Shown: positions 1 through 64,000 of the stretch, piece by piece | How the letters are laid out: each line of letters starts with the position of its first letter | How positions within the stretch are numbered: position 1 is the first letter of the stretch | NCBI GenBank assembly: GCA_028864975.1 | Contig: JAGWLG010000005.1 | Span: forward strand, 1 to 64,000 | Direction of reading: 5' to 3' | DNA length: 64,000 nucleotides | Source of the DNA: Thermoplasmata archaeon | GTDB taxonomy: Archaea; Thermoplasmatota; Thermoplasmata; Lutacidiplasmatales; UBA184 | Notes under the pieces: generated by a model | What the model saw: the letters and a program-made list of their open reading frames with translations, nothing else | Databases searched by the model: none | What the model was told of the DNA's origin: nothing | Position numbers and translations under genes: made by a program

Positions 1-131
1 GGGTCCGGGTGACCGACGAGCAGATGGCCACGCTACGACTCGTGCCCCATCGGTTCCACGCTGACTGGAACTACACCATTCGCCCGCGCTCCAAGCGGAC
101 GAAATGAGTCAATTATTTAGTAGCGACACCT
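1..131 (+). mobile_element. Right end of an ISAzo13-family insertion sequence (truncated by window edge)
   Basis: Transposase C-terminus followed directly by AATTATTTAGTAGCGACACCT, which resembles ISAzo13 terminal repeats. The left end is outside the window. Confidence 0.75.
3..107 (+). CDS. ISAzo13-family (DDE_Tnp_ISAZ013) transposase, C-terminal fragment
   Basis: Frame 3 reads VRVTDEQMATLRLVPHRFHADWNYTIRPRSKRTK*, matching the family's FHxxWNYTIxP terminal motif. Not in the ORF track. Confidence 0.85.
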   Translation, partial: VRVTDEQMATLRLVPHRFHADWNYTIRPRSKRTK

Positions 132-150
132 TATGGGACTTCTGGCCCCC

Positions 151-1080
151 CTAGTGACCCGGTAGCTCCCCGGGCGGGCGGGGACGCCACTTGGCCCCCA
201 GCTCCTGCGAGCGCTTCGTGGCCGCTTCGACGGCGTCGAGGAGCATGGCCTTGAGGCCGCTCTTCTCGAGAGAGTGCAAGGCGGTGATCGCGGTCCCTCC
301 GGGACTTGTGACCAGGTCCCGCAGCTTGGCGGGATGCTCTCCGGTCGCCCGGACGAGCTGAGCCGCACCGACCAGCGTCTGGATCGCGAGTTCCGTGGAG
401 GTCGCGCGGGAGAGCCCCACTTTGACGCCGGCGTCGGAAAGGCCTTCCAGGATCAGGAAGAGGTAGAGCGGCCCGGTGCCCGAGAGCCCGGTCACCGCGT
501 CCATGAGCTCCTCGTCGACCTCGACGACCATCCCGACCGTGGAGAGCAGTGAGCGGGCACGCTCGAGGTCGACCGGACGCGTGGTCTTCCCGCGTGCGAT
601 CGCGGTCGCGCTCGCCTGCACAGATGCGGCGACGTTGGGCATCGCGCGCACAACCCCGATGCCGGGACCGAGCCCCTCCTCGAGGACGGTCGTCGGAACG
701 CCCGCGGCGATCGAGACCACGGTCGTACCCGGGGCGAGTGCGTCCTTCACCTGGGCAAGGACGGAGGGGAGGATCTGGGGTTTGACGGCGAGCACCACGA
801 GCTGGGCCCCCTTGACGGCCTCGAGGTTGGTCTCGGCCACCCGGACGTCCAGTCCGCGGATCCTTTCGCGGAGGCTCCCGGCCTCTCGAGAGCTGACGAC
901 GAGGTGCGGAGCGATCTCGGGCGCCACGGTGAGGATCCCCCGCACGAGCGCGAGCCCCATGTTCCCTCCTCCGAGGATTGCGAGGGTCCCCTCCGCAAAG
1001 GGTGGCGACGACGCACGGTCCCCTCGCTTCGGGCCCGGGGGACGGGCGGGCGAGAGACCTCGGACCGCGTGCCCGGTCAT
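151..1080 (-). CDS. proC: Pyrroline-5-carboxylate reductase
   Basis: ILGGGNMG Rossmann motif, LAVKPQ, SIAAG, RAMPN, TGLSGTGP, VTSPGGTAI. TTTAAG lies about 25 bp upstream on the minus strand. Confidence 0.97.
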   Translation of the reverse strand: MTGHAVRGLSPARPPGPKRGDRASSPPFAEGTLAILGGGNMGLALVRGILTVAPEIAPHLVVSSREAGSLRERIRGLDVRVAETNLEAVKGAQLVVLAVKPQILPSVLAQVKDALAPGTTVVSIAAGVPTTVLEEGLGPGIGVVRAMPNVAASVQASATAIARGKTTRPVDLERARSLLSTVGMVVEVDEELMDAVTGLSGTGPLYLFLILEGLSDAGVKVGLSRATSTELAIQTLVGAAQLVRATGEHPAKLRDLVTSPGGTAITALHSLEKSGLKAMLLDAVEAATKRSQELGAKWRPRPPGELPGH

Positions 1081-1100
1081 GGTCGGACCACCGGAAGAGC

Positions 1101-1180
1101 GTCTTAAACGCTCCCCGGAACCGGGGCCCCTGCTCGTCGGAAGGCCGGCGAACTTCGCTTGAACCCTTGACCTTTATCTA
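1101..1180. promoter_or_regulatory. Divergent archaeal TATA-like promoters (proC / hypothetical)
   Basis: CTTAAA at about 1104-1109 (TTTAAG on minus) and CTTTATCTA at about 1172-1180, each about 25-30 bp from a start codon. Confidence 0.5.
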
Positions 1181-1207
1181 CAAGGCCGACCAAGCCCTGT
1201 CGGACGA

Positions 1208-1819
1208 ATGTCCGACGTACCCTCCGAGGGCACAACGGAGGCCCCTCCCGGCAAGAAGCCGACCCCGTGGTCGGTCCGGAAGATCGTTGAACAGGTGACA
1301 GGGCGCCCCCTGGAGTCGATGCAGGACCCACCGGGGACCCGCCGCGCTCCCCGTCCGGCCCCACCTCCCCGGTCCGAGCCGCCGTTGGAACGGTTCCACG
1401 AGGAGGACGGCCCGGCCCTCTCGGTCCTCGTCGACCCTGACCTTGAGCGAGAGGAGCGCCCCCGTTCCGTTCATGTTGAGGCCGCAGGGGTCGACGAGCT
1501 CGAGAAGGGCCCCGGGCTCCGGGCGTTCCTGCCTGGAGCTCCAAACCCCCCGGTCAGCGGACGAGCGCCCCGGCCCGCTTCCCTACCGTTGACCCGCCCC
1601 CTTCCACGTCAGGTGATCGAGGAGGTGGAGCGAATGCGCGAGGATGAGGGGGAGGCCCCCCTGGGGAGCCCTTCCGCCCACGCGCACGGGTCTCGCGAGC
1701 TCGAACGCGTCTATCTTTCCTACCTGTTGATGCACATGGACCGACTGACCGAACCGGCGCTCAAGTACCTCCGACACGCCGTGGAAGAGGAATGCGAGGA
1801 GCGCGGGATCCGTCCGTAG
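1208..1819 (+). CDS. Hypothetical protein (disordered N-terminus, helical C-terminus ELERVYLSYLLMHMDRL)
   Basis: ATG ORF with an upstream TATA-like box, fills the gap, plausible composition. Confidence 0.7.
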   Translation: MSDVPSEGTTEAPPGKKPTPWSVRKIVEQVTGRPLESMQDPPGTRRAPRPAPPPRSEPPLERFHEEDGPALSVLVDPDLEREERPRSVHVEAAGVDELEKGPGLRAFLPGAPNPPVSGRAPRPASLPLTRPLPRQVIEEVERMREDEGEAPLGSPSAHAHGSRELERVYLSYLLMHMDRLTEPALKYLRHAVEEECEERGIRP

Positions 1820-1870
1820 TTCGACCGTGAGCGGTCCGCCTATCGCCGGGTCGGGCCGTTCATCCGATGC

Positions 1871-2101
1871 TCAAGGTCGAGCGAAGAGCCCGACGAGGGC
1901 GTGCTCGAGCACGTAGGGGGGCTCGATAGGGGTTGCCCCCGTTTGATGCACGAACAAGAATCGGTAGACTAGCATCCCACCGATCATGAGCGCGATGATG
2001 AGGGCGAAGAGGATCCCGAACGCGATGGGGTTGTCCGAGTACGGGTCCATCCACCACGGCCACCCGCTCTCGCGCGAGGGAGCGTAGGTCAGGTCCTCCA
2101 T
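1871..2101 (-). CDS. Small single-pass membrane protein (76 aa)
   Basis: MEDLTY start at 2101; hydrophobic segment IAFGILFALIIALMIGGMLVYRFLFV. Confidence 0.7.
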   Translation of the reverse strand: MEDLTYAPSRESGWPWWMDPYSDNPIAFGILFALIIALMIGGMLVYRFLFVHQTGATPIEPPYVLEHALVGLFARP

Positions 2102-2230
2102 CGGCGGTGTCCCACCCCTCCGGGGAAGATAACGCTCGCGTGGGAGCGCGCCTCTCCGTGAGGGTGCAGCGTGGGGCACGCTTTTACAGGGGACCAGGGT
2201 ACGGCCCCCGTCGTGTCTGGCGCATCCGGG

Positions 2231-3745
2231 ATGACCGTCACCTGCCCCAAATGCAAGCAGGGCGAGATGGTGAAGCTCTCCACGGGTTGGACCTGCAATG
2301 CCTGCGGATATGCCCCCTTCAGCAAGGGTTCCGGCTCCTCCGGGACGAGCTCATCCTCCTCGGGCCCGATCATTGGGGTCCCCGCGAGCACCCCATCGAC
2401 CTCTGCCCCCGTAGGGACCGCGAGCAGCGAGGCGCTCCCGGCGACGCCGCCCGCGAACTCGCCAATGGACCCGGGGGCGCCCGCTCCTTCATCGCCTTCG
2501 TTCGCCCCCCCCACGTCGTTCGCCCCGAACCCCGTCCCGCCTCCCGGTCCTCCGCCGGCGACCGCGCCAGGCTACACGAGTTACGCTCCTCCCCCGCGCC
2601 CGCTCTCGCCCCCTTACCTGCCGCCACCCCCGAACGCCTACCCGTCGGGTCCGGGGGGGGTGGCGCCGGGCTATGCCCCCCTTCCCCCCTCCTCCGCGGG
2701 GTACGGAGCGGGAGCTGCAACCTCAGCCGCCGATCCCACCTCGAATCCGCTGGCAGGGCCGTCATCCATCTCCCGTTCGCGCATGGGCTTCGCTCCGCGA
2801 CCTGCGGTCCCCCCACCTCCCACAAATCCAACGTTCTCACCTCCACCAGCTGCTCCCACGCCGCCACCACCACCGCCGCCGAGCGCGCCACCTGTTGGGG
2901 CGGGGTCGCCGTATCCCCCGGTCGCTCCTTCCCCCTCCTCCTCGATGGGTGGCTACCTCGCCCCGTCAGCGCCCCCCATGATGCCGCCCCCTCCGTCAGC
3001 ACCCGCAGCCCCTCCGGGCCCTCCGGGGATCCCGCCCCCGTCGCCCATCGCTTTTCCCCCTCCTCCCTCCTCGCCTCCGACGGGGACCCCCCCTCCCTCC
3101 ACGTTCTCGCCTCCCTCCGATCTCGGAGGGGTCGCGGCCCCCACCTTCGCTCCGCCAGCGCCCCCCGTCGGGGGTCCCTCCAAGTCCCTCTTCCTCTACG
3201 TCGAGCGGCAGGCGCTGTACGAGACGCTCACCTGGCGCCCGGCAGGAGGGGGGGTGCGCTTCTCGCGCGACATCCCCCTGCGCATCCTGCCCCCGGGGGA
3301 ACCGATCGCGGTCGAGTTCTTCGCGCAGAACCAAGGCGCGGCCCCGTTGTCGGTCACCTACTACGTCGTCCTGACCAACGTCAACCTCCAGGGCACCCGG
3401 CTGCAAGCGGATTCGCTCGACATCCCCGTCGGGAGCGTCCTGGACGTCACGCACACGCTCGCGGCGAAGCTCCAACCGGGAGAGTACTCGATCACCGTCT
3501 TCTGCGTCCCGCGTGCCGGGGCGGGTCGAACGCAGGACCCTGCCTCCTTCCCGGCCCTCGCCCCTGTGGACGGGACCATCCCCCCTGGGCTCCCTTCCCT
3601 CTACGACGTGATCAAGGTCCGGGAGGAGGTCCCCTGCCCGAGCTGCGGCGGGCGGCTCCTGTGGACCCCCGCGAGCATGGGGGGACGGCCGCGGGCCTGG
3701 GTCTGCGGTCGCTGTGCGCACCGGGTCGAGACCGGGATCCTCTAA
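2231..3745 (+). CDS. Zn-ribbon / long Pro-rich linker / beta-sandwich / Zn-ribbon protein (paralog of 34918-35697)
   Basis: CPKC..CNAC at the N-terminus, CPSC..CGRC at the C-terminus, about 300 aa Pro/Ser/Ala-rich. ATG at 2231 preferred over the ORF-track start at 2171. Confidence 0.8.
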   Translation: MTVTCPKCKQGEMVKLSTGWTCNACGYAPFSKGSGSSGTSSSSSGPIIGVPASTPSTSAPVGTASSEALPATPPANSPMDPGAPAPSSPSFAPPTSFAPNPVPPPGPPPATAPGYTSYAPPPRPLSPPYLPPPPNAYPSGPGGVAPGYAPLPPSSAGYGAGAATSAADPTSNPLAGPSSISRSRMGFAPRPAVPPPPTNPTFSPPPAAPTPPPPPPPSAPPVGAGSPYPPVAPSPSSSMGGYLAPSAPPMMPPPPSAPAAPPGPPGIPPPSPIAFPPPPSSPPTGTPPPSTFSPPSDLGGVAAPTFAPPAPPVGGPSKSLFLYVERQALYETLTWRPAGGGVRFSRDIPLRILPPGEPIAVEFFAQNQGAAPLSVTYYVVLTNVNLQGTRLQADSLDIPVGSVLDVTHTLAAKLQPGEYSITVFCVPRAGAGRTQDPASFPALAPVDGTIPPGLPSLYDVIKVREEVPCPSCGGRLLWTPASMGGRPRAWVCGRCAHRVETGIL

Positions 3746-4731
3746 GGAACGGCGGTCGAGGTGGTCCCCTCGTGCCCTCCGCTGGAGGGAGGTAGTGGGA
3801 GATGGAAGTCCTTCCGTTGCAGCCCCTCGACGAGGCCGATCTTGGGTGAGAAGCCGAGAGATGCCCGAGCCGCACGGAGGTCCGCGAACGCGTTGACGGA
3901 GGGGCCGGGGGGCGGGTCGACCGAGACCGGTTCCAGGTCCAGGCGTCCCAGCGCGGCCGCGACGGCCTCGGCCGCCGTTCGAAGGGAAGTGCCGACCCCC
4001 GTTCCCACGTTGGCTACGGTCCAGTTCGCGACCTTGCGCTCGAGGGCGAGGCGCAGCGCCTCGACCCCATCCTCCACGTGCACGAAGTCCCGCAGGAGCT
4101 CCCCGCTCCCGTGGACCTGCGGAGGGCGGCCGGAAGCGACCTCACGTCCGAAGAGGGCGAGCACCCCCGGGGTCCGGCTCGTGATGCGACCGGGTCCGTA
4201 GACGTGGAAGAAGCGAAGGACCACCGCATGGAGGGCCCCTTGCTCCGCGAACACGCGGACGAGCGCCTCGGCCGAGGCCTTCGAAGCACCGACGAGGCTC
4301 ACGGGTCCCGGCGGTCGCCCCTCGGAGAGCGGCGGCGCCCCCGTCGATCCGTAGACCGAGCAGGAGGAGGCGAGCACGACCCTTGGGACCTTGAGGTCCT
4401 GACAGGCGCGCATGAGCGCCAGCGTGCCTTGCGTGTTCACGCCGAACCCTTCCGTCGGATCGTTCGCCGAAACTGGTCGGTCGGCGAGGTGGACCACCGC
4501 TTCGCAATCGCGCACCGCACGGCGCAGAAGGGCCTCATCACGAACATCGCCTCGGAAGAGGAGCTCGGGGGCGAGCTCGCGGGGGAGGTTCCCCTCCGGG
4601 GCGCCGGAGAGGTCGTCGAGGAGACGGACCTCCACGCCAAGGGTCCGCAATCGCCGAGCGAGGTGCGACCCAAGGAATCCGGCCCCTCCCGTGATGAGGA
4701 CACGACCCGGTCGCGGCACGAGCACCACCAC
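3742..4731 (-). CDS. NAD-dependent epimerase/dehydratase (extended SDR), catalytic Tyr replaced by Val
   Basis: ITGGAGFLGS, ASSCSVYG, SLVGASK in place of YxxxK, LRFFHVYGP, RDFVHVED. Confidence 0.9.
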   Translation of the reverse strand: MVVLVPRPGRVLITGGAGFLGSHLARRLRTLGVEVRLLDDLSGAPEGNLPRELAPELLFRGDVRDEALLRRAVRDCEAVVHLADRPVSANDPTEGFGVNTQGTLALMRACQDLKVPRVVLASSCSVYGSTGAPPLSEGRPPGPVSLVGASKASAEALVRVFAEQGALHAVVLRFFHVYGPGRITSRTPGVLALFGREVASGRPPQVHGSGELLRDFVHVEDGVEALRLALERKVANWTVANVGTGVGTSLRTAAEAVAAALGRLDLEPVSVDPPPGPSVNAFADLRAARASLGFSPKIGLVEGLQRKDFHLPLPPSSGGHEGTTSTAVP

Positions 4732-4826
4732 GGGCCGTGACGGAAAACTCTGATGCGGAAAGCGTCAGGTCCTGCCGCCCACCGGTCGGGTCCTCGAGTT
4801 TAAGGTGGGGCACCTCTGAGCCGGCC

Positions 4827-6767
4827 GTGCCCTCTGCGCCCGCCACGTCCTCCGAGGCCCCCAAGACCCCCGGTGGGCCGAACGGCCGGAACGGAGGGCC
4901 CAACGACCGACATCCGCTCCAAAGCCTGGGGCACGGCTCGGTCGTGACCCTGATCGGTCAGATCATCCTAGTCGGAGCCACCTTCGGCGCTCGGGTCCTG
5001 ACGGTCACTCCCCTGGGCTCGACGTTGTACGGAGACCTCGCGCTCGGTCTGGCCCTGAGCGGTCTCCTCTCGAACCTAGGGTCGCTGGGCGTCCCCACGG
5101 CGGTCGCCCGACAGCTCGCCCATACCACCGACCTCAAGGAGCGACGCGCGCTCGTGGCCCATGCGCTGGGCCTGGTCCTCCCCGCGGCCCTGATCACCGC
5201 GGCGGTCATCTTCCTCGCCGCGGACGCGCTCTCCCCCCTCGTAACGAAGGGGCAACGCGTGCCCATCGTCTACCAGTTCCTGGCGGCCTACATCGGCTTC
5301 GGCCTCCTCACCCAGACGTTCACCTCCTTCTTCCAGGGGAACGAGGACGCCCTCCCGAACTCCATCTTCAACCAGGTCCTCAATCCCTGCCTCGCCCTCG
5401 CGTTCCTCTTCCTCTTCTTCGGCCCTCCGACCGCGGTGGGGGCTTCCGCCCTCGCCCTGCTCCACCTCCAGCGGATGTCGCTCCAGTCCGCGCTCACCGC
5501 CTACGTCATCGCGGCGGGTTTCACGCTCGTGGCCACGGTCGCTTACACGCTCTCCCCCTTGGGGCATCCGTGGCGGCGCGGCGACCGGGCGCAGGAGGCT
5601 CACCCCACCGAGCGAAAGCCCTCGACCTACGCCGCGCTTCTCAGCTTCTCCCTCCCCCTCGCACTCGTTGGGCTCGCGACCTCGGCGGTGGGGACGGCGG
5701 ACACTCTGGTGCTGGGGGCGCTCTCCGGAGCGAGCCCGGCGGGCGCCTACGGGGCGGTCCTCCCGCTCTCCCGGCTCGTGGCGCTCGCGGTCGCGGCCCT
5801 GGGCTACATCATGATCCCCGTGGCCTCGCGCCTCCACCGCGTCGGCGACACGGTCGAGCTCGGACGGAGCTACGCCACGATCACGAAGTGGATCATGCTC
5901 GCCTCGCTCCCGTTCTTCCTGATCTTCTTCCTGCTCCCCGCCGCCTCCCTGACCTTCGTTTTCGGTCCCAATTTCCTCTCGCTATCCGGGTACGGCCAAG
6001 CCCCGCTCCTGCTCCAGATCACCTGCATCGGGGGGTTCGCGGTCACGTTGCTTGGGCCGGCCTCGTCGGTGCTCGTGGGGCTTGGGAAGCTGCGTCTCCT
6101 GGTCATCGACACCTTCGTCAGCGCCGCGGTCGATGTCGGGGTCTCCCTGGCCCTCGTGCCGATCTGGGGCTCGGTGGGCGCGGCCATCGCCTTCTCGGTC
6201 GCGACGGTCCTGCTGCCCGCCCTCTGTGTCCTCCAGACCTACTACATGGCCCGGGTACACCCCTTCACGCTCGCCGTGGCCAAGCCCGTCCTCGCGACGC
6301 TCGTTCCCGGGGTGCTCCTGGTCGAGCTCCTGGTGGGCCCCTTGGGGGTGCACCCGCACGGGGTGGAGCTCATGGCGCTCTTCGCCCTGTTCTTCGGGGG
6401 CTACCTGCTCGCGGTCCCGCTCACACGAAGCATCGAAGCCGGGGACCACCATCTTCTGCTGGTCGTCGAAGGGTACCTGGGCCGGCCCCTGTCATTTGTG
6501 CGCCGCTTCGGAAGGCGCTTCATCCCACCCGAGCCCGCACCGTCCTGCCCCCTTCCCATGGCCGGGACGAGCACGCTATCCGATTCCAGCACCGGGGGCG
6601 GGGCCGTACCCGATCGAGCACCCCTGGATCCGACGGCGAACGAGGAATCGCTTTCAACCGACCTGACCTGGGGTCCTCACCGGTATGGCGACGGAGCTGG
6701 GCCCGGAAGAGGTCGCGCAGCGGTTGAAGGAAGGTTCGACGGTCCCCCTCCTCCTGGACGTTCGTGA
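4827..6767 (+). CDS. Oligosaccharide flippase (Wzx/RfbX-like, MOP superfamily)
   Basis: About 12-14 hydrophobic segments; LGSLGVPTAVARQLA, FSLPL, DTLVLGAL..AGAYGA. GTG at 4827 chosen because TTTAAG lies about 25 bp upstream; the ORF track starts at 4737. Confidence 0.88.
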   Translation: MPSAPATSSEAPKTPGGPNGRNGGPNDRHPLQSLGHGSVVTLIGQIILVGATFGARVLTVTPLGSTLYGDLALGLALSGLLSNLGSLGVPTAVARQLAHTTDLKERRALVAHALGLVLPAALITAAVIFLAADALSPLVTKGQRVPIVYQFLAAYIGFGLLTQTFTSFFQGNEDALPNSIFNQVLNPCLALAFLFLFFGPPTAVGASALALLHLQRMSLQSALTAYVIAAGFTLVATVAYTLSPLGHPWRRGDRAQEAHPTERKPSTYAALLSFSLPLALVGLATSAVGTADTLVLGALSGASPAGAYGAVLPLSRLVALAVAALGYIMIPVASRLHRVGDTVELGRSYATITKWIMLASLPFFLIFFLLPAASLTFVFGPNFLSLSGYGQAPLLLQITCIGGFAVTLLGPASSVLVGLGKLRLLVIDTFVSAAVDVGVSLALVPIWGSVGAAIAFSVATVLLPALCVLQTYYMARVHPFTLAVAKPVLATLVPGVLLVELLVGPLGVHPHGVELMALFALFFGGYLLAVPLTRSIEAGDHHLLLVVEGYLGRPLSFVRRFGRRFIPPEPAPSCPLPMAGTSTLSDSSTGGGAVPDRAPLDPTANEESLSTDLTWGPHRYGDGAGPGRGRAAVEGRFDGPPPPGRS

Positions 6768-7011
6768 GACCTGGGAGCGCGAGATCTCCTGCATCGAACC
6801 TTCGGTCCATATCCCGATGAACTCGGTGCCGGAGCGACTCCATGAGCTTCCCCGCGACCGGACGGTCATCGTCTACTGCCATCACGGGTCTCGCTCCGCG
6901 ATGGTCGCGGCGTATCTGGAGACGGAAGGGTTCTCCCGGGTCGTCAATCTGCGGGGCGGGATCGACGCCTGGTCGGCGTGCGTGGACCCCCGTGTCGTGC
7001 GCTACGGCTGA
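6685..7011 (+). CDS. Rhodanese-like sulfurtransferase
   Basis: LLDVRETWE, VYCHHGSRS active-site loop, NLRGGIDAWS. Overlaps the low-complexity flippase tail by 83 bp. Confidence 0.92.
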   Translation: MATELGPEEVAQRLKEGSTVPLLLDVRETWEREISCIEPSVHIPMNSVPERLHELPRDRTVIVYCHHGSRSAMVAAYLETEGFSRVVNLRGGIDAWSACVDPRVVRYG

Positions 7012-7140
7012 GCCGTTCTCCGTCCCAGCCGCCCCGCCGTTCGGCCCGACGGTGCCCGAGGGTATTAGAAAGTCCTCCGAAGAAGGCCCGCCTCAGTGGC
7101 CGGTTCCTTTATGTATAGGTGCGCCCCATCGACTCCTACT

Positions 7141-7962
7141 ATGTCCCGCCCGATCCTTCACCGGAACTCGGAGCGTCCGATCTGGGGAGCTCGTCTCATC
7201 GCGGGGGGGGGACTTCTTGTCGCCCTGCTGGCCGCGAGCATCGTCGGGTATGGTCATGCCATCCCCGGCGTGAACTTCTGCTACACGAGCTGCCAGATCA
7301 CGGTCTCCGCGGGGGTCGCGAACGGCGGGAGCACGAGCTCCTCGAACGCGCCCTTCACCGTGTCCTTCGCAGGATCGGCCTCCGGCGGAACGGCTCCGTA
7401 CAGCTGGTCGTGGAACTTCGGCGACGGCTCTAGTTCGACCCAGCAGAACCCAACCCATACCTTTGCCCAGACCGGGTCGTTCAACGTGGTGCTGACGGTC
7501 CAGGATGCGGGGGGGAACACCGGGCACTCCACGACCGTATCGATCCAAGTCGGGGTCCAGCAGAACAGTAACCCCACCACCGACACCGGCACCCTCGCGA
7601 TTCTAGTGGCGGGGGTTGTGATTGCGGCCGTGGTGGCGATCGCGGTGGTCCTCCTGATCCTCCAGAAGCGCAAGCGCGCCCAGATGGCCGCCGCGGACTC
7701 CGGGGCGATGGCGCCCTCCGCTTACGAGGCCCCACCCGTTGGAGGTTATGCGTACTCGCCTCAGCCCCCAGCGCAGGACCCGACCTCTATGGAACCTTCC
7801 GCTGGTGCCGGGGCCGACGGGGCCGTCCTCCCCCCTCCTCCCTCCTCGGACGATATCCCGGCGACTGGGGCCACCCAACCTCCTATGTCACCACCGCCTC
7901 CTCCGTCCTCGGATGATATCCCGGCGAGTCCGCCGTCCACCGCGCCGTCGCTCCCGCAATGA
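7141..7962 (+). CDS. Membrane-anchored single PKD-domain protein with Pro-rich cytoplasmic tail
   Basis: Signal-like N-terminus, SGGTAPYSWSWNFGDGSSSTQQNPTHTF, TM LAILVAGVVIAAVVAIAVVLLIL. The start could also be 7096. Confidence 0.88.
   Translation: MSRPILHRNSERPIWGARLIAGGGLLVALLAASIVGYGHAIPGVNFCYTSCQITVSAGVANGGSTSSSNAPFTVSFAGSASGGTAPYSWSWNFGDGSSSTQQNPTHTFAQTGSFNVVLTVQDAGGNTGHSTTVSIQVGVQQNSNPTTDTGTLAILVAGVVIAAVVAIAVVLLILQKRKRAQMAAADSGAMAPSAYEAPPVGGYAYSPQPPAQDPTSMEPSAGAGADGAVLPPPPSSDDIPATGATQPPMSPPPPPSSDDIPASPPSTAPSLPQ
7831..7927 (+). repeat. Imperfect 34-bp direct repeat (PPPPSSDDIPA x2)
   Basis: 7831-7864 and 7894-7927, 63-bp period, in frame. Confidence 0.85.
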
Positions 7963-8135
7963 CCTTGCCTCGGGGTGCACTCCCGGGCGAGTTCAAGTGA
8001 CGCCAGAGGTCTGGCGGCCTGAGAAGGGCATCCCACGAGCTCTTGGTCTAATACGGGCTCGGCCTTTCCCCGGCCAGGCCGTGGAGACCCTCCTGTGCCA
8101 ACTCCCTTCTGCTGAGGAGGAACGCCGCCCCTAAC

Positions 8136-10520
8136 ATGGTGGCGTCGCCGACCTCCCCGTCCCCTGAACGAGCGAAGTCGCTAGGGGAGAATGCCACGGA
8201 GGGCAGCACCGCGGGCCAGGCCGTCAAGGGAGCCCCCCCCGTGGCCCCGCCCTGGGCAGTCGGCGGCCTCGTTCGGGAAAGGATCCGACGCGCGACCGTG
8301 ATCCTCGGCGGTGCACGAACGCGGCTCCTCGGTCTCCTTCACCATCCCCGCCGGACCCTGCGGAGCGCCCTCCGTGAGCCCAAGACATGGCTCGCGATTA
8401 TGGTCCTTGGATGGACCCTCCTCTTCGGAGCGATTGGGGATCTTCGTTACCAGACGTTCCAGACCTACGCGTGGGACCTGGGGGACTACAACCAGGCGCT
8501 CTTCACCACGCTCTTCTCCCACCGGTTCCTCTACTACACCGCGGACGTTCCGGCCGGCACCGGGGGAAACCTCCTTGCCGTGCACTTCTCGCCCTTCCTG
8601 GTACTCCTCCTTCCGGTCTACCTTCTCGCGCCAGGGCCGGAGATCCTCCTATGGGTCCAGGCTGCGGCCGTCGCGCTCGCCGCGCTTCCGACCTTCGGGA
8701 TCGCACGCCGCCGCCTGGGCTCCGACCAGTGGGGGCTTCTGCTCGCGGGCGTGTACCTGCTCTGGCCGGTGACCCAAGGGCTCAGCTGGTACGACTTCCA
8801 CCCCGAATCGTTCCTCCCGCTCACCGTCCTGCTCTCCCTCTACTTCCTCGAGGTCGGCCGCCCACGCGCCTTCCTCCTCACCTGGGTCCTCGCCATGAGC
8901 GTGATCGAGACGATTGTGCCGCTCCTTGCCCTCTGCGCCCTTCTGAGCGTGGTGAGCATCTACCTCGGACCCCGGTTACTGAGGGCCCCCGCCGCCGGTG
9001 GCGTCCGACACCGGGAAGCGGGGAGGTGGTGGCTCGCCGCCCTCGTCCTTTCCGTGCTCTGGCTTGGACTCGCCGCTTTCGCGATCTCCTCGTTCGCCCC
9101 ATCGTACGGGGGAGCCTTCGGGCCAAACTACGCCGTGAACTGGTCGATCCTGGGAGCTCCAAGCGCCCTCTGGGTCTTCCCGCAGGCGGTCCTCCACCCC
9201 GCGAGGGCGTTCGCCGCTCTCGCCTTCGCTCCGGCCCCGAAGCTGCTGTACATCGGGCTCCTATTCGGCCCGCTGCTGTTCCTACCGTGGTTGGGGGAGG
9301 ATCGCTACCTCCTCCCGGCGCTCGCCTGGGTGTGGCTCGCCGTGCTCTCGGACGCCCCGGCGTACTTCCAGATAGGGGACCAGTTCCCCTCCTACGCCGC
9401 TCCGTTCCTCATCGCCGGCGCGATTGGTGGGCTCGTACGCCTGCTCCGGGTTGTGCGGGCCCGAGGGGAGCACCCCGCCCCAAGAACCACGCCCTCCGTT
9501 CTGGCCGGGACGGGCCGGTCGAAGTGGAGGGCGCACGGACGGACGGCGACGCTTCCGCTGACCCTGGTCGTGGCCGCCCTGGCGGGGGCCGCTGTCGCGA
9601 GCCCTTTGCTGCCGATGCCCACGGGGAGCTTCGACGAGATCACCTACGGGATCCCGACCCTGGGTCCCCATGACCGGGCCCTCCAGCAGGTGCTCGACCT
9701 GGTCCCTCCTCACGCGAGCATCTTCACCACCTCCCATCTCTTCCCCGAGGTCTCGAGCCGGCTCAACGCCTACGTCCTTCCGGTGGCGAGCTACTTCGCG
9801 GGGAACAGCACGTTCGGAGCCTGGGTCGATCGCGACACCAACCTCTCGCAATTCGTTCTCGTCGACTACGTGGTCGACCCTTACGTCACGGTCATCTTTG
9901 CGAGCTACGTCAACCTCTCCGGATTCGGGATCTATGCGTCGGCCGACCAGGCTTACCTCTACGAGCGGGGATGGTCGGGGGCCCCGGTCCTCTTCTCCCC
10001 CTCTCCGCCCCTCGTCGTGGACCTCTCCTCGCTCCCCCTGGGGGACGCGACCATTAGCCCCTCACCGGGAGGAGCCCCAGGTAGCGTAGCGGTCCACCAT
10101 GCTCCGGGGGAGGAGAACGGCACCCTGCTCTGGGGGGGGCTCGTGTTCGGCGGGATGGGACCGGGAACGTACCGACTGGACCTTCGGACGGCGGTCCGCG
10201 CGGGGGGCCCGGAGCCCGGGGTTGCGCTCAAGGTCGCGAGAACTCCGCTCGTGGCCTCGGCATTCCCGATCAACTACTCGCCTCGGGGGCACGATTATGG
10301 CTTCTCTGAGACGCTCGATACCTCGCGGACCACCGACGTGGGGCTCCTCCAAGTCAACGGGAGCACGGACCCTCGCTCTCTCGTCAACACGACGGAGACC
10401 TTCCGCATCCCATGGGAAGGCCCCGGTCTCATCGTGTGCCAGGGATGGTTGCTCGACGATCAGATCGACTTCTGGCTCGAAGCAGCCTCGTTGACGCAGG
10501 TCGCTCCTTCCGTCAGCTGA
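8136..10520 (+). CDS. DUF2079-family polytopic membrane protein (GT-C-like glycosyltransferase), copy 1
   Basis: YAWDLGDYNQAL, HFSPFLVLLLPVY, LLWVQAAAVAL, YDFHPESF; many TM segments and a C-terminal soluble domain. Confidence 0.82.
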   Translation: MVASPTSPSPERAKSLGENATEGSTAGQAVKGAPPVAPPWAVGGLVRERIRRATVILGGARTRLLGLLHHPRRTLRSALREPKTWLAIMVLGWTLLFGAIGDLRYQTFQTYAWDLGDYNQALFTTLFSHRFLYYTADVPAGTGGNLLAVHFSPFLVLLLPVYLLAPGPEILLWVQAAAVALAALPTFGIARRRLGSDQWGLLLAGVYLLWPVTQGLSWYDFHPESFLPLTVLLSLYFLEVGRPRAFLLTWVLAMSVIETIVPLLALCALLSVVSIYLGPRLLRAPAAGGVRHREAGRWWLAALVLSVLWLGLAAFAISSFAPSYGGAFGPNYAVNWSILGAPSALWVFPQAVLHPARAFAALAFAPAPKLLYIGLLFGPLLFLPWLGEDRYLLPALAWVWLAVLSDAPAYFQIGDQFPSYAAPFLIAGAIGGLVRLLRVVRARGEHPAPRTTPSVLAGTGRSKWRAHGRTATLPLTLVVAALAGAAVASPLLPMPTGSFDEITYGIPTLGPHDRALQQVLDLVPPHASIFTTSHLFPEVSSRLNAYVLPVASYFAGNSTFGAWVDRDTNLSQFVLVDYVVDPYVTVIFASYVNLSGFGIYASADQAYLYERGWSGAPVLFSPSPPLVVDLSSLPLGDATISPSPGGAPGSVAVHHAPGEENGTLLWGGLVFGGMGPGTYRLDLRTAVRAGGPEPGVALKVARTPLVASAFPINYSPRGHDYGFSETLDTSRTTDVGLLQVNGSTDPRSLVNTTETFRIPWEGPGLIVCQGWLLDDQIDFWLEAASLTQVAPSVS

Positions 10521-10607
10521 TCCCGTGCTCGCCTATTGAATCAAAGCCCCGCGCTCTTCGGAAGCGAAGCCTCTTGGCACGGCAGGGTCAGGGGGAGGGA
10601 GGTAGTG

Positions 10608-11795
10608 ATGTGCGTGGAGTCGCAGACGACCCCTCCCGCCGACCTCCGGTCGCGGGACGGGAAGCCGCTTCGGATCCTGTTCGTCGCGTCGCGCGACAGC
10701 CAACATCCGGTCGCTGCCGGGGGGGAGAGGCTCCTCCAACTCCTGGCCGAAGAACTCGCCGCCCGCGGCCACGCGGTCTCTTTTTGGAGCGCGGGACACG
10801 CATCCCTCCCCCGCCGAGAGACTCATCGCGGTGTCCGGGTGGAGCGGATCGGCCGGACACGATTCTTCGCCCCCTTCGTGTGGGTCCGCTTCGTCCTTCT
10901 CCCCCGCGGGCACTTCGACGTCGTCATCGAGGAGGGGATGGGGGGTGAGCGTGTCCCGTTCCTGGCGGTCTTCCTCTTCCGAGGTCCCACGGTCGGGGCG
11001 CTCTTCCAGGACCACCGACCCCTCATCCGCACGATGTACGGGGGCTCCTCGCTCGTCGTTCGGACCGGGCTCATGCTCCAGAAGGTCCTCCTTTGGGCCT
11101 ACCAAGACGGCCCTCTCCTCACCTGCTCGAAGGCCACCCGCGACTGGCTGGTGAGCGAGGGGGTCCCCGGGGCGCGCGTCGGCGTCATCTACCCCCGGGT
11201 GCGCCTGCCTCCAGGGGTCCTCGCCCGCCCTTGGAGCGAGCGGGAGAACGCCATCGTCTCCATCGGGAACTTTCGGCCTACGAAACGCTTCGAGGAGGCG
11301 ATCGAGGTCGTGGGACGCCTGCGCCAGGAGGTCCCCAGCGCCACGCTCCATCTTGTGGGGCGTCCCTATCATCAGGAGTATCTCTCCCACCTCGAGCGGC
11401 GGGCGGCCGCGGCCGAGCTTCAGGGCGCGGTCCGGTTCCACCTCTCCGCGACGGAGGAAGAGAAGTACTCCCTGCTCGCGAGAGCCAAGGCGCTGGTCGT
11501 CCACAGTCCGGTGGAGGGGTTTGGTTGGACGATTCCTGAGGCCGGCCTAGTGGGTACCCCGACCGTCGCCAACCCCGGGGTCCCGAAGGATGCCCTCGAT
11601 CCGGGGGTCTCGGGCGAGGTGGTCCCCTTCGGCGACGTGGCGGAGTACGTGCGGGTCCTCTCGCGATGGATGTGCTCGGAGGAGGCGTGGCGGCCCTTCT
11701 CGGAAGGAGCGCGGCATTCTGCGCAGCGGTTCACCGCACCGGTGCTTCGGCCGGGCATGGAAGCGTGGCTCAACGAGCAGCTCCGGCGCCGCTGA
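10608..11795 (+). CDS. Glycosyltransferase family 4
   Basis: AAGGERLL, LAARGHAV, GNFRPTKRFE, EGFGWTIPEAGLVGTPTV. GGAGGT precedes ATG 10608. Confidence 0.92.
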   Translation: MCVESQTTPPADLRSRDGKPLRILFVASRDSQHPVAAGGERLLQLLAEELAARGHAVSFWSAGHASLPRRETHRGVRVERIGRTRFFAPFVWVRFVLLPRGHFDVVIEEGMGGERVPFLAVFLFRGPTVGALFQDHRPLIRTMYGGSSLVVRTGLMLQKVLLWAYQDGPLLTCSKATRDWLVSEGVPGARVGVIYPRVRLPPGVLARPWSERENAIVSIGNFRPTKRFEEAIEVVGRLRQEVPSATLHLVGRPYHQEYLSHLERRAAAAELQGAVRFHLSATEEEKYSLLARAKALVVHSPVEGFGWTIPEAGLVGTPTVANPGVPKDALDPGVSGEVVPFGDVAEYVRVLSRWMCSEEAWRPFSEGARHSAQRFTAPVLRPGMEAWLNEQLRRR

Positions 11796-11819
11796 CGATC
11801 CTCGCGTCGCTCGTCCGGT

Positions 11820-12839
11820 TCATCTCCAGGCGATCTCGGCCCACATGCCGATCCCCACGCTGAAGGCCTTCTTCCGCGAGGAGCTCGAGTACTTCGACTG
11901 CCCCAGGCGCCGTCGGAACCGGATCGGGACCTCGACCACGGTCTGGTTCTGGTCCAGGACCCGCATGATCATGTGCGAGCAGAAGTGTGGGCCCCCCTCT
12001 TTCAGCGTCGGGAGGACCGGGACGAGCGCCTCTCGGCGCAGCGCCCGGAATGTGCACCCCCCGTCGGTGAGCCGGACCCTGCCAAAGAAGACGGCATTCC
12101 AGTACCGCAGTCGGATGAGGAGGCCCATGAACATGTTCCCCCACGAGATGAACCAGTCCATGAATGCGCCGGGCTGGACCAGCACGTGCGTGGTCCTGTT
12201 GCCGATGACCATGTCGGCCTCCGAGAGGTAGGGGAGGAGCTTTCCCAGGTCCCCCCCGATGTAACTCCCGTCGCCTTCGCAAAGGACGATCATTCGGGCC
12301 CAGGGGCGCGCGAGCCCCTCGGTGAGGCCGCGGATGCACGCGTGTCCGTACCCTTGCTGGCGCTCAGGGACGACCGTAGCTCCGTGAGCGCGCGCCCGCT
12401 CGGCCGTTCGGTCGGTGGAGTTGTTGTCGACGACGACGACCTCTCGCACCTGGGGGCAGGCGAGGAACTCGTCGACGACCATCCCCACCGCCTGCTCCTC
12501 GTTGTAGGCGGTGAGCGCCACAAGGACGTCCTTCCCTTCGGGGTTGAAGGGAGGTGGGGTCCGGTCCGCCGCCGCGTTCGTCTTGTCGACGGCCGGATAG
12601 AGCAGGACCAGAAGGAAGAGCGGGACCAGGAGGAAGAAGACGATCTGAGCGACCGCGAGCCAGAAGGTCGTAAAGGGGCCGTTGATGTCCAGGATGTTGA
12701 CCGGGTGAAGATGCCCGTCGCGGAGAACCTCGTAGAGATAGGCCGTGACGGCCAGCAGCGCACGCGCGAGCATGACAAAGAAGGTGAGGACGGCGAAGGC
12801 TGCTCCTCCTAGGAACAGGTTCACGAGCAGCTTGCCCAT
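11820..12839 (-). CDS. Glycosyltransferase family 2, polyprenol-phosphate glycosyltransferase (DPM1-like) with N-terminal TM segments
   Basis: TAYNEE, VVDNNSTDRT, QGYGHA, EGDGSY, TDGGCTFRALRR, EVPIRFRRRLGQSK. Confidence 0.9.
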   Translation of the reverse strand: MGKLLVNLFLGGAAFAVLTFFVMLARALLAVTAYLYEVLRDGHLHPVNILDINGPFTTFWLAVAQIVFFLLVPLFLLVLLYPAVDKTNAAADRTPPPFNPEGKDVLVALTAYNEEQAVGMVVDEFLACPQVREVVVVDNNSTDRTAERARAHGATVVPERQQGYGHACIRGLTEGLARPWARMIVLCEGDGSYIGGDLGKLLPYLSEADMVIGNRTTHVLVQPGAFMDWFISWGNMFMGLLIRLRYWNAVFFGRVRLTDGGCTFRALRREALVPVLPTLKEGGPHFCSHMIMRVLDQNQTVVEVPIRFRRRLGQSKYSSSSRKKAFSVGIGMWAEIAWR

Positions 12840-12973
12840 CGCGGTCCTCGTCCCGAATTGAGGGGTCCCTCGCCGAGCGCCGACCCTACGGGTCCCGCGT
12901 CGCTCCCATCTTCCGAGGTCAAGAGCTCTCCGGGCGATAAGCATATATCGACACCTCCCCCAGCGTTCCTGGC

Positions 12974-14035
12974 ATGAGGGCCCTGGTCACCGGGGCCGCG
13001 GGGTTGGTCGGGTCCTCGATGGTCCGGCTGCTCTCGAAGCAGGGGTTCGAGCTCATCACCGTCGACAACTACCTGCGAGGGCAGATCTTCGGCCCGGAAG
13101 GTGACACACGCCCGACGATGGATGCGCTCCGGAAGGAGGCGCGTGTCGATCACCACGTCATGGATGTCCGGGACCCAAAGGTGGGCGAGCTCGTCGAAGG
13201 GGTGGACCTCGTGGTCCACACCGCGGCCCAGCCATCCCACCCACGCTCGATCGAGATTCCGGTGGAGGACTTCGAGATCAATGCTCGGGCGACGCTCCTC
13301 CTCCTGGAGGCGGTCCGCCGTAGGGCCCCCCAGGCGGTCTTCGTCTACTGTTCAACGAACAAAGTGTACGGGGACGTGCCGAACTCCTTTACCTATGAGC
13401 GCGTCGGCAGGCGCTACACGCCCGTGGACCCGACCCTCCGCAACGGGTTCGACGAAGGGCTACGGATCGACCAGTGTCTCCATACGCCCTTCGGCGTCTC
13501 CAAGGCGGCCGCTGACCTCTACGTTCAGGAGTTCGGTCGGCTCTACGGCCTCCGGACGGGGGTGTTCCGGATGGGGTGCATCACCGGGGGAGCGGCCATG
13601 GCGGTCGAGCAGCACAACTGGGAACCCTACTTCGTTCGCAAGGCTCTCAACGGGGAACGGCTCACGATCTTCGGATACGAGGGCTACCAGGTCCGGGACG
13701 TGATTCACGCGGACGACCTCTCCCGCCTCTTCCTAGAATTCTTCCGCCACCCGCACCCCGGAGAGGTCTACAACGCCGGCGGGGGCCCCACCAACTCCAC
13801 CTCCCTCCTGGAGGCTATCGAGCTCATCGAGGGGATCGTAGGAAGAAAGATGCTCGTCGACCACGGGCCGGCCCGAGAGGGGGACCATATGTGGTACGTG
13901 AGCAATCTGGCCAAGGCCCAGCGCCACCATCCTGGTTGGGGGATCACGATCGGTCTCCCGGAGATCTTCCGAGGGATCTACCAGGCCCAGATGGGCCGAC
14001 CCGTCGCTGCACCTCCCCATGGCTCGGCCCGTTGA
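12974..14035 (+). CDS. NAD-dependent epimerase, CDP-paratose 2-epimerase-like clade
   Basis: VTGAAGLVGS, HTAAQPSH, STNKVYGD, PFGVSKAAAD, FRMGCITG, GYQVRDVIH, REGDHMWY. Confidence 0.9.
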   Translation: MRALVTGAAGLVGSSMVRLLSKQGFELITVDNYLRGQIFGPEGDTRPTMDALRKEARVDHHVMDVRDPKVGELVEGVDLVVHTAAQPSHPRSIEIPVEDFEINARATLLLLEAVRRRAPQAVFVYCSTNKVYGDVPNSFTYERVGRRYTPVDPTLRNGFDEGLRIDQCLHTPFGVSKAAADLYVQEFGRLYGLRTGVFRMGCITGGAAMAVEQHNWEPYFVRKALNGERLTIFGYEGYQVRDVIHADDLSRLFLEFFRHPHPGEVYNAGGGPTNSTSLLEAIELIEGIVGRKMLVDHGPAREGDHMWYVSNLAKAQRHHPGWGITIGLPEIFRGIYQAQMGRPVAAPPHGSAR

Positions 14036-15783
14036 TGCGGTCGCTCGAGAGGGGCCTCCCGCCCGGCCCCCGCGTGCGGAGCGGGACCAGGTCACTCGGC
14101 CGCGGGGGGCTGTGGACCCTTCCCCCTCTCAGCCTCACCTTGGCCATACTTCTCCTTGTGACCGGCGGCGGGTGGGGCCCCCATCCGTCGTCCCCGGCGT
14201 CACGACCCGTCGGTCTTCTGGAGCCCACGGCCCGCGCCGCCCATACTTCTTCCAAGACCTTGGTGGGTACCTCGAGAGACGCGGCAAGTGCCGGCCCTGA
14301 GACCTGGACCAACCGTACGCCAATGATCCCGCTCCTACCCCCCGGGCGCTGCTGCGGCGCCATGGCGTACGATGCGCGCGACGGCTACACCCTGCTCTTC
14401 GGGGGAGGCAACGGACCCTGCGGTGTGTTCTGCAACGATACGTGGGCGTTCAACGGGACCGACTGGGTGAGGATCGCGACCCCCGTCGCCCCCTCGCCAC
14501 GCCAATGGCCGATGATGACCTACGATCCCTTCGACGGTTATGTCCTGCTATTCGGGGGCGTAGCTTCCGATGGCGTCACCCCTCTCGCTGATACCTGGGC
14601 GTTCTCGGGGGGCCGCTGGCAGCTCATCTCGGAGCAGGGGGGTCCGGCTCCTCGCTGGGCCGGTGGGATGGCCGCGGATCTCAACGATGGATACGTGCTC
14701 CTCTTCGGAGGCTTCGCCGGCGCGCCCCAGTTCTACCGAGATAGCTGGGGTTACTCCCACGGCCACTGGACCTCGCTCGTCCCCCTCCGCTCGCCTCCCC
14801 CACGCTGGACCCCTCTCCTCGCCACCGATCCCGCCGAGGGAGGGGTCATCCTTTACGGGGGATTCAACCAGAACGAGGGGTTCCTCGCGGACACGTGGGA
14901 CTTCTCCAACGGCAGCTGGACCCAGACCTATCCTGCGAACTACCCTCCGCCCCGGGAGAAGGGGATGATCGCCTTTGATCCAGTGGTCGGGGGACCTGTC
15001 CTCTTCGGAGGCGACGTCTGTCCCACCGGCTGCACCAACGCAAGCTCAGTCCGTTCGCTCAACGACACTTGGGTCCTCGTGAACGGGTCGTGGAGCTCCG
15101 TCTCTTCTCCCGGGTATCCGGAGGCTCAGTGGGGGGAGATGTTGTCGTTCGACTGGACGCTCGGCTCTGCGGTCCTCCTTGGAGAGGATGGCACGCATGG
15201 GCGCAACTCCACGGTTTGGCTCCTAAGCCCCGCCCATGCGCCCCCACGGCTCCAGGTGGTCGCGGCGTCGGCGGTTCCCCTCATCGTCGCGCTCGGGACC
15301 CCGGCGACCTTCGTGGCCGCAGGAGTGCCAGAGGTGGGGAAGCTCTCCTTTACCTACCGCGACCTCCCGAGCGGCTGCCTGAACCTCTCGATCCCTCTCC
15401 TTTCGTGTTCGCCCTCGGTGCTCGGGATCTACACGGTCAGGCTCGCAATCGAGGACGGCGCAAGCTCCTCAGGATGGCTGAACGTCACCTTCTCGGTCGT
15501 GCCCTCGCGTCCCCCCCCGCCCTCTCCGCCTCCGACGGGTCCGGGGTTCCCTTGGGACGGAGCGGCCCTCCTGGTCCTCTCGGTCGCGGTCATTCTGGTG
15601 ATTCTCCTCCACCCCCGGACCCGGAGACGCCTACGGGGTTCCGGCAGAAGGCCCAGCTCCGAGAGGAAGGACCCGCACGACGGCCGCGTAGGGTCCGCGC
15701 CCCCCTCCGGAACTCAGGGAGGTCTCGCGGACCCTCCGACCCCCGCAAGACCCCCAGCGGACCCGGGAACGTCGGAGCCCTGA
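14035..15783 (+). CDS. Kelch-repeat beta-propeller surface protein with Ig-like domain and C-terminal TM (paralog A)
   Basis: Repeated MAYD..DGYxLLFGG...DTW units, signal-like N-terminus, TM ALLVLSVAVILVILL. TGATG coupling to the upstream gene. Confidence 0.88.
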   Translation: MRSLERGLPPGPRVRSGTRSLGRGGLWTLPPLSLTLAILLLVTGGGWGPHPSSPASRPVGLLEPTARAAHTSSKTLVGTSRDAASAGPETWTNRTPMIPLLPPGRCCGAMAYDARDGYTLLFGGGNGPCGVFCNDTWAFNGTDWVRIATPVAPSPRQWPMMTYDPFDGYVLLFGGVASDGVTPLADTWAFSGGRWQLISEQGGPAPRWAGGMAADLNDGYVLLFGGFAGAPQFYRDSWGYSHGHWTSLVPLRSPPPRWTPLLATDPAEGGVILYGGFNQNEGFLADTWDFSNGSWTQTYPANYPPPREKGMIAFDPVVGGPVLFGGDVCPTGCTNASSVRSLNDTWVLVNGSWSSVSSPGYPEAQWGEMLSFDWTLGSAVLLGEDGTHGRNSTVWLLSPAHAPPRLQVVAASAVPLIVALGTPATFVAAGVPEVGKLSFTYRDLPSGCLNLSIPLLSCSPSVLGIYTVRLAIEDGASSSGWLNVTFSVVPSRPPPPSPPPTGPGFPWDGAALLVLSVAVILVILLHPRTRRRLRGSGRRPSSERKDPHDGRVGSAPPSGTQGGLADPPTPARPPADPGTSEP

Positions 15784-15863
15784 GAAGGACGGGCTGGGAC
15801 CCGTCCGAAGGGCCCCCGAGGGGGGCATCAAGCCCTATACGCTCGCTCTTCTCGGCAGGACTC

Positions 15864-17720
15864 ATGACCTTTCCCTCGCCCAGCGTGGGGGCACGGTCCT
15901 GCTCCGGCCTCAGAGCGAAAGAGCTCCGAACCCTGCCGGTCCGGTCGCTCGTGGTCGTGCTCCCCGTCATGCTCATGGCGAGCGGGTTCCTCCAGGGCTT
16001 GTCCATCTCCGGTCCCCGGCCAGCGATTGCCTCCAGTACAATCGGCCAGCTCGCCCCGGAGGATTGCGCCCGCGCGGCCGCGATAACCGCGGGTGCCTCA
16101 CTGGCCCACCCTTGCACGGCGGGACGCCACTCCTCGCCAGTGGTTTCCGGTTCGGACATGAATTGGACCAGCATCTCGGCCCTCTCCACCGCGACGCCCC
16201 CGGCCCGTTGCTGCTCGGCGATGGCGTACGACGCGTTCGACGGATACGAGGTACTCTTCGGGGGTGTGGGAGCTTGCGGAGGGGTCTGCAACGACACGTG
16301 GATCCTGCGCGGCTCTCAGTGGACCCACCTCGACCCATCGCACGCACCAAGCCCTCGGGATTGGGCGTCCATGGCCTACGACCCGTTCGACAGGGCCGTC
16401 CTCCTGTTCGGCGGGACGCCGGATGGGAACATCGCCCTCGCAGACACGTGGTCCTTTTCGTCGGGCGTTTGGACCCAGCTTGACCCTTCCACGGCTCCAC
16501 CTGGCCGTTGGGCTAGCGGGCTGTCGATGGACCCTCAAGACGGGTACATGGTCCTCTTCGGAGGATACCAAGGCGGTTCCTCATTCCTGCAGGACACCTG
16601 GACCTTCGTGAACGGGACATGGTCGGAGGTCTTGACCGCGCACCTCCCGCCCCCACGATGGACCCCGCTCCTTGCCTTCGACGACCAGGAGGAAGGGGTC
16701 CTCTTGTTCGGGGGTTACGCCTACACGCTGGGGTTCTTGGGCGACACCTGGGTCTACGCCAAGGGCGATTGGTCCCAGGTGGGGGCCGGCTCGGCTCCCC
16801 CCGCGCGGGACAAGGGGATGATGGCCTACGATGCTTGGGACCAGAGGATGGTCCTGTTCGCAGGAGAGTTCTGCCTCCTCAGCTGCTCCACCGGCGGTTA
16901 CGTGCGCCACCTCAACGACACCTGGTCCTTCGAGAACGGAACTTGGAAGAACATCAGCGGCTCTCGAAACCCTCCGCAGCAATGCTGCGGGGCGATGACC
17001 TTCGACTGGGGTTCCGGTCAACTGGTGGTCCTGAGCGCCAACTCCTCCGGTGGGAGGAACGCCACCACCTGGGTGGGCTCGCTCTCCCCCCCATCCACCG
17101 GTGGGCCGGAGATCTCTTCGTTGCGGGCGTGGCCCTCGAGCCCCACAGTAGGCTCGGGTGTCCTCTTGACCGTGGCCGCGCGCCCCTCGCTCGGGACCCT
17201 TACCTATCTCTACACCTCGCTGCCGCCTGGGTGCGCCACGCTCGACAGTCCCCTCTTGGCCTGTGCTCCCCGACAACCGGGAAGCTACGTCGTTTCCGTC
17301 GAAGTGACCGATGCGAGCGGACGCACGGTCGCAGGGACGCTCGCGCTCACCGTCACCCTCGGTGGTGCTTCGCCTCCCCCACCTTCCCCCGTCCCCGGTT
17401 ATCTGACGTGGGTCGTCGCGGGCGGGATGGTATTCTCAGCGGTGGTCGTCCTCCTTTGGGTCCGAGCTGGGCGTAAGCGAACCACCGGCGCGCCCTCTCC
17501 CCGGGAGCCACCCGATTCCACCCGAGGAGCTTCCGAGGCCAAGGAACCTATCGTCCCTGAGCACACCCTTGACAAGGGGTCCACCACGCTCCGACACGGG
17601 CCCGAGGATCCCCGTTCACCCGAACCCTCGTCCACGGAGGAGGTCGCAGGACCGAGAGATCCGCCGCAAGGACGCGAGGCTTCGGCTCCCGTCGAGGCCG
17701 GCAGACCCCCCACAGAGTGA
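15864..17720 (+). CDS. Kelch-repeat beta-propeller surface protein with Ig-like domain and C-terminal TM (paralog B)
   Basis: Same repeats; RCCSAMAYD, PPPRWTPLLA, RDKGMMAYD; TM YLTWVVAGGMVFSAVVVLLWV. Confidence 0.88.
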   Translation: MTFPSPSVGARSCSGLRAKELRTLPVRSLVVVLPVMLMASGFLQGLSISGPRPAIASSTIGQLAPEDCARAAAITAGASLAHPCTAGRHSSPVVSGSDMNWTSISALSTATPPARCCSAMAYDAFDGYEVLFGGVGACGGVCNDTWILRGSQWTHLDPSHAPSPRDWASMAYDPFDRAVLLFGGTPDGNIALADTWSFSSGVWTQLDPSTAPPGRWASGLSMDPQDGYMVLFGGYQGGSSFLQDTWTFVNGTWSEVLTAHLPPPRWTPLLAFDDQEEGVLLFGGYAYTLGFLGDTWVYAKGDWSQVGAGSAPPARDKGMMAYDAWDQRMVLFAGEFCLLSCSTGGYVRHLNDTWSFENGTWKNISGSRNPPQQCCGAMTFDWGSGQLVVLSANSSGGRNATTWVGSLSPPSTGGPEISSLRAWPSSPTVGSGVLLTVAARPSLGTLTYLYTSLPPGCATLDSPLLACAPRQPGSYVVSVEVTDASGRTVAGTLALTVTLGGASPPPPSPVPGYLTWVVAGGMVFSAVVVLLWVRAGRKRTTGAPSPREPPDSTRGASEAKEPIVPEHTLDKGSTTLRHGPEDPRSPEPSSTEEVAGPRDPPQGREASAPVEAGRPPTE

Positions 17721-17892
17721 CTTTGGAGGCGGTCAAAGCTCCGCCCCCCTCCTCCCTCCTTCAGGACCTCCAGCGCGCCAAGTTCCTTCCGCAGAGGTTG
17801 GACCCTCCGCTCCGGGGCGCGCGTGGCCCCAACGCCCTCGGGGCCGGAAGAAAGGAGATATCCCCCCGCGCCGATCCCCTGCCCGAGGAGAC

Positions 17893-18858
17893 ATGCCGAA
17901 CCTTGGAGAGTACCGACAACAGGTCATGGCCCTCTGGCAGCAGAAGAACCTGTCGGCCGCCCTTGAGGTCGCCCAGCAAGCCGCGGTGTCGCTCCCAGGT
18001 GCTGACTACGAGACACGTTGGTGGCAGGTCCAGCTCCTCGCCGGTCTGGGGCGAGCGGAAGAGGCTATGGCCCAGCTGGAAAGCGCCTCCTCCTCCGGCC
18101 TCCATTGGCCTCCCAACATCCTCGAGGGGGAGCCCACCCTGAGCACGCTCCGTTCGGATCCGCGGTTCGCGAACCTCCTCGCGGCCTCCGCCCAGTACTG
18201 GCAGCAACGCATGAGGACCGACCGAGGGACCCTCCGGGTAATCCCGCCCGCCACGCCCAGGCCACCCCGGGGCTATCCGGCGATCCTGGTCTGCCACGGC
18301 CGCGGCCAGGGAGAGCCGATCACGACCGCGCATTGGTCGGCCGCGGCTCAGTCAGGATTCTTGGTGGGTGTCCTCCAATCCTCGCAGCAGGTCGCTCCGT
18401 CCATCTTCTGCTGGGACTACGTCCCGCTCGCTCAACAAGAGCTGGTCCAGGCCTACCGCGAGATGATCGAGGTCCACGGAGCGGACCCCGCCCGCCTGGT
18501 CCTGGGAGGGTTCTCGCAGGGCACCGACGTCTCGGTCCGCTCGATCCTCGAGGGGAAGGTCCCGGCCCGGACCTTCGTGGTCATGGCCCCCACCACGCAG
18601 ATCTACGCCGGGGACCCCTATCCCTTGGTCCAACTCGCGAAGACCTGCGACGTCACCTCCCTCAGAGCCTGGATGTTCTCCGGCCAGCAGGACAAGTGGC
18701 TAGGCGCAGCCCAGCAGCTCCACGGGACGCTCCTCGGACGAAAGGTCGACAGCCGCCTCGAGATCGTGCCGAACATCGGGCACGACTATCCCGCCGACTT
18801 CGCTCAGCGCCTCGGGGCGCGTCTCGCCCAGGTCCAGGCGACCTTCCCCGCGGGCTGA
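17893..18858 (+). CDS. TPR-like N-terminus fused to alpha/beta hydrolase (phospholipase/carboxylesterase-like)
   Basis: Helical repeats ending LRSDPRFANL; HGRG, LGGFSQG nucleophile elbow, D and GHD candidates for the triad. GAGGAG precedes ATG 17893. Confidence 0.8.
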   Translation: MPNLGEYRQQVMALWQQKNLSAALEVAQQAAVSLPGADYETRWWQVQLLAGLGRAEEAMAQLESASSSGLHWPPNILEGEPTLSTLRSDPRFANLLAASAQYWQQRMRTDRGTLRVIPPATPRPPRGYPAILVCHGRGQGEPITTAHWSAAAQSGFLVGVLQSSQQVAPSIFCWDYVPLAQQELVQAYREMIEVHGADPARLVLGGFSQGTDVSVRSILEGKVPARTFVVMAPTTQIYAGDPYPLVQLAKTCDVTSLRAWMFSGQQDKWLGAAQQLHGTLLGRKVDSRLEIVPNIGHDYPADFAQRLGARLAQVQATFPAG

Positions 18859-18955
18859 AACTACTGCTCACCATCGTTCGGAGTATCCCGATAGCGGGGG
18901 AGGGGACATCCCAGCGGAATCCCCTCATACGTCCGGCTCTCTTTCGGGCGTTCGC

Positions 18956-19729
18956 ATGTCCACTGCGGAGGGCGTTTCGGTCCCCGAGGGGGAAGCCCTT
19001 CGATCAAAGATCCAGGGACTGAAGTGGGCGCACCACATCGCGCTGGGGCCGTACACGACCCCCGGGATGTGGAGCAAGCGGCACCAGGACTGGGTCAGGG
19101 ACAATCTCCCTCAGGACCTGAGTGGCCGAACAGTTCTCGACATCGGGGCGTGGGACGGATACTTCAGCTTCCTCGCAGAGGAGCGCCACGCCTCCCGTGT
19201 GGTCGCGATCGACTCGTTCCTGAGCCCCGAGCATCACAAGGATACCCTCGCGGCCTTCGAGCTCGCGAAGGGGGTGCGTGGGTCCAAGGTGGAGTACCGG
19301 GTCATGGACCTCTTCGACGCGGAAGAGCTCGCGGAGTCCTTCGATGTGATCCTGTTCCTTGGGGTGTACTACCACCTTCGGGACCCCATCCACGCCTTAG
19401 AGCGGCTCCGATCGGTCCTGCGGCCGCACGGTCGCCTCTTCATGGAGGGTCTGGTGGCCGCAGGGTCCGCGCCGGTATTGCGCTTCTGTGAGCCGGGGGA
19501 GATCGACCCCTTTACGTTCTCGATCGCCACCGTCCGCGGCGTAGTCCAGATGGCCCACGCGGCCGGCTTCCGAGAAGCGAAGCTCCTGGGGCTCAGCGAA
19601 TCGCTCTGGAAGGCGTGGCTCCACGCGACGGTGCCACGCTCGCTCCGACCGCGGGTGGCCGCGTTCGTTCGGAGACGGACGGGCCGGGGAAGGGGGTTGC
19701 CGAGGGCGATCTTCGAACTCGGGCTCTGA
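18956..19729 (+). CDS. Class I SAM-dependent methyltransferase (DUF1698/CmoB-like)
   Basis: VLDIGAWDGYFSF, FDVILFLGVYYHLRDP. Confidence 0.9.
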   Translation: MSTAEGVSVPEGEALRSKIQGLKWAHHIALGPYTTPGMWSKRHQDWVRDNLPQDLSGRTVLDIGAWDGYFSFLAEERHASRVVAIDSFLSPEHHKDTLAAFELAKGVRGSKVEYRVMDLFDAEELAESFDVILFLGVYYHLRDPIHALERLRSVLRPHGRLFMEGLVAAGSAPVLRFCEPGEIDPFTFSIATVRGVVQMAHAAGFREAKLLGLSESLWKAWLHATVPRSLRPRVAAFVRRRTGRGRGLPRAIFELGL

Positions 19730-19908
19730 CATGCACCGGTCGCTGGAACTCTGTGGTCGCCGAGGGCGCCCCCTGGCATCCGACCCCTGCTTCACGGAGT
19801 CCCGCGAACCGTGTCTCGCTGAGAGTTGGCGAGGGTTCTTCCACCTCTTTGACCATATGTCATGGACGCGGCAGGGCTCCTGGGCGAGGGGGCCCTCAAG
19901 TCGAGAAC

Positions 19909-20787
19909 ATGGAAGGCCCGACAGGAAGCTCCCCCTACCTCTCCGTGATCGTGGTGGCCCGTATCCGCCGTGAATTCTTGGAGGAGTGCATCGGGTCCAT
20001 CGTGAACTCGAGTCTGGACCGGTCTCATTACGAGGTCATCCTGGTCTGGGCGTTCGATGCCCCGGAGTGGGAGGCGCGTTTCCGAGCGCTGGGAGTGCAG
20101 GTCCTACGTCGGCCCCCCGAGATGCGGGTGGGCGCTCTGCTGATGGAGGCCCTCAGGATCGCCCGGGGGGAGGTCATGGTCTTCATGGAGGACGACGACG
20201 CTTTCTACCCGGAGAAGCTCCAACACATCGAGGAGGAGTTCCGCTCCCACCCCAAGCTCGGGTTCTTTCACCACGACCAGCTCGCGGTGGACGCCCGCGG
20301 GAAGACCCTGGGATGGATCCACGCCGTCGAAGGGTTCAACCTGAGTTCGATCGCCGTCCGCCGCTCTTTCCTGCGACCCTTCGACGATATCCTACGGAGG
20401 ACGGTCATCTGTTGCGACCGTCTCCTCTACTTTGTGGCCCGACTGGCCGGCACAGGAATGGTGCACGAGGGACGCTTGCTCACCCGTTACCGACTGCACC
20501 AGGGGAATGTGCACGTCGGATTGGACCCCACGAACGACTACGGCCGGATGGTCGAAGCGGCGCGGACCGAGCTCAGGGCGGGCCGCCCCGTTCACCGCCT
20601 CGCTTACTACATGCTACTGACCTACCTTGTGCTGTACGGCACGAGAGCCTTGCTGGGGCACGCTCGTGCGGTCCGCCTGTTCCGCCTCTACAGCACGATG
20701 CTCTGGAGGCGTGAGGTCAGGAGGGTCCTCGAGGAGGAACCGCGACGAACCCATCCCGACGGGACGTCGCTCATCGTGACCGTATGA
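19909..20787 (+). CDS. Glycosyltransferase family 2
   Basis: LSVIVVA, FLEECIGSIVN, FMEDDDAF (DxD), LTRYRLH. Confidence 0.88.
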   Translation: MEGPTGSSPYLSVIVVARIRREFLEECIGSIVNSSLDRSHYEVILVWAFDAPEWEARFRALGVQVLRRPPEMRVGALLMEALRIARGEVMVFMEDDDAFYPEKLQHIEEEFRSHPKLGFFHHDQLAVDARGKTLGWIHAVEGFNLSSIAVRRSFLRPFDDILRRTVICCDRLLYFVARLAGTGMVHEGRLLTRYRLHQGNVHVGLDPTNDYGRMVEAARTELRAGRPVHRLAYYMLLTYLVLYGTRALLGHARAVRLFRLYSTMLWRREVRRVLEEEPRRTHPDGTSLIVTV

Positions 20788-23012
20788 GGTCGTTCTCGTT
20801 CACGTCGCTCCTGCCCCGGGCCCGCCGGGCCCAGCAGCAGCTGCGGGCACGTCTCCAAGCGTGGCCGACCCCGCTGCGGTTGCTGATGCTCCTCGTGGCC
20901 TCCTTCTCGATCCTGGTCGCCTACGTGAGCGAGGTGCGGTACTGGGCGCTCGCGGACCCCGTGGTGGACACAGGGCAGTCCAACCAGATCCTCTACACGA
21001 CGATCTTCGACCACCGTCTGTTCTACTATCCCTGGGGATGGCTGAGTACCCAGGGCTCCTACTTCGGCGGGCACTTCGCTCCGTTCCTGTTCGTGCTCTT
21101 GCCGCTTTACGCCCCCTTCCCCACGCCGGAAACCCTGCTCGCCCTGCAGGCGGTGGCCTTGGGCCTCGCGGCGTTCCCGCTCTACGGGTTCGCCCGCCGC
21201 CGCCTCGGGTCGGACCGGCAGGCCTTGGGCATCGCGGCCATCTACCTCGCCGCCCCGCTGACCCTGGCGGGGACCTGGGACGGCTTCCACCTCGAAGCGT
21301 TCCTGCCGTTCTTCTTCTTCTCGGCGTTCTACGAGGCCGAGCGGAAGGAATGGAGACGCTTCCTGCTCTTCTACATCGCAGGGCTCTGCGTCATCGAGAC
21401 GGTCCTTCCCTTCGCCTTGGTCTACCTTTCGATCTGGGGTCTTCAGCTCTGGCTGAAACGGCCGTTCCGGTTTCGGATCGGGGGAGATCCGGAACGGCGA
21501 ACCGTCCTCGCCGCGTTCGGGATCACCGTGGGTTGGGTGATCGCCTCCCAGGTGGTCATCGAGCACTTCACCCCCTACGGCGGCTTCCTGGGGGGCACCG
21601 TCTCCTTCGCGTGGGTAATCCTGGGCTCGCATTCCGGCGCGGGGATCTTTACCCAGGCCGCCCTCCACCCCGGCCGAGCGCTCCTCGCTCTCAGCTTCGA
21701 CGCCGGAACCAAGGTGCTCTACCTCCTGGTCCTCTTGGGCTGCCTGTCGTTCTTCCCGTTGTTCGGGCAGTGGAAGTACCTCTTCGCCGCCGGGACCTGG
21801 CTCGCGATGTCGCTCCTTTCCGACTGGAACGCCTTCTACACCCTGGGGGTCCAGTACCTGTACTATCCCCTGGTGTTCCTGATCGGAGGGCTGCCCGGCG
21901 GAATCAATCAACTCGCTCGCGTGGCCAACAAGGTCAGGGAACTTTGGAGGTCCCAGAAGTGGGCGGTCCGCTCCACTTCCGCGCTTCGGCCCCCCCCTGC
22001 TTCGTCCCGAGGCGCGCTCGTCGCCGTCGGGGTGGCTGTCGCCCTTGGAAGCTCCTCGGTCATGGGGGTATTTGTGACGCCGACCCCTTCGTACTATTTT
22101 CCGTCCGTTCCGACCGGATGGCCGACCCCTTCCCAGCACGAGGCGTACCTGGAGGAGGTTCTCCACATGATCCCCCGGAACGCTTTCGTCGCCACGACGC
22201 AGGACCTTCTCGCTCCGATCTCAGACAGCGACCATGCCTACCTCATCCCGGTCCGTCCGCCGCCGGGGGCGAACGATTCGAACCTGAACTTCACGGTGAT
22301 GCCGCTCGTCCGGCACGACGTGGACGCCGCAAAATACATCCTTCTCGACTACAGCAACGTGAGCTCGCTCCTCTCCGCGACGTTCCTGTTCCAGTACGCA
22401 GACCTGTCGGGATTCGGCATACGGGCCGCGGTGCAGGGGATCTACCTCTATGAGAAGGGATGGACCGGCCCTCCCGAGCGCTGGGTCCCCATGCAGTTAA
22501 CGCTCGGGGCCCGCTCGGTCATTCCAGGCGATGCGGGGGTGGTACCCGGGTCGTCCCCCGGTGGGCCACCAGTCCTCTACCATCCCGCGGGGGAACAGAA
22601 CGGCACCCTCATCTGGAGGGACGCGTGGCCCCAGTCGCCGATCCTCCTGGCTCCCGGGCTCTATCAGCTCACCTATGTCCTCGCGTACAGCTCCTCCGTC
22701 CGGGGACTCCAAGCCCACGTGGCTTTGAGCGCCGCCCGGGGGGTCCTCGGGGTCGGACCGCTGTCGATCGGCGGCGTGCCGGTCCCGTCGTGGCGTTCCG
22801 AGTTCTTCCAGGAGCGGGGCTACTACGATCCCCTCGGTTCCTTGGCGCTTGATGTTCCACCCGGTGGGGCGCTGAGCGGCTGGGGGAACCTCTCGGTGAG
22901 CCTCTCCTGGGCCCAGCCGGGGTTCCTGCAGGACCAGGGGTGGGTCGACAACCCCGACGTGGCCCTCGCCCTCACCTCGATCACACTGGTCCAGTCCCAG
23001 GTGTACCCCTGA
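20784..23012 (+). CDS. DUF2079-family polytopic membrane protein (GT-C-like), copy 2
   Basis: DTGQSNQIL, HFAPFLFVLLPLY, LLALQAVALGL, DGFHLEAF; ATGA overlap with the GT2 gene. Confidence 0.82.
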   Translation: MRSFSFTSLLPRARRAQQQLRARLQAWPTPLRLLMLLVASFSILVAYVSEVRYWALADPVVDTGQSNQILYTTIFDHRLFYYPWGWLSTQGSYFGGHFAPFLFVLLPLYAPFPTPETLLALQAVALGLAAFPLYGFARRRLGSDRQALGIAAIYLAAPLTLAGTWDGFHLEAFLPFFFFSAFYEAERKEWRRFLLFYIAGLCVIETVLPFALVYLSIWGLQLWLKRPFRFRIGGDPERRTVLAAFGITVGWVIASQVVIEHFTPYGGFLGGTVSFAWVILGSHSGAGIFTQAALHPGRALLALSFDAGTKVLYLLVLLGCLSFFPLFGQWKYLFAAGTWLAMSLLSDWNAFYTLGVQYLYYPLVFLIGGLPGGINQLARVANKVRELWRSQKWAVRSTSALRPPPASSRGALVAVGVAVALGSSSVMGVFVTPTPSYYFPSVPTGWPTPSQHEAYLEEVLHMIPRNAFVATTQDLLAPISDSDHAYLIPVRPPPGANDSNLNFTVMPLVRHDVDAAKYILLDYSNVSSLLSATFLFQYADLSGFGIRAAVQGIYLYEKGWTGPPERWVPMQLTLGARSVIPGDAGVVPGSSPGGPPVLYHPAGEQNGTLIWRDAWPQSPILLAPGLYQLTYVLAYSSSVRGLQAHVALSAARGVLGVGPLSIGGVPVPSWRSEFFQERGYYDPLGSLALDVPPGGALSGWGNLSVSLSWAQPGFLQDQGWVDNPDVALALTSITLVQSQVYP

Positions 23013-23050
23013 GACCCTACCTCAAGGCATGCCTAGGGGCCGGACGTAGG

Positions 23051-23797
23051 TCAGAGCGCTTCTGAAAGAGAGGACGGGACCCGCCCCCAGGCGGAAATGA
23101 GGTCGCCCACCGTGTTCACGTTGATGTCCCAGCCCTTCAAGCGGAATCCGATCGCGGACTTTCGCCGAACGCCGGCCCCGATGAGGTCGGTCATGCTCGT
23201 GACGGGCCCCCGCTCGATGGCGTCCCGATAGAGCGAACGCAGTTCTCCTTCCCCGAAGAGGTAGGTGCCGCACCCACGGTACCCGGGGGTCGGGCTCGAA
23301 GGCTTCTCCCGGATCGAGAGCATGCGGCCGTCGCGCGCGAGCCGAACCTCGCAGGTCCGACGGAGCACACGTCGGTCGTTCTCCCACGCGACGGTCTGGC
23401 CCACAGCAGCGCCTCGCCGATGGAGCTCCCGGGGGAAGTCCGACAGGTTCCGCGCGATCACGAACCCGTCACCCAGGGCGACCCCGATCTCTCCGCTGTA
23501 CCCGCCGACCGCTTCCCTCAGCGTGGCGACGGGGCTGGTCGTGGGCGCGCGAAGGAGATGGACCTTGAGCCGGGAGATCCCGAGCTCGGAGGGAGAGAGT
23601 CTCCGGAGGTACCTCACGACCGTCTCGGAGGGCGCCAGGGCGGCCACGGTCACCTCGCTGGCGTCCATCGCGGCCAGCGATCGGAGGGCGTACCAAAGGA
23701 GCGGGTGGCCCTGGACCGGGACCATGCTCTTCGGGAGGAGGCCACCGAGGTAGCCGAGCCTGCTCCCGACGCCGCCCGCCAGTACAACCCCTCGCAC
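23051..23797 (-). CDS. Sugar-phosphate nucleotidyltransferase (RmlA/GlmU-type NTP transferase)
   Basis: VVLAGGVGSRL, PKSMVPV, LGDG, IREKP, GTYLF, DINVNTVGDL. Confidence 0.9.
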   Translation of the reverse strand: MRGVVLAGGVGSRLGYLGGLLPKSMVPVQGHPLLWYALRSLAAMDASEVTVAALAPSETVVRYLRRLSPSELGISRLKVHLLRAPTTSPVATLREAVGGYSGEIGVALGDGFVIARNLSDFPRELHRRGAAVGQTVAWENDRRVLRRTCEVRLARDGRMLSIREKPSSPTPGYRGCGTYLFGEGELRSLYRDAIERGPVTSMTDLIGAGVRRKSAIGFRLKGWDINVNTVGDLISAWGRVPSSLSEAL

Positions 23798-23999
23798 GCT
23801 CTACCTCCCTCGACCCCTGCTAGTGCGCCCCTCTCGGGGCACGTGCCGGACCCCTTGGTTGCCCATCAATGTGATGCCAGACCTGACCGACGTGAGGCAG
23901 CTCGCTATAGGGGGGTCGGGCGACGCGCACGGAAGCTGGGGGGAACGAAAGGTGCTTTAGCTCGGCGCGCACGCCTCCCGGGAGGGTGGGACCGAGCGC

Positions 24000-25814
24000 A
24001 TGGGGTGCGTCATTGGGTTCAGCTGGCCCACACCCCACGACAATGCGGTCTCCGTCCTTCTCGACGGAAAGCTGGTCTTCTCCTCGGAGGAGGAGCGCTT
24101 CACCCGCCACAAGCACGCCCACCTGGAGCCCCCCCTCAGGGCCATGGTGGCCGCGTTCCGGTACCTGAGGGAGCGGCACGGGCTCAAGCCCACCGACGTC
24201 GACGCCTTCGCTCTGAACTACGACCCGTCGCTCGCACCGTGGTCGATGCGGCGGGACCTCTACTTCTTCGCCGCGTTCGCTTCCACGCAGGCCGCGCTCA
24301 CGGTCCCGACCGGACAGGACATGCCCGAGGTCGTACGGCGGACCGCGGGCGGGGTGCTCGGCGGGTTCCGCAACTCGGCCCTACACGCCAGGATCTTCTT
24401 GCGGCATGCGTTCCAGAAGGCCGGCTCGCTCGAGGAGCCCCGAGCCCCGATCATCCCGGTGGAGCACCATCTCGCCCATGCCGCCTCCGCCTACTACTTC
24501 TCGGGGTTCGCGAACGCCGCGGTCCTCACTCTGGACGGCGTGGGCGAGGTCGACGCCACGGTCCTGTGGAAGGTCAGGGGCGGAGAGTTCGAAAAACTGG
24601 GAGCCGTCCCGGCGAACCGGGGGTCGCTGGGGTTCCTCTACGACTTCGTGTGCATGCAGATGGGGTTCGAGACCCTGGAAGGGCCGGGGAAGGTCATGGG
24701 ACTTGCTCCGTACGGTCGCCCGACCGAGAAGGGGGACCAATCGTTCCAGGGGATGCTCGAGGTCGGCTCTGACCCGCTCCGACCCTACCGGCTCGTCGGG
24801 GGCCATCCTCCCCGTGGCGTCTCGGTCCAGAAACTGGGGCGGTGGTACAGGGAGCTCGCGGGTTCGGTCGTCCCCGAGAGCGTCGGTCGTTGGGACCCTC
24901 GGGGGGAGGTCGACGCGAGGGCGGCCGGGCTCGCCTGGTCGCTCCAGCACCTCCTCGAAGTGGCGGTACTCCACCTCGCCCAATTGCTCCGTGAGCGCAG
25001 CGGGGAGTCCGACCTCGCGTTGGCCGGGGGGGTCGCGCTCAATGCGAAGGCCAACATGGAGGTGTACTACGCCAAGATCTTCCACGACCTCTTCGTCTTC
25101 CCTGCGGCCTCGGACTCAGGGGCCACCGCGGGGGCGGCGGCATGGGTTGCCCACCACCATCTGGGTGAGCGGATCCCACAGGAGCGGATCCGGACGATCT
25201 ACCTGGGCCCGGAGTATGACGAGGCCGCCGTAAAGCGCGCGGCCGAGCGCGGGAAGTGGACGGCCTCGTTCGTCGGAGACGACGTCGCTCCGCTGGCCGA
25301 CCTCGTTGCGAAGGGGGGGGTCATCACTTTCTACCAGGGCCGGGCCGAGCTCGGCCCTCGCGCCCTTGGGAACCGGAGCATCGTCGCGGACCCGAGGAAC
25401 GCTGCCACCTGGAAGGCGCTCAATGCCATCAAGGGCCGTGAGTGGTGGCGTCCCCTCGCCCCTTCGCTCCTGGAGAGCCGGCTCCAGGACTACTTCGAAT
25501 CGCCCGTGCCCCACCCGTTCATGGTGTTGATGCTCCGATTGAAACAGGAAGCCTCGACTCGAGTACCGGCCGTCGCCCATGTCGACCGGACCGCGCGTCC
25601 TCAGAGCGTACGGCCGGAGGACAACCCTCGTTGGTACGCGCTCCTCCGGGCGTTCGAAGAGCGCACCGGGGAAGGGCTCGTCGTCAATACCAGCTTCAAC
25701 CTCGCCGGCGAACCCTTGGTCGAGACCCCCGAGGAGGCGATCCGGAGCTTCGCGCTCGGAGGGTTCGACGCGCTCTACCTCCAAGGGTGGTTGATCCGCA
25801 AGCGCTCGGCCTGA
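24000..25814 (+). CDS. O-carbamoyltransferase (NodU/CmcH/TobZ family)
   Basis: EEERFTRHKH, EHHLAHAASAY, LDGVGE, GKVMGLAPYG, AGGVALN, ELGPRALGNRS, NTSFNLAGEP. Confidence 0.95.
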   Translation: MGCVIGFSWPTPHDNAVSVLLDGKLVFSSEEERFTRHKHAHLEPPLRAMVAAFRYLRERHGLKPTDVDAFALNYDPSLAPWSMRRDLYFFAAFASTQAALTVPTGQDMPEVVRRTAGGVLGGFRNSALHARIFLRHAFQKAGSLEEPRAPIIPVEHHLAHAASAYYFSGFANAAVLTLDGVGEVDATVLWKVRGGEFEKLGAVPANRGSLGFLYDFVCMQMGFETLEGPGKVMGLAPYGRPTEKGDQSFQGMLEVGSDPLRPYRLVGGHPPRGVSVQKLGRWYRELAGSVVPESVGRWDPRGEVDARAAGLAWSLQHLLEVAVLHLAQLLRERSGESDLALAGGVALNAKANMEVYYAKIFHDLFVFPAASDSGATAGAAAWVAHHHLGERIPQERIRTIYLGPEYDEAAVKRAAERGKWTASFVGDDVAPLADLVAKGGVITFYQGRAELGPRALGNRSIVADPRNAATWKALNAIKGREWWRPLAPSLLESRLQDYFESPVPHPFMVLMLRLKQEASTRVPAVAHVDRTARPQSVRPEDNPRWYALLRAFEERTGEGLVVNTSFNLAGEPLVETPEEAIRSFALGGFDALYLQGWLIRKRSA

Positions 25815-25835
25815 TTCCCCCGGGCCCCCGAAGGA

Positions 25836-27347
25836 CTACACATAGCCCCACGAGCGGAGCCGTCGCTCGTCCGCGCCCATGGCGCCTGAAACGGACCTCG
25901 TCAGACGGGAGAGCACCTCCCGCGCGGCTCGTTCCATCTCCCCCGCCATCGGTTCGCTCCCGGGCCGGATCGAAGCAGGGTGGAGCGGGTCCCGGTCCAC
26001 GTCGTCGACCTGCGGCGCGGATCCTCCTTCGGCCACGACCACCCGCAAGCGTCCCCTGTAGGCGGCGACACGCGCTCGGTCGAACTCCACCCGGTCGCTG
26101 GGACGGACCCATCGGAACATGTGGTCCCAGACCAGGCCGTCGTCCACGCAGTAGACCGGCCCATCTCGATCGCGATCGAGGAGTCCGCCCAGGTCCACGG
26201 CCGAGGCGAACCGGGCCGTGCTCGGAGCTCCGGCCGCCTGGAGTAGCGTGGGGGCGACATCGACCAAGCTCGCAAGCCCCCTTGACGCCCGGCCGTCGCC
26301 GGTCCCGTCGGCCGGTCGGACCCAGAGCGGGACACGGACCAGCCCCTCGGAAATCCCATGGAAGTGGAAGTAGTTCCCTTCCTCTCCGAAACCCTGGCCG
26401 TGGTCGCTCGTGATCACGAGCCAGGTCCGGTCCCATTTGCGGGACCGCCGAAGCGCCTCGACCACGCGCTCCAGGCGCCGGTCCATGAGGCGGACCATCC
26501 CCCGGTACATCGTGTGAAGACGGTCCATCTCCTCCGAAGAGGGTCGCCAGCGGTCAGCGAACTGGCTCACGCCATCCTGCCGGACCGAGAGGGCCCGCCA
26601 CCAGTCCGCGAGACCTCCAAGCCCCGTAGGGTCGGGGAAGTAAGGCTCGTGGGTCTCGAGCAGGTTCAATACTGCGAAGAACGGGGTCTCCGCAGGTCCC
26701 TCGGATATCCACCGCTCCAGCGTGGGCTCGATCCACGGGGAGATCTGCAGGCCCCAGGGCGTGGCCGGTCGGCGGACCTTGAGCGCGAGCCTCCCGCCGG
26801 CGTCGAGCATGAAGGGAAAGCGGTCCAGGTGATGATTGATCCGGGGGAGGAGCGGTCCGAGGGTCCTTCTCAGGGGGTCGACGGAGATGTCCCGACCGAC
26901 GGGGCGAGCGCCCGCGGTGGCCTGTGTCTTCATGAATGGTGGGGTCTCGGAGGGCCAACGGAGGAGGTGCTCCCACCAGCTTCCCCAGGCCGCTCGTTCA
27001 AACCCTCGAGCGAGCCCGTAGTCGTCACCCAGAAAGGGATTTGCCGAGAAGATGCCGGTTCGGTACCCCTCCCGGCCGAGCATCGAGCTCAGCGTCGGTA
27101 CCTCCGAGGGGAGGCGCAGGGTCCCCTTGCCGTGCGTTCCGTGCTCCCACGGGTAGAGCCCGGTGAAGAGGGAAGCGTGGGAAGGGATCGTCCACGTGGC
27201 GGGACTCACGGCCCGGGGGAAGACCCAACACTCTCGTCGCAAGCCCCGGAGGAACGGCATTCCCTCGACCGCCTGGCTCCCCCCCGGGAAGTCCGAGGCA
27301 CGCTGGGCGTCGAGGACCACGATCAGGAGGTTTGGTCTCCCCGGCAC
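25836..27347 (-). CDS. Sulfatase-like hydrolase/transferase (alkaline phosphatase superfamily)
   Basis: PNLLIVVLDAQR, WTIPSHASLFTG, NLLETHEPY, TSDHGQGFGE, RVPLWV, LVDVAPTLL. Confidence 0.9.
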   Translation of the reverse strand: MPGRPNLLIVVLDAQRASDFPGGSQAVEGMPFLRGLRRECWVFPRAVSPATWTIPSHASLFTGLYPWEHGTHGKGTLRLPSEVPTLSSMLGREGYRTGIFSANPFLGDDYGLARGFERAAWGSWWEHLLRWPSETPPFMKTQATAGARPVGRDISVDPLRRTLGPLLPRINHHLDRFPFMLDAGGRLALKVRRPATPWGLQISPWIEPTLERWISEGPAETPFFAVLNLLETHEPYFPDPTGLGGLADWWRALSVRQDGVSQFADRWRPSSEEMDRLHTMYRGMVRLMDRRLERVVEALRRSRKWDRTWLVITSDHGQGFGEEGNYFHFHGISEGLVRVPLWVRPADGTGDGRASRGLASLVDVAPTLLQAAGAPSTARFASAVDLGGLLDRDRDGPVYCVDDGLVWDHMFRWVRPSDRVEFDRARVAAYRGRLRVVVAEGGSAPQVDDVDRDPLHPASIRPGSEPMAGEMERAAREVLSRLTRSVSGAMGADERRLRSWGYV

Positions 27348-27457
27348 AGTGGATCTCCCGATGGCGCTTCGTCCACGGGGGGAGACGACTGGGGAGCCAT
27401 CAAGACCTCGGTCCGGGGCGCGCTCCCTCAGTGAACGCTTAATCTAGGCGTGGTCAG

Positions 27458-30400
27458 GTGCTCGAGGAGATGGCACCGATGTCCCTGACCCGCCGCCCGG
27501 GCTCCCCCTCCTGGGTCCTCGGCACGCTCTCGCTGGTCTTCCTTGCCTCGATGATCACGACCTCCCTCCCGCTCCCCGCTCGCGCCGCACCTTCAGGTGG
27601 GACCTTCCCCGGTGCCTCTCTGGTCGTCGCGCACGCTCCCTCGCCCGCGGGAGCGGGGCCTGGCTGGTCCCAGGCCCTCTCTGTCCCCCGGAACTGGACC
27701 AACATCACCACGACGTCCGGGGTCGGGCCCTCCGCCCGTATGTGGACGGGGATGACCTACGACGCCGCCGACGGGTACCTCCTCCTCTTCGGGGGGTACG
27801 CACCGCTGACGAACAACGCCTACGGGGACACCTGGGGCTTCTTCGCGGGCCACTGGCACCTGCTCTCGAACACGGGACCCTCTCCCCGCGAGGCCGCGGC
27901 CGTCATCTACGACGCGCTCGATCGGTACGTCGTGCTCTTTGGAGGGGCCTTCAACTACGCCGGCAAGACGTTCTTCTACAACGACACGTGGGTCTGGTCG
28001 CACGGATCCTGGACCAACATTTCCGCGTCCCAGACCGTTTCACCGCCGCCTCGCCGGACGCCGGGGGTGGCCTACGACCCTCTCGAAGGCCGCGTCATCA
28101 TGTTCGGGGGCCGCGGAAGCTTGACCTCTTTCCTAGGCGATACATGGGCCTTCACCCGAGGTCTCTGGTCTCTCGTCAACGCCAGCACGCCGCTGCTAGG
28201 CTCGCGGGCGGGGCCAGGGTTCGACTACGACGCCTCCCTTGGGGGGATCCTCCTCTTCGGGGGCCAATCCGGGGGAGCGGCCCAGAACGACACCTGGCTC
28301 TTCCGCGGACAAACCTGGATGCAGCTTTCGCCCAGCCGGGCCCCGTCCATCCGAGGGAACTCCATGGACGCCTACGACCCCGGCGACGGCGTCTCGCTCC
28401 TCTTTGGAGGGAACGCGAACAATCTCGATCACAGCGACCTCTGGGCTTTCGGGGGGGGCGAGTGGACCAACCTCACCTCCCAGCTCGCTCTCCCGCTGCC
28501 CGGGCCCCGCGACACCGGGAGCATCGCCTTCGATCCCGTGAACGGAACCGTCCTCCTCTTCGGAGGCGAGTGGCAGCACAGCCCCGGGAACATCCTCGAG
28601 TACAGCGACACGTGGACGCTCGGAGGGGGACCCCTCCGCGCGGGTGCCCTCTCCGACCCGTACCGGGTCGACGCGGGGCAGCAGCCGACCACATCTGTCG
28701 CTTCCGAGATCGGTGGCACGCCGCCGTTCAACTACACCTGGAACCCCGGCGACGGGACCGGGACCGAATACGGTCAGGCCCCCACCCACATCTATGCGAC
28801 ACCGGGAACCTTCCACGAGAACCTCACCGTGACCGACGCCGTTGGGGCGGTCAGCTGGGCGCCCGCGACTGCCATGGTGGTGGGTGGGCCCCTCGTCGTC
28901 CCCACTCCTTGGATCTCACCCACCCCTGCCGAGGTGGGAGTCCCGCTCACCCTCCAGGTAAACGTCAGTGGGGGTTACGGTCCTGCCTCCCTCCAGTGGT
29001 CCGGCCTTCCCGTGGGGTGTGTGAGCCGCAACGCCACCGTCCTGAGCTGCGTCCCATCGGCGGCGGGGAACTCGACGCTCGTCGTCGCAGCCCAAGACAT
29101 CGACCTGAACTTGCGGTCGTCCTCGACTCGTCTATCGGTCTTCCCTGCCCTCGGGGCCGGCGCCGTCGGGGTCGCCCCCTTCGCGCCGGCCGTGGGACAA
29201 GTGGTCGCGTTCACGGTCTCCGGCGCTTCGGGCGCCCCTCCCTACGCGGTCCGCTGGACGTTCGACGACGGGGGCAGGGGGTCCGGCTCCCCCTACTACC
29301 GCTCCTTCCCCACCAGCGGGACGTTCTCGACCCATGTGTTCGTCAACGATAGCGCGGGGGCTTCGGTGGGCGTGTCGCGTGCCATCACGGTCCTGCCGCC
29401 TCTCGCCGGAGCGCCCACGGTGGCACGCGACCCCTCGGACAGCGGGGTCCCCGAGACCCTCTTCCTCTCCCCGAGTGGTGGGACCGATGTCTACACCGTC
29501 TCGTGGCGCGGGCTTCCTTCCGGTTGCCTGACGGCGAACCTCACCATCCTCTCCTGTACCCCGACCGCCTCCGGGACCTACACCGTTCGCGCCTGGGTGA
29601 ACGACACTGGGGGCACCTCCACACTGACCTCGGCGCTCATCTGGAGTGTCGCACCGAGGCTGAGCGTGACCGCGCATGCCTCGACGTCAACCGGACCCGC
29701 GCCGTTGTCCGTCCAGTTCACGGCGGGATACCAGGGGGGTGTGGGACCCGTGGCGACGGCGTGGTACCTTGGTGACGGCAGCTCGAACACACAGGAGAAC
29801 CTGACACACACCTATCTCGTCGCCGGGAGCTTCCTCCCCACCTTTTGGGCGAACGACAGCGGGGGAGGCTCGGTCTTCCAGTCCCTTCCGCTGCAGATCC
29901 TCGGGCCTCTATCGGTCTCAGTTACCCTGAGCGCGACCTCCGTCCTCGTAGGCACATCGGTCACCGTTACTGCGTCTCCCTCCGGCGGTGGCTCCGTCTC
30001 CTCGGTGGCGGCCTGGACGTTGAACGGAGCCCCATATTCGGCGACGGGGCTCTCGTTCAGCTACACCCCGTCAGGTGCCGGGGACGACGTCTTCTCCGTC
30101 CAGGTCCGCGACTCCTACGGGGAGCTCGCGAGCGGGTCGACAACGCTCCATGTAAGCTCTCCCTCGCCGGGACCGGGAGAGCGGACGGCGGGTCTGACCG
30201 GCCTCTCTCTCGTCCTTCTCGTCGCGGGAGTGGCAGGGGCCGCGGTAGCGCTTCTGGTGCTCGTCTCGTCCCTGCGCCGCCGTAGGACCTCGAAGGACCA
30301 GGGTCCCTTCTCGCGGAAGACCACCCCACTCGGCAGCGGCGATGGGGGTCCACGTTCCTTGCCGCCCTGGCCGATGAACCCCGTGACCCTGATCGAATCC

Positions 30401-30916
30401 TCCCACTCGGAGGACATCTGGAAGATGGCCTCCACCTCCGGAGTCGACCGGGCGAAGATGCTCATCCTCACCCCGTCACCGTCGGCCGCGCTCATGGCTC
30501 AGTATGGGCTCTCAGGGTCCTCGGTCTACCAGTTGTCACGGATGGAGGGGGAGTCGAACGTCTCTCCAGGAGACGTGGACCGGATCGGAAACCTCATCGA
30601 GACCCACATGCAGAAAGGGAATGGCAGGACCGTGCTCTTCGAAGGGATCGAACGGGTCGTGGACCAGGCCTCGATTCGATCCACCCGGCGCCTTCTAGAG
30701 TACGTCCAAGAGGTCTCGACGAGCACGCGGGGAGCAGTGCTGATCGCGCTCAACCCGACCATCCTCTCGCTCGCGGAACGGCGCCAGCTCGAAGGGCAAG
30801 GCACGGTGCTCCGAGTAGATGGAGGGGACTCGGGAGGAGAAGGCCGGTCCGACCGGGAACCCTCCCCATCCCCAGGGCGGGCCGCGGATCTGCCCGAGGG
30901 GCGTAGCGGGAAGTAG
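27458..30916 (+). CDS. Kelch beta-propeller + about 6 PKD/Ig domains + TM + cytoplasmic DUF835-like domain
   Basis: Six Kelch units, GG..PY.W..GDG-type repeats, TM about 30190-30285, then SPGDVDRI...VLFEGIERVV...LIALNPTILSLAERRQLE. Confidence 0.85.
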   Translation: MLEEMAPMSLTRRPGSPSWVLGTLSLVFLASMITTSLPLPARAAPSGGTFPGASLVVAHAPSPAGAGPGWSQALSVPRNWTNITTTSGVGPSARMWTGMTYDAADGYLLLFGGYAPLTNNAYGDTWGFFAGHWHLLSNTGPSPREAAAVIYDALDRYVVLFGGAFNYAGKTFFYNDTWVWSHGSWTNISASQTVSPPPRRTPGVAYDPLEGRVIMFGGRGSLTSFLGDTWAFTRGLWSLVNASTPLLGSRAGPGFDYDASLGGILLFGGQSGGAAQNDTWLFRGQTWMQLSPSRAPSIRGNSMDAYDPGDGVSLLFGGNANNLDHSDLWAFGGGEWTNLTSQLALPLPGPRDTGSIAFDPVNGTVLLFGGEWQHSPGNILEYSDTWTLGGGPLRAGALSDPYRVDAGQQPTTSVASEIGGTPPFNYTWNPGDGTGTEYGQAPTHIYATPGTFHENLTVTDAVGAVSWAPATAMVVGGPLVVPTPWISPTPAEVGVPLTLQVNVSGGYGPASLQWSGLPVGCVSRNATVLSCVPSAAGNSTLVVAAQDIDLNLRSSSTRLSVFPALGAGAVGVAPFAPAVGQVVAFTVSGASGAPPYAVRWTFDDGGRGSGSPYYRSFPTSGTFSTHVFVNDSAGASVGVSRAITVLPPLAGAPTVARDPSDSGVPETLFLSPSGGTDVYTVSWRGLPSGCLTANLTILSCTPTASGTYTVRAWVNDTGGTSTLTSALIWSVAPRLSVTAHASTSTGPAPLSVQFTAGYQGGVGPVATAWYLGDGSSNTQENLTHTYLVAGSFLPTFWANDSGGGSVFQSLPLQILGPLSVSVTLSATSVLVGTSVTVTASPSGGGSVSSVAAWTLNGAPYSATGLSFSYTPSGAGDDVFSVQVRDSYGELASGSTTLHVSSPSPGPGERTAGLTGLSLVLLVAGVAGAAVALLVLVSSLRRRRTSKDQGPFSRKTTPLGSGDGGPRSLPPWPMNPVTLIESSHSEDIWKMASTSGVDRAKMLILTPSPSAALMAQYGLSGSSVYQLSRMEGESNVSPGDVDRIGNLIETHMQKGNGRTVLFEGIERVVDQASIRSTRRLLEYVQEVSTSTRGAVLIALNPTILSLAERRQLEGQGTVLRVDGGDSGGEGRSDREPSPSPGRAADLPEGRSGK

Positions 30917-31039
30917 GGCAGGTCGCGGGGCAGCCGGGTACCCCAAGAACTCTCCCTCGTCTTCCGCGGTGGGGCTTTCTCCCAAGCAGATACACGTGTT
31001 GAGCGCTGGTGAGAAAAGTGACCCGACGAACTTCCCGCC

Positions 31040-32167
31040 TCACATCACAGGGCTCGGAGGAGGATTTCCAGGGGAGTTGGGAGGAGATGAGGGAGCGAGC
31101 ACGAGAAGGCGATCATATCGATGGTCAAGCCAGATCGTCGTCTCCGCGGCTCTCACTTGCGTGACCTCGATGCTCTTGAGATGCTCCTGCAAGGTCAACA
31201 GAACAGGCCGCCGTGAGGGGATTGTGATGACGGTTTCGCTAGGGCCGGCGGCGGACTGACCCTGCGCGCCCAAGAGCATCTTCCCTTGGTGTTCCACGAG
31301 AAGGAAGGGGTAAACCCTGCACTGTTCGGTCAGCACGGGCAGGAGGGTCGACACGGTCTTGCCCGGAAGGAACTCCCCGCGAACGAAGACCGTCAGATCC
31401 GCGAGACGCCCCTGGAACTGGGGTATCCGCGCCGGGTCGGGCATCACGCGCCGCTCCACCCAGGCCTGCTCGACTAGCCGTCGCTGCGAGCGTGGGAGGC
31501 CGACCGGCCCCAAGAGGTGGCCCGGCCGACCATCCTCAGGGGCGGTGAACGGTCGGAGCAGTAGCTCCTGCGTCGTCCTTCGGAGGCCGTCAGAACTTAT
31601 GGCGGAGCCGCGGCGCGCTCCGACAGAGGCCGGACCTCCGAGTCCCCGAGGGTATGAGGTGGTCCCCGCGATGCCCGCCATGTTGGCGAAGAGCCCCTCG
31701 TAGTCGAAGTAGACCGGGAAGTTCGGCTCCTTGAGCGAAGGGGTGAGCAGGAGCGACTCGGAAGCGAGGTCTGTCCGCTGCAACCTCTCGGCAGTCTTCG
31801 TGGCCTGGGCGATCGAGGAGTGGAGGATGACCTCGAAGAGCAGGGCCGCCGATTGCCACAGCACCACAGCTCCCGGCTCCATCGACCAGGCGCGCCCCAG
31901 GTCCTGGGCCTTGTCCGCGTAAGGTCGGGCGAGCGCCACCGTCGCGTGCGTGAACCCGTAGAGGAGGGGGTCGGGGAGGTAGCGGTCCCGCACCCACCCC
32001 TCCTCGTAAGCGCGCTTGCGGACCGCGTGGTAAGTGGAGCGGGGAAGCTGGGTCTGGCGAAGCCGTTCACGCTCGTTCTCCTGCCCTGCCGCGAGGAGCG
32101 CACGGAGGACCCGCACCTCGGCATCCGTCAGGTCGCGCACACGAGCTCCGAGCGATGCCGGAGACAC
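31040..32167 (-). CDS. Putative transcriptional regulator with two Lrp/AsnC-like halves
   Basis: N-terminal HTH-like LTDAEVRVLRAL...LPRSTYH...GWVRDRYLPDP, echoed by LPRSQRRLVEQAWVERRVMPDP. Confidence 0.55.
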   Translation of the reverse strand: MSPASLGARVRDLTDAEVRVLRALLAAGQENERERLRQTQLPRSTYHAVRKRAYEEGWVRDRYLPDPLLYGFTHATVALARPYADKAQDLGRAWSMEPGAVVLWQSAALLFEVILHSSIAQATKTAERLQRTDLASESLLLTPSLKEPNFPVYFDYEGLFANMAGIAGTTSYPRGLGGPASVGARRGSAISSDGLRRTTQELLLRPFTAPEDGRPGHLLGPVGLPRSQRRLVEQAWVERRVMPDPARIPQFQGRLADLTVFVRGEFLPGKTVSTLLPVLTEQCRVYPFLLVEHQGKMLLGAQGQSAAGPSETVITIPSRRPVLLTLQEHLKSIEVTQVRAAETTIWLDHRYDRLLVLAPSSPPNSPGNPPPSPVM

Positions 32168-32274
32168 CGTAGCACGGTGTCCAGCCCTTCCGGCGCGGCA
32201 TGGGACGGGGCTTCTTGTAAGGGTATCGGAGTTCCAGAATAGGGGAACGGAGGCAAGTTCCCACCGGTGTTCCC

Positions 32275-33795
32275 ATGCGTTCGCGTTTTGGATCCCTCTC
32301 CTGCTCGATCTGGATGGTCGCTGGTCTGCTCGCGCTTTCGATGCTCCTGCCGTTCACGACGGCCGCTCCGACGACGGGTTTCACCTCACCGAGTCCCGGG
32401 GCACCCGCGGAATCTTGGGCGTGGGGAGCGACCTTCGCTAAGACCGACCAGGGCACGTTCTCCGGGACCACTCAGAGCGGGGTCCCCTGGTCGCTCTCCT
32501 TCAGTATCCATGGTTTCCTTTCCTGGAACACCGTCCTCACCCAGACCAACACGTCCACCACATCCTTCGAACTGGAGGCGCAGCGGGTCATCCTCGGCGC
32601 TTACTTCCTTTCGGCCACCGGGACCCAGGGACCCACGACAGGCTCGGTGAATATCACGGTCCTGGCCTGGGAACAGGACCACTCCTTCTCCAATTTCACG
32701 ACCACCGGCACGGTGCTGCTGAACGGCACCACCTCCGTCCCCGCGGTCGCGATCGAGTCCGTCCACGCCCTCGTGAACTCCAACCTCACCGCGAGGGTCA
32801 ACGCGAGCCTCACCGGGGGCCAGACCGGCGCGATGCAGGGCTACGCGAGCGGGGCGGTCCACGCGGACGCGACGCTCAACTTCGCTCCGGCCCTGGGCCT
32901 CGTCCCGGTGACCCCCGTACCCGACAGTTGGTGGAACTCCACGAGCACCTACACTGCCCAGGGGACCTACGCCGACGCCTGCCACTTCCAGTTCTCCGCG
33001 ACGAACCCGATGGGGGCGTCCACCTCCGGAACCGGCACCTGCGGGGGCAGCGGGTCGCTGGATGCGACGAACACGGTCTGGCTCCGGGGAACGGATGCGG
33101 GCGACGACTACCTCGCGGGTTTCGGTCACTACCGCAGCACGCTCTTGGAGCTTGGGGGAAACCTCGACTTCAACATCCATGACGGCCTGATCTTCGTTCC
33201 CGGTCACCTCGACGTCTTTGGAGGAACGGGACTGGGCGGGACCAGTCCCGCGAGTCCCCAGGGCACCGAGGTCATCACGGGCCACGTGGACCTGGACCCC
33301 CACGCGTCGCACTTCGGCATGATCGCCTCGAGCTCACAGTTCTCTCCTCAAGCGACCGCGACCGGCGCCCTCCCGAGCGGGCTCGCCGCGACGTACGACG
33401 GGACGCAGGCTACGGCCTCGTCCTCCCCCGCGGTGAGCGGGCTCCCCTCCTACAATGTGCAGGGCAAGCCAGAAAGCGCGCAATCTGCGCTCACGGCGAA
33501 CGGCTGCCTGCTGAACCCCACCGGCTCGCAGTGCAAGACCTCGGCCCCCGCGCACACGTTCCTCCTGCTCCTCGTAGTCGTGGCAGCGGTCGCGGTCGTA
33601 GTGGCCGTGCTCGTGGCCCGACGTGAACGCGGCCCCAAGGGTGGAGTCGCTTCCCGTCCGGGCGTCTACATCCCCTCCCGCTCTGACGCCGGAGCTGGAT
33701 CCCGGAGTGGGGTCGCGGCGCCCACACCCCCGGGCACTCCTCCAGGATCCCAGCGCCCGACGCCGAGCCAGGACCCGCTGAGCAATCTCTGGTGA
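32275..33795 (+). CDS. Secreted/membrane-anchored Thr/Ser/Gly-rich protein of unknown function
   Basis: Signal peptide, beta-rich body with several NxS/T sequons, TM FLLLLVVVAAVAVVVAVLVA followed by RRER. Confidence 0.85.
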   Translation: MRSRFGSLSCSIWMVAGLLALSMLLPFTTAAPTTGFTSPSPGAPAESWAWGATFAKTDQGTFSGTTQSGVPWSLSFSIHGFLSWNTVLTQTNTSTTSFELEAQRVILGAYFLSATGTQGPTTGSVNITVLAWEQDHSFSNFTTTGTVLLNGTTSVPAVAIESVHALVNSNLTARVNASLTGGQTGAMQGYASGAVHADATLNFAPALGLVPVTPVPDSWWNSTSTYTAQGTYADACHFQFSATNPMGASTSGTGTCGGSGSLDATNTVWLRGTDAGDDYLAGFGHYRSTLLELGGNLDFNIHDGLIFVPGHLDVFGGTGLGGTSPASPQGTEVITGHVDLDPHASHFGMIASSSQFSPQATATGALPSGLAATYDGTQATASSSPAVSGLPSYNVQGKPESAQSALTANGCLLNPTGSQCKTSAPAHTFLLLLVVVAAVAVVVAVLVARRERGPKGGVASRPGVYIPSRSDAGAGSRSGVAAPTPPGTPPGSQRPTPSQDPLSNLW

Positions 33796-33834
33796 GCTCG
33801 GCTCGCGCCCCTCTCATCGAGGGGGAGCAACGGA

Positions 33835-33954
33835 TCACCCGCCGGCGACGGAGGCGGCCCACATCACGGTGAGCCAGACGATAAGCACGAGGACGAGCGC
33901 CGAGCCGGCCAGCGCGAAGCCAAGCTTCACCCATCGTGCGGGAAACTCGTACAC
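33835..33954 (-). CDS. 39-aa single-TM small protein (absent from the ORF track)
   Basis: GTG start, MYEFPARWVKLGFALAGSALVLVLIVWLTVMWAASVAGG*; CTTAAG about 25 bp upstream. Confidence 0.6.
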   Translation of the reverse strand: MYEFPARWVKLGFALAGSALVLVLIVWLTVMWAASVAGG

Positions 33955-34021
33955 GTCCGGAACGACGGACCCGCGCACTTAAGCCTCGCGGGGGGCCGAC
34001 CTTTTCGGGGGGCGACTCGGA

Positions 34022-34900
34022 ATGCCTGCGCACAAGGTCCTCCTGATGGGTGGTGGTGCGGGGGTCGTCGGGAGCGGGGTCCTCGCCGAGATCGCCGGAC
34101 GCTACGAGATCCGGTCCTACCACCGGACCCCGGCGCCCTCCGAGCGAGGGAAGGTCGAGTTCGTTTCCGGGGACGTGGGCGAGGTCGGGCGCTTCCCAGA
34201 GCTGGTCCGCGGCGTCGACTCCATCGTGAACGTCGTATGGTACCGCCAACCGGGGCCTGACCGGCTGTTCGCCAGGACGGAGGCCTCGCTACGAGCCCTC
34301 GTCTCTGCGGCGCAAGCCGCCGGGGTCGAGCGCTTCGTGCAGATCTCGCTCCCCCCCGCGACTTCTCGCCTCGAGTCCCGTACTCCGTATCTCTACCACA
34401 AGCGGGCCTTCGAGAAGGAGATGGGGGCGAGCGGTCTCAAGGTCACCTTGCTCCAACCTTCCGCGATCTTCGCTCCCCAGGACCGGTTGATCCATGTCAT
34501 GTTGGACCTCATGCAGCGCCACCGACGATTCCCGCTGTTCGGGGACGGGGGCTACCATCTCTCTCCCATCTGGCACCAGGACGTCGGATGGCTCGTCGGC
34601 GAGGCGCTCGAGGACCGGCTCTCCGGGACCGTCCTCGCGGGAGGTCCGCAACGCTACACCTACCTTGAGCTTCTCGAGCTCCTCCAGCGATACGTGCCTC
34701 AGAGGGTGAAGCTCGTACGCGTGTCGCTCCCCACCGGCCGTCTCGCGGTCCAGTTCTTCAATGCTCTCGGGTGGCACGTGCTCTACACCTACGAGTACGA
34801 TTGGCTCGTGTCCGATCTGCTCGGGTTCGCAGCTCCGAGCCACCCCGGACGGGAGTTCCGAACGCTCGAGAGCTTCCTCGAGGAAGGTAGGCACGCCTGA
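34022..34900 (+). CDS. Atypical SDR / NAD(P)-binding protein (NDUFA9-like)
   Basis: MGGGAGVVGS, GVERFVQIS, YLYHK, PSAIFAPQD, LAGGPQRYT. Confidence 0.85.
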   Translation: MPAHKVLLMGGGAGVVGSGVLAEIAGRYEIRSYHRTPAPSERGKVEFVSGDVGEVGRFPELVRGVDSIVNVVWYRQPGPDRLFARTEASLRALVSAAQAAGVERFVQISLPPATSRLESRTPYLYHKRAFEKEMGASGLKVTLLQPSAIFAPQDRLIHVMLDLMQRHRRFPLFGDGGYHLSPIWHQDVGWLVGEALEDRLSGTVLAGGPQRYTYLELLELLQRYVPQRVKLVRVSLPTGRLAVQFFNALGWHVLYTYEYDWLVSDLLGFAAPSHPGREFRTLESFLEEGRHA

Positions 34901-34917
34901 CGGCGCGGGAACGGAAC

Positions 34918-35697
34918 TCAGGCGAGGGTCCCGCTCTCGATACGGTGTTCGCACGCCCCGCAGACCCATGCGCGCGTTCGGGTGAGGTTTCCCGGCGACC
35001 AGGACATGCCGCGTGCGCAGCGAGGGCACTCCAGCGAGCTGCGGAAGCTCACGTCCCCGGAGGGGCGAGGAGGGGGCATGGGGGCCGAGGGGGGCGCGTG
35101 GGCCTCCTGGAGCTGAGGTGCCGCCGCGGGGTCCTGAGGCTGACCCGTGGTGGGGATCGCTCGGCAGGTCGCCAGGACCGTGCACTCCTCGGGACCTGGG
35201 GTCCCTCGGACCGGATAGGTCGCGTCCAGCAGGCAGTTGGGGGGAATGTCCCCGCTCCGCATCTCATAGAGCCGGAAACCACCCAGCTTGGAGCGGACGA
35301 CAACGCGGTACTCGAGGGCGAGGGGTGTGGGGGTAGGGTTGTAGGCCACGACCTGCACGGGGATAGGTTCCCCCGGGGGTACGACTGGGAGCGGCACTCT
35401 GGAAGCGAAGTACGCGCCGCCGCCGGTCTCGCCCCAATCCACCTGCAACGACTCGAGCTTGCGTTCCCAAGTCGAGAAGAGCACGCGAGGCGGGGTTTCG
35501 GTCCCGGCGTCGGCAAGAGTGGGGGGCAAGGAGGTAGGACCGTTCGGTGCCGCCGCGCTGGGCACGAGGGGCTTCTCGCGGTAACGGTCCGCGAACGGGG
35601 CGAAGCCGCAGCTCTCGCAGGTCCATCCCAAGGCCTGCTTGCTCATCGCACCCTGCTTGCATCGAGGACATTGTGGGGAGTAGCTCGCTTCGGCCAT
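34918..35697 (-). CDS. Double Zn-ribbon / beta-sandwich protein (short paralog of 2231-3745)
   Basis: CPRCKQGAM..GWTCESCGFAPF; PPGEPI; CPRC..RAWVCGACEHRIESG. Confidence 0.8.
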   Translation of the reverse strand: MAEASYSPQCPRCKQGAMSKQALGWTCESCGFAPFADRYREKPLVPSAAAPNGPTSLPPTLADAGTETPPRVLFSTWERKLESLQVDWGETGGGAYFASRVPLPVVPPGEPIPVQVVAYNPTPTPLALEYRVVVRSKLGGFRLYEMRSGDIPPNCLLDATYPVRGTPGPEECTVLATCRAIPTTGQPQDPAAAPQLQEAHAPPSAPMPPPRPSGDVSFRSSLECPRCARGMSWSPGNLTRTRAWVCGACEHRIESGTLA

Positions 35698-35837
35698 GGT
35701 GGTGCTGGAGACCATGCGGAAACCGGCACGCCACGCATCAATGCGTGGTCGCACCGCGGACAATTCGCCAGATTGCTGCGAAATTCGTCGCCCTTTGTGC
35801 CGGTATTGGAAGGTAGCCTTCGGGGACGACCTTAGGG

Positions 35838-36902
35838 TCATCCCCCGATCGCGTGCATCGCGCGAGGCTTCACCCAGGTCTTCCTCAGGTCGCCCAGGTA
35901 CTGGACCCCGGGGGGTTTGCGGTCGTAGCATGCCCGGACCGTTTCCGCCAGCTCCTCGTCCGTGGCCCCCGCCCGCAAGGGCGCGCGGAGGTCGTGGAGC
36001 GCTCGATCGAACAGACAGGTCAAGAACTGCCCATCCGCCGTCAGGCGGATCCGATCACAGTCATCGCAGAAGGGCTCGGTGATCGGGGTGATGAGTCCCA
36101 CCTCCCCCTTGCCGTCTTCGAACCCCCACCTCTGGGCGGTCTCGCCGTCGCCGCGTCCGCGGGGGAGAAGCTCGTAACGGGAGCCGATCCTGGCCCGAAG
36201 GTCGTGGCCGCTCACGACCTTCTCCGGGTCCCAGGTGCCACGACCGTCGAGCGGCATGAACTCGATGAAGCGCAGGGCGATGTCGCGCTCGCGCGCGAAC
36301 TCGACGAGGTCGAGGACCTCGTCTTCGTTGTACCCTCGAATAGCGACGGAGTTGACCTTGAGCGGGGTGAGCCCTTCGCGGCGGGCGGCCTCGATGCCCT
36401 CCAGGACGCGCGGAAGGGCGTCCATCCCCGCGATCTGGTGGAAGCGGTCGCGACGCAGACTGTGAAGGCTGACCGTGACCCCATGCAGCCCGGCCGCCCT
36501 TAGGGCGGAGGCCTTCTCCGCGAGGAACCACGCGTTGGTCGTCATGTCCACCTCTTCGAGCCCCGGTATCCGGGTGAGGCGCCCCACGAGCTCCTCGACC
36601 TTCGGACGGAGGAGGGGTTCCCCTCCCGTGAGGCGAACCTTGCGGACCCCCATCGAGACCAGGACGCGGGTCAGGCGCTCGACCTCGTCAAACGAGAGGA
36701 GCTCCTGCCGCGGCAGCCAGTGGACCTTTCCTTTCGAGGGCATGCAGAACAGACAGGCGAAATTGCAGCGGTCGGTGAGGGAGATGCGAACCTTCCTAGC
36801 GACCCTTCCTCGGCGGTCGACCAGGGGGGCGCGCAACGCCGCTCCCACAAGAGGCCCTGAGGTCGAGCGGGCATCGCCTCCGCCAAGCGTGGGTGTCTCC
36901 AT
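35838..36902 (-). CDS. moaA: GTP 3',8-cyclase (molybdenum cofactor biosynthesis)
   Basis: RISLTDRCNFACLFCMP, RLTGGEPLLR, FIEFMP, FCDDCDRIRLTADG..CL, C-terminal IGG. Confidence 0.97.
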   Translation of the reverse strand: METPTLGGGDARSTSGPLVGAALRAPLVDRRGRVARKVRISLTDRCNFACLFCMPSKGKVHWLPRQELLSFDEVERLTRVLVSMGVRKVRLTGGEPLLRPKVEELVGRLTRIPGLEEVDMTTNAWFLAEKASALRAAGLHGVTVSLHSLRRDRFHQIAGMDALPRVLEGIEAARREGLTPLKVNSVAIRGYNEDEVLDLVEFARERDIALRFIEFMPLDGRGTWDPEKVVSGHDLRARIGSRYELLPRGRGDGETAQRWGFEDGKGEVGLITPITEPFCDDCDRIRLTADGQFLTCLFDRALHDLRAPLRAGATDEELAETVRACYDRKPPGVQYLGDLRKTWVKPRAMHAIGG

Positions 36903-36961
36903 GGGGCCCCGAGGTGAGACGAACCGGTTAGGGCGTGAAGAGGCTTGCGGGAGCCCTTTCG

Positions 36962-37414
36962 TTACGGTGAGGGGGGGACGAAAACTGTTCGGAGCTCCTG
37001 GACGAAGGACATCAGGCGTTCCTCGGTGTCGGGGGACCTGGCCCTCGCCCAGAGAAGGATACGAGGGGGACCTGCGCCAAGCTCGAAGCCTTGGAGCTCC
37101 GAGGTGGAGGGGCCCTCGAGGGTCGGCAGCATCTCGCTGTCCGGTCGAAGCATGACCCGTCGGCGGCCATCTCGGAGCGCCACGATCCAGAGATGTCCCC
37201 AGGACTCGGCCCCAGCGCCTGGGAGCCTGCGGAGCACCGAACGTTTCCAAGCTCGAGAGCGACCGGGGTCGGAGGTCTTCTCCTCCCATAGGGGGCTGAC
37301 GTAGACCCCCTCCAGGCCATCAGCCCGCAGCGCCGATGCACAGGCTTCGTCGAAAGCGCGAGCGATGTCCGCGCAGGCCGCCTCGAACGGACGGGGCGCC
37401 TTGCCTTCGACCAT
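36962..37414 (-). CDS. Hypothetical protein
   Basis: 150-aa ATG ORF co-oriented between the Cas4-like gene and moaA; protein-like composition. Confidence 0.65.
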   Translation of the reverse strand: MVEGKAPRPFEAACADIARAFDEACASALRADGLEGVYVSPLWEEKTSDPGRSRAWKRSVLRRLPGAGAESWGHLWIVALRDGRRRVMLRPDSEMLPTLEGPSTSELQGFELGAGPPRILLWARARSPDTEERLMSFVQELRTVFVPPSP

Positions 37415-37435
37415 CGGGGGTCCATCCCCCGGCCT

Positions 37436-38290
37436 TCAATAGAATCGCCGACGCGAGAACGGCTCCTGCCGTTCGTTACGGTGGAGCTCCTCGAACCCCT
37501 TGCACGCGTAGCGGCACAGCCCGTCGCGGTTGGGCTCGCAGTGCTGACAGTTCCTCTCGGCGGGGACGGGGGCCCGGACCTTGTCGGCTCGGATGAGCGT
37601 CATCGCCTGCTGGAGCCAGTTCCTCTGCAGGTCCCCGTAAGGGACCTCGACGTATCCCTCTCGTTCGCCCCCACCTTGCGCGTCCCCGTAGTAGACCACG
37701 CCGAAACGAGGGGCGCTTCCCCACGTGGCTTCGACGAGCCGACACTCGGCGATGACCTGGAGCACGTCGAAGAAGCGGCCGTGGTGCTCGTGGTACCCTT
37801 CCCAGAGGTGGGTCTCCTTGTACTCCACGGGGAACACCTGTCCGTCGCCGCGCCGAACGACGAGGTCCGGCCGGCCGGAGAGCCCCCACAGCTGGTCGAT
37901 CAGGGTCGAGCCGTGCTGCCGGACAAAGGCATGGGCGTGGCTCTGTTCCGGCGGGAAGAGGATCGGGAGCCCGCTCTCGTCGGGGTCCTGGTAGAGGAGC
38001 AGGTCATGGGGCCCAACGATGAGCCGGCCCGGCTGGGCGTCCGAACTCTCCCCCGGAGGAGGTGGGAGGGGCGAATGCCCGAGGGGGGTCGTCCCGGTGG
38101 GGGTGAGGGGCATGACCTTCTGGCCGGTCCTCCAGGAGAGGTGCTGGGCGCGATGGAGCTCCATCTCGAAGGGGCAACGGAAGTAGGTCACGATGTCGTG
38201 AGGGGAGAGGTGCTCGACGGGTGGCGGCGACGGAACTGACGTTCCCGGCGTGGGAGCGACCCCTGCCACCGAGGGAGTAGCGGCCTCCAT
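37436..38290 (-). CDS. Solo Cas4-like PD-(D/E)XK nuclease with putative 4Fe-4S cysteines
   Basis: LSPHDIVTYFRCP, GRPDLV, PVEYK, LQVIAE, NCQHC..LCRYAC. Confidence 0.8.
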   Translation of the reverse strand: MEAATPSVAGVAPTPGTSVPSPPPVEHLSPHDIVTYFRCPFEMELHRAQHLSWRTGQKVMPLTPTGTTPLGHSPLPPPPGESSDAQPGRLIVGPHDLLLYQDPDESGLPILFPPEQSHAHAFVRQHGSTLIDQLWGLSGRPDLVVRRGDGQVFPVEYKETHLWEGYHEHHGRFFDVLQVIAECRLVEATWGSAPRFGVVYYGDAQGGGEREGYVEVPYGDLQRNWLQQAMTLIRADKVRAPVPAERNCQHCEPNRDGLCRYACKGFEELHRNERQEPFSRRRFY

Positions 38291-38354
38291 GAGAGAAGTG
38301 GGGCGTGTAGGGGGTAATGAAGACCCCCTTCGAGTCGCGCGTGGGGGCCAAGGC

Positions 38355-41300
38355 TCACGGAAGCACGGAGGCGGGAGGGGGCGGAGGTCTCCGTGCGTCC
38401 CGTTCCATCGCGGAGGCGATGGCACGGCCCTGTTCCTCGAGCCGTGATCGCTGCCTCCGTTGAAGCCGAACGAAGGCCACCGCCAGCGCCATCCCGACCA
38501 AGGCGGCCCCTCCACCCAGGGCGCCGACTTCCAAGGGGGATAGCGTGGTCGATCGCGTCTGCGCAGTGCCGTTGACAGTGATGAGGAGGCTCGACGCGAC
38601 ATTCCTTCCGCCGCCGTCGCTGACCTCTCCGTAGACCGTGTAGACCCCGGGCCTGGCGTAGCTGTGCCCCACCGACGCCGAGGGGCAGCCCTGGCACGAG
38701 GGGGAGGGGAAGGCCTGAGAGAAGCCCGTCGAGCCATCCCCAAAGGAGAGGTTCAGGTGACGCGTCCCTACGCCACCCGACACGTCGTAATAGACCATCG
38801 TGGAGAGAGGCGCGGGTCCCCACCGTGGTGTCGCAGAGAGGTCGAGCACGAGGGCGGGTATCGTGCAGTTGCAGCCAACCTGCACCGACTCGGAGAGCTG
38901 CGCCACTACCTCGTGACCCGCACTGTCGAAGACTTCGACGGTCGCAGTGTACGAGCCCGTAGAGGCGTACGAATGCGATGCGACCATGCCCGTCCCGTTG
39001 GTCCCGTCGCCAAAGGACCAGGAAGCCACGTAGGGGGAGGTCCCTCCCGACGCATTCGCCCAGAAGGTCACCGGGTGGCCAGCAGGCGCAGGGTTGGGCG
39101 AAGATGCCACGGTTGTCGACATCGGACACCCCGTGCAACCTCCACGGACCTGGACGGTGATCGACGCGTTCGACGTCCCTCCCGTCGAATCGGTGAGGAA
39201 GACCGCGGCCGCGAAGGCGCCGGCAAGCGAATAGAGGTGGGTCACGTTGAGCCCGTTCTGACTTCCTCCGTCCCCGAAGTACCACACGGCCGCGTACCCA
39301 CCGGAACCCCCGGTGGGGTTGCTCTGGAAGGCGACGGAAAGGGGGGCGACCCCTGAGCTCGGGTTCGCGGACGGATTCGCGGTGAGCTTGGCACCGCCAC
39401 CGGTCACCGTGATCGTGAGCCCTGCGATCGACCATGCGCCCCGACTGTCGGTGACGTTCAAGGTGACCAGGAACGACCGGACGGCGGTGAAGGTGTGTGT
39501 CGGGTCCTGAACCACGGAGGTGCTTCCGTCCCCAAAGGACCAAGCGTAGGCGACGTACGTGCCGCTCCCACCGGTGGCTCCTCCTGTGAAGGAAACCGCC
39601 AGGGGTGCGGCCCCCGACATCGGTGTGGCCGAAGGGTGGGCGAGCAGGGAGGCGTTACTGTTCGAGACCGTGACCCACACCCAGGAGGACGCAAAGTGCC
39701 CAAGCCGATCCTCCACCACGACCGTCGAATTGTACGTCCCGCTGGCATTGTAGGTGTGCCGAGGGTTCTCGGCGTACGAGTGGGGGGTCAGGTCCCCATA
39801 GCTCCAGTTCCAGGTGTATGGGGGTGCACCGCCGAAGGCGGTCGCATTGAACAGGACCTTGAGTGGAACCGCGCCGGAGCTGGGGGTGGCGGAGGGAGTG
39901 ACCGCGAGCATCGGTGGGGAGAGCGCGGTGATCGTCAGGGACGCGTTGGACGTGGCTCCGCGCGAATCGGTGACCTCCAGCGTCGCGGGGAAGGTCCCCG
40001 GGGTCGTGTAGGCGTGGGCGGGGTTCTGGACGGCGGAGGTCCCCCCGTCGCCGAAGTTCCAGCCCCACGAGTAGGGGGTGCTCCCTCCGCTCGCACCGCC
40101 CGAGAAGGTGACGGTGAGGGGCACCGCACCGGACAAGGGTGTCGCGGAGGCCGAGGCCTGGAGCGTCGAGTTGGAGTTGCGGACGTAGACCCAGACCTCG
40201 GTCGAGCCCAAGCGACCGAGTGCGTCGGTCACCTGAAGCCCTGCAAGATAGGTTCCACTCGCGTTGTACGTGTGCACCGGATCCTGTGCGAGGGACTCCG
40301 CGCTGCCATCCCCATACACCCAGCGCCAGGTGTACGGAGCGCTACCTCCCCGCACCGTGCCGGAGAAGCTCACCGTCAAAGGTACGGCTCCCGAGGGGGG
40401 TGAGGCGACGGCGGAGGCCACCATCCCTGCCGAAACGTTCGACCAAATCCCTGCCCGATAGGTCCACGTGTCGTTGAGCTGGCTCCACAGGTAGTTCGCC
40501 CCTCCAAAGAGCACCACGTACCCGTCGGACCAATCGAACGTGGTCGCCTCCGCCATGCGGTTCAGAGGGTACTCCCAGGCGCAGGGACTGCCGCGCTGAC
40601 ACCAGATCCGGTCATTGTTCTGGGGATTGGTCCAGTTCCCGCTGTGGAAGGTCCACCAGATCTCCGGGTCGCATCCACCCCTCAGGCAGTTGGTCGCGTT
40701 GTCGTCGGCGTTCGTGAAGAAGGGTACGGCATCCGCTGCGTCGTACGTGAATCCATCGTCGTACGGCTCGGGTGGCACGGGCCCGGAGGGATGCAGGAGG
40801 ACCCACGAGCCCCCACGCCAGGCCCACGTGTCCTGTAGCATGTTCACCCAGAACCCGCCGGGCTCCGGATTGACCACCGTGGTGCCGCCGAAGAGCACGA
40901 CTTCATGGTCCGCCGCGTCGTAGGTGAGCCCCGCTCCGGCGCGCGCGGAGGGCGAGGTCGGCGGGAAGAGCTCCGTCCAGGCGCCCCCGACGAACGTCCA
41001 GGTGTCACCGCAGACCGTCCCACAGCCTCCATTCCCCCCTCCGAACAGGAGCATGTAGCCGTCCGCGGAGTCGTTCGTGAAGGCAGCGGCCTCTCTCGAT
41101 GGAGGCGAGACGGGGGGGTGGAGCTGGCTCCAGACCCCGGCTCGGAAGGTCCAGGTCTGTCCTGCCGCAGCGCAGGTCCCTCCGGGGGCGCTCCCTGTCC
41201 CGGCGAAATAGACCACCTCGCTGTCGAAAGGGTCGAACGCCATCGAGGAGGCGACGCAGCTCTCTGGAAAGGACGAGGGGAAGAGCTCGGTCCAGACCCC

Positions 41301-41774
41301 CGCGTGGTACGTCCAGGTCTCGGTCCCGTTCTCCGGCCCTGACCCCGTGGCCCCCAAGAGCAGAACATAGCCGTCCGCGGCGTCGTAGGTCATCGCACTG
41401 TCATAGATCACGAAGCCTGGAGGAGAAGCGCCCCCTGTCGTGGACAGGGCTCGTCCAAGCTCCCCCTCCGGGGGAAGCGGTCCCAACACGCTTTGCGAAC
41501 ACCGAAGGTTGTTCGAGAGTTCAAGGGGGCGCAGGGGGAACATCATCGCGGGATGGGTCTGGTCGCAGGAGCGGCCACCTGCACCGGCCCCGATGGGACC
41601 GAACGAAGCGAGCCCGGTGGGGCCTGGCATCGGGGGGCGGAGAGGGGCTGCCCTCGCACCGACGGGAGGGATGGCCACGAGCACGGCGAGACCGACCGTC
41701 ATGACGAGCAAGAGTGCGCTCGTCGAGGGAAGGGGCGGACGGCCCCTACATGAGCGTGCCGAGCAGGTGTTCAT
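38355..41774 (-). CDS. Kelch beta-propeller + 7 PKD domains + C-terminal TM surface protein
   Basis: MTYDAADGY.LLFGG repeats; seven SG..PL.V.F...GG..PY.W.FGDG units; TM LGGGAALVGMALAVAFV. ATG 41774 preferred. Confidence 0.9.
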   Translation of the reverse strand: MNTCSARSCRGRPPLPSTSALLLVMTVGLAVLVAIPPVGARAAPLRPPMPGPTGLASFGPIGAGAGGRSCDQTHPAMMFPLRPLELSNNLRCSQSVLGPLPPEGELGRALSTTGGASPPGFVIYDSAMTYDAADGYVLLLGATGSGPENGTETWTYHAGVWTELFPSSFPESCVASSMAFDPFDSEVVYFAGTGSAPGGTCAAAGQTWTFRAGVWSQLHPPVSPPSREAAAFTNDSADGYMLLFGGGNGGCGTVCGDTWTFVGGAWTELFPPTSPSARAGAGLTYDAADHEVVLFGGTTVVNPEPGGFWVNMLQDTWAWRGGSWVLLHPSGPVPPEPYDDGFTYDAADAVPFFTNADDNATNCLRGGCDPEIWWTFHSGNWTNPQNNDRIWCQRGSPCAWEYPLNRMAEATTFDWSDGYVVLFGGANYLWSQLNDTWTYRAGIWSNVSAGMVASAVASPPSGAVPLTVSFSGTVRGGSAPYTWRWVYGDGSAESLAQDPVHTYNASGTYLAGLQVTDALGRLGSTEVWVYVRNSNSTLQASASATPLSGAVPLTVTFSGGASGGSTPYSWGWNFGDGGTSAVQNPAHAYTTPGTFPATLEVTDSRGATSNASLTITALSPPMLAVTPSATPSSGAVPLKVLFNATAFGGAPPYTWNWSYGDLTPHSYAENPRHTYNASGTYNSTVVVEDRLGHFASSWVWVTVSNSNASLLAHPSATPMSGAAPLAVSFTGGATGGSGTYVAYAWSFGDGSTSVVQDPTHTFTAVRSFLVTLNVTDSRGAWSIAGLTITVTGGGAKLTANPSANPSSGVAPLSVAFQSNPTGGSGGYAAVWYFGDGGSQNGLNVTHLYSLAGAFAAAVFLTDSTGGTSNASITVQVRGGCTGCPMSTTVASSPNPAPAGHPVTFWANASGGTSPYVASWSFGDGTNGTGMVASHSYASTGSYTATVEVFDSAGHEVVAQLSESVQVGCNCTIPALVLDLSATPRWGPAPLSTMVYYDVSGGVGTRHLNLSFGDGSTGFSQAFPSPSCQGCPSASVGHSYARPGVYTVYGEVSDGGGRNVASSLLITVNGTAQTRSTTLSPLEVGALGGGAALVGMALAVAFVRLQRRQRSRLEEQGRAIASAMERDARRPPPPPASVLP

Positions 41775-41800
41775 CGCCCATCCACTCGGTCGTCGAGGGA

Positions 41801-41835
41801 CAAAAAGGCCTCTCGGAGATACGCCCGAGATACGC
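41801..41835 (-). promoter_or_regulatory. Promoter: GCGTATC-N4-GCGTATC-N11-TTTTTG (tandem direct repeat + TATA-like box)
   Basis: Plus strand caaaaaggcctctcggaGATACGCccgaGATACGC; same spacing as 47130-47164. Confidence 0.7.
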
Positions 41836-41908
41836 CGTTCCGGGGTCGCAACACGGCGCGGGGAGCCTCCCACCCGCGTCGAAGGAGGGAGCCGAACGGT
41901 CCTCGTCC

Positions 41909-43327
41909 TCATTCCTGCGGGGCCGCCTCCTTGGCCGCTCCTCGACCAGGATCGAGGGTCGCACCCTTCCGTCGAAGCTCCTTGGCCAGGGCCTCTCCGC
42001 GGCCGGTCAATCGGTAGACCTTCATGCGACGTGGTCGGCCGCGCACGTGGCGAACGTCGACCAGAAGGATCCCTCCGGCCTCCAGACGTCGTAGGACATT
42101 GGTCAGCGCGTTCTGACGGACCCCGAGGGTCTCGGCCATGCCCTGCTGGGTGAACGCAACCGGTGCGACATCGTCCGCGTGAAGCGCCCCTTGCAAGGCC
42201 AGGTGGACGACGACCCTCTCGGAGACGCGAAGGGCGTCCCGGGACGGAGGTGTCGCCTTCGGACGCGAAGGCCGGGCCGGCCTCGCGGTCACGCCCTGGG
42301 TCGCTCCGGAAACCTCTGGGGGCTTCGGAGGGGATATCGGAACCGTTCCAGGGACGGCCACGGCAACCACGGCCTCGACCGAAGAGCTCGCAGTGGGGGG
42401 GCTCGTGATGGCCGTGGGGGTCGTGGCCACGCTTCCGTCAGTCGTGGCCTGGGTATCAGCGACCTCTCTGCGAGCCTTCGTTTCCCGGCTCTCCTGACCC
42501 GTTCGTATCCCCCCAAGTCGCAGCAGGGCGTAGAGCGCGAGCCCTCCCGAGGCCGCTCCCAGGCCTAGCGCCCAGAACAGAGGCGTGATCTCCAGCGAAG
42601 AGGGAGAAGCCGCCGCGGCGGTGACGTTGACCCACGTCGTGGCTGACGCCGGGGTGCCTTTGGAATCGGTGACCGTGAACGTGACCAGATACGTTCCCGC
42701 ATCTCGGTACGAATGATCGAGCGCGATCCCCGTTCCGCTCGATGCGTCCCCGAAGGTCCAGGAGTAGGAAGCGTACGTGCCGGTGCCTCCCGTCACGCGG
42801 CCCTCGAAGGAGACCGTCAGCGGCGCTTCCCCTCCCAGAGGCGAGGCCACGATCGAGACCTCTAACGCCGAAGGCACGACATGGATGGTGATGTTGGCGC
42901 TCGAGGTCCTGAGGCCCTCGTGCACCGTAACGGTCGTGTCGAAGTACCCCGCGTGGCCGTAGGTGTGGTATCTGGGGTCCCAGGGCGCATGGCTCGAGAC
43001 GTTGACATCGGGAGTTCCGTCGCCGAAGCTCCAGTTGTAGCTTGTCGGTACCCCCGAGATCGCGGTCGCGTTCAACAAGACGACCAGGGGAACCCCGCCG
43101 TAGCTAGGGGTCGCGGAAAGCGCGACGAGGAAGAGGGGCTCCGGGGAAGTCGAGGCCTCCTCCGGCGCCGTCCCCGCCCCAGGGGTCCCTGAGAAGAAGA
43201 GGAGGAGGACCCCGAGGAGCAGGGTGATGACCAGGCGCCGAACGTGGCGTACGTAGCACCTCAAGGCGAATGTCGGCACCCTGTAGGAGCGATATGGGCA
43301 TTTGCTCCCGGGGCCGGTACCCCACAC
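41909..43327 (-). CDS. Membrane-tethered transcription factor: signal/TM + 2 PKD + TM + C-terminal winged HTH
   Basis: RRLVITLLLGVLLLFF; two PKD units; TM PLFWALGLGAASGGLALYALL; FTQQGMAETLGVRQNALTNVLRRLEAGG...RMKVYRLTGRG. The start may be GTG 43279. Confidence 0.85.
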   Translation of the reverse strand: MWGTGPGSKCPYRSYRVPTFALRCYVRHVRRLVITLLLGVLLLFFSGTPGAGTAPEEASTSPEPLFLVALSATPSYGGVPLVVLLNATAISGVPTSYNWSFGDGTPDVNVSSHAPWDPRYHTYGHAGYFDTTVTVHEGLRTSSANITIHVVPSALEVSIVASPLGGEAPLTVSFEGRVTGGTGTYASYSWTFGDASSGTGIALDHSYRDAGTYLVTFTVTDSKGTPASATTWVNVTAAAASPSSLEITPLFWALGLGAASGGLALYALLRLGGIRTGQESRETKARREVADTQATTDGSVATTPTAITSPPTASSSVEAVVAVAVPGTVPISPPKPPEVSGATQGVTARPARPSRPKATPPSRDALRVSERVVVHLALQGALHADDVAPVAFTQQGMAETLGVRQNALTNVLRRLEAGGILLVDVRHVRGRPRRMKVYRLTGRGEALAKELRRKGATLDPGRGAAKEAAPQE

Positions 43328-43333
43328 CGGCGA

Positions 43334-43765
43334 TCAGGCCTTCTCTCTGAGGACGGCCGCCGTCTTGCTGAGCTCATCAGGGCTCGTAGGTTGGACCTTC
43401 ATCTCCCACCATTCCTGGAGTGCGAGGTCGTCCCCCTCCCGCCGGGGGACAACGTGGATGTGGAGGTGCCTCACGCTCTGCTCCGCCGATCTGCCACTCG
43501 AGACGAACAGATTGTTGCCCGTGACCTCGAGGACCTTGCGAAGGCGAAGAGCGGTCCACCGCGCGAGCTCGGCCACCTCCGCCCAATCCTCGGGAGTCAC
43601 CTCTGTGAGGTCCGCCGCATGGGCCTTCGGGATGACCAGCGAGTGTCCCCAGCTTATCGGGTTGACATCGAGGAAGGCGAGGGCGCGGGGCGACTCGCGG
43701 ATCCGGTGGGAAGGGATCTCTCCCTTGGCGATGGCGCAGAAGACGCAGGGGGGTCCGCTACCCAT
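43334..43765 (-). CDS. HIT family nucleotide hydrolase
   Basis: CVFCAI, AFLDVNP, GHSLVIPK, HLHIHVVPR. Confidence 0.96.
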   Translation of the reverse strand: MGSGPPCVFCAIAKGEIPSHRIRESPRALAFLDVNPISWGHSLVIPKAHAADLTEVTPEDWAEVAELARWTALRLRKVLEVTGNNLFVSSGRSAEQSVRHLHIHVVPRREGDDLALQEWWEMKVQPTSPDELSKTAAVLREKA

Positions 43766-43828
43766 GCAACCAAGAGCGAGCGGGGTGGCTTTGAACCTAC
43801 CGACATGGGCTCCTAAGCGAAGCTCGGC

Positions 43829-46800
43829 TCACCGCGCGCCAAACGGAGGCATCTCGAGACTCCTCTGACGGAGGGCGATCGCCCCGCTCTGAGGGTCGAA
43901 CTCGATCCTCTCGGAAAGGATCGTGGGGGGGTGTCGGACCTGTGTCGCCCCCCCTGCTGGGGTCGATGGCGACGGTTTCGAAGTGTCGCCCGGAGCCGGA
44001 GACGCGCCGGACGCAACAAGGCCCCCGGACGCTCTCCTTCGAGGGGGGCGAAGGAGGAGGAAACCCGCCAGAGCCGTGATCCCCACCGTACCAAGGACCA
44101 GTCCCGCCACGATGGCCGGGTCCCCAAGGGCCGAGCCCGACCTGGCCCCACCTGGCGCACTGACCTGGACGTACAGCACGCTGCTGATACCCCGTCGCCC
44201 CGATGCATCGGTCACCAGGACGAAGACCGCATACTCGCCCGTCATCGCGAACGTGTGCGTGGTGGAGAGCGAGGTCGAGCTGAACGTGGTCCCATCTCCG
44301 AAGTTCCAGAGAACCTGATACGGCACAGCTCCGCCCTGTACGACCGCCGTGAACTGCGTCGGACTGCCCTCTCGCGGGAAGGACGAGCTCCAGAAGCTGA
44401 CGTTCAGAGGAAGGTCCCCTCCCCCGCAGGATGTCGCGTTGACGATGGCGATCGCGGGAAGGGTCGCCGAGTCCCCCACTTGGTCCTCCACGGTGAGACG
44501 GGGATGATAGGTTCCCGGGACCGAGTAGTTGTACGAGATGGTCGCGGGGCCCTGGACCGTGCCCGCTCCGGTGAAGTTCCAGAGGAAGGTGTACGGGGGG
44601 ACTCCCCCCGTCGCGGAAGCCTGAAAGACGACGTTGACCGGCGCGCAGGCGCTGACGCTGGTCGCCGTGGCCGATCCCACGAGGACGGTGCCGTTCCCTC
44701 CCCCGCCGCTCTCGTTGACCTGGATGCGCAGCGACGCGATGGCGCTGTTCCCCCCGCTGTCGTTGACGAGAACGGTGGCCTCGTAGGTACCGGGGGTCGG
44801 GTAGGTATAGGCCGGGCAGGCCTCGGAAGACGCTCCCCCGTTCCCGAAGGTCCACGCATAGGTGTAGGGCGCGAGCCCTCCCGCGACCTGGGCACAGAAC
44901 TGGACCGCGAGCGGCGCCGTACCGCTCGTAGGCTCGCCCGAGACCTGGATCAGGACCGACGAGGAGCCGTTAGGGTCGACCGTGACCATCAACGCGGCGC
45001 TTGTCGCAGAGTTCCCGCGGGCATCCGTGACGAGAAGCTGGACAGTGAAAGTTCCGGTCGCGTAGATGGTGCAACTGAAGCTCGCGTTCCTGGGAGCGGT
45101 GCAGGGGACCCCCGTCCAAGCGAAGGCATAGGGGGGAGCGCCGCCGGAGGCCGCTCCGGTGAACTGGACGAGCAAAGGCGCGACCCCGGTCGTCGGATCC
45201 GCGGAAGCCGTGGCCGAGAGCGCTGGGGGTGAGGTGACGACGACGGTCACGCTGGTCGATGCGGAAGCGCCCGTCGAGTCGGTGGCCACGACGGTGGCGG
45301 TGAAGGTTCCTGGCGTCGAATAGATGTGACTCACCGTGGCCCCCGTGGCCGTCGAACCGTCGCCGAGGTCCCAGCTCCAAGAGTAGGGGGGCGATCCCCC
45401 CGCCGTGGCGGCGTCCAGGGTGCAGGGAGTTCCAAAGCCGACGGGGTCCGGCGTGGCGCTCGCCGCTACATGGAGCGTGGTCGAACTGGTCACGTTCAGC
45501 GTCCAGGTGTCACCAAAGAGGGTGGTCGACGTGCCGCCCCCGAAGTAGAGGACGTACCCCTCGGCGGGGTCGTAGGCCATGGCGGCGCCGGCACGGCCGT
45601 CGGGCATCGCCGTGAGCAGACTCGTCAAGTTCGTCCAGTTCGCTCCCGACAGGCTCCACAGCTCTACACAGCTGGTCGGGCCGCTGCAGGAATGCCGCGG
45701 CCACGTGTCCGTGAAAGGGAGGAGGACCCCTTGAGCGGCCGGATCGTCGACCATCTGCTCCCACCCCCCGAAGGGCGGCTCTGGGCTCCACGTATCGACC
45801 TTCCATGCCCCGTTCTGGTACAGACAGGTCCCGTAGGTGTCGTTCCCCCCTACGGAGACCAAGTAGGCGTCGGTCGAGTCGAAGGTGAGAGGGTCAAGGA
45901 GGGTGCAAGAGTCGACCGCAGCATCCTGCCACCAGGTCCCCGCGTGGTAGAAATCGAGCGGGCTCGCTGACGGGGTAGGGTTCGGGTAGCGCCCGATCAA
46001 GGCTACCGCAGCCGCGACCGGGTCGTAGGTAAGGTCCGGGGCGTACGACCATGACCCGAGGGACGAGGGAAGGGTCCCTTCCAGCTGCCACTGGTCATTG
46101 GAGAAGACCCAGACATCGTTCAGACCACGGACCGAGCTGTTGGACCCGCCCACGAGGAGGAGGTACCCGTCCGCAGCGTCGTACGTCATCATCGCGCCGT
46201 AGCGCGGTGAGGGGGCGGTCGAGAGTCCCGCCGAGAGGTTGGTCCAGACCCCGTGCTCGAAGGCCCACGTGTCGCCGAGGGGGGCGCTCCTCGCGCCCGC
46301 TCCCCCGAAGAGGAGCACGGCCTGCATGGCCGGGTCGTAGGCGGCCGCCGCCCCCGTCCGAGCCGAAGGGGAGGCAGGGGTGGTGAGGAGGGTCCAGGCA
46401 GCGGATACCGTCGGAGGCGTCACCGTGATGGTGAGATTGACGAACGCATGCCAAGGCTGGGCCTGGGTATCGATCGCCTCGAAGGTCACGAGATAGGTCC
46501 CTGGGGCTGTGAACGTGTGGGCACCGAAGGTCCAGGTGCCGGTCCGGGCGTAGCAGTAACTGTTGCTCGGCCCCGCCCTCGCCCCATCGCCGTAGTCGAA
46601 GCTGCAGTCATAGTAGTAGTAACCGGCGGGGTCCCCCCTCACGGAGGTCTCAAACCCGACGGTGAGCGGCGCGGGACCCGCCGTCCTCGAGGCGTTCGCC
46701 CAGGCTTGCAGAACGAAGGAGGGCGACACTCCCGCCGGAGCGCCGTCGGTTTGAGGACCCGATGGGCCCTCTACCACGCTGCCGCGCGCGAGCGTTTCTG

Positions 46801-47095
46801 CCCAAGGGGGTGCGAGCTGCGGTCCGAGCCGTTGACCCGGGAGCTGCCAGTGGTCGACCGGCTCCCACAGGTGGGCCATGGCGTCCGATCGGACCTCCGT
46901 GGGGGTCGGCGAGTGGGCAGCCAACGACAGCGCCCCCGACACCGGGTCCGATAGCGGGCGTCCTGCATGGACAGCAAGCCCCGCTGGGAGGATGCTCAGA
47001 AGGAGCATCATGACCAAGAGGAGCACCATCGCCGTATCGGTCGAGCTCCTGGAGGGTCTGGGGCAGCAGCCCATTGACGGGCGCGATGCATTCAT
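43829..47095 (-). CDS. PKD + Kelch beta-propeller + 5 PKD + C-terminal TM surface protein
   Basis: Signal MVLLLVMMLLLSIL; AAYDPA..AVLLFGG repeats; GG..PY.W..GDG units; TM IVAGLVLGTVGITALAGFLLL. Confidence 0.9.
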   Translation of the reverse strand: MNASRPSMGCCPRPSRSSTDTAMVLLLVMMLLLSILPAGLAVHAGRPLSDPVSGALSLAAHSPTPTEVRSDAMAHLWEPVDHWQLPGQRLGPQLAPPWAETLARGSVVEGPSGPQTDGAPAGVSPSFVLQAWANASRTAGPAPLTVGFETSVRGDPAGYYYYDCSFDYGDGARAGPSNSYCYARTGTWTFGAHTFTAPGTYLVTFEAIDTQAQPWHAFVNLTITVTPPTVSAAWTLLTTPASPSARTGAAAAYDPAMQAVLLFGGAGARSAPLGDTWAFEHGVWTNLSAGLSTAPSPRYGAMMTYDAADGYLLLVGGSNSSVRGLNDVWVFSNDQWQLEGTLPSSLGSWSYAPDLTYDPVAAAVALIGRYPNPTPSASPLDFYHAGTWWQDAAVDSCTLLDPLTFDSTDAYLVSVGGNDTYGTCLYQNGAWKVDTWSPEPPFGGWEQMVDDPAAQGVLLPFTDTWPRHSCSGPTSCVELWSLSGANWTNLTSLLTAMPDGRAGAAMAYDPAEGYVLYFGGGTSTTLFGDTWTLNVTSSTTLHVAASATPDPVGFGTPCTLDAATAGGSPPYSWSWDLGDGSTATGATVSHIYSTPGTFTATVVATDSTGASASTSVTVVVTSPPALSATASADPTTGVAPLLVQFTGAASGGAPPYAFAWTGVPCTAPRNASFSCTIYATGTFTVQLLVTDARGNSATSAALMVTVDPNGSSSVLIQVSGEPTSGTAPLAVQFCAQVAGGLAPYTYAWTFGNGGASSEACPAYTYPTPGTYEATVLVNDSGGNSAIASLRIQVNESGGGGNGTVLVGSATATSVSACAPVNVVFQASATGGVPPYTFLWNFTGAGTVQGPATISYNYSVPGTYHPRLTVEDQVGDSATLPAIAIVNATSCGGGDLPLNVSFWSSSFPREGSPTQFTAVVQGGAVPYQVLWNFGDGTTFSSTSLSTTHTFAMTGEYAVFVLVTDASGRRGISSVLYVQVSAPGGARSGSALGDPAIVAGLVLGTVGITALAGFLLLRPPRRRASGGLVASGASPAPGDTSKPSPSTPAGGATQVRHPPTILSERIEFDPQSGAIALRQRSLEMPPFGAR

Positions 47096-47129
47096 GGTGG
47101 CACCGCGATGAATCTGTGTTCTCTCCGTT

Positions 47130-47164
47130 CAAATATCGAACTCAAAGATACGCTGAGGATACGC
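47130..47164 (-). promoter_or_regulatory. Promoter: GCGTATC-N4-GCGTATC-N11-TATTTG
   Basis: Plus strand caaatatcgaactcaaaGATACGCtgagGATACGC; a third, inverted copy GCGTATC at 47184-47190. Confidence 0.7.
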
Positions 47165-47282
47165 CACGAACAGGACGCCCGTAGCGTATCCGGGTCGTAG
47201 CTCGCTACGGATCCTTGGCGACCTCCCCACTCATCATCGGCGCGGGAGGAGATGTTTTAGGCGCCACCTATTCGCGCCCCCC

Positions 47283-47522
47283 ATGACCCTCACTCGGCGT
47301 TCGGCCATGGCTCCGAAAGGGGCCTACTGCTTCGGATGCAACCAGGCCATCGACGGCGGGGCACCTTCGGTCCGCTTCGAGAGCGACCTTGTCCCCGCCC
47401 CGGACCGCCCCGAGCTGGCAAACCTCTACTTCCACCCTGGCCATCTCCTTCGCTATGCTCGTCGCCGGAACTGGACCGAGCTTGCCTCTTTCCTTGAAGC
47501 TAATACTCCGTCGAGCTGGTGA
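47283..47522 (+). CDS. Small putative zinc-binding protein (CxxC...HxxH)
   Basis: YCFGCNQAI...LYFHPGHL; the start may be ATG 47307. Confidence 0.65.
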   Translation: MTLTRRSAMAPKGAYCFGCNQAIDGGAPSVRFESDLVPAPDRPELANLYFHPGHLLRYARRRNWTELASFLEANTPSSW

Positions 47523-47764
47523 TCCTGTTCCGGGCTCTCGGGCACCGAGGGTCCGTGGTCTGCGATGACGAGGAGGGCCCCGGGACCCTGAGTCGTTGTG
47601 TCGTCCTCCACGGGGACGGGAGAGGTGGAGCACCCGAACCCCACTCGAAGAGATGCTGCTCCTCGGTCGGGCCCTTCTTCGGGGAGCATCTCCTCCCGTG
47701 AACACCTAATGCCCCTCAAGATTCTCCTACGAACGTGGGGCATTCCCCGTCAAGTTCCCGAGCG

Positions 47765-50700
47765 ATGAAGACCGGGACCCCGAGCTCGGACATCCCAGGA
47801 CTCTCGAGGTCTGCCCAGCTCGTGGGCCGGCGAGAGGTCATGGCCGAGCTCCGACGGATCCTTCTGGCCGCGAAGGAGGGGACCGGCTCCACGGTCGCGC
47901 TCACAGGCCCCGGTGGGATCGGGAAGACGAGCCTCCTCCGGTGGCTGGACGAGGAAGCGCGGGGCGAGGGCTTTGCAGTGCGGATGGGTTTCTGCTTGCA
48001 GGGGATCGACGCGCCTTTCTTTGCCTTCGAGCAGGTCTGGGGAGCATCGTCAGCCATACGTGACCCACCGGAGAGCCCGGCCGGGTCTAGTGCCGCGGCC
48101 GCGGCGGACGACGACGGGGCCCGGCTCGCGGCCGGGCCTGCGCAGCACGCCTCCATGGAACTCCGGCCGCAAGAGACGGGAGCCCTCCCGGGACGTCCTC
48201 TCCCTTTCCTCGGGCAGGCCGATGACGAGATCCCCCCGTCGGTCACGCTCCTACGATACCGGGAAGAGCTCGCGCAGGCCTCGAGCCAACGCCCGTTCCT
48301 CCTCCTGCTTGACGACCTGCAGTGGGCGGATCCCCAGTCCCTTCAGGCGCTGCAGTTCCTCGCTCGAAACCTGAGCGAGCTCCGCGCGTTCGTGGTCGTC
48401 GCCTTACGCGACGACCCGCACTCCCTCCAGGGGACCGACCCGGCCGAGGGACCGACGGTCGGGGAGACCATCGACCAACTGGTACGGGAGCGGACCCTTC
48501 GCCGCTTCTCCCTCTCCCCCTTCACTCGCGGAGAGGTCCGCCGTCTGGTCGCCAACGCGCTCGGGGGGGGCGTAGTCTCCGGAGAAAGCGAAGCGATGCT
48601 CCAGATCCTGACCGAACGAAGCGGAGGGATCCCCTACTACGTCGAGGAGCTCCTCCAGCAGCTGCGTTCGGAGGGCTACGTCGAGCGCGTCCGTGGAGGT
48701 TGGAAGCTCCGGCCCCCGGAGTCCTGGAAGGGTGCGCGTCGCTCGGGGGAAGGGCCCCGAGCGCCCATCCCCCTCTCGCTCCAGCGCCTGCTCAGGGCCA
48801 AGGTCTCGCCGCTCTCCCCGTCGGAGCGACGCGTTCTCGAGGTCGGGGCGGTGGTGGGGCTCCGCTTCGACCTTGAAGCCGTTGCCGCCGTCACGGGGCT
48901 CGGGGGTGCCGAGACCGAGTCGGTCTCCCGAAAGCTCTCGGAGGGGAGCCCGCTCCTGGTCCCCCCGGGAGGGGGTGGGGCTTCCTGGTCGTTCGTCCAC
49001 CCTCTGCTGTGGGAATACCTCCTCCACGAGCTGGCCCCGGGGTCCTTGCGGCGCATCTCTCAGGACCTCGCGACGTGGTGGGAGGTCCATCGCCCTCAGG
49101 AGATCGGGCGGATCGCGGGGTTCTACCATGCCGCTGGCGATGCGCGACGGGGACCGCCATCGATCCGTCGGGCGCTCGAGCATGCCCGACGGTCCCTCGC
49201 CTTGGACCAGGTCGAGACCTACCTGGGGTGGCTGCGGGAGCTGCTCCTGGAGCAGGGAACTTCGACGGCCCTCGTCGTCGAGGAGCAGTTGTTCATCGTC
49301 GACGCCCTGCGCTCGCTGGGAGGCTTCGAACATGGTCGTCGGGTCCTCGAGGGCCTCACCGACCTTCCGATCCCTCCCCCCCTGCGAGGCGAGGTCCTGG
49401 TCCGTCTGGCGGATCTGGTCAAGAACTACGATCCAGAGCGGAGCCAGCGACTCCTGACCGACCTCGAGCAGGGGACTTCGGTCGCCGGGCTGGTGCCCTA
49501 CGGGACCCTGCTGGGACGGATCCGCGTCGCCCAGGCCTATCTCCGAAACGAACAGATGGACTACTCCAAGAGCCTGGAGCTCGGCAGCGAGGCGCTCTCC
49601 CTCCTCGGGCCGAAGGGCGACCCGTACGAACGATCTCGTGTGCTCTCGTACCGCGCGTCCGCCCTGGCCAATCTCGGCCGGTTCGAGGAGGCGGCCGCCG
49701 CCTCAGGGGGGGCCCAGGAGATCGCCGAGAACGCGGGGTTGATGGGGATCCTCGAGCAGGCCAAGGTGGGCGCCGCCTATGCTCAGCTCGCCCGGGGCCA
49801 CGTTCGAGAGGCCCACGAGGACTTCCTTGCCGCCACCTCGCTCGCCCGACGGTCCGGCCACATCCCCCTCGTAGTGCACGGGCTGCTCTGCGACTGTCTT
49901 TCCCTCCTCGAGTTGGGTCGGTCCGACGAAGCGCGAAGCTTCGCGGAAGAGGCGAAGCTCCTCGCACGGCAGTTCGGCATGCAACGGTACGTGGCCGAGG
50001 CGGAGGGCACTTTGGCCGCTATCGCCCTTCGTCGTGGTGACACCATCAACGCGGTCCGGCACGGGAAGATCGCGCTGGGCTTGTCCAGTGGCATGGGGGA
50101 GGGCCAGCGGGTCAGCTTCCGTCTGACCCTGATCCGCGCTTACGCCGCCAGGGGGGAGGGGGCGGCGGCGCTGCGGGAGCTCTCCGAGGTCCTTCCCCCC
50201 GGGACGGACCCGAAAAGCGCCAGCTATCCGGACATCGCGCTCACGGGCGCTGAGGCCCTTGAGGCCAACGGACGGTCGGAGGAGGCCCGGGCGTTCCTGG
50301 AGGCCTCCCTCTCAAGGTCGCGCGAGATGCGGCTGCCCCTCATCGAAGCGGACTCGCTCCTCGCGCTCGCGGTCTGGGAGGAGCGCCACGGGGGGGCGGC
50401 GGCCTCGAGTCGACGCCGAAAGGAGGCTGAAGCTATGCTGGCACCGCTCTCGCTCTCCCTCCATGGGCGCCCACCGCCCCTCCTCTCCACCCTGCATGCC
50501 TCCCGCCGCCCTCGCCCCTCCCGGAGCGAGCGAAGGACCCCCGGCCTCTCCACGGGAGACCTCGTCCTCCTGCATCTCCAGCGCAACCTCCGCCACAGCG
50601 CCCTCCTGAGCGACGGAGGGGCCGCACCGGTGGCCCTCACGCAGGAAGGGATCGGAGAGGAACTCGGGCTGTCTCAGGGACGTTTGGCCGCCCCGCTCCA

Positions 50701-50830
50701 ACGGCTCGTGCAACGAGGGCTCGTGAAGTGCGCGGTGTGCCACGTGCAAGGGTTCGAAAGGCGCCGAAAGGCCTACGCGCTCACTCGCAAAGGACTTCTT
50801 GTGGCGAAGGGGCTCCAACCCCGCCGTTGA
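47765..50830 (+). CDS. STAND-type NTPase (AAA_16-like) + TPR repeats + C-terminal winged HTH
   Basis: Walker A GPGGIGKT, Walker B LLLLDDLQWAD, SGGIPYYVEEL, helical repeats, LTQEGIGEELGLSQ...RRRKAYALTRKG. Confidence 0.9.
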   Translation: MKTGTPSSDIPGLSRSAQLVGRREVMAELRRILLAAKEGTGSTVALTGPGGIGKTSLLRWLDEEARGEGFAVRMGFCLQGIDAPFFAFEQVWGASSAIRDPPESPAGSSAAAAADDDGARLAAGPAQHASMELRPQETGALPGRPLPFLGQADDEIPPSVTLLRYREELAQASSQRPFLLLLDDLQWADPQSLQALQFLARNLSELRAFVVVALRDDPHSLQGTDPAEGPTVGETIDQLVRERTLRRFSLSPFTRGEVRRLVANALGGGVVSGESEAMLQILTERSGGIPYYVEELLQQLRSEGYVERVRGGWKLRPPESWKGARRSGEGPRAPIPLSLQRLLRAKVSPLSPSERRVLEVGAVVGLRFDLEAVAAVTGLGGAETESVSRKLSEGSPLLVPPGGGGASWSFVHPLLWEYLLHELAPGSLRRISQDLATWWEVHRPQEIGRIAGFYHAAGDARRGPPSIRRALEHARRSLALDQVETYLGWLRELLLEQGTSTALVVEEQLFIVDALRSLGGFEHGRRVLEGLTDLPIPPPLRGEVLVRLADLVKNYDPERSQRLLTDLEQGTSVAGLVPYGTLLGRIRVAQAYLRNEQMDYSKSLELGSEALSLLGPKGDPYERSRVLSYRASALANLGRFEEAAAASGGAQEIAENAGLMGILEQAKVGAAYAQLARGHVREAHEDFLAATSLARRSGHIPLVVHGLLCDCLSLLELGRSDEARSFAEEAKLLARQFGMQRYVAEAEGTLAAIALRRGDTINAVRHGKIALGLSSGMGEGQRVSFRLTLIRAYAARGEGAAALRELSEVLPPGTDPKSASYPDIALTGAEALEANGRSEEARAFLEASLSRSREMRLPLIEADSLLALAVWEERHGGAAASSRRRKEAEAMLAPLSLSLHGRPPPLLSTLHASRRPRPSRSERRTPGLSTGDLVLLHLQRNLRHSALLSDGGAAPVALTQEGIGEELGLSQGRLAAPLQRLVQRGLVKCAVCHVQGFERRRKAYALTRKGLLVAKGLQPRR

Positions 50831-50948
50831 GCGGTCCCCATTCCCCAAAACGGGGCCTGGGGCCGGACCTCCCCGGTCCGTGTCGGCTCGCCGATTCCGC
50901 GTATGTATACAGTCAGGAATAATCCCCCGCCAAGGCGCCTTGAGGAGC

Positions 50949-53900
50949 ATGCGCTTCTCGACGGAACTCCGGTCGAACTCCCTGCCCGCGATCTCGCTCT
51001 TGCTCTTGATCATCGGGCTCCTTCTGGTCAGCGGGGCGCTGGTCGGCGGAACTTCCTCCCTCTTCAGCTCCCGGGAAAGCGCGGCGGTCCTCCCCACCGC
51101 GCTCCATCCCTCGACCGCGGCGGGGGCCTCGTCCCTCGCCGCGACCCCTTCCTACAGCAACGGCGCGACCTACCACTTCGACGGGAGCAACGGGAACGAT
51201 GGGCGGTCGGTCTGGGGGGTCAGCCCCTCGAGCTGCCAGTCCGTGGCGGGGTCGCGCCTGTGCATCCCCACCTCGGAAGGCTTCCTGGCCTACGATAACG
51301 GGGCTAAGGACCCCAACGGAGTCTCCGTCAACGCCCCGTGGTACATGGGCTCCTGCCGATGGAGCTGGGGAGGGAACGACTACGGGAGCGCCCCACCCTG
51401 TCTGGACATCTCGGGCACTTCCGGGCTGCCTCACGTCTGCATCCTCGCCAGCAATGGTCGCTCGGTCTCGGCCTACATCGATGACTCCGGCCCGGCCCCC
51501 TTCACGGGTCGCTACGGGGCCGGCGCGGCGACGATGAGCCATCTCGGGCTCTGGAACAATGCGGACCCCGACCCCGGTTACATCTATGCCGGGAGCTCCA
51601 AGGCCTTGGACGTCCACGATGGGAACGGCGCTTTCTGGGTCGATTTTCTAGGCTTCACAACGGCCGGTACGGGCCACTCCTGCACTGGGGGCGGCGGTAG
51701 CGGGGGAGGGAGTGGAGGAGGGAGCGGCGGGGGTGGAGGAAGCGGGGGACACTGCAACCTCTACGGCCCCCGGGTGTGCCATCCGCTAGATTCCAACCCG
51801 ACCCCAGGCGCGTGGTACCACATCCGGAGCGGCGACACGCTCTCGGGGATCGCATCCCGAGCGTACGGCCGTGCCAGCCTCTACACCATGATCGCGCACG
51901 TCGACCACATCGCCAATCCCGGTCTCATCTCGTCGGGATACTACCTCTGCATCCCTCATTCCAACGGCGGGGTCTGCCGGGCCGCGGGGAGCGGGGGTGG
52001 AGGTGGAGGCTCCGTCGCGTGCAACCTCTACGGCCCGCACAAGTGCACGCCCCTCTCCACCGCACCTTACCCGGGTGACTGGTACCGGGTCCACCGCGGA
52101 GACACACTCGGTTCGATCTCGCAGCATGCGTACGGGAACTCGAACAAGGCGTCGTTCATCGCCAACAAGGACCGGATCACCCACCCGAAAGTCCTGACCT
52201 CGGGCTGGTACCTCTGCATCCCCAAGACCAGTGGTGCCCTGTGCAAGGGTGGGCCGTCGGGCGGGGGCGGCGGGGGCGGGCACGGCGGTGGCGCGCACCC
52301 CACGTTCATGCCGTGGGTCTGCCAGTTCTGTTCCTGGTCGGGTTCGCGGCCCGCCTTCGCGAAGGAGTACGCGACCCTCGCCGGGGACATCCCGTCCATT
52401 TCCCAGGAGGGCTACTACCTCACGAGCTCTGGGGGGTTCGGCTCTCGCGGATACGCGGGGACGCTCAACGACCTGACGCCTTGGGCGAAGCAGCATCGCT
52501 CGGCGATGTTCCCGATGATCACCTCGTGCAACATATACGACCTGAACGCGTTCCTGACCTCCCCGTCGCTCTGGACCCCCTTCATCCACCTGGCGGTCGG
52601 CACGGCGAGCGCCAACGGCTACGCCGGCTACAACGTCGATTTCGAACCCGACCCCGGCTGCAACGGGGGGTCCGTCAACGGCAGGGATGCGGCCGCCTAT
52701 TCACAGTTCATGAGCTCGTTCGCGAGCGCCCTCCACGCCAAGGGGCTCAAGCTCCAGGGCGACTTCGCCCTCTGGAGCCCCAACTTCTGGTCCCTATCGA
52801 ACATGGGCCGCACCGGCGTGGACGACTGGGTCCTGATGGATTACACGTGCTCCGTGAGCTCGTTCCGAACGGCCGCGTCGACCGCCTTGCACTCGATCCA
52901 CGTCTCCCACTTGGGGCTGGGGCTGGACCCCGAGTACTGCGCCGGGTCTCCGCACGAGCTCTCCGACCTTCAGCAGGAGGTTCGTGCGGCCCAGCAGGAC
53001 AAGGTCAACTTCCTCGCCTACTGGGCGCTGGATGACGGCCCTGCCGCCATGCCCAGCGGGCTCTGGCCGACGATCCACGCCTTCCTCCTCGGCGGAAGCT
53101 CTGGGGGAGGGGGCGGTGGTGGCACGGGCGGCGGCCAGTGCGGAGGAAAGACGTACTGCCGCAGCGCGGTCGTAGCCTACGCCGACAAGTACTGGGACCG
53201 CGCGGTTTCGGACGGCTACTTCTTCTGGGACAGCTTGTGCCCGACGGGTCCCGGCTACCCGGCCCACCTAGGGAACGCGCACTACCTCTCCGGGTGCTTG
53301 CAGTACCACGGGGTCGACTGCGCCCACTTCGTCTCCAGCGCGATCGCGGCAGGTGGCATCTCCTTCTCGCGTGACTCGCACCGCTATGGAGGCTCGATCA
53401 CCGGTGACGTCAACGCCCAGGACCTGGTGAACTACCTCGTCTTCTCCGGCCTGGCCTACGTGGTCTCAAGCCCCTCCCATCTCCAGGTCGGCGATGTCGT
53501 CGGCTACTACGAGGGTTCGGGGGGCGGCTGGGGCATCGGTGGGACCGTGAACCACGTCGCGGTCGTGGACGCCACCGGTAGTGGCGGCCCGTGGGTGGAC
53601 GCCCACACGGGCTCCCAGCACCATGTCTACTGGAGCATGGGCGGCGGGATGGGTCCGTGGGTCCTGGTCCACATCAAGAGCCAGCGACCGTTCGTGAGCA
53701 GCGCGAGCTCGACCCCCACTTCGTCGGCCGCAGGGTCGGTCGCGACGAAGTCGGGTTCCGCACCGACCCATCTTTGGGCGATGGTCGAGGGCGGGGTCCT
53801 GACGACGCCGGTCAGCGTCCGTCTATCCTCCCCTTCCGAGGTCGTGAAGGTCGAGCAAGGGCCAAAGGGAGCTCCCACCGCTGTTCCTCTCCTGTGGGCG

Positions 53901-54080
53901 GAGCTCGCCGTGCTGGTCGGGTCTCCTTTCGGAGCGTTCCTGCTCAGCGTCGAGGTCGCAGCTCTCGCAGCCCTCGGGATGCTCGTGGTCATCTCTGGGA
54001 GAAAGAGTGGGACCACTTTGTCCTGTGCGCCTCGCGAGCTCGAGCCCAGGTCCGGGCGAAGTGCTCCCGGCGGGATTTGA
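50949..54080 (+). CDS. Membrane-anchored multi-domain putative peptidoglycan hydrolase: RlpA-like DPBB + 2xLysM + GH18 + Amidase_6
   Basis: Signal peptide; NGRSVSAYIDDSGP; YHIRSGDTLSGIA and YRVHRGDTLGSIS; GYNVDFE, LMDY; YCRSAVVAYADKYW, DCAHFVS, NHVAVV, DAHT; C-terminal TM. Confidence 0.88.
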   Translation: MRFSTELRSNSLPAISLLLLIIGLLLVSGALVGGTSSLFSSRESAAVLPTALHPSTAAGASSLAATPSYSNGATYHFDGSNGNDGRSVWGVSPSSCQSVAGSRLCIPTSEGFLAYDNGAKDPNGVSVNAPWYMGSCRWSWGGNDYGSAPPCLDISGTSGLPHVCILASNGRSVSAYIDDSGPAPFTGRYGAGAATMSHLGLWNNADPDPGYIYAGSSKALDVHDGNGAFWVDFLGFTTAGTGHSCTGGGGSGGGSGGGSGGGGGSGGHCNLYGPRVCHPLDSNPTPGAWYHIRSGDTLSGIASRAYGRASLYTMIAHVDHIANPGLISSGYYLCIPHSNGGVCRAAGSGGGGGGSVACNLYGPHKCTPLSTAPYPGDWYRVHRGDTLGSISQHAYGNSNKASFIANKDRITHPKVLTSGWYLCIPKTSGALCKGGPSGGGGGGGHGGGAHPTFMPWVCQFCSWSGSRPAFAKEYATLAGDIPSISQEGYYLTSSGGFGSRGYAGTLNDLTPWAKQHRSAMFPMITSCNIYDLNAFLTSPSLWTPFIHLAVGTASANGYAGYNVDFEPDPGCNGGSVNGRDAAAYSQFMSSFASALHAKGLKLQGDFALWSPNFWSLSNMGRTGVDDWVLMDYTCSVSSFRTAASTALHSIHVSHLGLGLDPEYCAGSPHELSDLQQEVRAAQQDKVNFLAYWALDDGPAAMPSGLWPTIHAFLLGGSSGGGGGGGTGGGQCGGKTYCRSAVVAYADKYWDRAVSDGYFFWDSLCPTGPGYPAHLGNAHYLSGCLQYHGVDCAHFVSSAIAAGGISFSRDSHRYGGSITGDVNAQDLVNYLVFSGLAYVVSSPSHLQVGDVVGYYEGSGGGWGIGGTVNHVAVVDATGSGGPWVDAHTGSQHHVYWSMGGGMGPWVLVHIKSQRPFVSSASSTPTSSAAGSVATKSGSAPTHLWAMVEGGVLTTPVSVRLSSPSEVVKVEQGPKGAPTAVPLLWAELAVLVGSPFGAFLLSVEVAALAALGMLVVISGRKSGTTLSCAPRELEPRSGRSAPGGI

Positions 54081-54164
54081 ACCCACGTTGGAGGGTTTCC
54101 TCGGCGGAGTACGTCGCTTCGCCTCGAAGGCCCTCTATCCTTGACCGGACTAGACTACGGGAGC
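54062..54164 (-). tRNA. tRNA-Glu(TTC) with a 28-nt intron at 37/38 (54097-54124)
   Basis: Acceptor GCTCCCG/CGGGAGC, anticodon stem GAGGG/CCCTC, T-loop TTCAAAT, bulge-helix-bulge CCTT/GAGG with CG^A and AA^A bulges; no encoded CCA; position 33 is C. Confidence 0.85.
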
Positions 54165-54256
54165 TTCGGGAGCGCGAACGGCGTCTCGGCCTTAAGGGCG
54201 ACGCAGCCTCGGCCCTCGACCGAAGGCCTTAGAGCGGGCTTACGCTCGGCTGGTCG

Positions 54257-54901
54257 ATGACCTCCAAGAAAAGGCCCAACGTGCCCCACAAGGATGCCCC
54301 CGCCGCAGATCCCCTGGCGGGATCGATGAACGCCGGGCTCGGGGACCTGGTGGGGGGCTTGGTCGGGGGGATCCTCGAGCAGGTGAAGCAGCTGGCAGGA
54401 TGGGTCGGCCATCCTCTGGCCCAGCCGCTCGACACGGCCGAGGCCCAACTCACGAAGGGGGCCACCGGCGGCTCGGTCTCTTCCGCCGAGATGGCGAAAG
54501 GCCTCGAGGTCCAGACCCGGGGATTGACGGGGGCCACGGTCCATGTGGTCGGGAGCGACACCTCCTCGGGGGTCAACGTGGGTCAGGGTGCGGACTGTGT
54601 CTGGGTCGTTCTCGTGGGGGATGAGGAAAGGTTGGACCACGCGTTCCAAGCTCTTAGGACCGAGATCTCTGAAGAGAACACGAAGTACCCGGCTTGCCAT
54701 GATGTGGTCTTCTGGACCCGCAAGTGGGACGCCACCGAGTGGTCGAAGGCCTTCGGGGCCGGCCTGGGCCCGCTCGCCGCCAAGCCGCTCTGGGCCAAGC
54801 TCTGGGATGCGAACGGCACCCTCGTGGGTCCGGTGGCGAGAGCACCCCCGGCGCTCGTGCCGATGGGAGACCTGAAGCTCGATCTCAGTGGCGGGGCCTA
54901 A
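54257..54901 (+). CDS. Hypothetical protein
   Basis: 214-aa ATG ORF divergent from the tRNA, with a 4-bp convergent overlap with hxlA. Confidence 0.7.
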   Translation: MTSKKRPNVPHKDAPAADPLAGSMNAGLGDLVGGLVGGILEQVKQLAGWVGHPLAQPLDTAEAQLTKGATGGSVSSAEMAKGLEVQTRGLTGATVHVVGSDTSSGVNVGQGADCVWVVLVGDEERLDHAFQALRTEISEENTKYPACHDVVFWTRKWDATEWSKAFGAGLGPLAAKPLWAKLWDANGTLVGPVARAPPALVPMGDLKLDLSGGA

Positions 54902-56202
54902 CCCACCTTCTCCCATCGCTCGAGCTTCTGGACCGAGGAGAGGGTCGATCCTCGCTTGATCTCCTCTCTCACGCGGTTCTCGTGCTCGAGCACGTCGAGC
55001 GCACGGTTCGCGATCTCCTGGGCCCGTTCTCGGGGCACCACGACCACGCCGCTCGCGTCCCCGACGACCCAGTCGCCGGGTCGGACCTTCTGGCCCCCGC
55101 AGACGATCTCGACACCGATCTCCCCGTGCCCCTTCGCCTCCCCCGCATCTGGGGCGATGTTCCGTGAGAAAAGGGGGAACCCCAGGTCCATGATCGAGTC
55201 GATGTCCCGGGCGGCCCCGTCGATGACCACCCCCGCCAACCCGCGTCCGTGGGCCGACCAGCTCGCAAGCTCGCCCCACATCCCCGTGTGACCCCCTCCG
55301 GCGTCGACGACGATCACGTCACCCGGCTGGGCACGGTCGATGGCCTCCACGGGTTTCGCCCAGTCTCCGTCCATCGTCCGCACGGTGAGGGCGGGCCCCA
55401 CCATCTTCGTGCGGAAGTCCTTGAGGTGCGGAAGGATCCCATGCATCGCGCCCTTCCGCTGGAGGGCGTCGGTGACGTTCGGGGCCGAGACCTTGAGAAA
55501 GGCCTCGCGGATCTCGGTGGCCCCATACTTTCGGAAGAGCTCGGTCTTGACCGGGGTCAACGTGTCGAGGGCCTTCCGAACGTTCCGCGTCGCCTCGGTG
55601 ATCTTCTCGGCCTTCGTGATCGCCCCTCCCACGATCACCACGCGAGCCCCCGCTTCGGCGGCCTTCGCCGCGGTCTCCGAGTTCAGCCCCCCCGCGACGG
55701 CGACGGGGAGTGGGGAGGCCTTGCAAAGCTCACGCAGCGCTTCGAAGGGGTCGACCCCACGCATCTGCTGGTCGATGCCGATGTGGAGGCAGACATAGGC
55801 GGCCCCAAGCTCGTGGGCCCTCTTGGCGCGCGCGATGGGGTCGGCGACCGCCAGAAGGTCGACCACGACCTGGGCCCCGTACTTCTCCCCGCCGCGGACC
55901 GCGTCCGCGATGGTGTCGTCATCGCTGGCCCCCAGGACCGTCACCAGGTCGGCCCCCGCCTTGGCCGCGATCTCCACCTCGAAGGAGCCGGTGTCCATGA
56001 TCTTCATGTCGGCCACGACGCGCTTGTCTCGGAACGCCTTCTTGAGCTCTCGGACCGCGTTCAGGCCCTCGCTCTTGATGAGCGGAGTGCCGGCCTCCAC
56101 CCAGTCGGCGCCTCCCTCCACGGCCTCCTTCGCGGCCTGAAGGGCGCGGTGGAGGTTCTCGAAGTCCAGGGCCACTTGGAGGACCGGTCGATCGGCGGGC
56201 AT
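54898..56202 (-). CDS. hxlA: 3-hexulose-6-phosphate synthase fused to an RraA/HMG-aldolase-like domain
   Basis: LQVALD, EAGTPLIKSEG, ADMKIMDTG, HIGIDQQ, AVAGG; then VTDAL, GDWAKPVEAI, WGELAS, DGAARD, GDWVVGDASGVVVVP. Confidence 0.92.
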   Translation of the reverse strand: MPADRPVLQVALDFENLHRALQAAKEAVEGGADWVEAGTPLIKSEGLNAVRELKKAFRDKRVVADMKIMDTGSFEVEIAAKAGADLVTVLGASDDDTIADAVRGGEKYGAQVVVDLLAVADPIARAKRAHELGAAYVCLHIGIDQQMRGVDPFEALRELCKASPLPVAVAGGLNSETAAKAAEAGARVVIVGGAITKAEKITEATRNVRKALDTLTPVKTELFRKYGATEIREAFLKVSAPNVTDALQRKGAMHGILPHLKDFRTKMVGPALTVRTMDGDWAKPVEAIDRAQPGDVIVVDAGGGHTGMWGELASWSAHGRGLAGVVIDGAARDIDSIMDLGFPLFSRNIAPDAGEAKGHGEIGVEIVCGGQKVRPGDWVVGDASGVVVVPRERAQEIANRALDVLEHENRVREEIKRGSTLSSVQKLERWEKVG

Positions 56203-56334
56203 GAGGAGCTTCTCACACCCCCTTGCCCAAAGACCTTTCCCGTGGCCCCGCCGCTGGCACCCCTTCGACGCTCGAAAGGTCTAAGCCTGGCCAGGAGCCG
56301 TACCGGGACGGCTCGCAAAGAGCCTGGCCAGGCC

Positions 56335-57063
56335 ATGGACAGACCGATCATCCTCGACGAACCCTCGCGGCTTCCTGTGGGTGGCCACGCGCTGTCGATG
56401 TTCGCGTCGGACCAGGAAGGAGCCGATCACGCGGCGTCGTTCCTCTCTGGCGGCAAGGAGCCCGCGTCCTCTTCGTTCTGGGTAGGAGAGGCGTCAGCGT
56501 TTGAGGTGTACCAGAGGGCGGTGGAACGTTCGGCGCCACGCTTTGTGGAGAGCCTCCACGCACTGAAGGGGGCTCACGTGGAGTGGGTGGGGACCGACCG
56601 CCGTGCGCTTCGTCCCATCCCCGAGGTGCTCCAGTTCCTGCAGGAGCATCCGCAAGGACTGAGCGCGGGGGCCAACACGCTCAGTCACTTCTGGAGTCCC
56701 ACCGACATGCCCGCCTTCCTCGAGTACGAGAACTGGATCCAACAGCTTCCCCACGCCGAGGCCCGGCTGCTCTGTCCCTACGACCTGCGTCGTATCCCTG
56801 TGGCCTCCGCTCCGACCGTTGTCTCGACCCTCGCACGTCGGCACGACCACCTCGTCCTTTCTCGTACCCAGGATCCTTTGCTGACGATGCTCGAGCTCTT
56901 CCTCTTTCGAAAGGAGGCGGAGGTGCCCCCCTCCCTTCGACCGGCCCTCGAACGTGGGCTCGAGGACCGTTGGGTCCAGAGCGCCCCCGAGGGAGGGTTC
57001 GAGTGGACCGCCCGAGGAGAGCACTTCGTCGAAGCACTGGCCCGTTCCAAGAGATGGAGATAG
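56335..57063 (+). CDS. MEDS sensory-domain protein
   Basis: GGHALSMF, FLEYENWI, RLLCPYDLRR, LARRHDHL; short wing-like C-terminus FEWTARG. Confidence 0.7.
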   Translation: MDRPIILDEPSRLPVGGHALSMFASDQEGADHAASFLSGGKEPASSSFWVGEASAFEVYQRAVERSAPRFVESLHALKGAHVEWVGTDRRALRPIPEVLQFLQEHPQGLSAGANTLSHFWSPTDMPAFLEYENWIQQLPHAEARLLCPYDLRRIPVASAPTVVSTLARRHDHLVLSRTQDPLLTMLELFLFRKEAEVPPSLRPALERGLEDRWVQSAPEGGFEWTARGEHFVEALARSKRWR

Positions 57064-57181
57064 GCTCGCGATCGTGCTCGTGGGCCGTCCCTCGCGCGCC
57101 AGGGTTCAAGTTTAAGCCGACAAGGTGAGTATCTTCTACTCCGGCAGAGCACGACCATCGCATTTCAGGAGCTGACCCCCC

Positions 57182-57688
57182 TTGTTCAATCGGGACTATT
57201 CGGGATCTCCCTACGTGATGGAGACCGTCCGGCCGATCGAGATCCCGGTGATCGCCCAGGTCAAGCGACGGCTGGCCGAGGGGCAGTTCGCCGAGGCGGT
57301 GACCCTCGCCTACCACACCGCGGTCCTGGACCTTCAACGGGCCTACCGGACCCAGTTCCCCGCACACTGGACCCACCTCGACGTGGTCCAGTGGACCCGT
57401 CGCAACAACCTCGGCATCGTCGCGGATTGCATCTCGAAGCTCTATCAGTCCTACGAGCCCGTCCGATACGGTCGCGCATCGGACGTGCAGAGGGCGGACA
57501 TCGTGAGCCCGCTCACCAGCCTGTACGCCCAGAGCCCCCTCTGGAGGCTCTACGCTCCGAGCAGCGTCGCCGGTTACGGGTACGGGAACGGCTACGGGAA
57601 CGGGGGGGGCGGTGCCTATGCGAACGCCCTAGGCTACTCCGGCTATGGTCGGTACGGGGAGGAGCGGTCGCTTCCGCCACCACCATGA
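57182..57688 (+). CDS. Hypothetical protein, DUF4129-like helical domain with Gly/Tyr-rich tail
   Basis: GQFAEAVTLAY..., first gene of an ATGA-coupled operon; TTG start preceded by AGGAG. Confidence 0.65.
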   Translation: MFNRDYSGSPYVMETVRPIEIPVIAQVKRRLAEGQFAEAVTLAYHTAVLDLQRAYRTQFPAHWTHLDVVQWTRRNNLGIVADCISKLYQSYEPVRYGRASDVQRADIVSPLTSLYAQSPLWRLYAPSSVAGYGYGNGYGNGGGGAYANALGYSGYGRYGEERSLPPPP

Positions 57689-58209
57689 GCGCCGACCTGG
57701 GTTCGTTCCTCACCGCGCTCTTCACCGACCCGGTCTACGGGCTGCCGCTCTTGATCTGGGCGATCGTGGGGATCGTCTGGCTCCTGTGGGGCCACGGCTC
57801 GCTCCCCCCCGCGCTCCTGCCGTATCGGGCCCACCGCGTCCGGTCCGTCGACCCGGTCTCGTCCATGTACTGGGCGCTCGCCGAGAAGCGATATTCCGAG
57901 ACCCTGCTCTTCGCCTACCAACGCCTCGACGCCGCCTTCCAGCGGCGCTACGGGATCAGCATCCGGTTCATCCCATGGCGACGCAAGCACCAGCTCCGCT
58001 ACGGCATCGAGGACCCCAAACCGTTCGAACGCGCGGTCCGCCTCATGGTCAAAACGCTCGATGGCGCGACGACGCTGGAGGGCAAGCCCGCCATCCGCGC
58101 GGTCGCGCACATGCTCCGACCCTACCGCGAGAGGAAGATGTTGGATCGCTTCCACCGGGTCATGAGCGACCTGGATTGGATGTTGCCCTTCCTGGAGGGT
58201 TCGGCATGA
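57685..58209 (+). CDS. Membrane-anchored hypothetical protein
   Basis: ATGA overlap; TM VYGLPLLIWAIVGIVWLLWG. Confidence 0.75.
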   Translation: MSADLGSFLTALFTDPVYGLPLLIWAIVGIVWLLWGHGSLPPALLPYRAHRVRSVDPVSSMYWALAEKRYSETLLFAYQRLDAAFQRRYGISIRFIPWRRKHQLRYGIEDPKPFERAVRLMVKTLDGATTLEGKPAIRAVAHMLRPYRERKMLDRFHRVMSDLDWMLPFLEGSA

Positions 58210-59846
58210 GCCCAAAGCCCGCCGCGCGGCCTCCGGACCCCCCTGCGAAGACGCAGCCCGCTCCCGACACTGCGAAAGCCCCTCCACCTCAGGCCCCCGC
58301 GCCGGTCTCTACCCCAACCCCTCCGACCGACCCCACGAACGAGGCGAAGTCCCCGTCCGCGAACCCTCCTAACGACGAGGAGGAGGAAGAGGCGGGGGAG
58401 GGCGATGCCTCCGAGGAGGCCGAGGAGGTGGAAGTGGAAGCTGAACCGTCGCCGACCGAGCGGCCGGGGTCCGCAGCGGCGGCCCCGACACACCAGGCTC
58501 GTGTGCCGATCCGCTCGGCCCACTGGGAGCTCCATCCGGTGGCCCCGCCCACCGTGTTCGTCGCGAAGCGCATCACCCCCCCAGGAAGCGCCGGTGCACC
58601 CGCATCCGAGGCTCCCCAGACCCCCTCTCCGGCGGTCGCCGCAACGGCCACTTCCCCACCGTCGTCCCCCGCTTCATCTCCCGCCCCCCCCTCCGCGTCC
58701 TCAGCGCGACCTCCCCCACCGCCTCCGGTCGCGCCGCCATCCTCGACGAGCGCGAGGCCCCCTGCGCAGTCCGCCTCCGCTGCCACCATATCGGCCGAAC
58801 TCGCGGTTCCGGCCGCCCCGTCGCGGGCCGGTGCGGCCACGCCGGGTCCCCGCGCGGCCCCTGCCTCTCCCTCGTCCGAGGCCGCGTCGGACGCCCAAGC
58901 CGTCCTCAAGCGGGTCCAGACGAACATCGGGAACGTCGTGATCGGCTACGAGGGGATCGTGCGCGCGATGCTCGTGGCCATCGCCGCCAACGGCCACATC
59001 CTCCTCGAAGGCGTTCCCGGTCTCGCGAAGACCTACCTGGTCCGAGCCTTCTCCCGGTCGCTGACCCTCACCTTCCGTCGCATCCAGTTCACCCCGGATA
59101 TGCTCCCCGCCGACATCCTGGGGACCGTCGTGCTGGACCCCCGGACGCAGATGTTCGAGTTCCGTCCCGGTCCCATCTTTGCGAACGTCATCCTGGCTGA
59201 CGAGATCAATCGGGCCCCGCCCAAGGTCCAATCCGCTCTGCTCGAGGCGATGCAAGAGCGGCAGGTGACGGTGGAAGGGGTGAGCTATCCGCTGCCGAGC
59301 CCGTTCGTCGTGATCGCGACGGAGAACCCCGTCGAGCTCGAAGGGACCTATCCCCTCCCGGAGGCCGAGCTCGACCGCTTCCTCTTCCGGATCCTTCTAG
59401 GTTATCCGAGCGCCGAGAACGAGCTGCGACTCCTCAAGCAGCGCACGGTGACCAACGACCCCACCTTGACCGAGGGGATCCTCGGGGCCCCCGCGCTCAT
59501 CGCGCTCCGGGACCAGGCCCAGGCGATCCATGTGCATGACGACATCTTGAGGTACATCGCCGCGCTCCTGCGAGAGACGAGGACCGACCCCCGGGTGCTA
59601 TCGGGTGCGTCGCCCCGCGCCGGGGTCCAACTGTTGCTGGCCGTGAAGGCCTCGGCGCTCTTCGCGGGCCGCCCGTTCGTCATCCCGGACGATGTGAAGG
59701 ATCTCGCCTTCGATGTCCTCAACCACCGGCTCGTTCTGCGACCCGAGGTCCTCGCTCTGCACTCCGGTGGAGGGAAGGACGATGGGGGTCGCACGCTCCA
59801 GGAAGTGGTCTTTTCCCTCATCAACAAGGTCGCCGTGCCCTGGTGA
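58206..59846 (+). CDS. moxR: MoxR-family AAA+ ATPase with long Pro/Ala-rich N-terminal extension
   Basis: HILLEGVPGLAKT, RIQFTPDMLPADI, LADEINRAPPKVQSALLEAMQE, LPEAELDRF, ASPRA. Confidence 0.95.
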   Translation: MSPKPAARPPDPPAKTQPAPDTAKAPPPQAPAPVSTPTPPTDPTNEAKSPSANPPNDEEEEEAGEGDASEEAEEVEVEAEPSPTERPGSAAAAPTHQARVPIRSAHWELHPVAPPTVFVAKRITPPGSAGAPASEAPQTPSPAVAATATSPPSSPASSPAPPSASSARPPPPPPVAPPSSTSARPPAQSASAATISAELAVPAAPSRAGAATPGPRAAPASPSSEAASDAQAVLKRVQTNIGNVVIGYEGIVRAMLVAIAANGHILLEGVPGLAKTYLVRAFSRSLTLTFRRIQFTPDMLPADILGTVVLDPRTQMFEFRPGPIFANVILADEINRAPPKVQSALLEAMQERQVTVEGVSYPLPSPFVVIATENPVELEGTYPLPEAELDRFLFRILLGYPSAENELRLLKQRTVTNDPTLTEGILGAPALIALRDQAQAIHVHDDILRYIAALLRETRTDPRVLSGASPRAGVQLLLAVKASALFAGRPFVIPDDVKDLAFDVLNHRLVLRPEVLALHSGGGKDDGGRTLQEVVFSLINKVAVPW

Positions 59847-59861
59847 GGAGAGGGCGCGCGC

Positions 59862-61226
59862 ATGGCGTTCTCTCCCGAGTCGCTCACGTTCTACCGCGCG
59901 CGCTCTCGTAGCCACCTATCCACCCAGGGCGCGGGGATCGTCGGCGGAGGGCTCGCTATCCTCGGGCTCGCGCTCTACGCCCTCAACGTCCTGCTCTTCG
60001 TGGTCGCGCTGCTCGCGATCACCTTTGTCGCGGCGGAGTACCTCCTGTTCGTCTGGTCCACACGCGACTTCAGCCCGGAGTGGTTCGCCGCCCGGCGCGA
60101 TGGCACCTCCTCCCGGGTCGACGTGCATGGGACGGGGTCGGTCGGGGTCACGCTTGCGAACCAGGGCCCGCGCGGGTTCTATGCCGAGGTCTTCGACGGG
60201 TATCCCGAGGAGTTCGAGATGCTGGCGGGGTCCCCCCGGCTCCGGACCTTCTTCGCCCCGGGAGCGCAGCTCTCGCTGTTCTACGTCTTCCGACCCTCGA
60301 ACCGCGGGCTCTTCACGGTCGGTCCCACCACCGTGGTCGCCCACGACGCGCTCGGGCTGGCCTTTCGCACGCTGGAGCTGGACACCCGGACCAACCTGTT
60401 CGTAACGCCTCCCCGTCCCCCCCTGGGACTCGGGGCCTCCTTCGCCCGGCTCCGGACCCGCTTCCTGGGGACGCAGGCGCTGCGTCGGAGAGGGTATGGG
60501 ACAGAGTTCCGCTCGCTGAGGGAGTACCTCCCCACCGACGACTACCGAACGATCGCGTGGAAGCGCTCAGGGAAGGGGAAGCTCTACATCCGGGAGTTCG
60601 AGCAGGAGAACCGACAGGATTTCCTGGTCCTCCTGGACGCGAGCTCCCAGATGGCGGCGGGGATCCCGGGGAGCACCGCCCTCGACAAGGCGGTCGAAGC
60701 GACGCAGGTCCTTTCGGCCTACGTGGCACGGCGCGAGGACCGCTTGGGCCTTCTGGCCTGGGCGAACGGGCCGACGAGCTTCGTGCCCCTGGGACGTGGT
60801 CCGAACCACGTCTCCACGCTCGTCCGGGCCCTCGCGGCGGTCCAGCCGGAGAACCGACCCTTCCGTGGCGAGGCCGCGCTCGACTTCCTTCGGGAGAAGC
60901 TCAAGAGCCGGACCCATGTGTTCCTCTTCACGGGGCTCACCGACCCCACCGAACCGTTCCGGACCGCCTACGCACGGTTCACGGCGAAAGGGCACCACAT
61001 CTACGCGTTCACGCCCTCCGTCTCCAGCTTCTACCCTCCGCTCCCAGGGGAGCTTGACCAGCGCCTGCTCTTCCTGGCGCAGCAGCTCGATTCCCGGAGG
61101 ATGGCCCTCTCGACCACGGCGATCCGCAGCATGGGGATCCCCCTCTTCCCCTACGAACGACGAGGGGCGGTCGACCCGGTCGTGGAGCTCTACGCCGCGG
61201 TCCGCTCTTGGGGGTACGCTCGGTGA
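59862..61226 (+). CDS. DUF58-family protein with N-terminal TM segments
   Basis: GTEFRSLREYLPTDDYRTIAWKRS, REFEQE, LLDASSQM, DRLGL. Confidence 0.92.
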   Translation: MAFSPESLTFYRARSRSHLSTQGAGIVGGGLAILGLALYALNVLLFVVALLAITFVAAEYLLFVWSTRDFSPEWFAARRDGTSSRVDVHGTGSVGVTLANQGPRGFYAEVFDGYPEEFEMLAGSPRLRTFFAPGAQLSLFYVFRPSNRGLFTVGPTTVVAHDALGLAFRTLELDTRTNLFVTPPRPPLGLGASFARLRTRFLGTQALRRRGYGTEFRSLREYLPTDDYRTIAWKRSGKGKLYIREFEQENRQDFLVLLDASSQMAAGIPGSTALDKAVEATQVLSAYVARREDRLGLLAWANGPTSFVPLGRGPNHVSTLVRALAAVQPENRPFRGEAALDFLREKLKSRTHVFLFTGLTDPTEPFRTAYARFTAKGHHIYAFTPSVSSFYPPLPGELDQRLLFLAQQLDSRRMALSTTAIRSMGIPLFPYERRGAVDPVVELYAAVRSWGYAR

Positions 61227-62284
61227 CGCTCTCGGCACGGGAGGAGCAAGCGCTCTCCCTGACCCTGGTCGCCCCCGCCTTCGCCTATCTGCTCATCCTT
61301 CTCCTCTCCGGCTACACGGGTTGGACCGGGGCCACCGTCGCAGGGTTCGTCCTCATTCCCCTCCTGATCCTCGTCGGATTGATCCCCCTCTGGGGCCCGT
61401 TCATCGAGCTGCTGGGGTTCACGGCTCTCACGTTGGGGATCCTCGACGTGGGGCTCTCGACCCCCGGCGCAGGTCCGCTGATCGACTTCGTCGCGGGCGT
61501 TCTTCTCGGCTCACCCTTCCTGCTCGGGACGTGGGCCTGGACCCCGCGGCGCTCGGCTCCCGCCCGCCTGCTGGGGCTCGGCGTGGCGTTGATGGAGGGC
61601 ATCATCCTCCTCGCGGCGCTCCGGCTCATCCAGGCCAACAACCTCGCGGAGACCTCCGCCTCGCTCTTCTACAACTACACCCTCGCGAACCTCTACCAGG
61701 CCTGCGGCATCGCGGGATTCCTGAACGTCGTCCCGAACGGGTGCCCTCTGGACCTGACCCACCTGCCCCTGCGCGACCTGGTCGACCCCGTCTTCGTGGT
61801 CCTCTCCGGCATTGCCCTGCTCGGGGTCCTGATGCCCGTGCTCTCGCCGAGGACCGGGCGCGGGGCCCCGGGGGAGACGGAGAGCTTCGACGAGTTCGAA
61901 TCCTCCTCCCGGGTCCGGGCGGCCCTCGCCCTCTCCCCCGAGATGATGCGTGGGCTCGCCCAGAGGACCCCCCCACGCCCTTCCCCCGGTCTCGCGCCAC
62001 CGGGCTCGGCGGCCCTTCTGCTCTCGGCGGTGATCGTCCTGCTCTTCGTGGCCTACGCGATCAGCGCGCCGAGCTCTCTGCTCCTCCCCACCATGCTCTC
62101 GCTCTTCTTCGCGCTCCTAGCGGTGCTCTACCTGGGGCGGGCGGCGCGCGCCCCTGCACGGCTGCCGCGCGAGGTCCTCGTCGCCGCACCCCAGGGGCCC
62201 CCGACGCCCCCCATCGTGCACGAGCGACCGCCGCCCTCGGTACCTTCGGGAGGATTCACGCCGGGTCCGGTCACGCTTCCGTGA
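61223..62284 (+). CDS. Polytopic membrane protein of unknown function
   Basis: GTGA overlap with the DUF58 gene; about 8 hydrophobic segments. Confidence 0.8.
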   Translation: MTLSAREEQALSLTLVAPAFAYLLILLLSGYTGWTGATVAGFVLIPLLILVGLIPLWGPFIELLGFTALTLGILDVGLSTPGAGPLIDFVAGVLLGSPFLLGTWAWTPRRSAPARLLGLGVALMEGIILLAALRLIQANNLAETSASLFYNYTLANLYQACGIAGFLNVVPNGCPLDLTHLPLRDLVDPVFVVLSGIALLGVLMPVLSPRTGRGAPGETESFDEFESSSRVRAALALSPEMMRGLAQRTPPRPSPGLAPPGSAALLLSAVIVLLFVAYAISAPSSLLLPTMLSLFFALLAVLYLGRAARAPARLPREVLVAAPQGPPTPPIVHERPPPSVPSGGFTPGPVTLP

Positions 62285-63999
62285 GATGGCCCGAAGGACG
62301 GTCCTTCGGTCCGCTCAAGGCGGGAGGTCCTGTCCGAGATCCCCCGTCGGGGACCCATCGTCGGAGGGGCCGAGGGGAGCAGAACGACCCCCGGGGGTCG
62401 CCGCCCCTCCTCCCTCTTCCGTGTCACGACAAAGTAGGCCAAGGCCCCGAGCAGGAAGAGCGGGGGGAGTAGCAGGAAGGGCCACCACGGACCGGCAGCG
62501 AAGGGCAGGAGCGAGAAGTTCCCCTTGGTGTAGGTGCCGTTGTGGTCGATGATACACCCAGGTTCGGAGGGGGAGGTGCAGTTCCTCTTGGGCGCGGGGA
62601 GCAGCCAGATCGTGAGGTCGGTGTGGTGCCCTCCCGGGAAGTCCATCGCGCCGTTGGAATACCAGTCATAGTAGCCTCTCGCCGAGGCGATGACCTCGTA
62701 GAACCCCCCGGGGACGTCGGGGAGAGGGAAGGTGGCGTTGCCGGCGCTGTTGCTCAGGGACGAGTACGCGTCCCCGATGAGGACCAGGGCACCGCTGATC
62801 GGTGCCGAGGTATTCCGATCTCGGACCTCGGCGTAGATGGTCGCGTAGGGGAACGGCCAGAGCGAGACGTTCTCCCATGCCACTTGTCCCCACGTGAAGT
62901 TCCTCAGCACGATGGTGGGGGAGAGGTGGTAGCCGCTGTGGTAGGCGGTGAGCGTGTAGTTCCCCAGGCCCACGTCGGTGAAGTTCGCCCACCCGGAGCT
63001 CGGGGTGGGGAGGCTGCCCCCGGCGGTGGTCGGCGTGGGGTCGAAGTTCGTGAGGTTCACGGCCGCGGCCGGGACCGAGAGCCCGGTGTAGAGGTCCCGG
63101 AGGTGGACCCGCACCTGGCCGAACGTCTTCTCGAGAAGGAAGAAGCTCACGTTGAGCTGCCCGGTGTAGTTCAGCGCTTCGACCTTGGTCTCGGAGAAGT
63201 AGAGCAACGCGGAGGCCCGGATCACGCGGACCCCCCCGGAGAAAGAGCTCACATTGAGCCAACCATGCGCGTTGGTGAAGCCGACGAAGGTCCCGTTGAA
63301 CTGGACCTGGGCCCCGGAGAGGAGGTAGAGGCCCGAGGTCAGGTTGTACCCGTAGACCTTGATGTGGACCACGGGGAAGGGCACGAGGAAGAGCCGCAGC
63401 AGGACGCTGCGGTACTGGAGCAGCGTCGCGGTCCCCAGCGCCGGGTAGTAGTCGGGGACGTTCGCCGACGCGGAGGCCTTTCCGACGACGTCGGTCATGT
63501 TCCCGAACCCGTGGGCGTTCGCGCTCGTGCTGTTCGTCGTGCCATCGGGCATGTTGGCGAGGAGCAGGGCCCCCGCCAGCGGTCGGTCGTTGGAGCGGTC
63601 CAGCGCCTGCACGGTGAGGATGGCCCAGGGAAGGTGGACCAGGGTCAGGTTCGCCCACTGGTGGCCCGTGGCGTTCACCGTGAGGTTGAGCCAGCCCGGC
63701 CGGTAGTCCGGAAGGACCGCGTAGAACTGGACGGACCCGGCCCGGGCCGGGGTGAAGTTGAGGTAACCGTGGAGGTTCGTCAATCCGGAATAGGCCGCGT
63801 TCCAGAAGATGGTGACCCCGGAGAGGACAACGGTCCGGTTGTGGACGTCGAGCCCGTAGGTCCGCAGGGTAAGGCTGGGGAGGGGGACGAGCGAGACGTT
63901 CAGGAAGAGCGTCGGTCCAGGATAGAGGAAGACCCGGTAGTCCTTCTCGTAGTACCCCGGGGTCCAGACCGCGATCAGGTTGGGCCCCGCCCGGATCGC
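62128..63999 (-). CDS. Large surface glycoprotein with repeated carboxypeptidase-regulatory/PEGA-like beta domains and C-terminal TM (5' end outside window)
   Basis: Frame is open to the window edge; repeats of type LSGAxV...TNxxG...Y.L.A..GY; many NxS/T; TM WWPFLLLPPLFLLGALAYFVV. Confidence 0.85.
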   Translation of the reverse strand, partial: AIRAGPNLIAVWTPGYYEKDYRVFLYPGPTLFLNVSLVPLPSLTLRTYGLDVHNRTVVLSGVTIFWNAAYSGLTNLHGYLNFTPARAGSVQFYAVLPDYRPGWLNLTVNATGHQWANLTLVHLPWAILTVQALDRSNDRPLAGALLLANMPDGTTNSTSANAHGFGNMTDVVGKASASANVPDYYPALGTATLLQYRSVLLRLFLVPFPVVHIKVYGYNLTSGLYLLSGAQVQFNGTFVGFTNAHGWLNVSSFSGGVRVIRASALLYFSETKVEALNYTGQLNVSFFLLEKTFGQVRVHLRDLYTGLSVPAAAVNLTNFDPTPTTAGGSLPTPSSGWANFTDVGLGNYTLTAYHSGYHLSPTIVLRNFTWGQVAWENVSLWPFPYATIYAEVRDRNTSAPISGALVLIGDAYSSLSNSAGNATFPLPDVPGGFYEVIASARGYYDWYSNGAMDFPGGHHTDLTIWLLPAPKRNCTSPSEPGCIIDHNGTYTKGNFSLLPFAAGPWWPFLLLPPLFLLGALAYFVVTRKREEGRRPPGVVLLPSAPPTMGPRRGISDRTSRLERTEGPSFGPSHGSVTGPGVNPPEGTEGGGRSCTMGGVGGPWGAATRTSRGSRAGARAARPR

Positions 64000-64000
64000 C

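What the first reader, a model, noticed from the sequence alone, without database searches (positions are those of the whole stretch)
41801..47164. Identical promoter architecture upstream of both Kelch-PKD genes: GCGTATC-N4-GCGTATC-N11-TWTTTG
Seen: 41801-41835 (caaaaaggcctctcggaGATACGCccgaGATACGC) and 47130-47164 (caaatatcgaactcaaaGATACGCtgagGATACGC) share two exact heptamers with an 11-bp period. In both, the first heptamer starts exactly 17 nt after the start of the TATA-like box. Each sits about 27-35 bp before the start of a Kelch-PKD-TM gene 5.3 kb apart, and the spacer bases differ. Established: OmpR/ToxR-type wHTHs bind direct repeats spaced one helical turn apart, and archaeal activators bind just upstream of BRE/TATA. 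Inference: an activator site, with the two local wHTH proteins as the obvious candidates.
Basis: partly seen in the sequence, partly recalled or inferred. Interest (0 to 1): 0.8.

Follow-up and report, generated by a model that had tools for sequence, protein, structure and literature searches.

The report
Operator of a membrane-tethered archaeal regulator
The repeated GCGTATC heptamers in front of two surface-protein genes are real, and are most likely the docking site of the neighbouring membrane-anchored PKD/winged-helix regulator. The same site, promoter and regulator recur together across a family of uncultured Thermoplasmata archaea, and both the DNA word and the protein's reading helix change from one regulator subgroup to the next.

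Summary
GCGTATC-N4-GCGTATC lies at 41818-41835 and 47147-47164 on the minus strand. These are the only two exact copies in the 3.6-Mb genome (about 0.006 expected), and there are no one-mismatch copies. Each ends 11 nt before an AT-rich TATA-like box, with the ATG 26 or 34 nt after the hexamer.

The two Kelch-PKD genes are only about 30% identical as proteins, so recent duplication does not explain the identity.

In other genera of the same Thermoplasmata family, the same repeat sits at the same distance from TATA and ATG. It precedes PKD, Kelch-PKD or NHL surface-protein genes, usually followed in the same direction by a homologue of the window's PKD-PKD-TM-wHTH gene (41909-43327). Of 13 exact copies in 149 published relatives, 11 lie 2.5-4 kb upstream of such a homologue. 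The reversed control pattern has none.

Regulator subgroups with a different recognition helix carry a different heptamer (GTGTATC, GAGTATC, CGTACC) at the same promoter position. The STAND-wHTH neighbour has a different helix and is not conserved at these loci.

The domain is MarR/PadR-like, not OmpR/ToxR-like. Activation versus repression is not shown.

An overlapping window of this scan noted the same stretch. It was not found on other DNA.

The parts
47184..47190 (-). Third heptamer of site 2, in inverted orientation (GATACGC on the minus strand), 19 nt upstream of the direct repeat.
   Evidence: An inverted heptamer lies at spacer 8-9 (7 sites) or 19-20 (3 sites) in 10 of 19 related sites, against about 1 expected over all 54 positions scanned.
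47147..47164 (-). Site 2 direct repeat GCGTATC-CTCA-GCGTATC. This is the operator of the Kelch-PKD2 / HIT / regulator gene string.
   Evidence: It has the same arrangement as the canonical repeat -> PKD gene -> regulator order in relatives.
47128..47135 (-). TATA-like box TATTTGAA of site 2, starting 11 nt after the repeat and ending 32 nt before the ATG.
   Evidence: The same box (gTATTTGAa) is seen in relatives. Genome-wide, the distance from an AT-rich octamer to the ATG peaks at 22-28 nt.
43829..47095 (-). Kelch-PKD2, a surface protein of 1088 aa with an N-terminal signal or anchor and a C-terminal TM. It is a target gene.
   Evidence: Pfam Kelch + PKD; hydropathy.
43334..43765 (-). HIT-family gene packed between Kelch-PKD2 and the regulator, and probably co-transcribed with them.
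   Evidence: Pfam HIT. Only 6 nt separate it from the regulator ORF.
41909..43327 (-). PKD-PKD-TM-wHTH regulator. It has a signal peptide, two PKD domains, a TM at about residues 250-272 followed by a basic stretch, a linker of about 110 aa rich in Pro, Thr and Ala, and a C-terminal winged helix. The start codon is uncertain.
41966..42214 (-). Winged-helix domain of the regulator. The recognition helix QNALTNVLRRLEA is encoded at 42077-42115.
   Evidence: AlphaFold model with pLDDT 95 and helix 3 at domain residues 34-46. MarR/PadR-like by sequence and fold.
41818..41835 (-). Site 1 direct repeat GCGTATC-TCGG-GCGTATC, 73 nt after the regulator's stop codon. This is the operator of Kelch-PKD1.
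   Evidence: An identical 18-mer occurs in another genus, G018.
41801..41806 (-). TATA-like hexamer TTTTTG of site 1, 11 nt after the repeat and 26 nt before the ATG. This spacing implies a leaderless transcript.
38355..41774 (-). Kelch-PKD1, a surface protein of 1139 aa and the second target gene. It is about 30% identical to Kelch-PKD2.
47765..50830 (+). STAND (AAA_16-TPR)-wHTH protein.
   Evidence: Its helix is SQGRLAAPLQRL. It is not conserved next to related sites.

Best explanation
The two heptamer repeats, together with the inverted third heptamer at site 2, form the operator of the adjacent membrane-tethered one-component regulator. That regulator has extracellular PKD domains, one membrane span, a long linker and a cytoplasmic MarR/PadR-like winged helix.

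Each winged helix probably reads one heptamer. The two direct copies, 11 bp apart, lie on one face of the DNA at about -61 to -44, just upstream of the BRE/TATA of a leaderless or short-leader promoter.

Site 2 drives Kelch-PKD2, HIT and the regulator itself, which makes an autoregulatory loop. Site 1 adds the paralogous Kelch-PKD1 gene.

Shown here: the element is unique in the genome; its sequence, spacing and promoter position are conserved; it is linked to the regulator gene; and operator and helix variants partition by regulator subgroup.

Inferred: binding itself, the position of the transcription start, and the sign of regulation. I favour activation at about 60:40. The site lies where archaeal activators such as ArnR and EarA bind, and the BRE region of these promoters is G-rich rather than A-rich.
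For: The repeat is unique in the genome and occurs at one spacing only.

The two target proteins are about 30% identical, so neutral DNA between them would be randomised.

Across the 41 related loci fetched around the closest wHTH homologues in relatives (593 kb), there are 11 exact, 6 one-mismatch and 4 two-mismatch repeats at period 11. There are none exact at periods 9, 10, 12 or 13 or with control heptamers.

In the reverse direction, the exact pattern occurs 16 times in 151 family genomes, against 0 for the reversed control. Of 13 hits in published relatives, 11 lie 2.5-4 kb upstream of a regulator homologue on the same strand.

The distance from repeat end to ATG is 42-45 nt in 16-17 of 20 sites, with a TATA-like box 11 nt after the repeat. 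Information content peaks on the heptamers and on TATA, not on the spacers.

Of 20 target genes, 17 carry PKD domains and 4 are Kelch-PKD. A second, unlinked site in G105 precedes an NHL propeller gene.

All 12 loci with an exact repeat have the helix QN[AS]LTNV; none of 22 loci with another helix does. Helices QNQ[VI]S and QNR[LI]T go with GTGTA(T/A)C. QG helices go with GAGTATC or GAATATT. QNVIS-type helices go with CGTAC(C). All sit at the same promoter position.

In G140, two adjacent systems each carry their own operator type. The inverted heptamer matches the direct heptamers too: GATACAC occurs with GTGTATC.

The variable residues lie at the N-terminal end of the modelled recognition helix.
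Against: There are no binding, transcript or TSS data.

The loci compared are related, so the helix/operator association rests on few independent events, and the Fisher P values overstate it.

Some loci with the canonical helix have degenerate proximal repeats (L070, L071, L075) or no repeat found (L077).

Site 1 lacks the inverted heptamer.

In site 2 the ATG is 8 nt further from TATA than in the canonical promoters.

MarR/PadR-type domains usually bind palindromes as dimers, whereas the core here is a direct repeat.

Same-genus genomes lack both the repeat and this regulator type.
Confidence: 0.72

Rival explanations
1. The binder is the same, but it acts as a repressor or autorepressor. Occupancy at -61 to -44, plus the inverted site, would block TFB/TBP access or loop the DNA. 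An extracellular signal would then relieve repression.
For: MarR/PadR-like domains are mostly repressors in bacteria. The repeat ends only about 5 nt from the expected BRE. Autoregulated operons are common for repressors.
Against: The site does not overlap TATA or the start site, where most archaeal repressors act. It occupies the same zone as the ArnR boxes, -43 to -84 (PMC6396743), and the EarA sites upstream of BRE (PMC5512572). The BRE region is G-rich and looks weak.
Confidence: 0.25
2. The repeat is bound by the neighbouring STAND (AAA_16-TPR)-wHTH protein, a MalT-like switch.
For: It is encoded 670 bp from site 2 on the opposite strand. It carries a homologous wHTH, 40% identical.
Against: Its recognition helix differs at most base-facing positions. 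No such protein lies within 8 kb of the repeat in the other genomes, where only the PKD-TM-wHTH homologue is constant. An earlier follow-up note reached the same view.
Confidence: 0.04
3. The repeat is recognised by an unlinked factor, or is a promoter cassette carried along with a mobile PKD-gene module and has no dedicated regulator.
For: The locus is absent from same-genus genomes and resembles loci of another genus, which suggests transfer. G105 has an unlinked site.
Against: The spacers and flanks differ while the heptamers, their period and their register to TATA are kept. The operator variants follow the linked regulator's helix, including in two adjacent systems in one genome.
Confidence: 0.06

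Closest known systems
ArnR / ArnR1 of Sulfolobus acidocaldarius, membrane-bound one-component activators of archaellum and pilus genes (PMC6396743)
   Same: It is an archaeal, membrane-anchored transcription factor that controls cell-surface structure genes. It has two cis-elements just upstream of BRE/TATA (-43 to -84), and both are needed for binding.
   Different: ArnR has an N-terminal HTH, a HAMP/sensor domain and two C-terminal membrane spans, all facing the cytoplasm. Its boxes are inverted repeats, TCGAC-N5-GTCGA. Here the sensor is an extracellular PKD pair, the wHTH is C-terminal, and the core site is a direct repeat with an 11-bp period.
Transmembrane transcription regulators (TTRs) as surveyed by Demey et al. 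2023 (PMC10269533), including ToxR, TcpP and CadC
   Same: It is a single-pass membrane protein with a DNA-binding domain, and so a one-component system that acts from the membrane. ToxR-type proteins also read direct repeats about one helical turn apart (established knowledge).
   Different: ToxR and CadC carry an OmpR-type Trans_reg_C domain at the N-terminus and a periplasmic C-terminal sensor. Here the domain is MarR/PadR-like and the topology is reversed. PKD is not mentioned in that survey.
EarA of Methanococcus maripaludis and Pyrococcus furiosus (PMC5512572, PMC10665913)
   Same: It is a small winged-helix activator that needs several short repeated sites (TACATA, four copies) upstream of a weak BRE to switch on a surface-organelle operon.
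   Different: EarA is soluble, its sites differ in sequence and arrangement, and it has no sensor domain.
MarR / PadR / HxlR (YodB) winged-helix regulators, e.g. PDB 5zhc, 4aih, 5hs7
   Same: It has the same fold and the same helix-3 plus wing DNA-reading geometry.
   Different: All Pfam matches fall below the curated cut-offs. The domain is fused behind a membrane span. No separate dimerisation helices are evident. Operators in that family are typically palindromes.

Membership tests
OmpR/ToxR-type membrane regulators (ToxR, TcpP, CadC) | Trans_reg_C (OmpR-type) winged-helix DNA-binding domain | tested here: not met
   Pfam on the whole protein and on 37 domain homologues gives only sub-threshold PadR, Crp-like, HxlR and MarR matches. 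The PDB profile and Foldseek hits are MarR, PadR and YodB.
OmpR/ToxR-type membrane regulators (ToxR, TcpP, CadC) | N-terminal cytoplasmic DNA-binding domain, membrane span, C-terminal extracytoplasmic sensor | tested here: not met
   The order here is signal peptide, two PKD domains, TM, basic stretch, linker, C-terminal wHTH.
Transmembrane transcription regulators (TTR, PMC10269533) | A predicted DNA-binding domain and at least one transmembrane region in one polypeptide | tested here: met
   The wHTH model has pLDDT 95. A hydrophobic segment at 250-268 (Kyte-Doolittle 1.58) is followed by RLGGIRTGQESRETKARRE. The same layout is seen in the G018 homologue.
ArnR/ArnR1 family | N-terminal HTH, HAMP/sensor domain, two C-terminal TM segments; inverted-repeat boxes TCGAC-N5-GTCGA | tested here: not met
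   The domain order and the operator sequence both differ. Only the position of the site upstream of BRE is alike.
MarR/PadR superfamily | Match to a curated family model above its gathering score | tested here: not met
   The best Pfam E-values are about 3e-06 to 7e-06, and all scores fall under the cut-offs.
MarR/PadR superfamily | Winged-helix fold with recognition helix 3 and a beta-hairpin wing | tested here: met
   The AlphaFold model shows H2-8, H23-30, H34-46, E50-57, E63-69 and H71-82. Foldseek gives TM 0.57-0.71 to MarR, PadR and YodB chains.
Archaeal TBP/TFB promoter with upstream activating site | AT-rich TATA box about 25 nt upstream of the transcription start, with the regulatory site directly upstream of BRE | tested here: inconclusive
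   The genome encodes TBP. The TATA-like box lies 24 nt (32 nt at site 2) before the ATG, and the repeat ends 11 nt before the box. Genome-wide, the distance from an AT-rich octamer to the ATG peaks at 22-28 nt. The TSS itself cannot be mapped with these tools.
Operator of the linked regulator | Sequence-specific binding of the wHTH to the heptamers | not testable with these tools
   The support is only comparative: genetic linkage, and operator and helix variants that partition by regulator subgroup.

The most novel reading that the evidence does not exclude
These Thermoplasmata carry an expandable family of membrane-tethered PKD-wHTH sensors. Each autoregulates its own surface-protein operon through heptamer repeats whose sequence can be predicted from a few residues of the recognition helix. 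That would be a readable protein-DNA code in an uncultured archaeal lineage.

The sensor's two PKD domains are 42% identical to PKD repeats of the target protein. The regulator may therefore sense its own product, or that product's ligand, by homotypic PKD contact. That would make it a feedback device for surface-layer composition.
Probability: 0.3. Interest if true: 0.78.

Novelty: new variant of a known kind. Interest (0 to 1): 0.62.

Why it matters
Very few archaeal transcription factors have known sites. Among membrane-bound archaeal factors, the papers I found and read describe only ArnR and ArnR1 as characterised experimentally.

Here, comparative genomics alone yields four things for organisms known only from metagenomes:
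- a defined operator;
- its fixed position in the promoter;
- a small regulon of PKD, Kelch and NHL surface proteins;
- a strong candidate binder.

The set of natural helix and operator variants can be tested directly with short oligonucleotides and an 85-residue domain. The system could become a model for how a transcription factor works from the archaeal membrane.

Tried and rejected
- **Same-genus synteny.** Only the HIT gene and scattered PKD repeats match. The three same-genus genomes carry only the other paralogue type (helix KQNTIATILKRL) and no repeat.
- **One-mismatch scan of 60 relatives.** Most hits are inside a conserved coding gene and are false positives. Only G018 was a true site.
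- **Naive profile of AT content upstream of the first ATG of long ORFs.** It was dominated by spurious ORFs and was uninformative. It was replaced by the octamer-to-ATG distance histogram.
- **Rfam on 41700-47900.** Nothing was found.
- **The search for related loci in genome contigs.** It returned only 10 loci, all already fetched. Its use was to name the organisms as Thermoplasmata MAGs.
- **Operator of the C101-type paralogue and its same-genus orthologues.** Not identified. The contigs are short or no clear promoter was seen.
- **Two GCGTATG-N4-GCGTATC sites in the class-level relative G059.** They lack the TATA/ATG geometry and were not followed.
- **Recent duplication as the cause of the identity.** Rejected, because the proteins are about 30% identical.
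- **ORF 47268-47705 as a gene separating site 2 from the STAND gene.** Rejected as coding: its GC3 is 0.60 against about 0.8 for real genes.
- **Word search of earlier notes.** Nothing was found.
Full report
**Observation.**
- Site 1, minus strand: GCGTATC-TCGG-GCGTATC (41835-41818), 11 nt, TTTTTG (41806-41801), 26 nt, ATG (A at 41774).
- Site 2, minus strand: GCGTATC-CTCA-GCGTATC (47164-47147), 11 nt, TATTTG (47135-47130), 34 nt, ATG (A at 47095).
- The window holds 2 exact hits.
- The whole assembly (3.61 Mb, 67% GC, 124 contigs) holds exactly these two. It has no one-mismatch copy, 13 two-mismatch copies, and none at any other spacing from N0 to N15.
- With 202 heptamers on both strands, 0.006 pairs are expected.
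- A third copy lies inverted at 47184-47190, 19 nt upstream of site 2.

**Setting.** The genome encodes TBP, so it is archaeal. Related contigs are titled 'Thermoplasmata archaeon' MAGs. The minus-strand gene order is:
- site 2;
- Kelch-PKD2 (47095-43829);
- HIT (43765-43334);
- the PKD-PKD-TM-wHTH regulator (43327-41909);
- site 1;
- Kelch-PKD1 (41774-38355).

Both Kelch-PKD proteins have an N-terminal signal or anchor and a C-terminal membrane anchor.

The regulator has a signal peptide and two PKD domains. A hydrophobic span at about 250-272 is followed by a basic stretch. Then comes a linker of about 110 residues rich in Pro, Thr and Ala, and a C-terminal winged helix. By the positive-inside rule, the winged helix is cytoplasmic (inference).

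A STAND AAA_16-TPR-wHTH gene starts at 47735 or 47765 on the plus strand.

**Not a duplication relic.** The two Kelch-PKD proteins are only 29-32% identical. Unconstrained DNA of that age would be randomised. Yet 14 of 14 heptamer bases, the N4 spacing and the 11-nt register to TATA are all kept, while the spacers differ.

**Conservation in other genera.**
- A pattern scan of relatives found an identical 18-mer in G018, a different genus of the same family. There it lies 42 nt before the ATG of a 511-aa PKD-TM protein. The next gene on the same strand is a 392-aa PKD-PKD-TM-wHTH protein, whose helix QNSLTNVLRRL nearly equals the window's QNALTNVLRRL.
- The wHTH domain has homologues in 84 of 151 family genomes, often several per genome.
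- I fetched about 8 kb on each side of 40 of the best homologues, which with the G018 locus makes 41 loci and 593 kb.
- These loci hold 11 exact, 6 one-mismatch and 4 two-mismatch repeats at period 11. No exact copy occurs at periods 9, 10, 12 or 13, or with four control heptamers.
- In nearly every case the repeat is on the regulator's strand, 2.5-4 kb upstream of the wHTH. The order is repeat -> surface-protein gene -> regulator.
- Site 2 of the window has this canonical arrangement, with HIT inserted. Site 1 is an extra target placed just after the regulator.

**Reverse test.** The exact pattern occurs 16 times in 151 family genomes, and the reversed control 0 times.
- Leaving out the unpublished genome G082, 13 hits remain in 12 relatives.
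- Eleven of these are the regulator-linked sites above.
- One lies inside a conserved coding gene (G168).
- One is a second, unlinked promoter in G105, in front of an 838-aa NHL beta-propeller gene.
- The G082 hit also lies about 3.8 kb from a wHTH hit, judged from coordinates only.

**Promoter anatomy.**
- The distance from repeat end to ATG is 42-45 nt in 16-17 of 20 sites, and exactly 43 nt in 10.
- The aligned sites give this consensus: [GATAC(G/T)C]-N9 or N19-20-GCGTATC-nnCG-GCGTATC-TTCG-N6-g-TAtTTaA-about 24 nt-ATG. Information content is concentrated on the heptamers, TTCG and TATA.
- An inverted third heptamer is present in 10 of 19 sites, at spacer 8-9 or 19-20. About one is expected over all positions scanned. 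The two preferred spacers differ by one helical turn.
- Genome-wide, the distance from AT-rich octamers to the next long-ORF ATG peaks at 22-28 nt. Leaderless promoters are therefore common here.
- On that basis the repeat maps to about -61 to -44. This is inference, since no TSS data exist.
- In site 2 the ATG is 8 nt further away, which implies a short leader.

**Targets.** Of 20 downstream genes, 17 have PKD domains above the Pfam cut-off. Four of those are Kelch-PKD: the two in the window, plus L081 and L097. One gene has a weak PKD match and two have no family.

**Who binds.**
- All 12 loci with an exact repeat have helix QN[AS]LTNV. None of 22 loci with another helix has it.
- With 38 further loci fetched, the 18-mer at the same promoter position sorts by helix type:

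| Recognition helix type | Loci | Heptamers at the same promoter position |
|---|---|---|
| QNQ[VI]S and QNR[LI]T/S | 7 | GTGTATC or GTGTAAC |
| QG.. helices | 7 of 9 | GAGTATC, GAATATT or GAGTTCT |
| QNVIS, QSALS and QNVLS types | not counted | CGTAC(C) |

- In G140, two adjacent systems each carry their own type: GCGTATC with QNALT, and GAATATT-N4-ACGTAAA with QGSLV.
- The inverted heptamer matches the direct heptamers as well: GATACAC occurs with GTGTATC in L143.
- The domain model (pLDDT 95) places residues 34-46 in helix 3, followed by a beta-hairpin wing. The variable residues 35-39 lie at that helix's N-terminal end.
- These loci are related, so the Fisher P values of about 1e-5 to 1e-6 overstate independence.
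- The STAND protein's helix is SQGRLAAPLQRL. No second wHTH gene accompanies most related sites.

**Family.** By sequence and by fold the domain is MarR/PadR/HxlR-like. The nearest solved structures include 5zhc (E 2.4e-5), SlyA and YodB, with TM scores of 0.57-0.71. All Pfam scores fall below the curated cut-offs, and there is no OmpR-type match. The domain is widespread in the class, in 77 of 121 genomes, often at the end of long proteins.

**Mechanism.** The best-supported reading is an operator for the linked membrane-tethered regulator, with one winged helix per heptamer on one DNA face, directly upstream of BRE/TATA. I favour activation, for three reasons:
- ArnR/ArnR1 boxes lie at -43 to -84 (PMC6396743).
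- EarA sites lie upstream of a weak BRE (PMC5512572).
- The BRE region of these promoters is G-rich, whereas other promoter-like sites in this genome show A enrichment there.

Repression remains a live rival. Whether the protein acts while tethered or after cleavage is unknown.

**Novelty.** Transmembrane regulators are a known class and are common in archaea (PMC10269533). I found no description of a PKD-ectodomain, C-terminal-wHTH family or of this operator in the held library.

Noticed in passing
window 47098-47764: There is a gap of about 670 bp between the Kelch-PKD2 start and the STAND gene with no convincing gene. The 145-aa ORF at 47268-47705 has GC3 of 0.60, against about 0.8 in neighbouring genes. 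There is no Rfam match, and GC is 62-68%. What this gap holds is unexplained.
   Followed up: partly
window 42580-43150 versus 38355-41774: The regulator's two extracellular PKD domains are 42% identical to an internal PKD pair of its target, Kelch-PKD1 (residues 621-796). This suggests possible homotypic sensing.
   Followed up: partly
L107 (G140:C2:447000-466999): Two PKD-TM-wHTH systems lie side by side. One has GCGTATC repeats and helix QNALT. The other has GAATATT-N4-ACGTAAA and helix QGSLV, in front of a 1027-aa gene.
   Followed up: yes
L132 (G105:C20:30000-48000), about 8790-8851: A second exact repeat in G105 is unlinked to the regulator. It lies directly after carB and 42 nt before an 838-aa NHL-repeat beta-propeller gene. 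An inverted CATACGC sits 5 nt upstream of it.
   Followed up: partly
G000 contigs C101:7203-7451, C39:22341-22589, C97:41235-41489: The genome has further paralogues of the wHTH domain with different recognition helices (KQNTIATILKRL, TPNSVAVTLKRL, SQGSFAKALVRL). Some lie in open frames of 1000-1700 aa. Their operators were not identified. The C101 type is the one found in the three same-genus genomes.
   Followed up: partly
G000:C28:28682-28699, and L006, L010, L014, L123: A near or exact copy of the repeat (GCGTATCcttcGCGTAnC) lies inside a conserved protein-coding gene across the family. It is a recurrent false positive for pattern scans.
   Followed up: partly
L038:8954-9076 (G018): A short second wHTH-like fragment (helix PQKSLTNVLRRL) lies just downstream of the G018 regulator gene. 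It may be a gene remnant.
   Followed up: no
related promoters, about 10-15 nt before the ATG (alignment): A conserved C-rich patch (CCCA or CCCC) lies between TATA and the start codon in most sites. Its role is unknown; it could be an initiator or a promoter-proximal element.
   Followed up: no
window 43334-43765: A HIT-family hydrolase gene is wedged between Kelch-PKD2 and the regulator. It is the only part of the locus with DNA-level matches in same-genus genomes.
   Followed up: no

Follow-up and report, generated by a model that had tools for sequence, protein, structure and literature searches.

A predicted type-I transmembrane regulator and its candidate operator beside Kelch-PKD surface-protein genes in a Thermoplasmata archaeon

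A gene at positions 41909..43327 of a 64,000-nucleotide stretch of Thermoplasmata contig JAGWLG010000005.1 (the window) encodes two PKD domains, a transmembrane (TM) segment and a C-terminal winged helix-turn-helix (wHTH), and stands among large Kelch-PKD surface-protein genes. This raises the question of whether a protein with its N-terminal half outside the cell could regulate transcription through its C-terminal half, and, if so, at which promoters.

Layout, topology and spread of the regulator

The gene is a single open frame, within which the likely start is TTG 43264. This gives a protein of 451 aa, 100% identical to the database gene call P0005, which is also 451 aa long. Its parts are as follows:

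41909..43327, minus strand: regulator gene (signal peptide, PKD, PKD, TM, linker, wHTH), open from GTG 43327
43166..43264, minus strand: N-terminal signal peptide or N-in anchor, by hydropathy, with a basic n-region and then a 14-aa hydrophobic core
about 42875-43126 and 42620-42862, minus strand: two PKD (Ig-like) domains, Pfam PKD E 4.5e-20, with 5 N-X-S/T sequons
42515..42583, minus strand: single TM helix (residues 247-271), by hydropathy and as a modelled helix; Gly-rich, with GxxxG, and followed by basic residues
42242..42514, minus strand: disordered linker of ~90 aa, cytoplasmic by predicted topology, rich in Pro, Ala, Ser and Thr (pLDDT 40-50)
41954..42241, minus strand: C-terminal PadR/MarR-like wHTH, by profile, model and fold match; the most conserved part of the protein

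The PKD models PF00801 and PF18911 both matched above their curated scores (71.9 and 70.6 bits), each over two stretches. The full-length structure model runs from a signal-peptide helix through two beta-sandwiches, which are the PKD domains (both with pLDDT >90), to the TM helix, the disordered linker and the wHTH. By hydropathy the hydrophobic N-terminal segment spans residues 28-50, and the model has its helix at 5-24. Among 50 aligned family members, a signal or anchor segment was found at the N-terminus of 43, the hydrophobic TM helix was kept in 49 and its GxxxG motif in 40, while the linker varies across the family from 44 to 109 aa and is 21% Pro.

The orientation of the protein in the membrane was judged from two properties of the 50 members. 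Lys and Arg residues averaged 3.74 in the 15 aa after the TM helix and 0.34 in the 15 aa before it, with more after than before in 49 members, and the density of N-X-S/T sequons per 100 aa was 2.9 for the PKD part as against 0.09 for the C-terminal part. By the positive-inside rule and the sequon distribution, the PKD domains are predicted to be outside and the wHTH in the cytoplasm. The architecture is that of a type-I single-pass membrane protein with a C-terminal cytoplasmic wHTH.

The fold of the C-terminal domain was assigned by model and profile rather than by domain-family score. An AlphaFold2 model of the wHTH (pLDDT 88) contains a helix, a helix-turn-helix, a beta-hairpin wing and a further helix. 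Foldseek placed the PadR protein Rv3488 first (E 4e-4, TM-score 0.58-0.61), followed by MepR, ZitR and YodB, and all the top matches are DNA-binding regulators. Rv3488 was also the top profile match among PDB sequences (E 1.4e-5), with SlyA at E 2e-4. The domain thus has the PadR-type winged-helix fold with a C-terminal helix, Rv3488 being first by both fold and profile. MarR-type flanking dimerisation helices were absent: the domain is only ~95 aa long, and the alignments to MarR chains are confined to the wHTH core. In score, the wHTH stayed under every Pfam HTH cut-off (best HTH_Crp_2, 18.5 bits against 27), including those of the PadR family model PF03551 (13.1 against 27) and the MarR models PF01047 and PF12802 (13 against 24.6), and it fell short of the NCBIfam Rv3488 family model (19.9 against 140). 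In the genome search, the wHTH match at 41960-42235 had E 1.8e-43, and in the 50-member alignment the recognition helix and the basic wing were the most conserved parts of the protein.

The same architecture is common to more than 100 protein clusters of 350-470 aa from Thermoplasmata metagenome-assembled genomes (MAGs), and it was found at 33 genome loci, 32 of them titled Thermoplasmata and one Methanobacteriota. The wHTH as such is carried by 2108 representatives; nearly all of the best-scoring 150 of the 2108 have it at the C-terminus or close to it. Besides the PKD form, its fusion partners are STAND-TPR proteins, giant surface proteins and a bare TM anchor, and some short forms are soluble, with no TM segment detected. 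Such varied partners are what one would expect for the output domain of a one-component regulator.

All the parts named in the original prediction, from the signal-like N-terminus through two PKD domains, one TM helix and a linker to the C-terminal wHTH, are therefore present at essentially the positions assigned to them. The fold comparison gives the C-terminus a PadR/MarR fold, the topology evidence puts it inside the cell, and the spread of the fusion over many clusters and loci shows that it is no assembly chimera. The proposed membrane-tethered regulator is supported, with a shift of emphasis. Some relatives share the wHTH and the kind of operator but are held by an N-terminal TM anchor only and lack an ectodomain, so that the membrane tether, and not the PKD sensor, is the constant feature, and PKD sensing is not essential to the system.

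The tandem repeat and the genes behind it

The tandem-repeat element predicted before the downstream Kelch-PKD gene proved real and has a twin before a second such gene. It has the form GCGTATC-N4-GCGTATC, a 7-bp core repeated over a 4-bp spacer, and is 18 bp long with an 11-bp period. The repeats and the surrounding genes are:

41814..41837, minus strand: operator-like tandem repeat before Kelch-PKD gene 1 (strict repeat 41818-35; PWM 35.1 bits)
47143..47166, minus strand: second copy of the repeat, before Kelch-PKD gene 2 (strict repeat 47147-64; PWM 32.5 bits)
38355..41774, minus strand: target gene 1, with signal peptide, Kelch propeller, 7 PKD domains and TM
43829..47095, minus strand: target gene 2, with signal peptide, PKD, Kelch, PKD repeats and TM
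43334..43765, minus strand: HIT-family hydrolase gene between target gene 2 and the regulator gene (Pfam HIT, E 3e-23)
47735-50830, divergent from the second repeat: STAND-TPR-wHTH protein, whose wHTH is paralogous to that of the regulator (41% identity)

Each repeat is followed by a TATA-like box, which is T-rich and lies at about 41799-41807 after the first copy and at about 47128-47137 after the second. The likely start of target gene 1, ATG 41774, is 43 nt after its repeat. Nowhere else in the 3.6-Mb genome does the strict repeat occur: its only two sites are those that precede the flanking Kelch-PKD genes, and it is not a product of chance. In a PWM scan of 7.2 M positions, the next best site after these two scored 19.4 bits.

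The arrangement recurs in other genomes. Among related loci, 15 that are non-redundant have the repeat upstream of a gene for a protein with a signal peptide and a C-terminal TM segment, in most cases with PKD repeats. The distance from the end of the repeat to the gene start is 40-53 nt, and 40-44 nt at 13 of these loci. In 11 of the 13, the regulator gene comes next, at −4 to +88 nt. The targets behind the repeat are non-orthologous (410-1379 aa) and the regulators of their genomes are only about 40% identical; in the promoter alignment, conservation is limited to the repeat and to a TATA-like box that lies ~11 nt further downstream, and the flanking bases are not conserved. Six loci left out when the PWM was built score 17-24 bits at the corresponding place. 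A search of 151 genomes of the order gave 18 exact matches to the repeat and none to a reversed control pattern, and 15 of the 18 sit 1.2-4.4 kb from a wHTH match on the same contig; both counts include one match in the unpublished genome G044, without which they are 17 and 14, and among the 18 the match in G148 has no plausible downstream gene and that in G095:C9 is ambiguous.

The half-site and the recognition helix appear to vary together. Helices of the RQNxLTN type go mostly with the half-site GCGTATC, those of the GQNQ[VI]SN type with GTGTATC and those of the RQG[TN]LTK type with GAGTATC, a correlation to which loci L004, L012 and L014 are exceptions and whose rows are phylogenetically related. 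A paralogous subfamily, which includes this genome's own second copy on contig C101, keeps the same two-gene layout and has no GCGTATC-type repeat at its loci (contig C101, L016-L018). A repeat scan of the C101 locus gave nothing promoter-like, and an ad hoc search for GTCGT-type repeats at the subfamily's loci produced one convincing case only, at L017.

From these comparisons, the tandem repeat before the neighbouring surface-protein genes is very probably the binding site of the regulator. The original reading of the protein as a transcription factor gains support here, in that an operator-like repeat is conserved beside its gene in many genomes.

Two other neighbours, the STAND and HIT genes, were considered as parts of the system and rejected: neither had a tblastn match at any of 39 related loci, and they are local neighbours. 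Since the HIT gene is not conserved at the related loci, it is probably outside the system. Target gene 2, the HIT gene and the regulator gene lie on one strand with gaps of about 60-70 nt, and target gene 2 is the probable head of a transcription unit with the other two.

Mode of action and alternative readings

The evidence makes it likely that the protein is a type-I transmembrane regulator that reads the repeat and controls the adjacent surface-protein genes, probably while tethered. The proposed steps are as follows. The signal peptide would send the two PKD domains outside the cell, and the single TM helix with its conserved GxxxG would anchor the regulator. A flexible linker of ~90 aa would carry the PadR/MarR-like winged helix in the cytoplasm, where two winged helices could sit side by side on the direct repeat with its 11-bp period. 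We infer that the wHTH is the reader of the repeat, which abuts the BRE/TATA region ~42 nt before the start codons of the large PKD/Kelch surface-protein genes. Activation seems somewhat likelier than repression, as the site lies just upstream of BRE/TATA. Target gene 2, behind a repeat, heads the probable unit that contains the regulator gene, so the circuit is probably autoregulatory, and the best reading across the related loci is that the regulator usually controls its own operon too. The signal may be a clustering of ectodomains or of TM helices, which is a guess.

A first alternative is that the wHTH is cut loose by regulated proteolysis, either inside the linker or at or close to the Gly-rich TM helix, and then works as a soluble factor, in the manner of Notch or of the anti-sigma factor RsgI rather than ToxR. 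The long disordered linker and the Gly-rich helix are compatible with protease substrates, and soluble proteins with the same wHTH exist, both as STAND-TPR fusions and as some of the short forms in which no TM segment was detected. However, no protease gene is conserved beside the regulator locus, GxxxG can equally be read as a dimerisation motif, and a linker of the length found in the family would let a tethered domain reach DNA. Such reach is accepted for ToxR, CadC and ArnR (PMC10269533, PMC6396743). Release is possible but unlikely.

The tethered regulator might also take part in a self-reinforcing surface-contact circuit, in which its ectodomain, or the TM helix by itself in the minimal forms, meets the PKD/Kelch protein that it induces, of its own or of a neighbouring cell, and the resulting clustering joins tethered wHTHs on the repeat. 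We regard this proposal as speculative and doubtful. If it were true, a Notch-like type-I receptor with Ig-like domains would couple surface state or cell-cell contact to a promoter, and the gene would possibly be held at the membrane during secretion of its product.

A different possibility is that the regulator is a surface or adhesion protein whose wHTH makes protein contacts, and that another factor, for example the STAND-TPR-wHTH protein, binds the repeat. Winged helices can act as protein-interaction modules, the STAND protein carries the paralogous wHTH and is encoded divergently from the second repeat, and STAND-TPR proteins ending in a paralogous wHTH also occur on contig C97 and in other genomes. 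Against this, none of the 39 related loci with the repeat or the regulator has a STAND homologue, the STAND copy has a different recognition helix, and the residues conserved in the family belong to the recognition helix and to the basic wing. It is the regulator gene that is the constant neighbour of the repeat, as the distances to the exact matches in the 151 genomes indicate. We consider another binder improbable. An artefact, either a misassembled fusion of PKD-TM and wHTH or repeats copied in a recent Kelch-PKD gene duplication, draws on the paralogous domain content of the two target genes and is refuted by the same fusion in >100 clusters and at 33 independent MAG loci and by a repeat kept before non-orthologous targets without conservation of the flanking bases.

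With a transmembrane regulator of adjacent surface-protein genes as the preferred reading, the locus offers a testable regulator-operator-target set for an uncultured soil and peat lineage of Thermoplasmata. The set comprises ~2,100 representative sequences of the regulator family and a predicted 18-bp operator with lineage-specific variants. The predicted regulon is small: it has from one to three promoters in each genome, and every one of them drives a large PKD/Kelch surface protein. The occurrence of one output domain on PKD receptors, bare anchors, giant surface proteins and STAND NTPases amounts to a natural experiment in input wiring. As the wHTH lies under the Pfam thresholds, censuses of archaeal signal transduction that use domain models probably undercount such proteins, and a Pfam-type census would probably miss most members of this family.

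Relation to known regulators

To our knowledge, binding sites are known for few archaeal transcription activators, and the membrane-bound ones that have been studied are mainly ArnR and ArnR1. As a class, transmembrane regulators are known from archaea, and it is the family, its inverted topology and its predicted operator that appear undescribed. The literature on archaeal membrane-bound transcription regulators and on Thermoplasmata PKD/Kelch proteins yielded a census of transmembrane transcription regulators (TTRs) and the papers on ArnR, and no work on the present family. Demey et al. 2023, the authors of the census, defined a TTR by a predicted TM region together with a DNA-binding domain, and counted 1,384 of them in 404 archaeal species, with at least one in 367 of these species; the main text of the census names neither PKD, PadR, MarR nor Thermoplasmata (PMC10269533). 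The regulator fits this definition, with at least one predicted TM region and, in the cytoplasm, a predicted DNA-binding domain.

ArnR and ArnR1 of Sulfolobus acidocaldarius are membrane-bound one-component activators of cell-surface structures, with boxes at −43 to −84, upstream of BRE/TATA (PMC6396743). The likeness to the present regulator is functional only, and the sequences showed no relationship. In ArnR, the N-terminal HTH and the HAMP-like and sensor domains are all cytoplasmic, two TM helices form the C-terminal part, and the protein binds inverted repeats (PMC6396743); domain order and content both differ, and ArnR lacks an extracellular Ig-like domain. The STAND-TPR proteins of this window, of contig C97 and of other genomes, which resemble regulators of the MalT/AfsR kind, end in a paralogue of the wHTH and show that it serves as an output module, but they are soluble and take their input through an NTPase, which the regulator lacks.

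Among soluble regulators, the best fold and profile matches are PadR Rv3488 (PDB 5zhc, 5zi8) and the MarR proteins MepR, ZitR and SlyA, with which the wHTH shares the order of elements, including the C-terminal helix after the wing. These four are small soluble dimers, whereas the wHTH here is tethered to a membrane protein. PadR and MarR proteins of solved structure bind inverted repeats as symmetric dimers. As the site predicted here is instead a direct repeat, the binding mode would differ. In this respect the predicted site resembles those of OmpR/PhoB-type domains, which bind direct repeats spaced by about one helical turn near the core promoter.

The nearest counterparts in design are the bacterial regulators ToxR, CadC and TcpP, which are likewise single-pass proteins with an extracytoplasmic domain joined directly to a cytoplasmic winged helix. 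As in ToxR/ToxS and VtrA/VtrC, which are co-component systems (PMC9214523), the gene of the regulator here often accompanies one for a partner in the membrane or periplasm. It differs from ToxR, CadC and TcpP in its pair of PKD domains as ectodomain and in an archaeal host with a TBP/TFB promoter. The inverted domain order proposed at the outset is also confirmed. ToxR and CadC are type II proteins with an N-terminal, OmpR/PhoB-type DNA-binding domain (Trans_reg_C) and a C-terminal periplasmic sensor; the regulator gave no Trans_reg_C match in the Pfam search, and is instead a type I protein with its PKD domains at the N-terminus, outside the cell, and its PadR/MarR-like wHTH at the C-terminus.

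Parts and topology of the proposed regulator

The analysis was entirely computational. The open frame encoding the regulator, 41909-43327 (-), is genuine, and an identical protein of 451 aa is present in a public gene call, matching a TTG start at 43264. Translation from this codon gives a standard signal peptide, with a basic n-region, a hydrophobic core of 14 residues and a c-region of small residues. Two PKD domains were detected by Pfam (E 4.5e-20), and the C-terminus gave HTH_Crp_2, HxlR, MarR and PadR matches, all of them sub-threshold. By hydropathy the hydrophobic segments are residues 28-50 and 247-271, and all five N-X-S/T sequons lie between these two segments. A full-length AlphaFold2 model, made with a 50-sequence alignment as input, consists in order of an N-terminal helix, two beta-sandwiches (pLDDT >90), a transmembrane (TM) helix, about 90 disordered residues and a confident C-terminal domain. 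All the elements named in the original prediction were thus found by open frame, Pfam, hydropathy and AlphaFold2, close to where it had placed them. The C-terminus, which it had called a winged helix (wHTH), was modelled in isolation with a pLDDT of 88 as a helix, a helix-turn-helix, a beta-hairpin wing and a helix. Every one of its top structural matches is a DNA-binding regulator (PadR Rv3488, the MarR-type MepR and ZitR, and YodB), and the family profile matched the solved structures of Rv3488 (E 1.4e-5) and SlyA (E 2e-4), which bears out that assignment.

The topology was assessed on the 50 aligned members. The 15 residues past the TM helix contain a mean of 3.74 Lys/Arg, compared with 0.34 before it, and the count after exceeds the count before in 49 of the 50. 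N-glycosylation sequons occur at 2.9 per 100 aa in the PKD part and 0.09 in the C-terminal part, a 31-fold ratio of densities. Because of this Lys/Arg bias and sequon distribution, the PKD domains are predicted to be extracellular and the wHTH cytoplasmic, as had been supposed, and this topology stands with or without signal peptide cleavage. The linker is 44-109 aa long, and Pro, Ala and Ser are abundant in it. A GxxxG motif in the TM helix of 40 of the 50 members is compatible with helix-helix dimerisation, which is only a hint, since the motif is frequent in Gly-rich segments.

A tandem repeat in the putative target promoters

The original prediction had also placed a tandem repeat upstream of the downstream Kelch-PKD gene, and this repeat is present. 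The features concerned are as follows.

Features of the window around the regulator gene
38355-41774 (-): Kelch-PKD gene 1, downstream of the regulator gene
41818-35: repeat 1, upstream of Kelch-PKD gene 1, strict match
43334-43765 (-): HIT-family hydrolase gene between Kelch-PKD gene 2 and the regulator gene, at no related locus
43829-47095 (-): Kelch-PKD gene 2, upstream of the regulator gene
47147-64: repeat 2, upstream of Kelch-PKD gene 2, strict match
47184-47201 (+): weaker repeat copy (intact first core, degenerate second core)
47735-50830 (+): STAND NTPase gene, divergent from Kelch-PKD gene 2

The 3.6-Mb genome has exactly two copies of the strict repeat (the 7-bp core GCGTATC, four bases, and the core again), each of them before one of the Kelch-PKD genes that flank the regulator. 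With a position weight matrix (PWM) these sites score 35.1 and 32.5 bits, and among the genome's 7.2 million positions the third-highest score is 19.4. That third-best site, C97:149687-149738 on another contig (locus L042 6688-6740), has the repeat, the TATA-like box and the 43-nt layout, and probably marks a third regulon member; the gene behind it encodes a signal-peptide protein truncated by the contig end, and a 17-bit site lies on the opposite strand 5 nt upstream.

Within the window, the weaker copy at 47184-47201 has the opposite orientation in the same intergenic region as repeat 2, and may be a second, divergent site. It faces a 79-aa ORF with CxxC and HxxH motifs (47283-47522), followed by the STAND gene. 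In its long form, 38355-41912 (-), the ORF of Kelch-PKD gene 1 has an ATGA overlap with the regulator stop codon. The ATG at 41774 is favoured as its start because of the promoter layout and the signal peptide; the protein is then 1139 aa long and a 134-nt intergenic promoter region remains.

The repeat was also read directly in intergenic regions adjoining regulator homologues of distant MAGs. At 15 non-redundant loci its end lies 40-53 nt from the target start codon (40-44 nt in 13), and the targets are genes for proteins with a signal peptide and a C-terminal TM helix, most with PKD repeats. The regulator gene follows the target at -4 to +88 nt in 11 of 13, a spacing that indicates a two-gene operon; at one related locus the target lies downstream of the regulator, as does 38355-41774 in the window. 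In the promoter alignment the repeat, the next four bases and a TATA-like box some 11 nt downstream of them are conserved and the rest is variable. The box lies about 28 nt upstream of the start codon, so the target mRNAs are probably leaderless, with the repeat at roughly -61 to -44.

The PWM training sites came from the window's own motif and the scores of training loci are therefore circular; independent support comes from untrained loci, order-wide exact counts against a control, and the own-genome background. Six loci outside the training score 17-24 bits at the equivalent place. The exact pattern has 18 matches in 151 genomes of the order and its reversed control none, and 15 of the 18 have a wHTH match 1.2-4.4 kb away on the same contig (17 and 14 without one match in the unpublished genome G044). 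One further exact match precedes the gene for an 838-aa surface protein, which has no adjacent regulator gene. The PWM background, order-wide counts and wHTH proximity together argue that the repeat is a rare, conserved promoter element tied to the regulator gene.

The winged-helix family and its probable half-sites

A search of 5.8 billion proteins gave more than 100 clusters of the same architecture (350-470 aa), from Thermoplasmata MAGs where the source is named. NCBI calls them 'PKD domain-containing protein' and JGI, for some, 'PKD repeat protein/DNA-binding MarR family'. Among species-representative genomes 33 loci were found; the titles of 32 name Thermoplasmata and that of the last Methanobacteriota. 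A fusion common to all these clusters and loci is not an assembly chimera, the artefact against which the original prediction had cautioned.

The wHTH profile itself matched 2108 representative proteins at E <=1e-3 (798 at <=1e-10), and nearly all of the best 150 of the 2108 have the domain at the C-terminus or close to it. Its N-terminal partners differ: the PKD pair with a TM helix, a bare N-terminal TM anchor almost devoid of ectodomain (whole proteins of about 180-245 aa), giant surface proteins of beta-propeller or FN3-like type with a TM helix, and soluble STAND-TPR proteins. Such a combination of varied inputs with a single conserved output domain is typical of one-component regulators.

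Individual members illustrate this range. The open frame C39:17427-22619 of the same genome (locus L041 5464-10623; 1731 aa, about 1719 from the first start codon) encodes a surface protein with repeats of beta-propeller-like and FN3-like type (about nine of the latter), followed by a TM helix, a long linker and a terminal wHTH, and is predicted to be a giant membrane-tethered version of the regulator type; P0226 from another genome is comparable. In minimal members of 176-188 aa (L028 7893-8423 and L030 9106-9672) a few residues lie outside the cell, and a linker joins the single N-terminal TM helix to the wHTH; their genes follow Kelch/PKD surface-protein genes with a tandem repeat of the GAGTATC type in the promoter. 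The window's STAND protein comprises an AAA_16 NTPase, a MalT-like TPR region and a terminal wHTH paralogue (41% identity) with a different recognition helix; proteins resembling it are encoded on contig C97 (38346-41525) and by other genomes (P0178).

We infer from sequence that the wHTH binds the repeat, because the regulator gene and repeat are constantly adjacent, because the window's STAND and HIT neighbours are absent from all other loci searched, because conservation centres on the recognition helix and wing, and because helix variants accompany half-site variants. Across the 50 aligned members conservation is highest in the wHTH, with a near-invariant recognition helix and a basic wing. 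Helices of the RQNxLTN type go mostly with GCGTATC half-sites, GQNQ[VI]SN with GTGTATC or GTGTAGC, and RQG[TN]LTK, found in short anchor-only proteins behind a Kelch/PKD gene with the repeat, with GAGTATC. This correlation is suggestive only, since there are exceptions and the rows are related by descent.

One paralogous subfamily keeps the gene pair with no recognisable repeat. It includes a second PKD-PKD-TM-wHTH protein of the same genome (contig C101, locus L040 4799-7514; wHTH 58% identical), directly behind a 404-aa PKD-TM gene and with a STAND-TPR gene upstream; the GCGTATC repeat was not found at this locus. The related locus L017 has GGTCGTA-type repeats upstream of a perfect TATA box.

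Proposed mechanism and known systems

The regulator would be a transmembrane transcription regulator of type I, with the two half-sites taken on one DNA face by a pair of tethered winged helices. OmpR/PhoB-type direct repeats have the same geometry as this 11-bp phasing. The site lies directly upstream of BRE/TATA, the position from which the archaeal activators ArnR (boxes -43 to -84; PMC6396743) and EarA (PMC5512572) act. Activation is therefore favoured by analogy, with the regulator usually encoded inside the operon it controls. In the window, repeat 2 would drive Kelch-PKD gene 2, the HIT gene and the regulator, and repeat 1 would drive Kelch-PKD gene 1. Since some relatives have the anchor only, the ectodomain is less important than the tether. 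As a guess, the switch is clustering via the ectodomains or TM helices; alternatively, the wHTH may be released by proteolysis.

A literature search found no description of the regulator family, its operator or the link to PKD/Kelch surface proteins, and these appear to be new; the class of transmembrane transcription regulators is already known, being reported as widespread in archaea, and its published definition covers the regulator (PMC10269533). The regulator is not a member of the ToxR/CadC family, because its orientation is inverted and its DNA-binding domain is not OmpR-like. Its wHTH shares the fold of PadR and MarR but does not reach their curated thresholds, and its likeness to ArnR is functional only.

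Follow-up and report, generated by a model that had tools for sequence, protein, structure and literature searches.

To our knowledge, large multidomain transcription factors are rare in archaea, and how uncultured Thermoplasmatota regulate transcription has hardly been explored. MalT of Escherichia coli, an LAL-type protein, is built from a NOD, an arm, a TPR/SUPR sensor, a flexible linker and a C-terminal DNA-binding domain with a LuxR/GerE four-helix HTH, and its inducer- and ATP-dependent multimerisation clusters the DNA-binding domains on repeats. AfsR of Streptomyces (SARP-LAL; 8k60) combines a STAND NOD and a TPR sensor with a winged-helix DNA-binding domain, its DNA-binding part (an OmpR-type wHTH with a BTAD) being N-terminal. 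AfsR recognises direct repeats that lie immediately upstream of the core promoter. PH0952 of Pyrococcus horikoshii (6mfv), an archaeal protein comprising NOD, arm and TPR sensor, is predicted to be a STAND transcription factor whose ArsR-like effector domain is N-terminal, and for which a double-autoinhibition mechanism has been described (PMC6468293). Among the transmembrane transcription regulators, which have been surveyed (PMC10269533), those of the ToxR/CadC type are single-pass proteins with the sensor outside and the DNA-binding domain inside.

Here, we describe a STAND NTPase-TPR-wHTH gene from a Thermoplasmata archaeon, located in a window of 64,000 nucleotides (the whole stretch of DNA that was analysed). 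MalT, AfsR and PH0952 are the closest known proteins, and we regard the gene product as their archaeal counterpart. Our preferred reading, to which we assign a probability of roughly two in three, is that the STAND protein is a cytoplasmic one-component transcription regulator whose own operator most likely differs from the tandem GCGTATC sites found nearby.

Domain architecture of the STAND protein

The gene and its parts lie on the + strand as follows.

47765..50830, + strand: STAND NTPase-TPR-wHTH gene, 1021 aa from an ATG start
47816..48394, + strand: nucleotide-binding domain AAA_16 (Pfam 1.2e-21, 78.3 bits against a cut-off of 32.6 bits)
47906-47929, + strand: Walker A, GPGGIGKT
48299-48331, + strand: Walker B, LLLLDDLQWAD
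49514..50404, + strand: TPR sensor domain of the MalT / AfsR / PH0952 type (profile and Foldseek matches)
50498..50542, + strand: disordered linker rich in Arg, Pro and Ser, from sensor to wHTH (pLDDT < 50, model residues 912-926)
50552..50818, + strand: C-terminal winged helix (AF2 domain model, pLDDT 91.3)
50675-50713, + strand: recognition helix QGRLAAPLQRLVQ of the winged helix

The reading frame is also open to a GTG at 47735, which would give 1031 aa; the orthologue alignment starts at residue 5 of this longer form, and record P0017 of the protein begins at the ATG. The N-terminus runs directly into the nucleotide-binding domain (NBD), in which the Walker residues G, K and DD are almost invariant (14 homologues). 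Walker A and Walker B are separated by a disordered insert of approximately 60 residues, with an AF2 pLDDT < 50 at residues 94-154 (ATG numbering).

The full-length AF2 model (pLDDT 81) shows an NBD-HD-WHD core, after which come an arm and a repeat sensor. With the full protein as query, phmmer found no match among PDB sequences; by structure, the best Foldseek match of the full-length model was PH0952 (6mfv; E 1.8e-11, 758 columns), with Avs3, CED-4 and MalT as further matches. The sensor scored 40.9 bits with Pfam TPR_MalT, under the 45-bit cut-off, while its profile matched MalT domain III (1hz4; E 4e-14), AfsR (E 1e-12) and PH0952 (E 5e-10), and Foldseek superposed the model on 1hz4 with a TM of 0.75. 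The C-terminal domain was modelled by AF2 with the canonical H2-H3-wing topology, in which the recognition helix leads into a beta-hairpin wing, after which a single short helix closes the domain. The winged helix has no dimerisation domain behind it, and no transmembrane (TM) segment was found in the protein.

The order of domains is thus the same as in MalT, and the architecture is that of an archaeal MalT analogue with a winged helix in the place of the LuxR domain. Whereas MalT has a four-helix HTH, the STAND protein has a PadR/MarR-like winged helix, with no Pfam GerE match and 11.3 bits with the NCBIfam MalT equivalog (cut-off 537 bits). It further differs from MalT in the long insert between Walker A and Walker B, and in its host, an archaeon with a TBP/TFB promoter. 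The wHTH of PH0952 is ArsR-like and N-terminal, whereas that of the STAND protein is C-terminal and belongs to another wHTH family, which it has in common with membrane proteins; assignment to a PH0952-like class was rejected on account of the absence of an N-terminal ArsR-like wHTH. STAND proteins with an N-terminal wHTH in the style of PH0952 are also encoded in this genome, on contigs C13, C45 and C29. The N-terminal DNA-binding part of AfsR is unrelated in sequence to the winged helix described here. Compared with regulators of the ToxR/CadC type, which most members of the wHTH family, the neighbour encoded at 41909-43327 among them, resemble as single-pass membrane proteins, the cytoplasmic NTPase-TPR sensor of the STAND protein replaces the ectodomain and TM helix.

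The structural matches to Avs3 and CED-4, together with the presence of about 20 AAA_16-TPR paralogues in the genome, most of them without a DNA-binding domain, would also suit an immune or stress sensor, in which the wHTH would be an effector acting on foreign DNA, a protein-interaction module or an autoinhibitory module. We consider this very improbable. PADLOC gave only weak P-loop matches (BrxD, 21 bits; PifA, 12.5 bits), the domain search detected no death effector domain such as a nuclease or protease, and on these grounds an identity as an anti-phage STAND protein (Avs etc.) was rejected. Moreover, the nearest structure is that of the predicted transcription factor PH0952, and the same wHTH family occurs on regulators with a conserved operator-target arrangement. 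The initial annotation had noted that some STAND proteins are immune sensors, an option left unsupported by the PADLOC results.

A winged-helix family with several sensor inputs

The second protein of interest in the window is encoded on the opposite strand.

41909-43327, − strand: PKD-PKD-TM-wHTH gene
41963..42226, − strand: winged helix of this neighbouring protein, with recognition helix QNALTNVLRRLEA

The reading frames of the STAND and PKD-PKD-TM-wHTH genes both finish in the motifs from which the initial annotation had proposed that the two C-termini align. This likeness is real: in BLASTP, residues 914-1028 of the STAND protein matched residues 336-452 of the PKD protein with 40% identity over 121 aa (55.8 bits, E 3e-12). 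When the whole 3.6-Mb genome was searched, either wHTH retrieved the other (E 2e-11 and 1e-11). The genome also has 22 MarR_2 matches and two canonical PadR genes. Since none of these matched the STAND wHTH at E < 0.01, the similarity lies far above that among arbitrary MarR-like wHTHs in the genome, in agreement with what the pairwise comparison had been expected to show.

Exactly five strong copies of the wHTH were found in the 3.6-Mb genome, carried by two STAND-TPR proteins, two PKD-TM proteins and one very large FN3/beta-propeller-TM protein. The proposal that one module has been placed on different inputs is thereby supported, and the profile search for further fusions extended it to short forms with an N-terminal TM segment and to Kelch+PKD ectodomains. 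Database-wide, the family comprised 2487 clusters with the threshold set at E 1e-3, or 1259 with a threshold of E 1e-10. The wHTH is nearly always C-terminal, most carriers are membrane-anchored, and the family was present in 82 of the 151 sampled genomes of Thermoplasmatota. A STAND protein with a C-terminal wHTH was confirmed for 12 more genes in 10 genomes of the same taxonomic family.

From alignments A1 and A2 we derived a family signature, in which G, R, Y, T and G are invariant and the wing reads HV.G..RR.K.Y.LT..G. The STAND wHTH carries this signature and lies at the C-terminus behind a low-complexity linker. Its profile matched the PadR-like Rv3488 (5zhc) first (E 7.5e-8), followed by SlyA/MarR. 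Rv3488, MarR/SlyA and the STAND wHTH have the wHTH fold in common, along with the wing motif G..RR..Y.LT..G, but Rv3488 and MarR/SlyA are small stand-alone dimers with dimerisation helices of their own, whereas the STAND wHTH is an appendage of a large sensor. A Foldseek search with the wHTH by itself returned nothing beyond generic MarR-family matches (MepR etc.; E ~1e-3, TM 0.55-0.63) covering the wHTH core alone. Membership of the PadR family was rejected for a Pfam PadR (PF03551) score of 16.5 bits, below the threshold of 27 bits, and for the single short helix after the wing. Membership of the MarR family (PF12802/PF01047) was rejected as well, with 23.3 bits for MarR_2 (cut-off 27 bits) and matches confined to the wHTH core.

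Within the family, the STAND copies lie apart from the PKD-TM copies in the wHTH tree, in different subclades (split SH-aLRT 94). What had been described as the same winged helix is therefore the same family on several inputs, but with the STAND and PKD copies in separate subclades. Their recognition helices are unlike (SQGRLAAPLQRL in the STAND protein, RQNALTNVLRRL in the PKD protein), with differences at five of the six positions inferred to face DNA, and helix SQGRLAAPLQRL is kept in the STAND orthologues G003 and P0153. The wing motif is invariant in both, and a wing and much of the helix scaffold common to the STAND and PKD-type domains make an overlapping specificity possible.

The GCGTATC tandem sites and the surroundings of the STAND gene

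The only candidate operator in the locus is a tandem repeat of the heptamer GCGTATC, which lies near the STAND gene together with a small ORF.

47283..47522, + strand: small 79-aa ORF (CxxC...HPGH), directly upstream of the STAND gene
47147..47164, − strand: tandem GCGTATC-N4-GCGTATC, upstream of the Kelch-PKD gene 43829-47095
47184-47190: inverted heptamer near the first tandem
41818..41835, − strand: second exact tandem GCGTATC-N4-GCGTATC, flanked by the stop of the PKD-TM-wHTH gene and by a Kelch-PKD gene (38355 to ~41780)

In the 3.6 Mb, the exact tandem is present at these two places only, against approximately 0.02 expected occurrences. The Kelch-PKD gene 43829-47095 diverges from the small ORF and STAND genes, and the site at 47147..47164 is situated in the region that separates them. 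The small ORF has no Pfam match and one homologue, 51% identical, in genome G012.

The initial annotation had suggested that the STAND and PKD-TM winged helices may converge on the same promoters. Both would then bind the tandem GCGTATC and join extracellular and cytoplasmic signals at the promoters of two Kelch-PKD surface-protein genes. The common family and invariant wing motif are consistent with this, as are the location of the STAND gene about 600 bp from one of the two exact tandems of the genome and the inverted, degenerate copy that the divergent region holds toward the small ORF and the STAND gene. We nevertheless consider convergence quite unlikely and, from the separate tree clusters, the five differing positions of six and the distribution of the operator, we do not retain the suggestion. 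The tandem operator accompanies the PKD-type helix RQN[AS]LTNVL in seven of seven genomes (RQN[AS]LTNVL[RT]RL in all seven operator-linked regulators), and five of these genomes are without a STAND-wHTH. Conversely, a STAND-wHTH occurs without the operator in G001-G003, G015 and G019. No tandem operator was found in G001-G003, no tandem with one mismatch or fewer in the same-genus genome G003, and no GCGTATC heptamer in the 19.9 kb around its STAND orthologue. Even a milder helix variant, KQNTIATILKRL of the C101-type PKD paralogue, is already found in genomes without the operator. The tandem sites, as candidate operators, most likely belong to the neighbouring PKD-TM-wHTH regulator, and the STAND copies most likely read a different operator.

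As the STAND gene adjoins the divergent GCGTATC promoter, there could be a functional link of another kind, in which the PKD-TM-wHTH regulator would act through the divergent operator region on a joint transcription unit of the small ORF and the STAND gene, making the STAND regulator a target of the membrane sensor. The stretch from the Kelch-PKD gene to the small ORF contains an imperfect inverted repeat of the tandem site, 23 nt long (47146-47168/47180-47202), and a TATA-like TTTTAGG precedes the ATG of the small ORF by 37 nt, as such a unit would have it. However, the inverted heptamer need not serve the opposite promoter, because an inverted upstream heptamer belongs, in other genomes, to the operator of the Kelch gene. 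Moreover, a gap of 240 bp lies between the small ORF and the STAND gene, and STAND orthologues elsewhere lack both the small ORF and the operator, which makes this arrangement unlikely.

The G003 orthologue, from the same genus, has an unrelated, non-syntenic neighbourhood, in which an AglB/STT3-like protein, a YdjM-like membrane protein and a HAD hydrolase are encoded. When all seven neighbours of the STAND gene in the window were compared by tblastn with the 19.9 kb around it, only the STAND gene and unrelated PKD repeats matched, and no regulon of the STAND protein could be inferred from these surroundings. The two STAND orthologues had no convincing upstream motif in common, the shared k-mers being GC-rich noise. 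Upstream of 11 STAND-wHTH genes, a scan for repeats with a 10-12-bp period yielded no more than CACCCGAA/CACTCGAA, a weak pair located in the window around 47631-47649, which was discounted as evidence.

Proposed mechanism and biological meaning

By analogy with relatives such as MalT, in which multimerisation follows the logic that would be expected here, we infer DNA binding, ATP dependence and multimerisation of the STAND protein. In the STAND lineage, the output module of the family is joined to a cytoplasmic sensor in place of an ectodomain and TM segment. As in MalT and PH0952, an ADP-bound monomer would be kept shut by the TPR sensor and opened by a cytoplasmic ligand or partner. Binding of ATP would then drive multimerisation, and the otherwise monomeric winged helices would be clustered onto repeated sites at target promoters.

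A more general model, tentative and rather doubtful, is that the wHTH is a generic output module gated by oligomerisation. Alone it would be monomeric and inactive, and tandem repeats spaced by one helical turn would be bound only when the carriers cluster, either as ligand-bound membrane receptors or as ATP-driven STAND multimers. STAND-wHTHs would then be the first archaeal MalT-like 'enhanceosome' activators on TBP/TFB promoters, and the membrane sensor may also control the STAND gene via the divergent operator, in an outside-to-inside cascade.

Two regulons that had been merged by reading the sequence alone are now separated, with GCGTATC assigned to the PKD-TM regulator and the sites of the STAND protein expected elsewhere. 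This separation guides which protein goes with which DNA, although its practical impact is modest pending a target or ligand. The use of one small DNA-binding module as the output of membrane receptors and of a cytoplasmic ATP-driven switch offers a clear natural case of modular signal wiring in archaea.

Carriers of the winged helix

The C-termini of the STAND protein and of the neighbouring PKD protein share 40% identity over 121 aa (BLASTP, E 3e-12), so the initial annotation was right to assign both the same winged helix (wHTH). The locus (G+C of the window ~68%) contains the following features.

Features of the locus
47735-50830 (+), STAND gene: 1031 aa with a GTG start; the protein on record begins at the ATG 47765 (1021 aa)
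Residues 28-220 of the STAND protein, AAA_16 (Pfam, 78.3 bits; cut-off 32.6 bits)
Residues 594-890, MalT-like TPR region (Pfam, 40.9 bits, slightly under the 45-bit cut-off)
Residues 945-1020, MarR_2, PadR and HTH_Crp_2 (Pfam, all sub-threshold)
41909-43327 (-), PKD protein: signal/TM segment, two PKD domains, TM helix, low-complexity linker of ~100 aa, wHTH
47283-47522 (+), 79-aa ORF (CxxC and HPGH motifs), flanked by the divergent operator region and the STAND gene
41818-41835 (-) and 47147-47164 (-), tandem GCGTATC-N4-GCGTATC

With either domain as query, the complete 3.6-Mb assembly yielded five strong copies, carried by the STAND protein, a STAND paralogue on contig C97, the PKD protein in the window, a PKD paralogue on C101 and a 1731-aa beta-propeller/FN3-TM protein on C39; below E 1e-5 there were otherwise only two distant N-terminal copies. 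The genome's two canonical PadR genes and its 22 matches to MarR_2 come nowhere near the scores of the five copies, and the resemblance is therefore specific, exceeding that to arbitrary MarR-like wHTHs. The proposal of one module fused to different inputs is likewise supported, as the copies sit on STAND, PKD-TM and beta-propeller/FN3-TM proteins.

The wHTH family is phylum-specific. A profile of the five copies matched 2487 clusters among 1.84 billion representatives at E 1e-3 (1259 at E 1e-10), and the family is present in 82 of the 151 genomes sampled from the phylum (E 1e-15). The best 150 matches included about 66 proteins of the order signal, two PKD domains, TM, linker and wHTH, about 35 with a short N-terminal TM, linker and wHTH, about 12 with large ectodomains (Kelch and PKD, or FN3) and one with DUF835 after the wHTH; only three were STAND carriers, two of them from the source genome. 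The domain is C-terminal in almost all matches; exceptions are P0019 and P0038, with the wHTH mid-protein, and P0099 (1496 aa), which continues beyond it with DUF835. The AF2 model of the domain (pLDDT 91.3) contains H2, H3 as the recognition helix, a wing formed by a beta-hairpin and a single short helix at the end, and it lacks any dimerisation element. By profile, the closest relative with a solved structure is PadR-like Rv3488 (E 7.5e-8), with SlyA/MarR next; Foldseek retrieved MarR-family cores.

Architecture of the STAND proteins

The STAND protein retains an intact Walker A (GPGGIGKT) and an intact Walker B (LLLLDDLQWAD), both nearly invariant among 14 homologues. A profile built on 14 sequences matched MalT domain III (E 4e-14), AfsR (1e-12) and PH0952 (5e-10). 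The full-length AF2 model (pLDDT 81, pTM 0.70), disordered at residues 94-154 and 912-926, has PH0952 as its top structural match (E 1.8e-11, 758 columns), followed by Avs3, CED-4 and MalT. PH0952 is described (PMC6468293) as a predicted archaeal STAND transcription factor that carries an ArsR-like effector at its N-terminus and is doubly autoinhibited at rest. A PADLOC scan of the STAND protein gave no defence-system match. It is probably a STAND transcription regulator, a known class. It shares its domain order with MalT, but its DNA-binding part is a winged helix of the phylum-specific family. The stretch from Walker A to Walker B (window 47906-48331, +) includes a long, low-complexity, disordered insert of ~60 aa, which is unusual for AAA_16; in other STAND paralogues the insert reaches up to about 250 aa.

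The genome encodes ~20 AAA_16-TPR paralogues, each about 1000 aa long; most of them end in TPRs and have no DNA-binding domain. Two carry a C-terminal wHTH (C115, the gene under study, and C97) and three an N-terminal one; thus both placements are used by one genome.

PH0952-style STAND genes (N-terminal wHTH, NTPase, TPRs)
C13:36607-38910 (-)
C45:1-999 (-)
C29:86592-89678 (-)

The C13 and C45 genes are near-identical copies at contig ends. Three STAND-TPR paralogues devoid of a wHTH have separate small MarR-like genes 0.4-1.6 kb away, outside the window.

Small MarR-like genes near these paralogues
C59:63144-63320 (+)
C59:68422-68598 (+)
C83:21745-21888 (-)
C28:29435-29605 (-)

About 0.4 such pairs would be expected (24 wHTH hits, 3.6 Mb), and they may represent split versions of the fused architecture. 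The relatives fetched by name are MAGs that bear the label Thermoplasmata archaeon. STANDs with this C-terminal wHTH occur in 10 further genomes from the same family-level group (12 of 12 genes confirmed by domain HMM). A true orthologue (50% identity) occurs in one same-genus genome, G003, and a second, P0153, comes from a JGI metagenome.

Recognition helices and the candidate tandem operator

In a maximum-likelihood tree of 165 wHTH domains (113 columns; many deeper forks unresolved), 15 of 16 STAND wHTHs group together with some large-ectodomain copies, split (SH-aLRT 94) from a large PKD/short-TM cluster containing the neighbour's domain. The remaining STAND protein, P0047, falls inside a membrane clade (96*), a placement that suggests a further fusion event, independent of the first. 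A whole-genome search of G020 (genus g3) at E 1e-8 turned up three copies of the wHTH, all of the STAND type and none tethered to the membrane, so the STAND lineage of this domain can be retained where the membrane lineage is missing. The recognition helix is SQGRLAAPLQRL in the STAND protein and its orthologues and RQNALTNVLRRL in the neighbour; Gln is the sole residue in common among six positions inferred to face DNA. In G001-G003 the membrane wHTHs belong to the C101 type (helix KQNTIATILKRL).

The candidate operator GCGTATC-N4-GCGTATC has two exact copies in the genome (about 0.02 expected), each ~10 nt upstream of a TATA-like box that belongs to a Kelch-PKD gene. A survey of 186 genomes from the order, which takes in the unpublished G172, on which no conclusion rests, counted 18 tandems in 16 genomes (reversed control, 0), mostly in the same geometry before homologous Kelch-like surface-protein genes. 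In G018 and all five g4 genomes examined, a same-strand PKD-TM-wHTH gene lies 2.6-3.7 kb downstream, always with helix RQN[AS]LTNVL[RT]RL. In genera g6 and g4 (L055 = G018:C5 7094-7111 (-); L168-L172) the tandem stands in front of what looks like a two-gene unit, with a Kelch-like surface protein first and PKD-TM-wHTH second, which suggests autoregulation. The window is rearranged, with the regulator gene, the tandem and then the Kelch-PKD gene. Many g4 sites have a third, inverted heptamer 8 nt upstream.

Searching the five g4 genomes with the NTPase-TPR part detected no protein carrying this wHTH. Conversely, STAND-wHTH genes are present in G001-G003, G015 and G019, where no tandem was found with one mismatch allowed; the 19.9 kb around the G003 orthologue contain unrelated genes and no GCGTATC heptamer. 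The operator thus goes with the PKD-type helix rather than with the STAND protein. With separate tree groups, differing helices, tandem and STAND-wHTH occurring apart, and the G003 orthologue in an unrelated neighbourhood, the suggested convergence of both regulators on the same promoters is not supported and is rather disfavoured: they probably do not share promoters.

The STAND gene could itself be a target of the membrane regulator, as it lies ~600 bp from one tandem and a 23-nt imperfect inverted copy in the divergent region faces the conserved 79-aa ORF and the STAND gene. However, the Kelch-gene operator in other genomes itself includes an upstream inverted heptamer, which makes the case for such a cascade weak. 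The 79-aa ORF has a single homologue among 40 relatives searched (G012, 51% identity) and no match in Pfam.

Proposed mechanism

By analogy with MalT and PH0952, the STAND protein at rest would be ADP-bound and kept closed by its TPR sensor. Binding of a cytoplasmic inducer and then ATP would lead to multimerisation, which would gather the C-terminal winged helices, held on flexible linkers, for binding to repeated sites close to target promoters. The ectodomain or the TM part would do the clustering of this wHTH output in the membrane relatives.

Follow-up and report, generated by a model that had tools for sequence, protein, structure and literature searches.

The question raised by the open reading frame at 50949–54080 is what use an archaeon that appears to have no peptidoglycan of its own would have for a surface protein assembled from modules related to those of bacterial wall hydrolases. 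The window, by which we mean the whole 64,000-nucleotide stretch of DNA that was analysed, comes from an uncultured Thermoplasmata lineage, and the answer bears on archaeal peptidoglycan hydrolases, whose probable role as anti-bacterial weapons has come to light only recently. In this lineage the predicted multi-catalytic versions stay on the cell surface, modules are exchanged both between paralogues and between genera, and one of them, a SleL-like GH18 module, goes undetected by Pfam, while PF00704 was not found among the domains that the published survey lists. Should the substrate be confirmed, the protein would show how archaea without cell walls attack bacteria or use them as food, the true number of archaeal wall hydrolases would go up, and enzymology would gain both an orphan domain and a new subfamily of GH18.

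Module order and topology

The reading frame on the forward strand is genuine: 1043 codons run from the ATG at 50949 to the stop at 54078–54080, as previously assigned, and the frame is backed by domain matches. The 1043-residue product (P0001) has the following features.

50949–51068, + strand: N-terminal signal peptide or signal anchor (hydrophobic core at residues ~12–34, Kyte-Doolittle scan)
51138–51689, + strand: orphan Cys-containing N-terminal domain (residues 64–247), without a family or PDB match
51687–51749, + strand: Gly/Ser linker 1 (residues 247–267)
51816–51956, + strand: LysM domain 1 (residues 290–336; Pfam LysM, genome scan)
51987–52013, + strand: Gly/Ser linker 2 (residues 347–355)
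52080–52229, + strand: LysM domain 2 (residues ~378–427; second of two Pfam stretches)
52257–52280, + strand: Gly/Ser linker 3 (residues 437–444)
52290–53096, + strand: divergent GH18 (beta/alpha)8 barrel (residues 448–716; profile against PDB, AF2, Foldseek, Atlas)
52626–52646, + strand: GYNVDFE catalytic-motif region (N562, D564, E566), end of strand 4
53091–53123, + strand: Gly/Ser linker 4 (residues 715–725)
53154–53645, + strand: Amidase_6 / NlpC-P60-clan papain-like domain (residues 736–899; Pfam E 2.4e-11)
53319–53321, + strand: putative triad Cys, C791, of the Amidase_6 domain
53553–53555, + strand: putative triad His, H869, of the Amidase_6 domain
53604–53606, + strand: putative triad His, H886, of the Amidase_6 domain
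53646–53888, + strand: Ser/Thr/Pro-rich stalk between amidase domain and membrane anchor (sequence reading)
53889–54002, + strand: C-terminal transmembrane segment (residues ~981–1018, Kyte-Doolittle scan), followed by a short basic tail

The preliminary description had proposed a signal peptide, Gly-rich linkers between the modules, a C-terminal transmembrane segment and display at the surface, and the scan of hydropathy (19-residue window, mean >1.6) bears this out. The N-terminal hydrophobic segment may be either a signal or an anchor, four Gly/Ser linkers were located, and the protein looks surface-tethered from the hydrophobic segments at its two ends. The paralogues likewise end in a transmembrane segment and a basic tail. 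A word-indexed search for homologues of the whole protein returned no matches, the index words having probably been consumed by the Gly linkers.

The predicted binding and catalytic domains

Both of the LysM domains that had been suggested are located by Pfam LysM (PF01476), whose two stretches score 30.2 bits against a gathering cut-off of 20.9, and the NCBIfam LysM protein model PRK11198 matches residues 377–427 with an E-value of 2.3e-14. Cysteine pairs bracket each LysM domain.

The middle domain, invisible to Pfam, is a GH18 barrel, in agreement with its earlier assignment. While residues 448–716 give no match to Glyco_hydro_18 (PF00704) even at E≤5, a 60-sequence family profile matches GH18 entries of the PDB (4q6t, 5.6e-14; YdhD, 1.7e-10; YaaH/SleL, about 1e-8), and 28 of the 60 relatives match PF00704 themselves, the best at 2.3e-08. 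At the level of sequence, then, the link to Pfam GH18 is a transitive one, made via the relatives and the family profile. The AF2 model (pLDDT 95.1, pTM 0.93) agrees, since its top Foldseek matches are 4q6t (E 4.8e-14) and SleL (1.6e-13), at TM 0.72–0.78, and comparison with the Atlas places it at TM 0.79–0.83 to Bacillota GH18 clusters. The nearest solved or predicted GH18 structures form a wall- or spore-associated Bacillota subgroup; among them are SleL, YdhD and clusters that carry a fusion to SH3_3, SLH or Cu_amine_oxidN1.

The GYNVDFE motif is present, at 52626–52646, and the position 52627–52647 previously given for it was one base off. D564 and E566 sit on strand 113–118 of the GH18 model; among the 60 relatives the motif Asp is invariant and the Glu at least 90% conserved. 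The upstream Asp of the DxxDxDxE motif is replaced by Asn, and the resulting N-x-D-x-E is shared with 4q6t and 5jh8, the best two matches in the PDB. D-x-E is kept in this protein and in all genus-g1 copies. Some genus-g3 homologues have lost the Glu (VLDFTP in L017, ILDLAP in L016), and the barrel can therefore persist as a non-catalytic module.

Beyond the barrel, Pfam Amidase_6 (PF12671) is matched at 44.4 bits against a gathering cut-off of 23.2, over profile positions 2–153 of 163, and there is a weak co-match to NLPC_P60. The motifs on which this assignment had been based, DCAHFVS and NHVAVV, are both there, and the Cys/His/His triad expected of a papain-like module is intact, with C791, H869 and H886 invariant in 12 Amidase_6 homologues from five genera. 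Searched alone against PDB sequences, the domain found no match.

The reading of the N-terminal domain as an RlpA-like double-psi barrel, conversely, is not upheld. No match to it was found in Pfam (E≤5), NCBIfam, PHROGs or PDB sequences, and DPBB_1 (PF03330) was not found genome-wide even at E≤10, nor across 301 genomes of the class. Against E. coli RlpA, hhalign aligned 18 columns at a probability of 0.23%, and the likeness extends over 18 residues (NGRSV...IDDSGP here, NGRMIV..INDRGP in RlpA). An AF2 model, built from a two-sequence alignment only, reached a pLDDT of 28.9. The sole lead towards the fold came from a protein language model (rank 9, score 0.90), through a cluster in which 17% of the members carry DPBB_1. 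Compared with RlpA-type DPBB lytic transglycosylases, the domain thus lacks significant support from sequence, profile or fold; the RlpA catalytic Asp had already been recorded as missing. Its sole homologue lies in one other species (G005 / JAKAYL010000042, 45–48% identity). None was found by tblastn in phage records, nor in viral or metagenome contigs, and a word-indexed search returned nothing among proteins of similar length and one cluster among longer ones.

Host, relatives and module exchange

That the host is archaeal, as had been supposed, is supported by a tRNA-Arg, interrupted by a 26-nt intron, that abuts the reading frame in convergent orientation. The neighbouring genes encode Kelch/PKD surface proteins. 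Recent transfer from bacteria was rejected because the gene does not differ in GC content from its surroundings. In plasmids, tblastn gave one weak Streptomyces GH18 match for the GH18 domain and none for the amidase domain.

Genes for SEDS and PBP transpeptidases were not found in the genome (89.6% complete), and only one Mur-ligase-like gene was; together these imply that the host has no murein of its own to remodel, as the preliminary description had held. An autolysin acting on the producer's own murein was accordingly rejected. MurQ and NagA were likewise not found in this genome, which leaves amino-sugar scavenging by the standard route unsupported.

The same genome contains four GH18 paralogues, a third Amidase_6 protein and one GH25 muramidase (E 3.3e-22), whose gene adjoins that of a GH18 paralogue. 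One paralogue combines three LysM domains with GH18 and an NlpC/P60-like domain, and the paralogue gives a sub-threshold match to a plant NFP LysM2 model. Each of the four genomes of the genus keeps the LysM-GH18-Amidase_6-transmembrane core, which within the family occurs in genera g1 and g3, as against none of the 16 genomes of five other genera. Of the 301 genomes of the class, 24 have Amidase_6. What fills the N-terminal slot varies: relatives and paralogues carry a weakly SLT-like module there. Pfam matches to that module are weak only (E 0.017), a 6-sequence profile found no match among PDB sequences, and its lysozyme-like identity is tentative.

In the order to which the host belongs, Amidase_6 is repeatedly fused to peptidoglycan-specific modules, and in genus g8 it forms a Glucosaminidase(GH73)+SH3_3+Amidase_6 fusion. 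A distant relative of the GH18 family, P0166 (E about 6e-33 to the family profile), has neither LysM nor Amidase_6. Its contig is archaeal, since TiaS lies on it, and its gene has as neighbours an acetyltransferase and an Asparaginase_2 gene of the glycosylasparaginase family. The latter neighbour suggests that at least some members of the GH18 family act in N-glycan turnover.

Known enzymes and the likely substrate

Two LysM domains followed by a GH18 barrel is the order found in the SleL/YaaH spore cortex-lytic N-acetylglucosaminidases of Bacillus (PDB 4S3J, 4S3K), SleL having two N-terminal LysM sequences (PMC4004799). By profile and by fold, SleL/YaaH and YdhD (3CZ8) rank among the best matches to the GH18 domain, and the SleL/YaaH-like layout proposed earlier therefore stands. 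However, identity to these proteins is just 12–18%, the archaeal protein falls under the Pfam GH18 threshold, and it adds the orphan N-terminal domain, Amidase_6 and the transmembrane anchor. Moreover, a SleL-type enzyme serves the cortex of a sporulating producer, whereas the host here is a non-sporulating archaeon in which SEDS and PBP were not found.

Glycan-cutting and peptide-cutting modules are also joined in one chain, with linkers and wall-binding repeats, in CwlT of ICEBs1 (an SLT-type muramidase and an NlpC/P60 endopeptidase) and in staphylococcal Atl (an amidase and a glucosaminidase). Unlike the protein studied here, these are bacterial enzymes whose target is the wall of the producer itself or, in conjugation, that of the recipient, and their module families and order differ.

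Strock et al. described archaeal modular peptidoglycan hydrolases in 2025, including evidence for domain shuffling (PMC12352652). Their definition, at least one catalytic and at least one wall-binding domain from their list, covers the present protein through Amidase_6 and LysM, and their proteins likewise combine a murein-less host, wall-binding and catalytic domains, an export signal, patchy spread and shuffling. Their table lists Aciduliprofundum boonei 'SH3_3+Amidase_6+Glyco_hydro_25' and, from Thermoplasmata UBA184, JAKAAX010000014.1_5 ('LysM+Amidase_6', Sec) (PMC12352652), the latter probably an orthologue or paralogue of the family at 50949–54080. Given this entry, the core in every genome of the genus and the paralogue in the same genome, the earlier statement that the combination was unrecognised was too strong. 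PF00704 was not found in the survey's domain list, so the third enzyme module is unrecorded in that catalogue (PMC12352652). The enzymes tested were secreted M23 peptidases of haloarchaea (PMC12352652), which are single-enzyme proteins, whereas the protein here is membrane-anchored and predicted to be multi-catalytic; it is a more elaborate variant of the hydrolases described in 2025.

The analysis establishes what the domains are, that their catalytic residues are intact, the signals of topology, the conservation and the surroundings in the genome; what the enzyme acts on, which bonds it cuts and what ecological part it plays are inferred. The protein is probably a cell-surface enzyme that binds and cuts bacterial peptidoglycan on contact. 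Export would rely on the signal at its N-terminus, and the C-terminal helix and the Ser/Thr-rich stalk would keep it on the archaeal membrane, with its flexibly linked modules displayed to bacterial peptidoglycan. The LysM domains would bind GlcNAc-containing glycan strands; GH18, through D564/E566, would be an N-acetylglucosaminidase of the SleL/YdhD kind that uses substrate-assisted catalysis to cleave after GlcNAc; and Amidase_6 (C791/H869/H886) would cut either the amide bond of MurNAc-L-Ala or the stem peptide. The orphan domain probably adds another unit that binds or cuts the wall. A murein-less archaeon would likely use such an enzyme to lyse neighbouring bacteria or to digest their wall debris, and the patchy distribution of archaeal peptidoglycan hydrolases has been read as consistent with a weapon-like, arms-race history (PMC12352652).

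Counting for wall lysis are the retained catalytic residues, the wall- and spore-associated structural neighbours, the GH25, GH73 and SH3_3 kin, the failure to find SEDS or PBP, and the patchy distribution. Counting against it are the limited reach of a tethered enzyme, the failure to find MurQ and NagA, the genus-g3 homologues without the GH18 Glu, the Cys-bracketed LysM domains with the NFP LysM2 match, and the glycosylasparaginase-family neighbour of P0166.

Peptidoglycan would appear to be the substrate rather than chitin or N-glycans. An enzyme feeding on fungal or arthropod chitin or chito-oligosaccharides, with LysM for binding, GH18 as chitinase or chitobiase and the amidase as an accessory, is unlikely. 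LysM with GH18 is a common, classic chitinase layout, many true chitinases appear among the PDB and Foldseek matches, the LysM modules are Cys-bracketed, and a paralogue weakly matches NFP-LysM2; plant NFP-type LysM receptors bind chitin-derived signals. Strock et al. also note that LysM can bind chitin (PMC12352652). The best matches, however, fall in the SleL/YdhD/4q6t subgroup and among the wall-associated GH18 clusters of Bacillota rather than among processive chitinases, and the papain-like amidase, which has no role on chitin, is nevertheless conserved with an intact triad. GH25, GH73 and SH3_3 modules in paralogues and relatives, and the failure to find NagA in the 89.6% complete genome, also argue against chitin.

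Deglycosylation of glycoproteins is improbable. In that case the chitobiose core of N-glycans would be the target of GH18, working as an endo-beta-N-acetylglucosaminidase or chitobiase, and the papain-like domain would be a glycopeptide amidase, with S-layer glycoproteins of the host or of other archaea as substrates. The gene neighbours of P0166 on its archaeal contig would fit, as would EndoS-type GH18 clusters among the language-model neighbours (0.92), and PNGases have a papain/transglutaminase-like fold. Yet P0166 is distant and has a different domain content, the partners of Amidase_6 in related genomes are peptidoglycan-specific (GH73, SH3_3), and the fold is closest to wall-associated GH18 proteins of Bacillota rather than to ENGases.

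A mainly non-catalytic adhesin with hydrolase-like folds as glycan-binding modules, or a remodeller of a GlcNAc-containing envelope polymer of the archaeon, is equally improbable: the Glu lost in some genus-g3 homologues (L017 and L016), the Kelch/PKD surroundings and the tethered, not released, state would suit it, but murein-synthesis genes (SEDS, PBP) were not found, and D-x-E and Cys-His-His are kept in this protein and in all genus-g1 copies.

Extending the contact-dependent cutting of peptidoglycan to the genus as a whole is more speculative. The genus may conceivably carry a wall-breaching kit of several membrane-tethered enzymes with swappable lytic modules, used to lyse or feed on the bacteria it touches, in predation or grazing rather than as a diffusible bacteriocin, with the orphan domain as a new wall-binding or wall-cleaving fold. 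Its modules would be LysM, GH18, Amidase_6 or NlpC/P60, an SLT-like or orphan domain, and GH25.

Modules of the hydrolase

The hydrolase is encoded on the forward strand by an uninterrupted frame of 1043 codons, which begins at ATG 50949 and ends with the stop at 54078-54080. An alternative start, TTG 50799, was rejected in favor of ATG 50949 because the longer frame runs into the upstream gene. The GC content of the gene is that of the flanking DNA (0.67-0.69). A Kyte-Doolittle scan reveals two hydrophobic segments, and Gly/Ser runs separate the modules:

aa ~12-34 (+): hydrophobic segment 1
aa ~981-1018 (+): hydrophobic segment 2, followed by a short basic tail
aa 247-267, 347-355, 437-444 and 715-725 (+): four Gly/Ser runs between modules

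The middle of the protein, aa 448-716, matched nothing in Pfam or NCBIfam, even at E≤5. The window's genome contains four copies of this domain, and a search of 1.84 billion representative proteins with a profile built from them retrieved 649 relatives, of which 214 reached E≤1e-10. In an alignment of 60 of these relatives, Gly560 and Asp564 are invariant and Glu566 is kept in at least 90%, within the consensus YxGYNIDFEP; 28 of the 60 independently match the Pfam family Glyco_hydro_18. When compared with the PDB, the 60-sequence profile matched 4q6t (5.6e-14), 5jh8 (7.6e-13), YdhD (1.7e-10) and YaaH/SleL (4e-9 to 1e-8). The AlphaFold2 model made with the same alignment is a (β/α)8 barrel (pLDDT 95.1) that carries the motif on strand 4, and Foldseek ranked 4q6t, SleL (4s3k, 4s3j) and 5jh8 at the top for this model. 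Its closest ESM Atlas clusters (TM 0.79-0.83, rmsd 2.4-2.9 Å) are Bacillota GH18 domains fused to the wall-associated domains SH3_3, SLH or Cu_amine_oxidN1, and include a 'sporulation-specific glycosylase YdhD'. Together, the profile, fold and ESM Atlas matches show that the preliminary description was right to recognize a GH18 barrel here and to liken the layout to that of SleL, which carries two LysM sequences at its N-terminus (PMC4004799).

The flanking modules proposed at the same time, two LysM domains and an Amidase_6 domain with Cys and His residues, were likewise recovered above the Pfam cut-offs. LysM occurs twice (30.2 bits versus a cut-off of 20.9), with aa 377-427 also matched by an NCBIfam LysM protein model, and Amidase_6 spans aa 736-899 (E 2.4e-11; 44.4 bits versus 23.2), alongside a weak Pfam co-match to NlpC/P60. 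Eleven homologues drawn from five genera, aligned with this amidase, all keep Cys791 (DCAHF), His869 (xHVAV) and His886 (AHT), which would form the triad expected for a cysteine peptidase or amidase of the NlpC/P60 type.

The N-terminal slot and module exchange

The N-terminal module, aa 64-247, had been described as an RlpA-like double-psi barrel (DPBB), a reading that the searches do not support. The domain matched nothing in Pfam, NCBIfam, PHROGs or the PDB, and the DPBB_1 model had no match at E≤10 in the window's genome; a search of 301 genomes of the class gave none either. An hhalign comparison with E. coli RlpA aligned just the 18 residues that had suggested the likeness, at a probability of 0.23%. 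In a language-model search, phage hypothetical proteins ranked first and an RlpA-like cluster, with DPBB_1 in 17% of its members, appeared at rank 9 (score 0.90); the AlphaFold2 model, from an alignment of two sequences, reached a pLDDT of 29. The one other species found to carry the domain, with 45-48% identity, belongs to a different genus of the family. This second carrier (L021/L022; G005:C34; JAKAYL010000042) has the domain fused directly to Amidase_6, followed by about eight repeats of ~40 residues (GYWLVG..DGG.F.FG.A.FYGS, of no known family) and a C-terminal TM. Viral and metagenome scans yielded no additional copy, and the domain is an orphan. Every module of the preliminary description except the DPBB has been confirmed, and its interpretation is partly supported.

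The LysM-GH18-amidase-TM protein is present in all four genomes of the genus. The closest copy, in G003, is 69% identical over aa 251-942 and has the same Amidase_6 type, while its N-terminal slot is occupied not by the orphan domain but by a weakly SLT-like module containing MAYQES (Pfam E 0.017). The same module heads P0002, the in-genome paralogue on contig C64, as well as the P0002 orthologues of G001 and G002; in all of these it precedes three LysM domains, GH18 and an Amidase_6/NlpC-P60-like domain. Its profile found no match in the PDB, and its designation as lysozyme-like is tentative.

Homologues from another genus of the family, g3, have the order PKD-GH18-SLT-like-Amidase_6, without LysM. 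The catalytic Glu of GH18 is kept at locus L014 (VVDFEP) and lost at L016 (G015, ILDLAP) and L017 (G024, VLDFTP), whose barrels look like pseudo-enzymes or binding modules. In another family of the order, loci L019/L020 (G025, G030) combine a GH73 Glucosaminidase domain (E 1.3e-16), SH3_3, Amidase_6 and more SH3_3 repeats, by predicted domains a textbook Gram-positive-type wall-hydrolase layout in an archaeon. The window's genome also encodes two GH18-PKD-TM paralogues, one of them at a second wall-hydrolase locus, beside a GH25 gene (Glyco_hydro_25, E 3.3e-22), and a third Amidase_6 protein:

L006 (contig C15), 1542-4712 (-) and 4433-7240 (+), divergent: GH18-PKD-TM paralogue beside a GH25 muramidase-PKD-TM gene
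L027 (contig C94), 3330-5861 (+): third Amidase_6 protein, continuing into four PKD domains

The distribution is patchy: a search of 16 genomes from five other genera of the family gave no match, and across the class Amidase_6 is present in 24 of 301 genomes.

Probable substrate and role

The recognizable module partners in the lineage (LysM, SH3_3, GH25, GH73, NlpC/P60) are all peptidoglycan-directed, the modeled GH18 barrel falls structurally within the wall- and spore-associated Bacillota subgroup, and neither the GH18 nor the amidase module has lost its catalytic residues. Because of these features, from which the substrate is deduced, the best reading is that the hydrolase is probably a surface-tethered enzyme that acts on the bacterial wall on contact. 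Such an enzyme would bind glycan strands through its LysM modules; GH18 would provide the cut after GlcNAc and the amidase the one on the peptide side.

The main rival substrate is chitin, as LysM with GH18 is the classic chitinase layout and the LysM modules of the hydrolase are Cys-bracketed, recalling eukaryotic chitin-binding LysM; the peptidoglycan-directed partners favor the wall. For at least part of the GH18 family, N-glycans, with their chitobiose core, are a further candidate. A more distant, 405-residue family member (L025, 6001-7218 (+), JGI metagenome 3300005860) directly follows an Asparaginase_2 (glycosylasparaginase family) gene and an acetyltransferase gene, on a contig recognized as archaeal by the presence of TiaS, and this may be a cassette for N-glycan or GlcNAc-Asn turnover. 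MurQ and NagA were not found in the window's genome, so there is no support for amino-sugar scavenging by the standard route; compared with sugar catabolism, bacterial killing or the harvest of peptides and cell contents would be the better fit. An autolysin role on the cell's own murein is unlikely, as SEDS glycosyltransferase and PBP transpeptidase were not found in this genome (3.6 Mb, 124 contigs, 89.6% complete) and its one Mur-ligase-type gene is detected by a model that also matches the murein-less control archaea M. jannaschii and H. volcanii.

A survey of archaea for modular peptidoglycan hydrolases by Strock et al. (2025) found them in about 5% of genomes, prominently in Thermoplasmatota, and the same study demonstrated the killing of bacteria by haloarchaeal M23 enzymes (PMC12352652). 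Their table includes 'SH3_3+Amidase_6+Glyco_hydro_25' from Aciduliprofundum and, from Thermoplasmata UBA184, JAKAAX010000014.1_5, a 'LysM+Amidase_6' protein with a Sec signal (PMC12352652). Since LysM with Amidase_6 is confined to this genus among the genomes searched, that entry probably belongs to the family described here. Their domain list was not found to include PF00704 (GH18) (PMC12352652), and so the third enzyme module is unrecorded there. While the concept of an archaeal modular peptidoglycan hydrolase was thus already known, new here are a SleL-like GH18 module that is hidden from Pfam, a membrane-anchored build with more than one catalytic module, the N-terminal slot with its swapped modules, and the orphan domain of no recognized fold.

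Host and gene neighborhood

Archaeal tRNA genes commonly carry introns. A tRNA-Arg(TCG) gene at 54061-54164 (-), with a 26-nt intron in its anticodon loop, lies convergent to the hydrolase ORF and overlaps its final 20 nt with its end, which fits an archaeal host. The preliminary assignment of the host to the Thermoplasmata holds. Plain ARAGORN overlooked this gene; Rfam and the ARAGORN intron mode recovered it.

Upstream on the same strand, a STAND-type regulator gene (47735-50830; AAA_16 ATPase, MalT-like TPR region, C-terminal MarR-type HTH) ends 118 nt before the hydrolase gene, which it may regulate. A TATA-like TATGTATAC lies ~40 nt ahead of the hydrolase ATG. Just upstream, three large surface-protein genes with Kelch and PKD repeats (38355-47095 (-)) make this a surface-protein neighborhood. 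On the other side, the gene at 54898-56202 (-) encodes an OMPdecase/HUMPS-family domain (hexulose-phosphate synthase-like) fused to an RraA-like aldolase domain.
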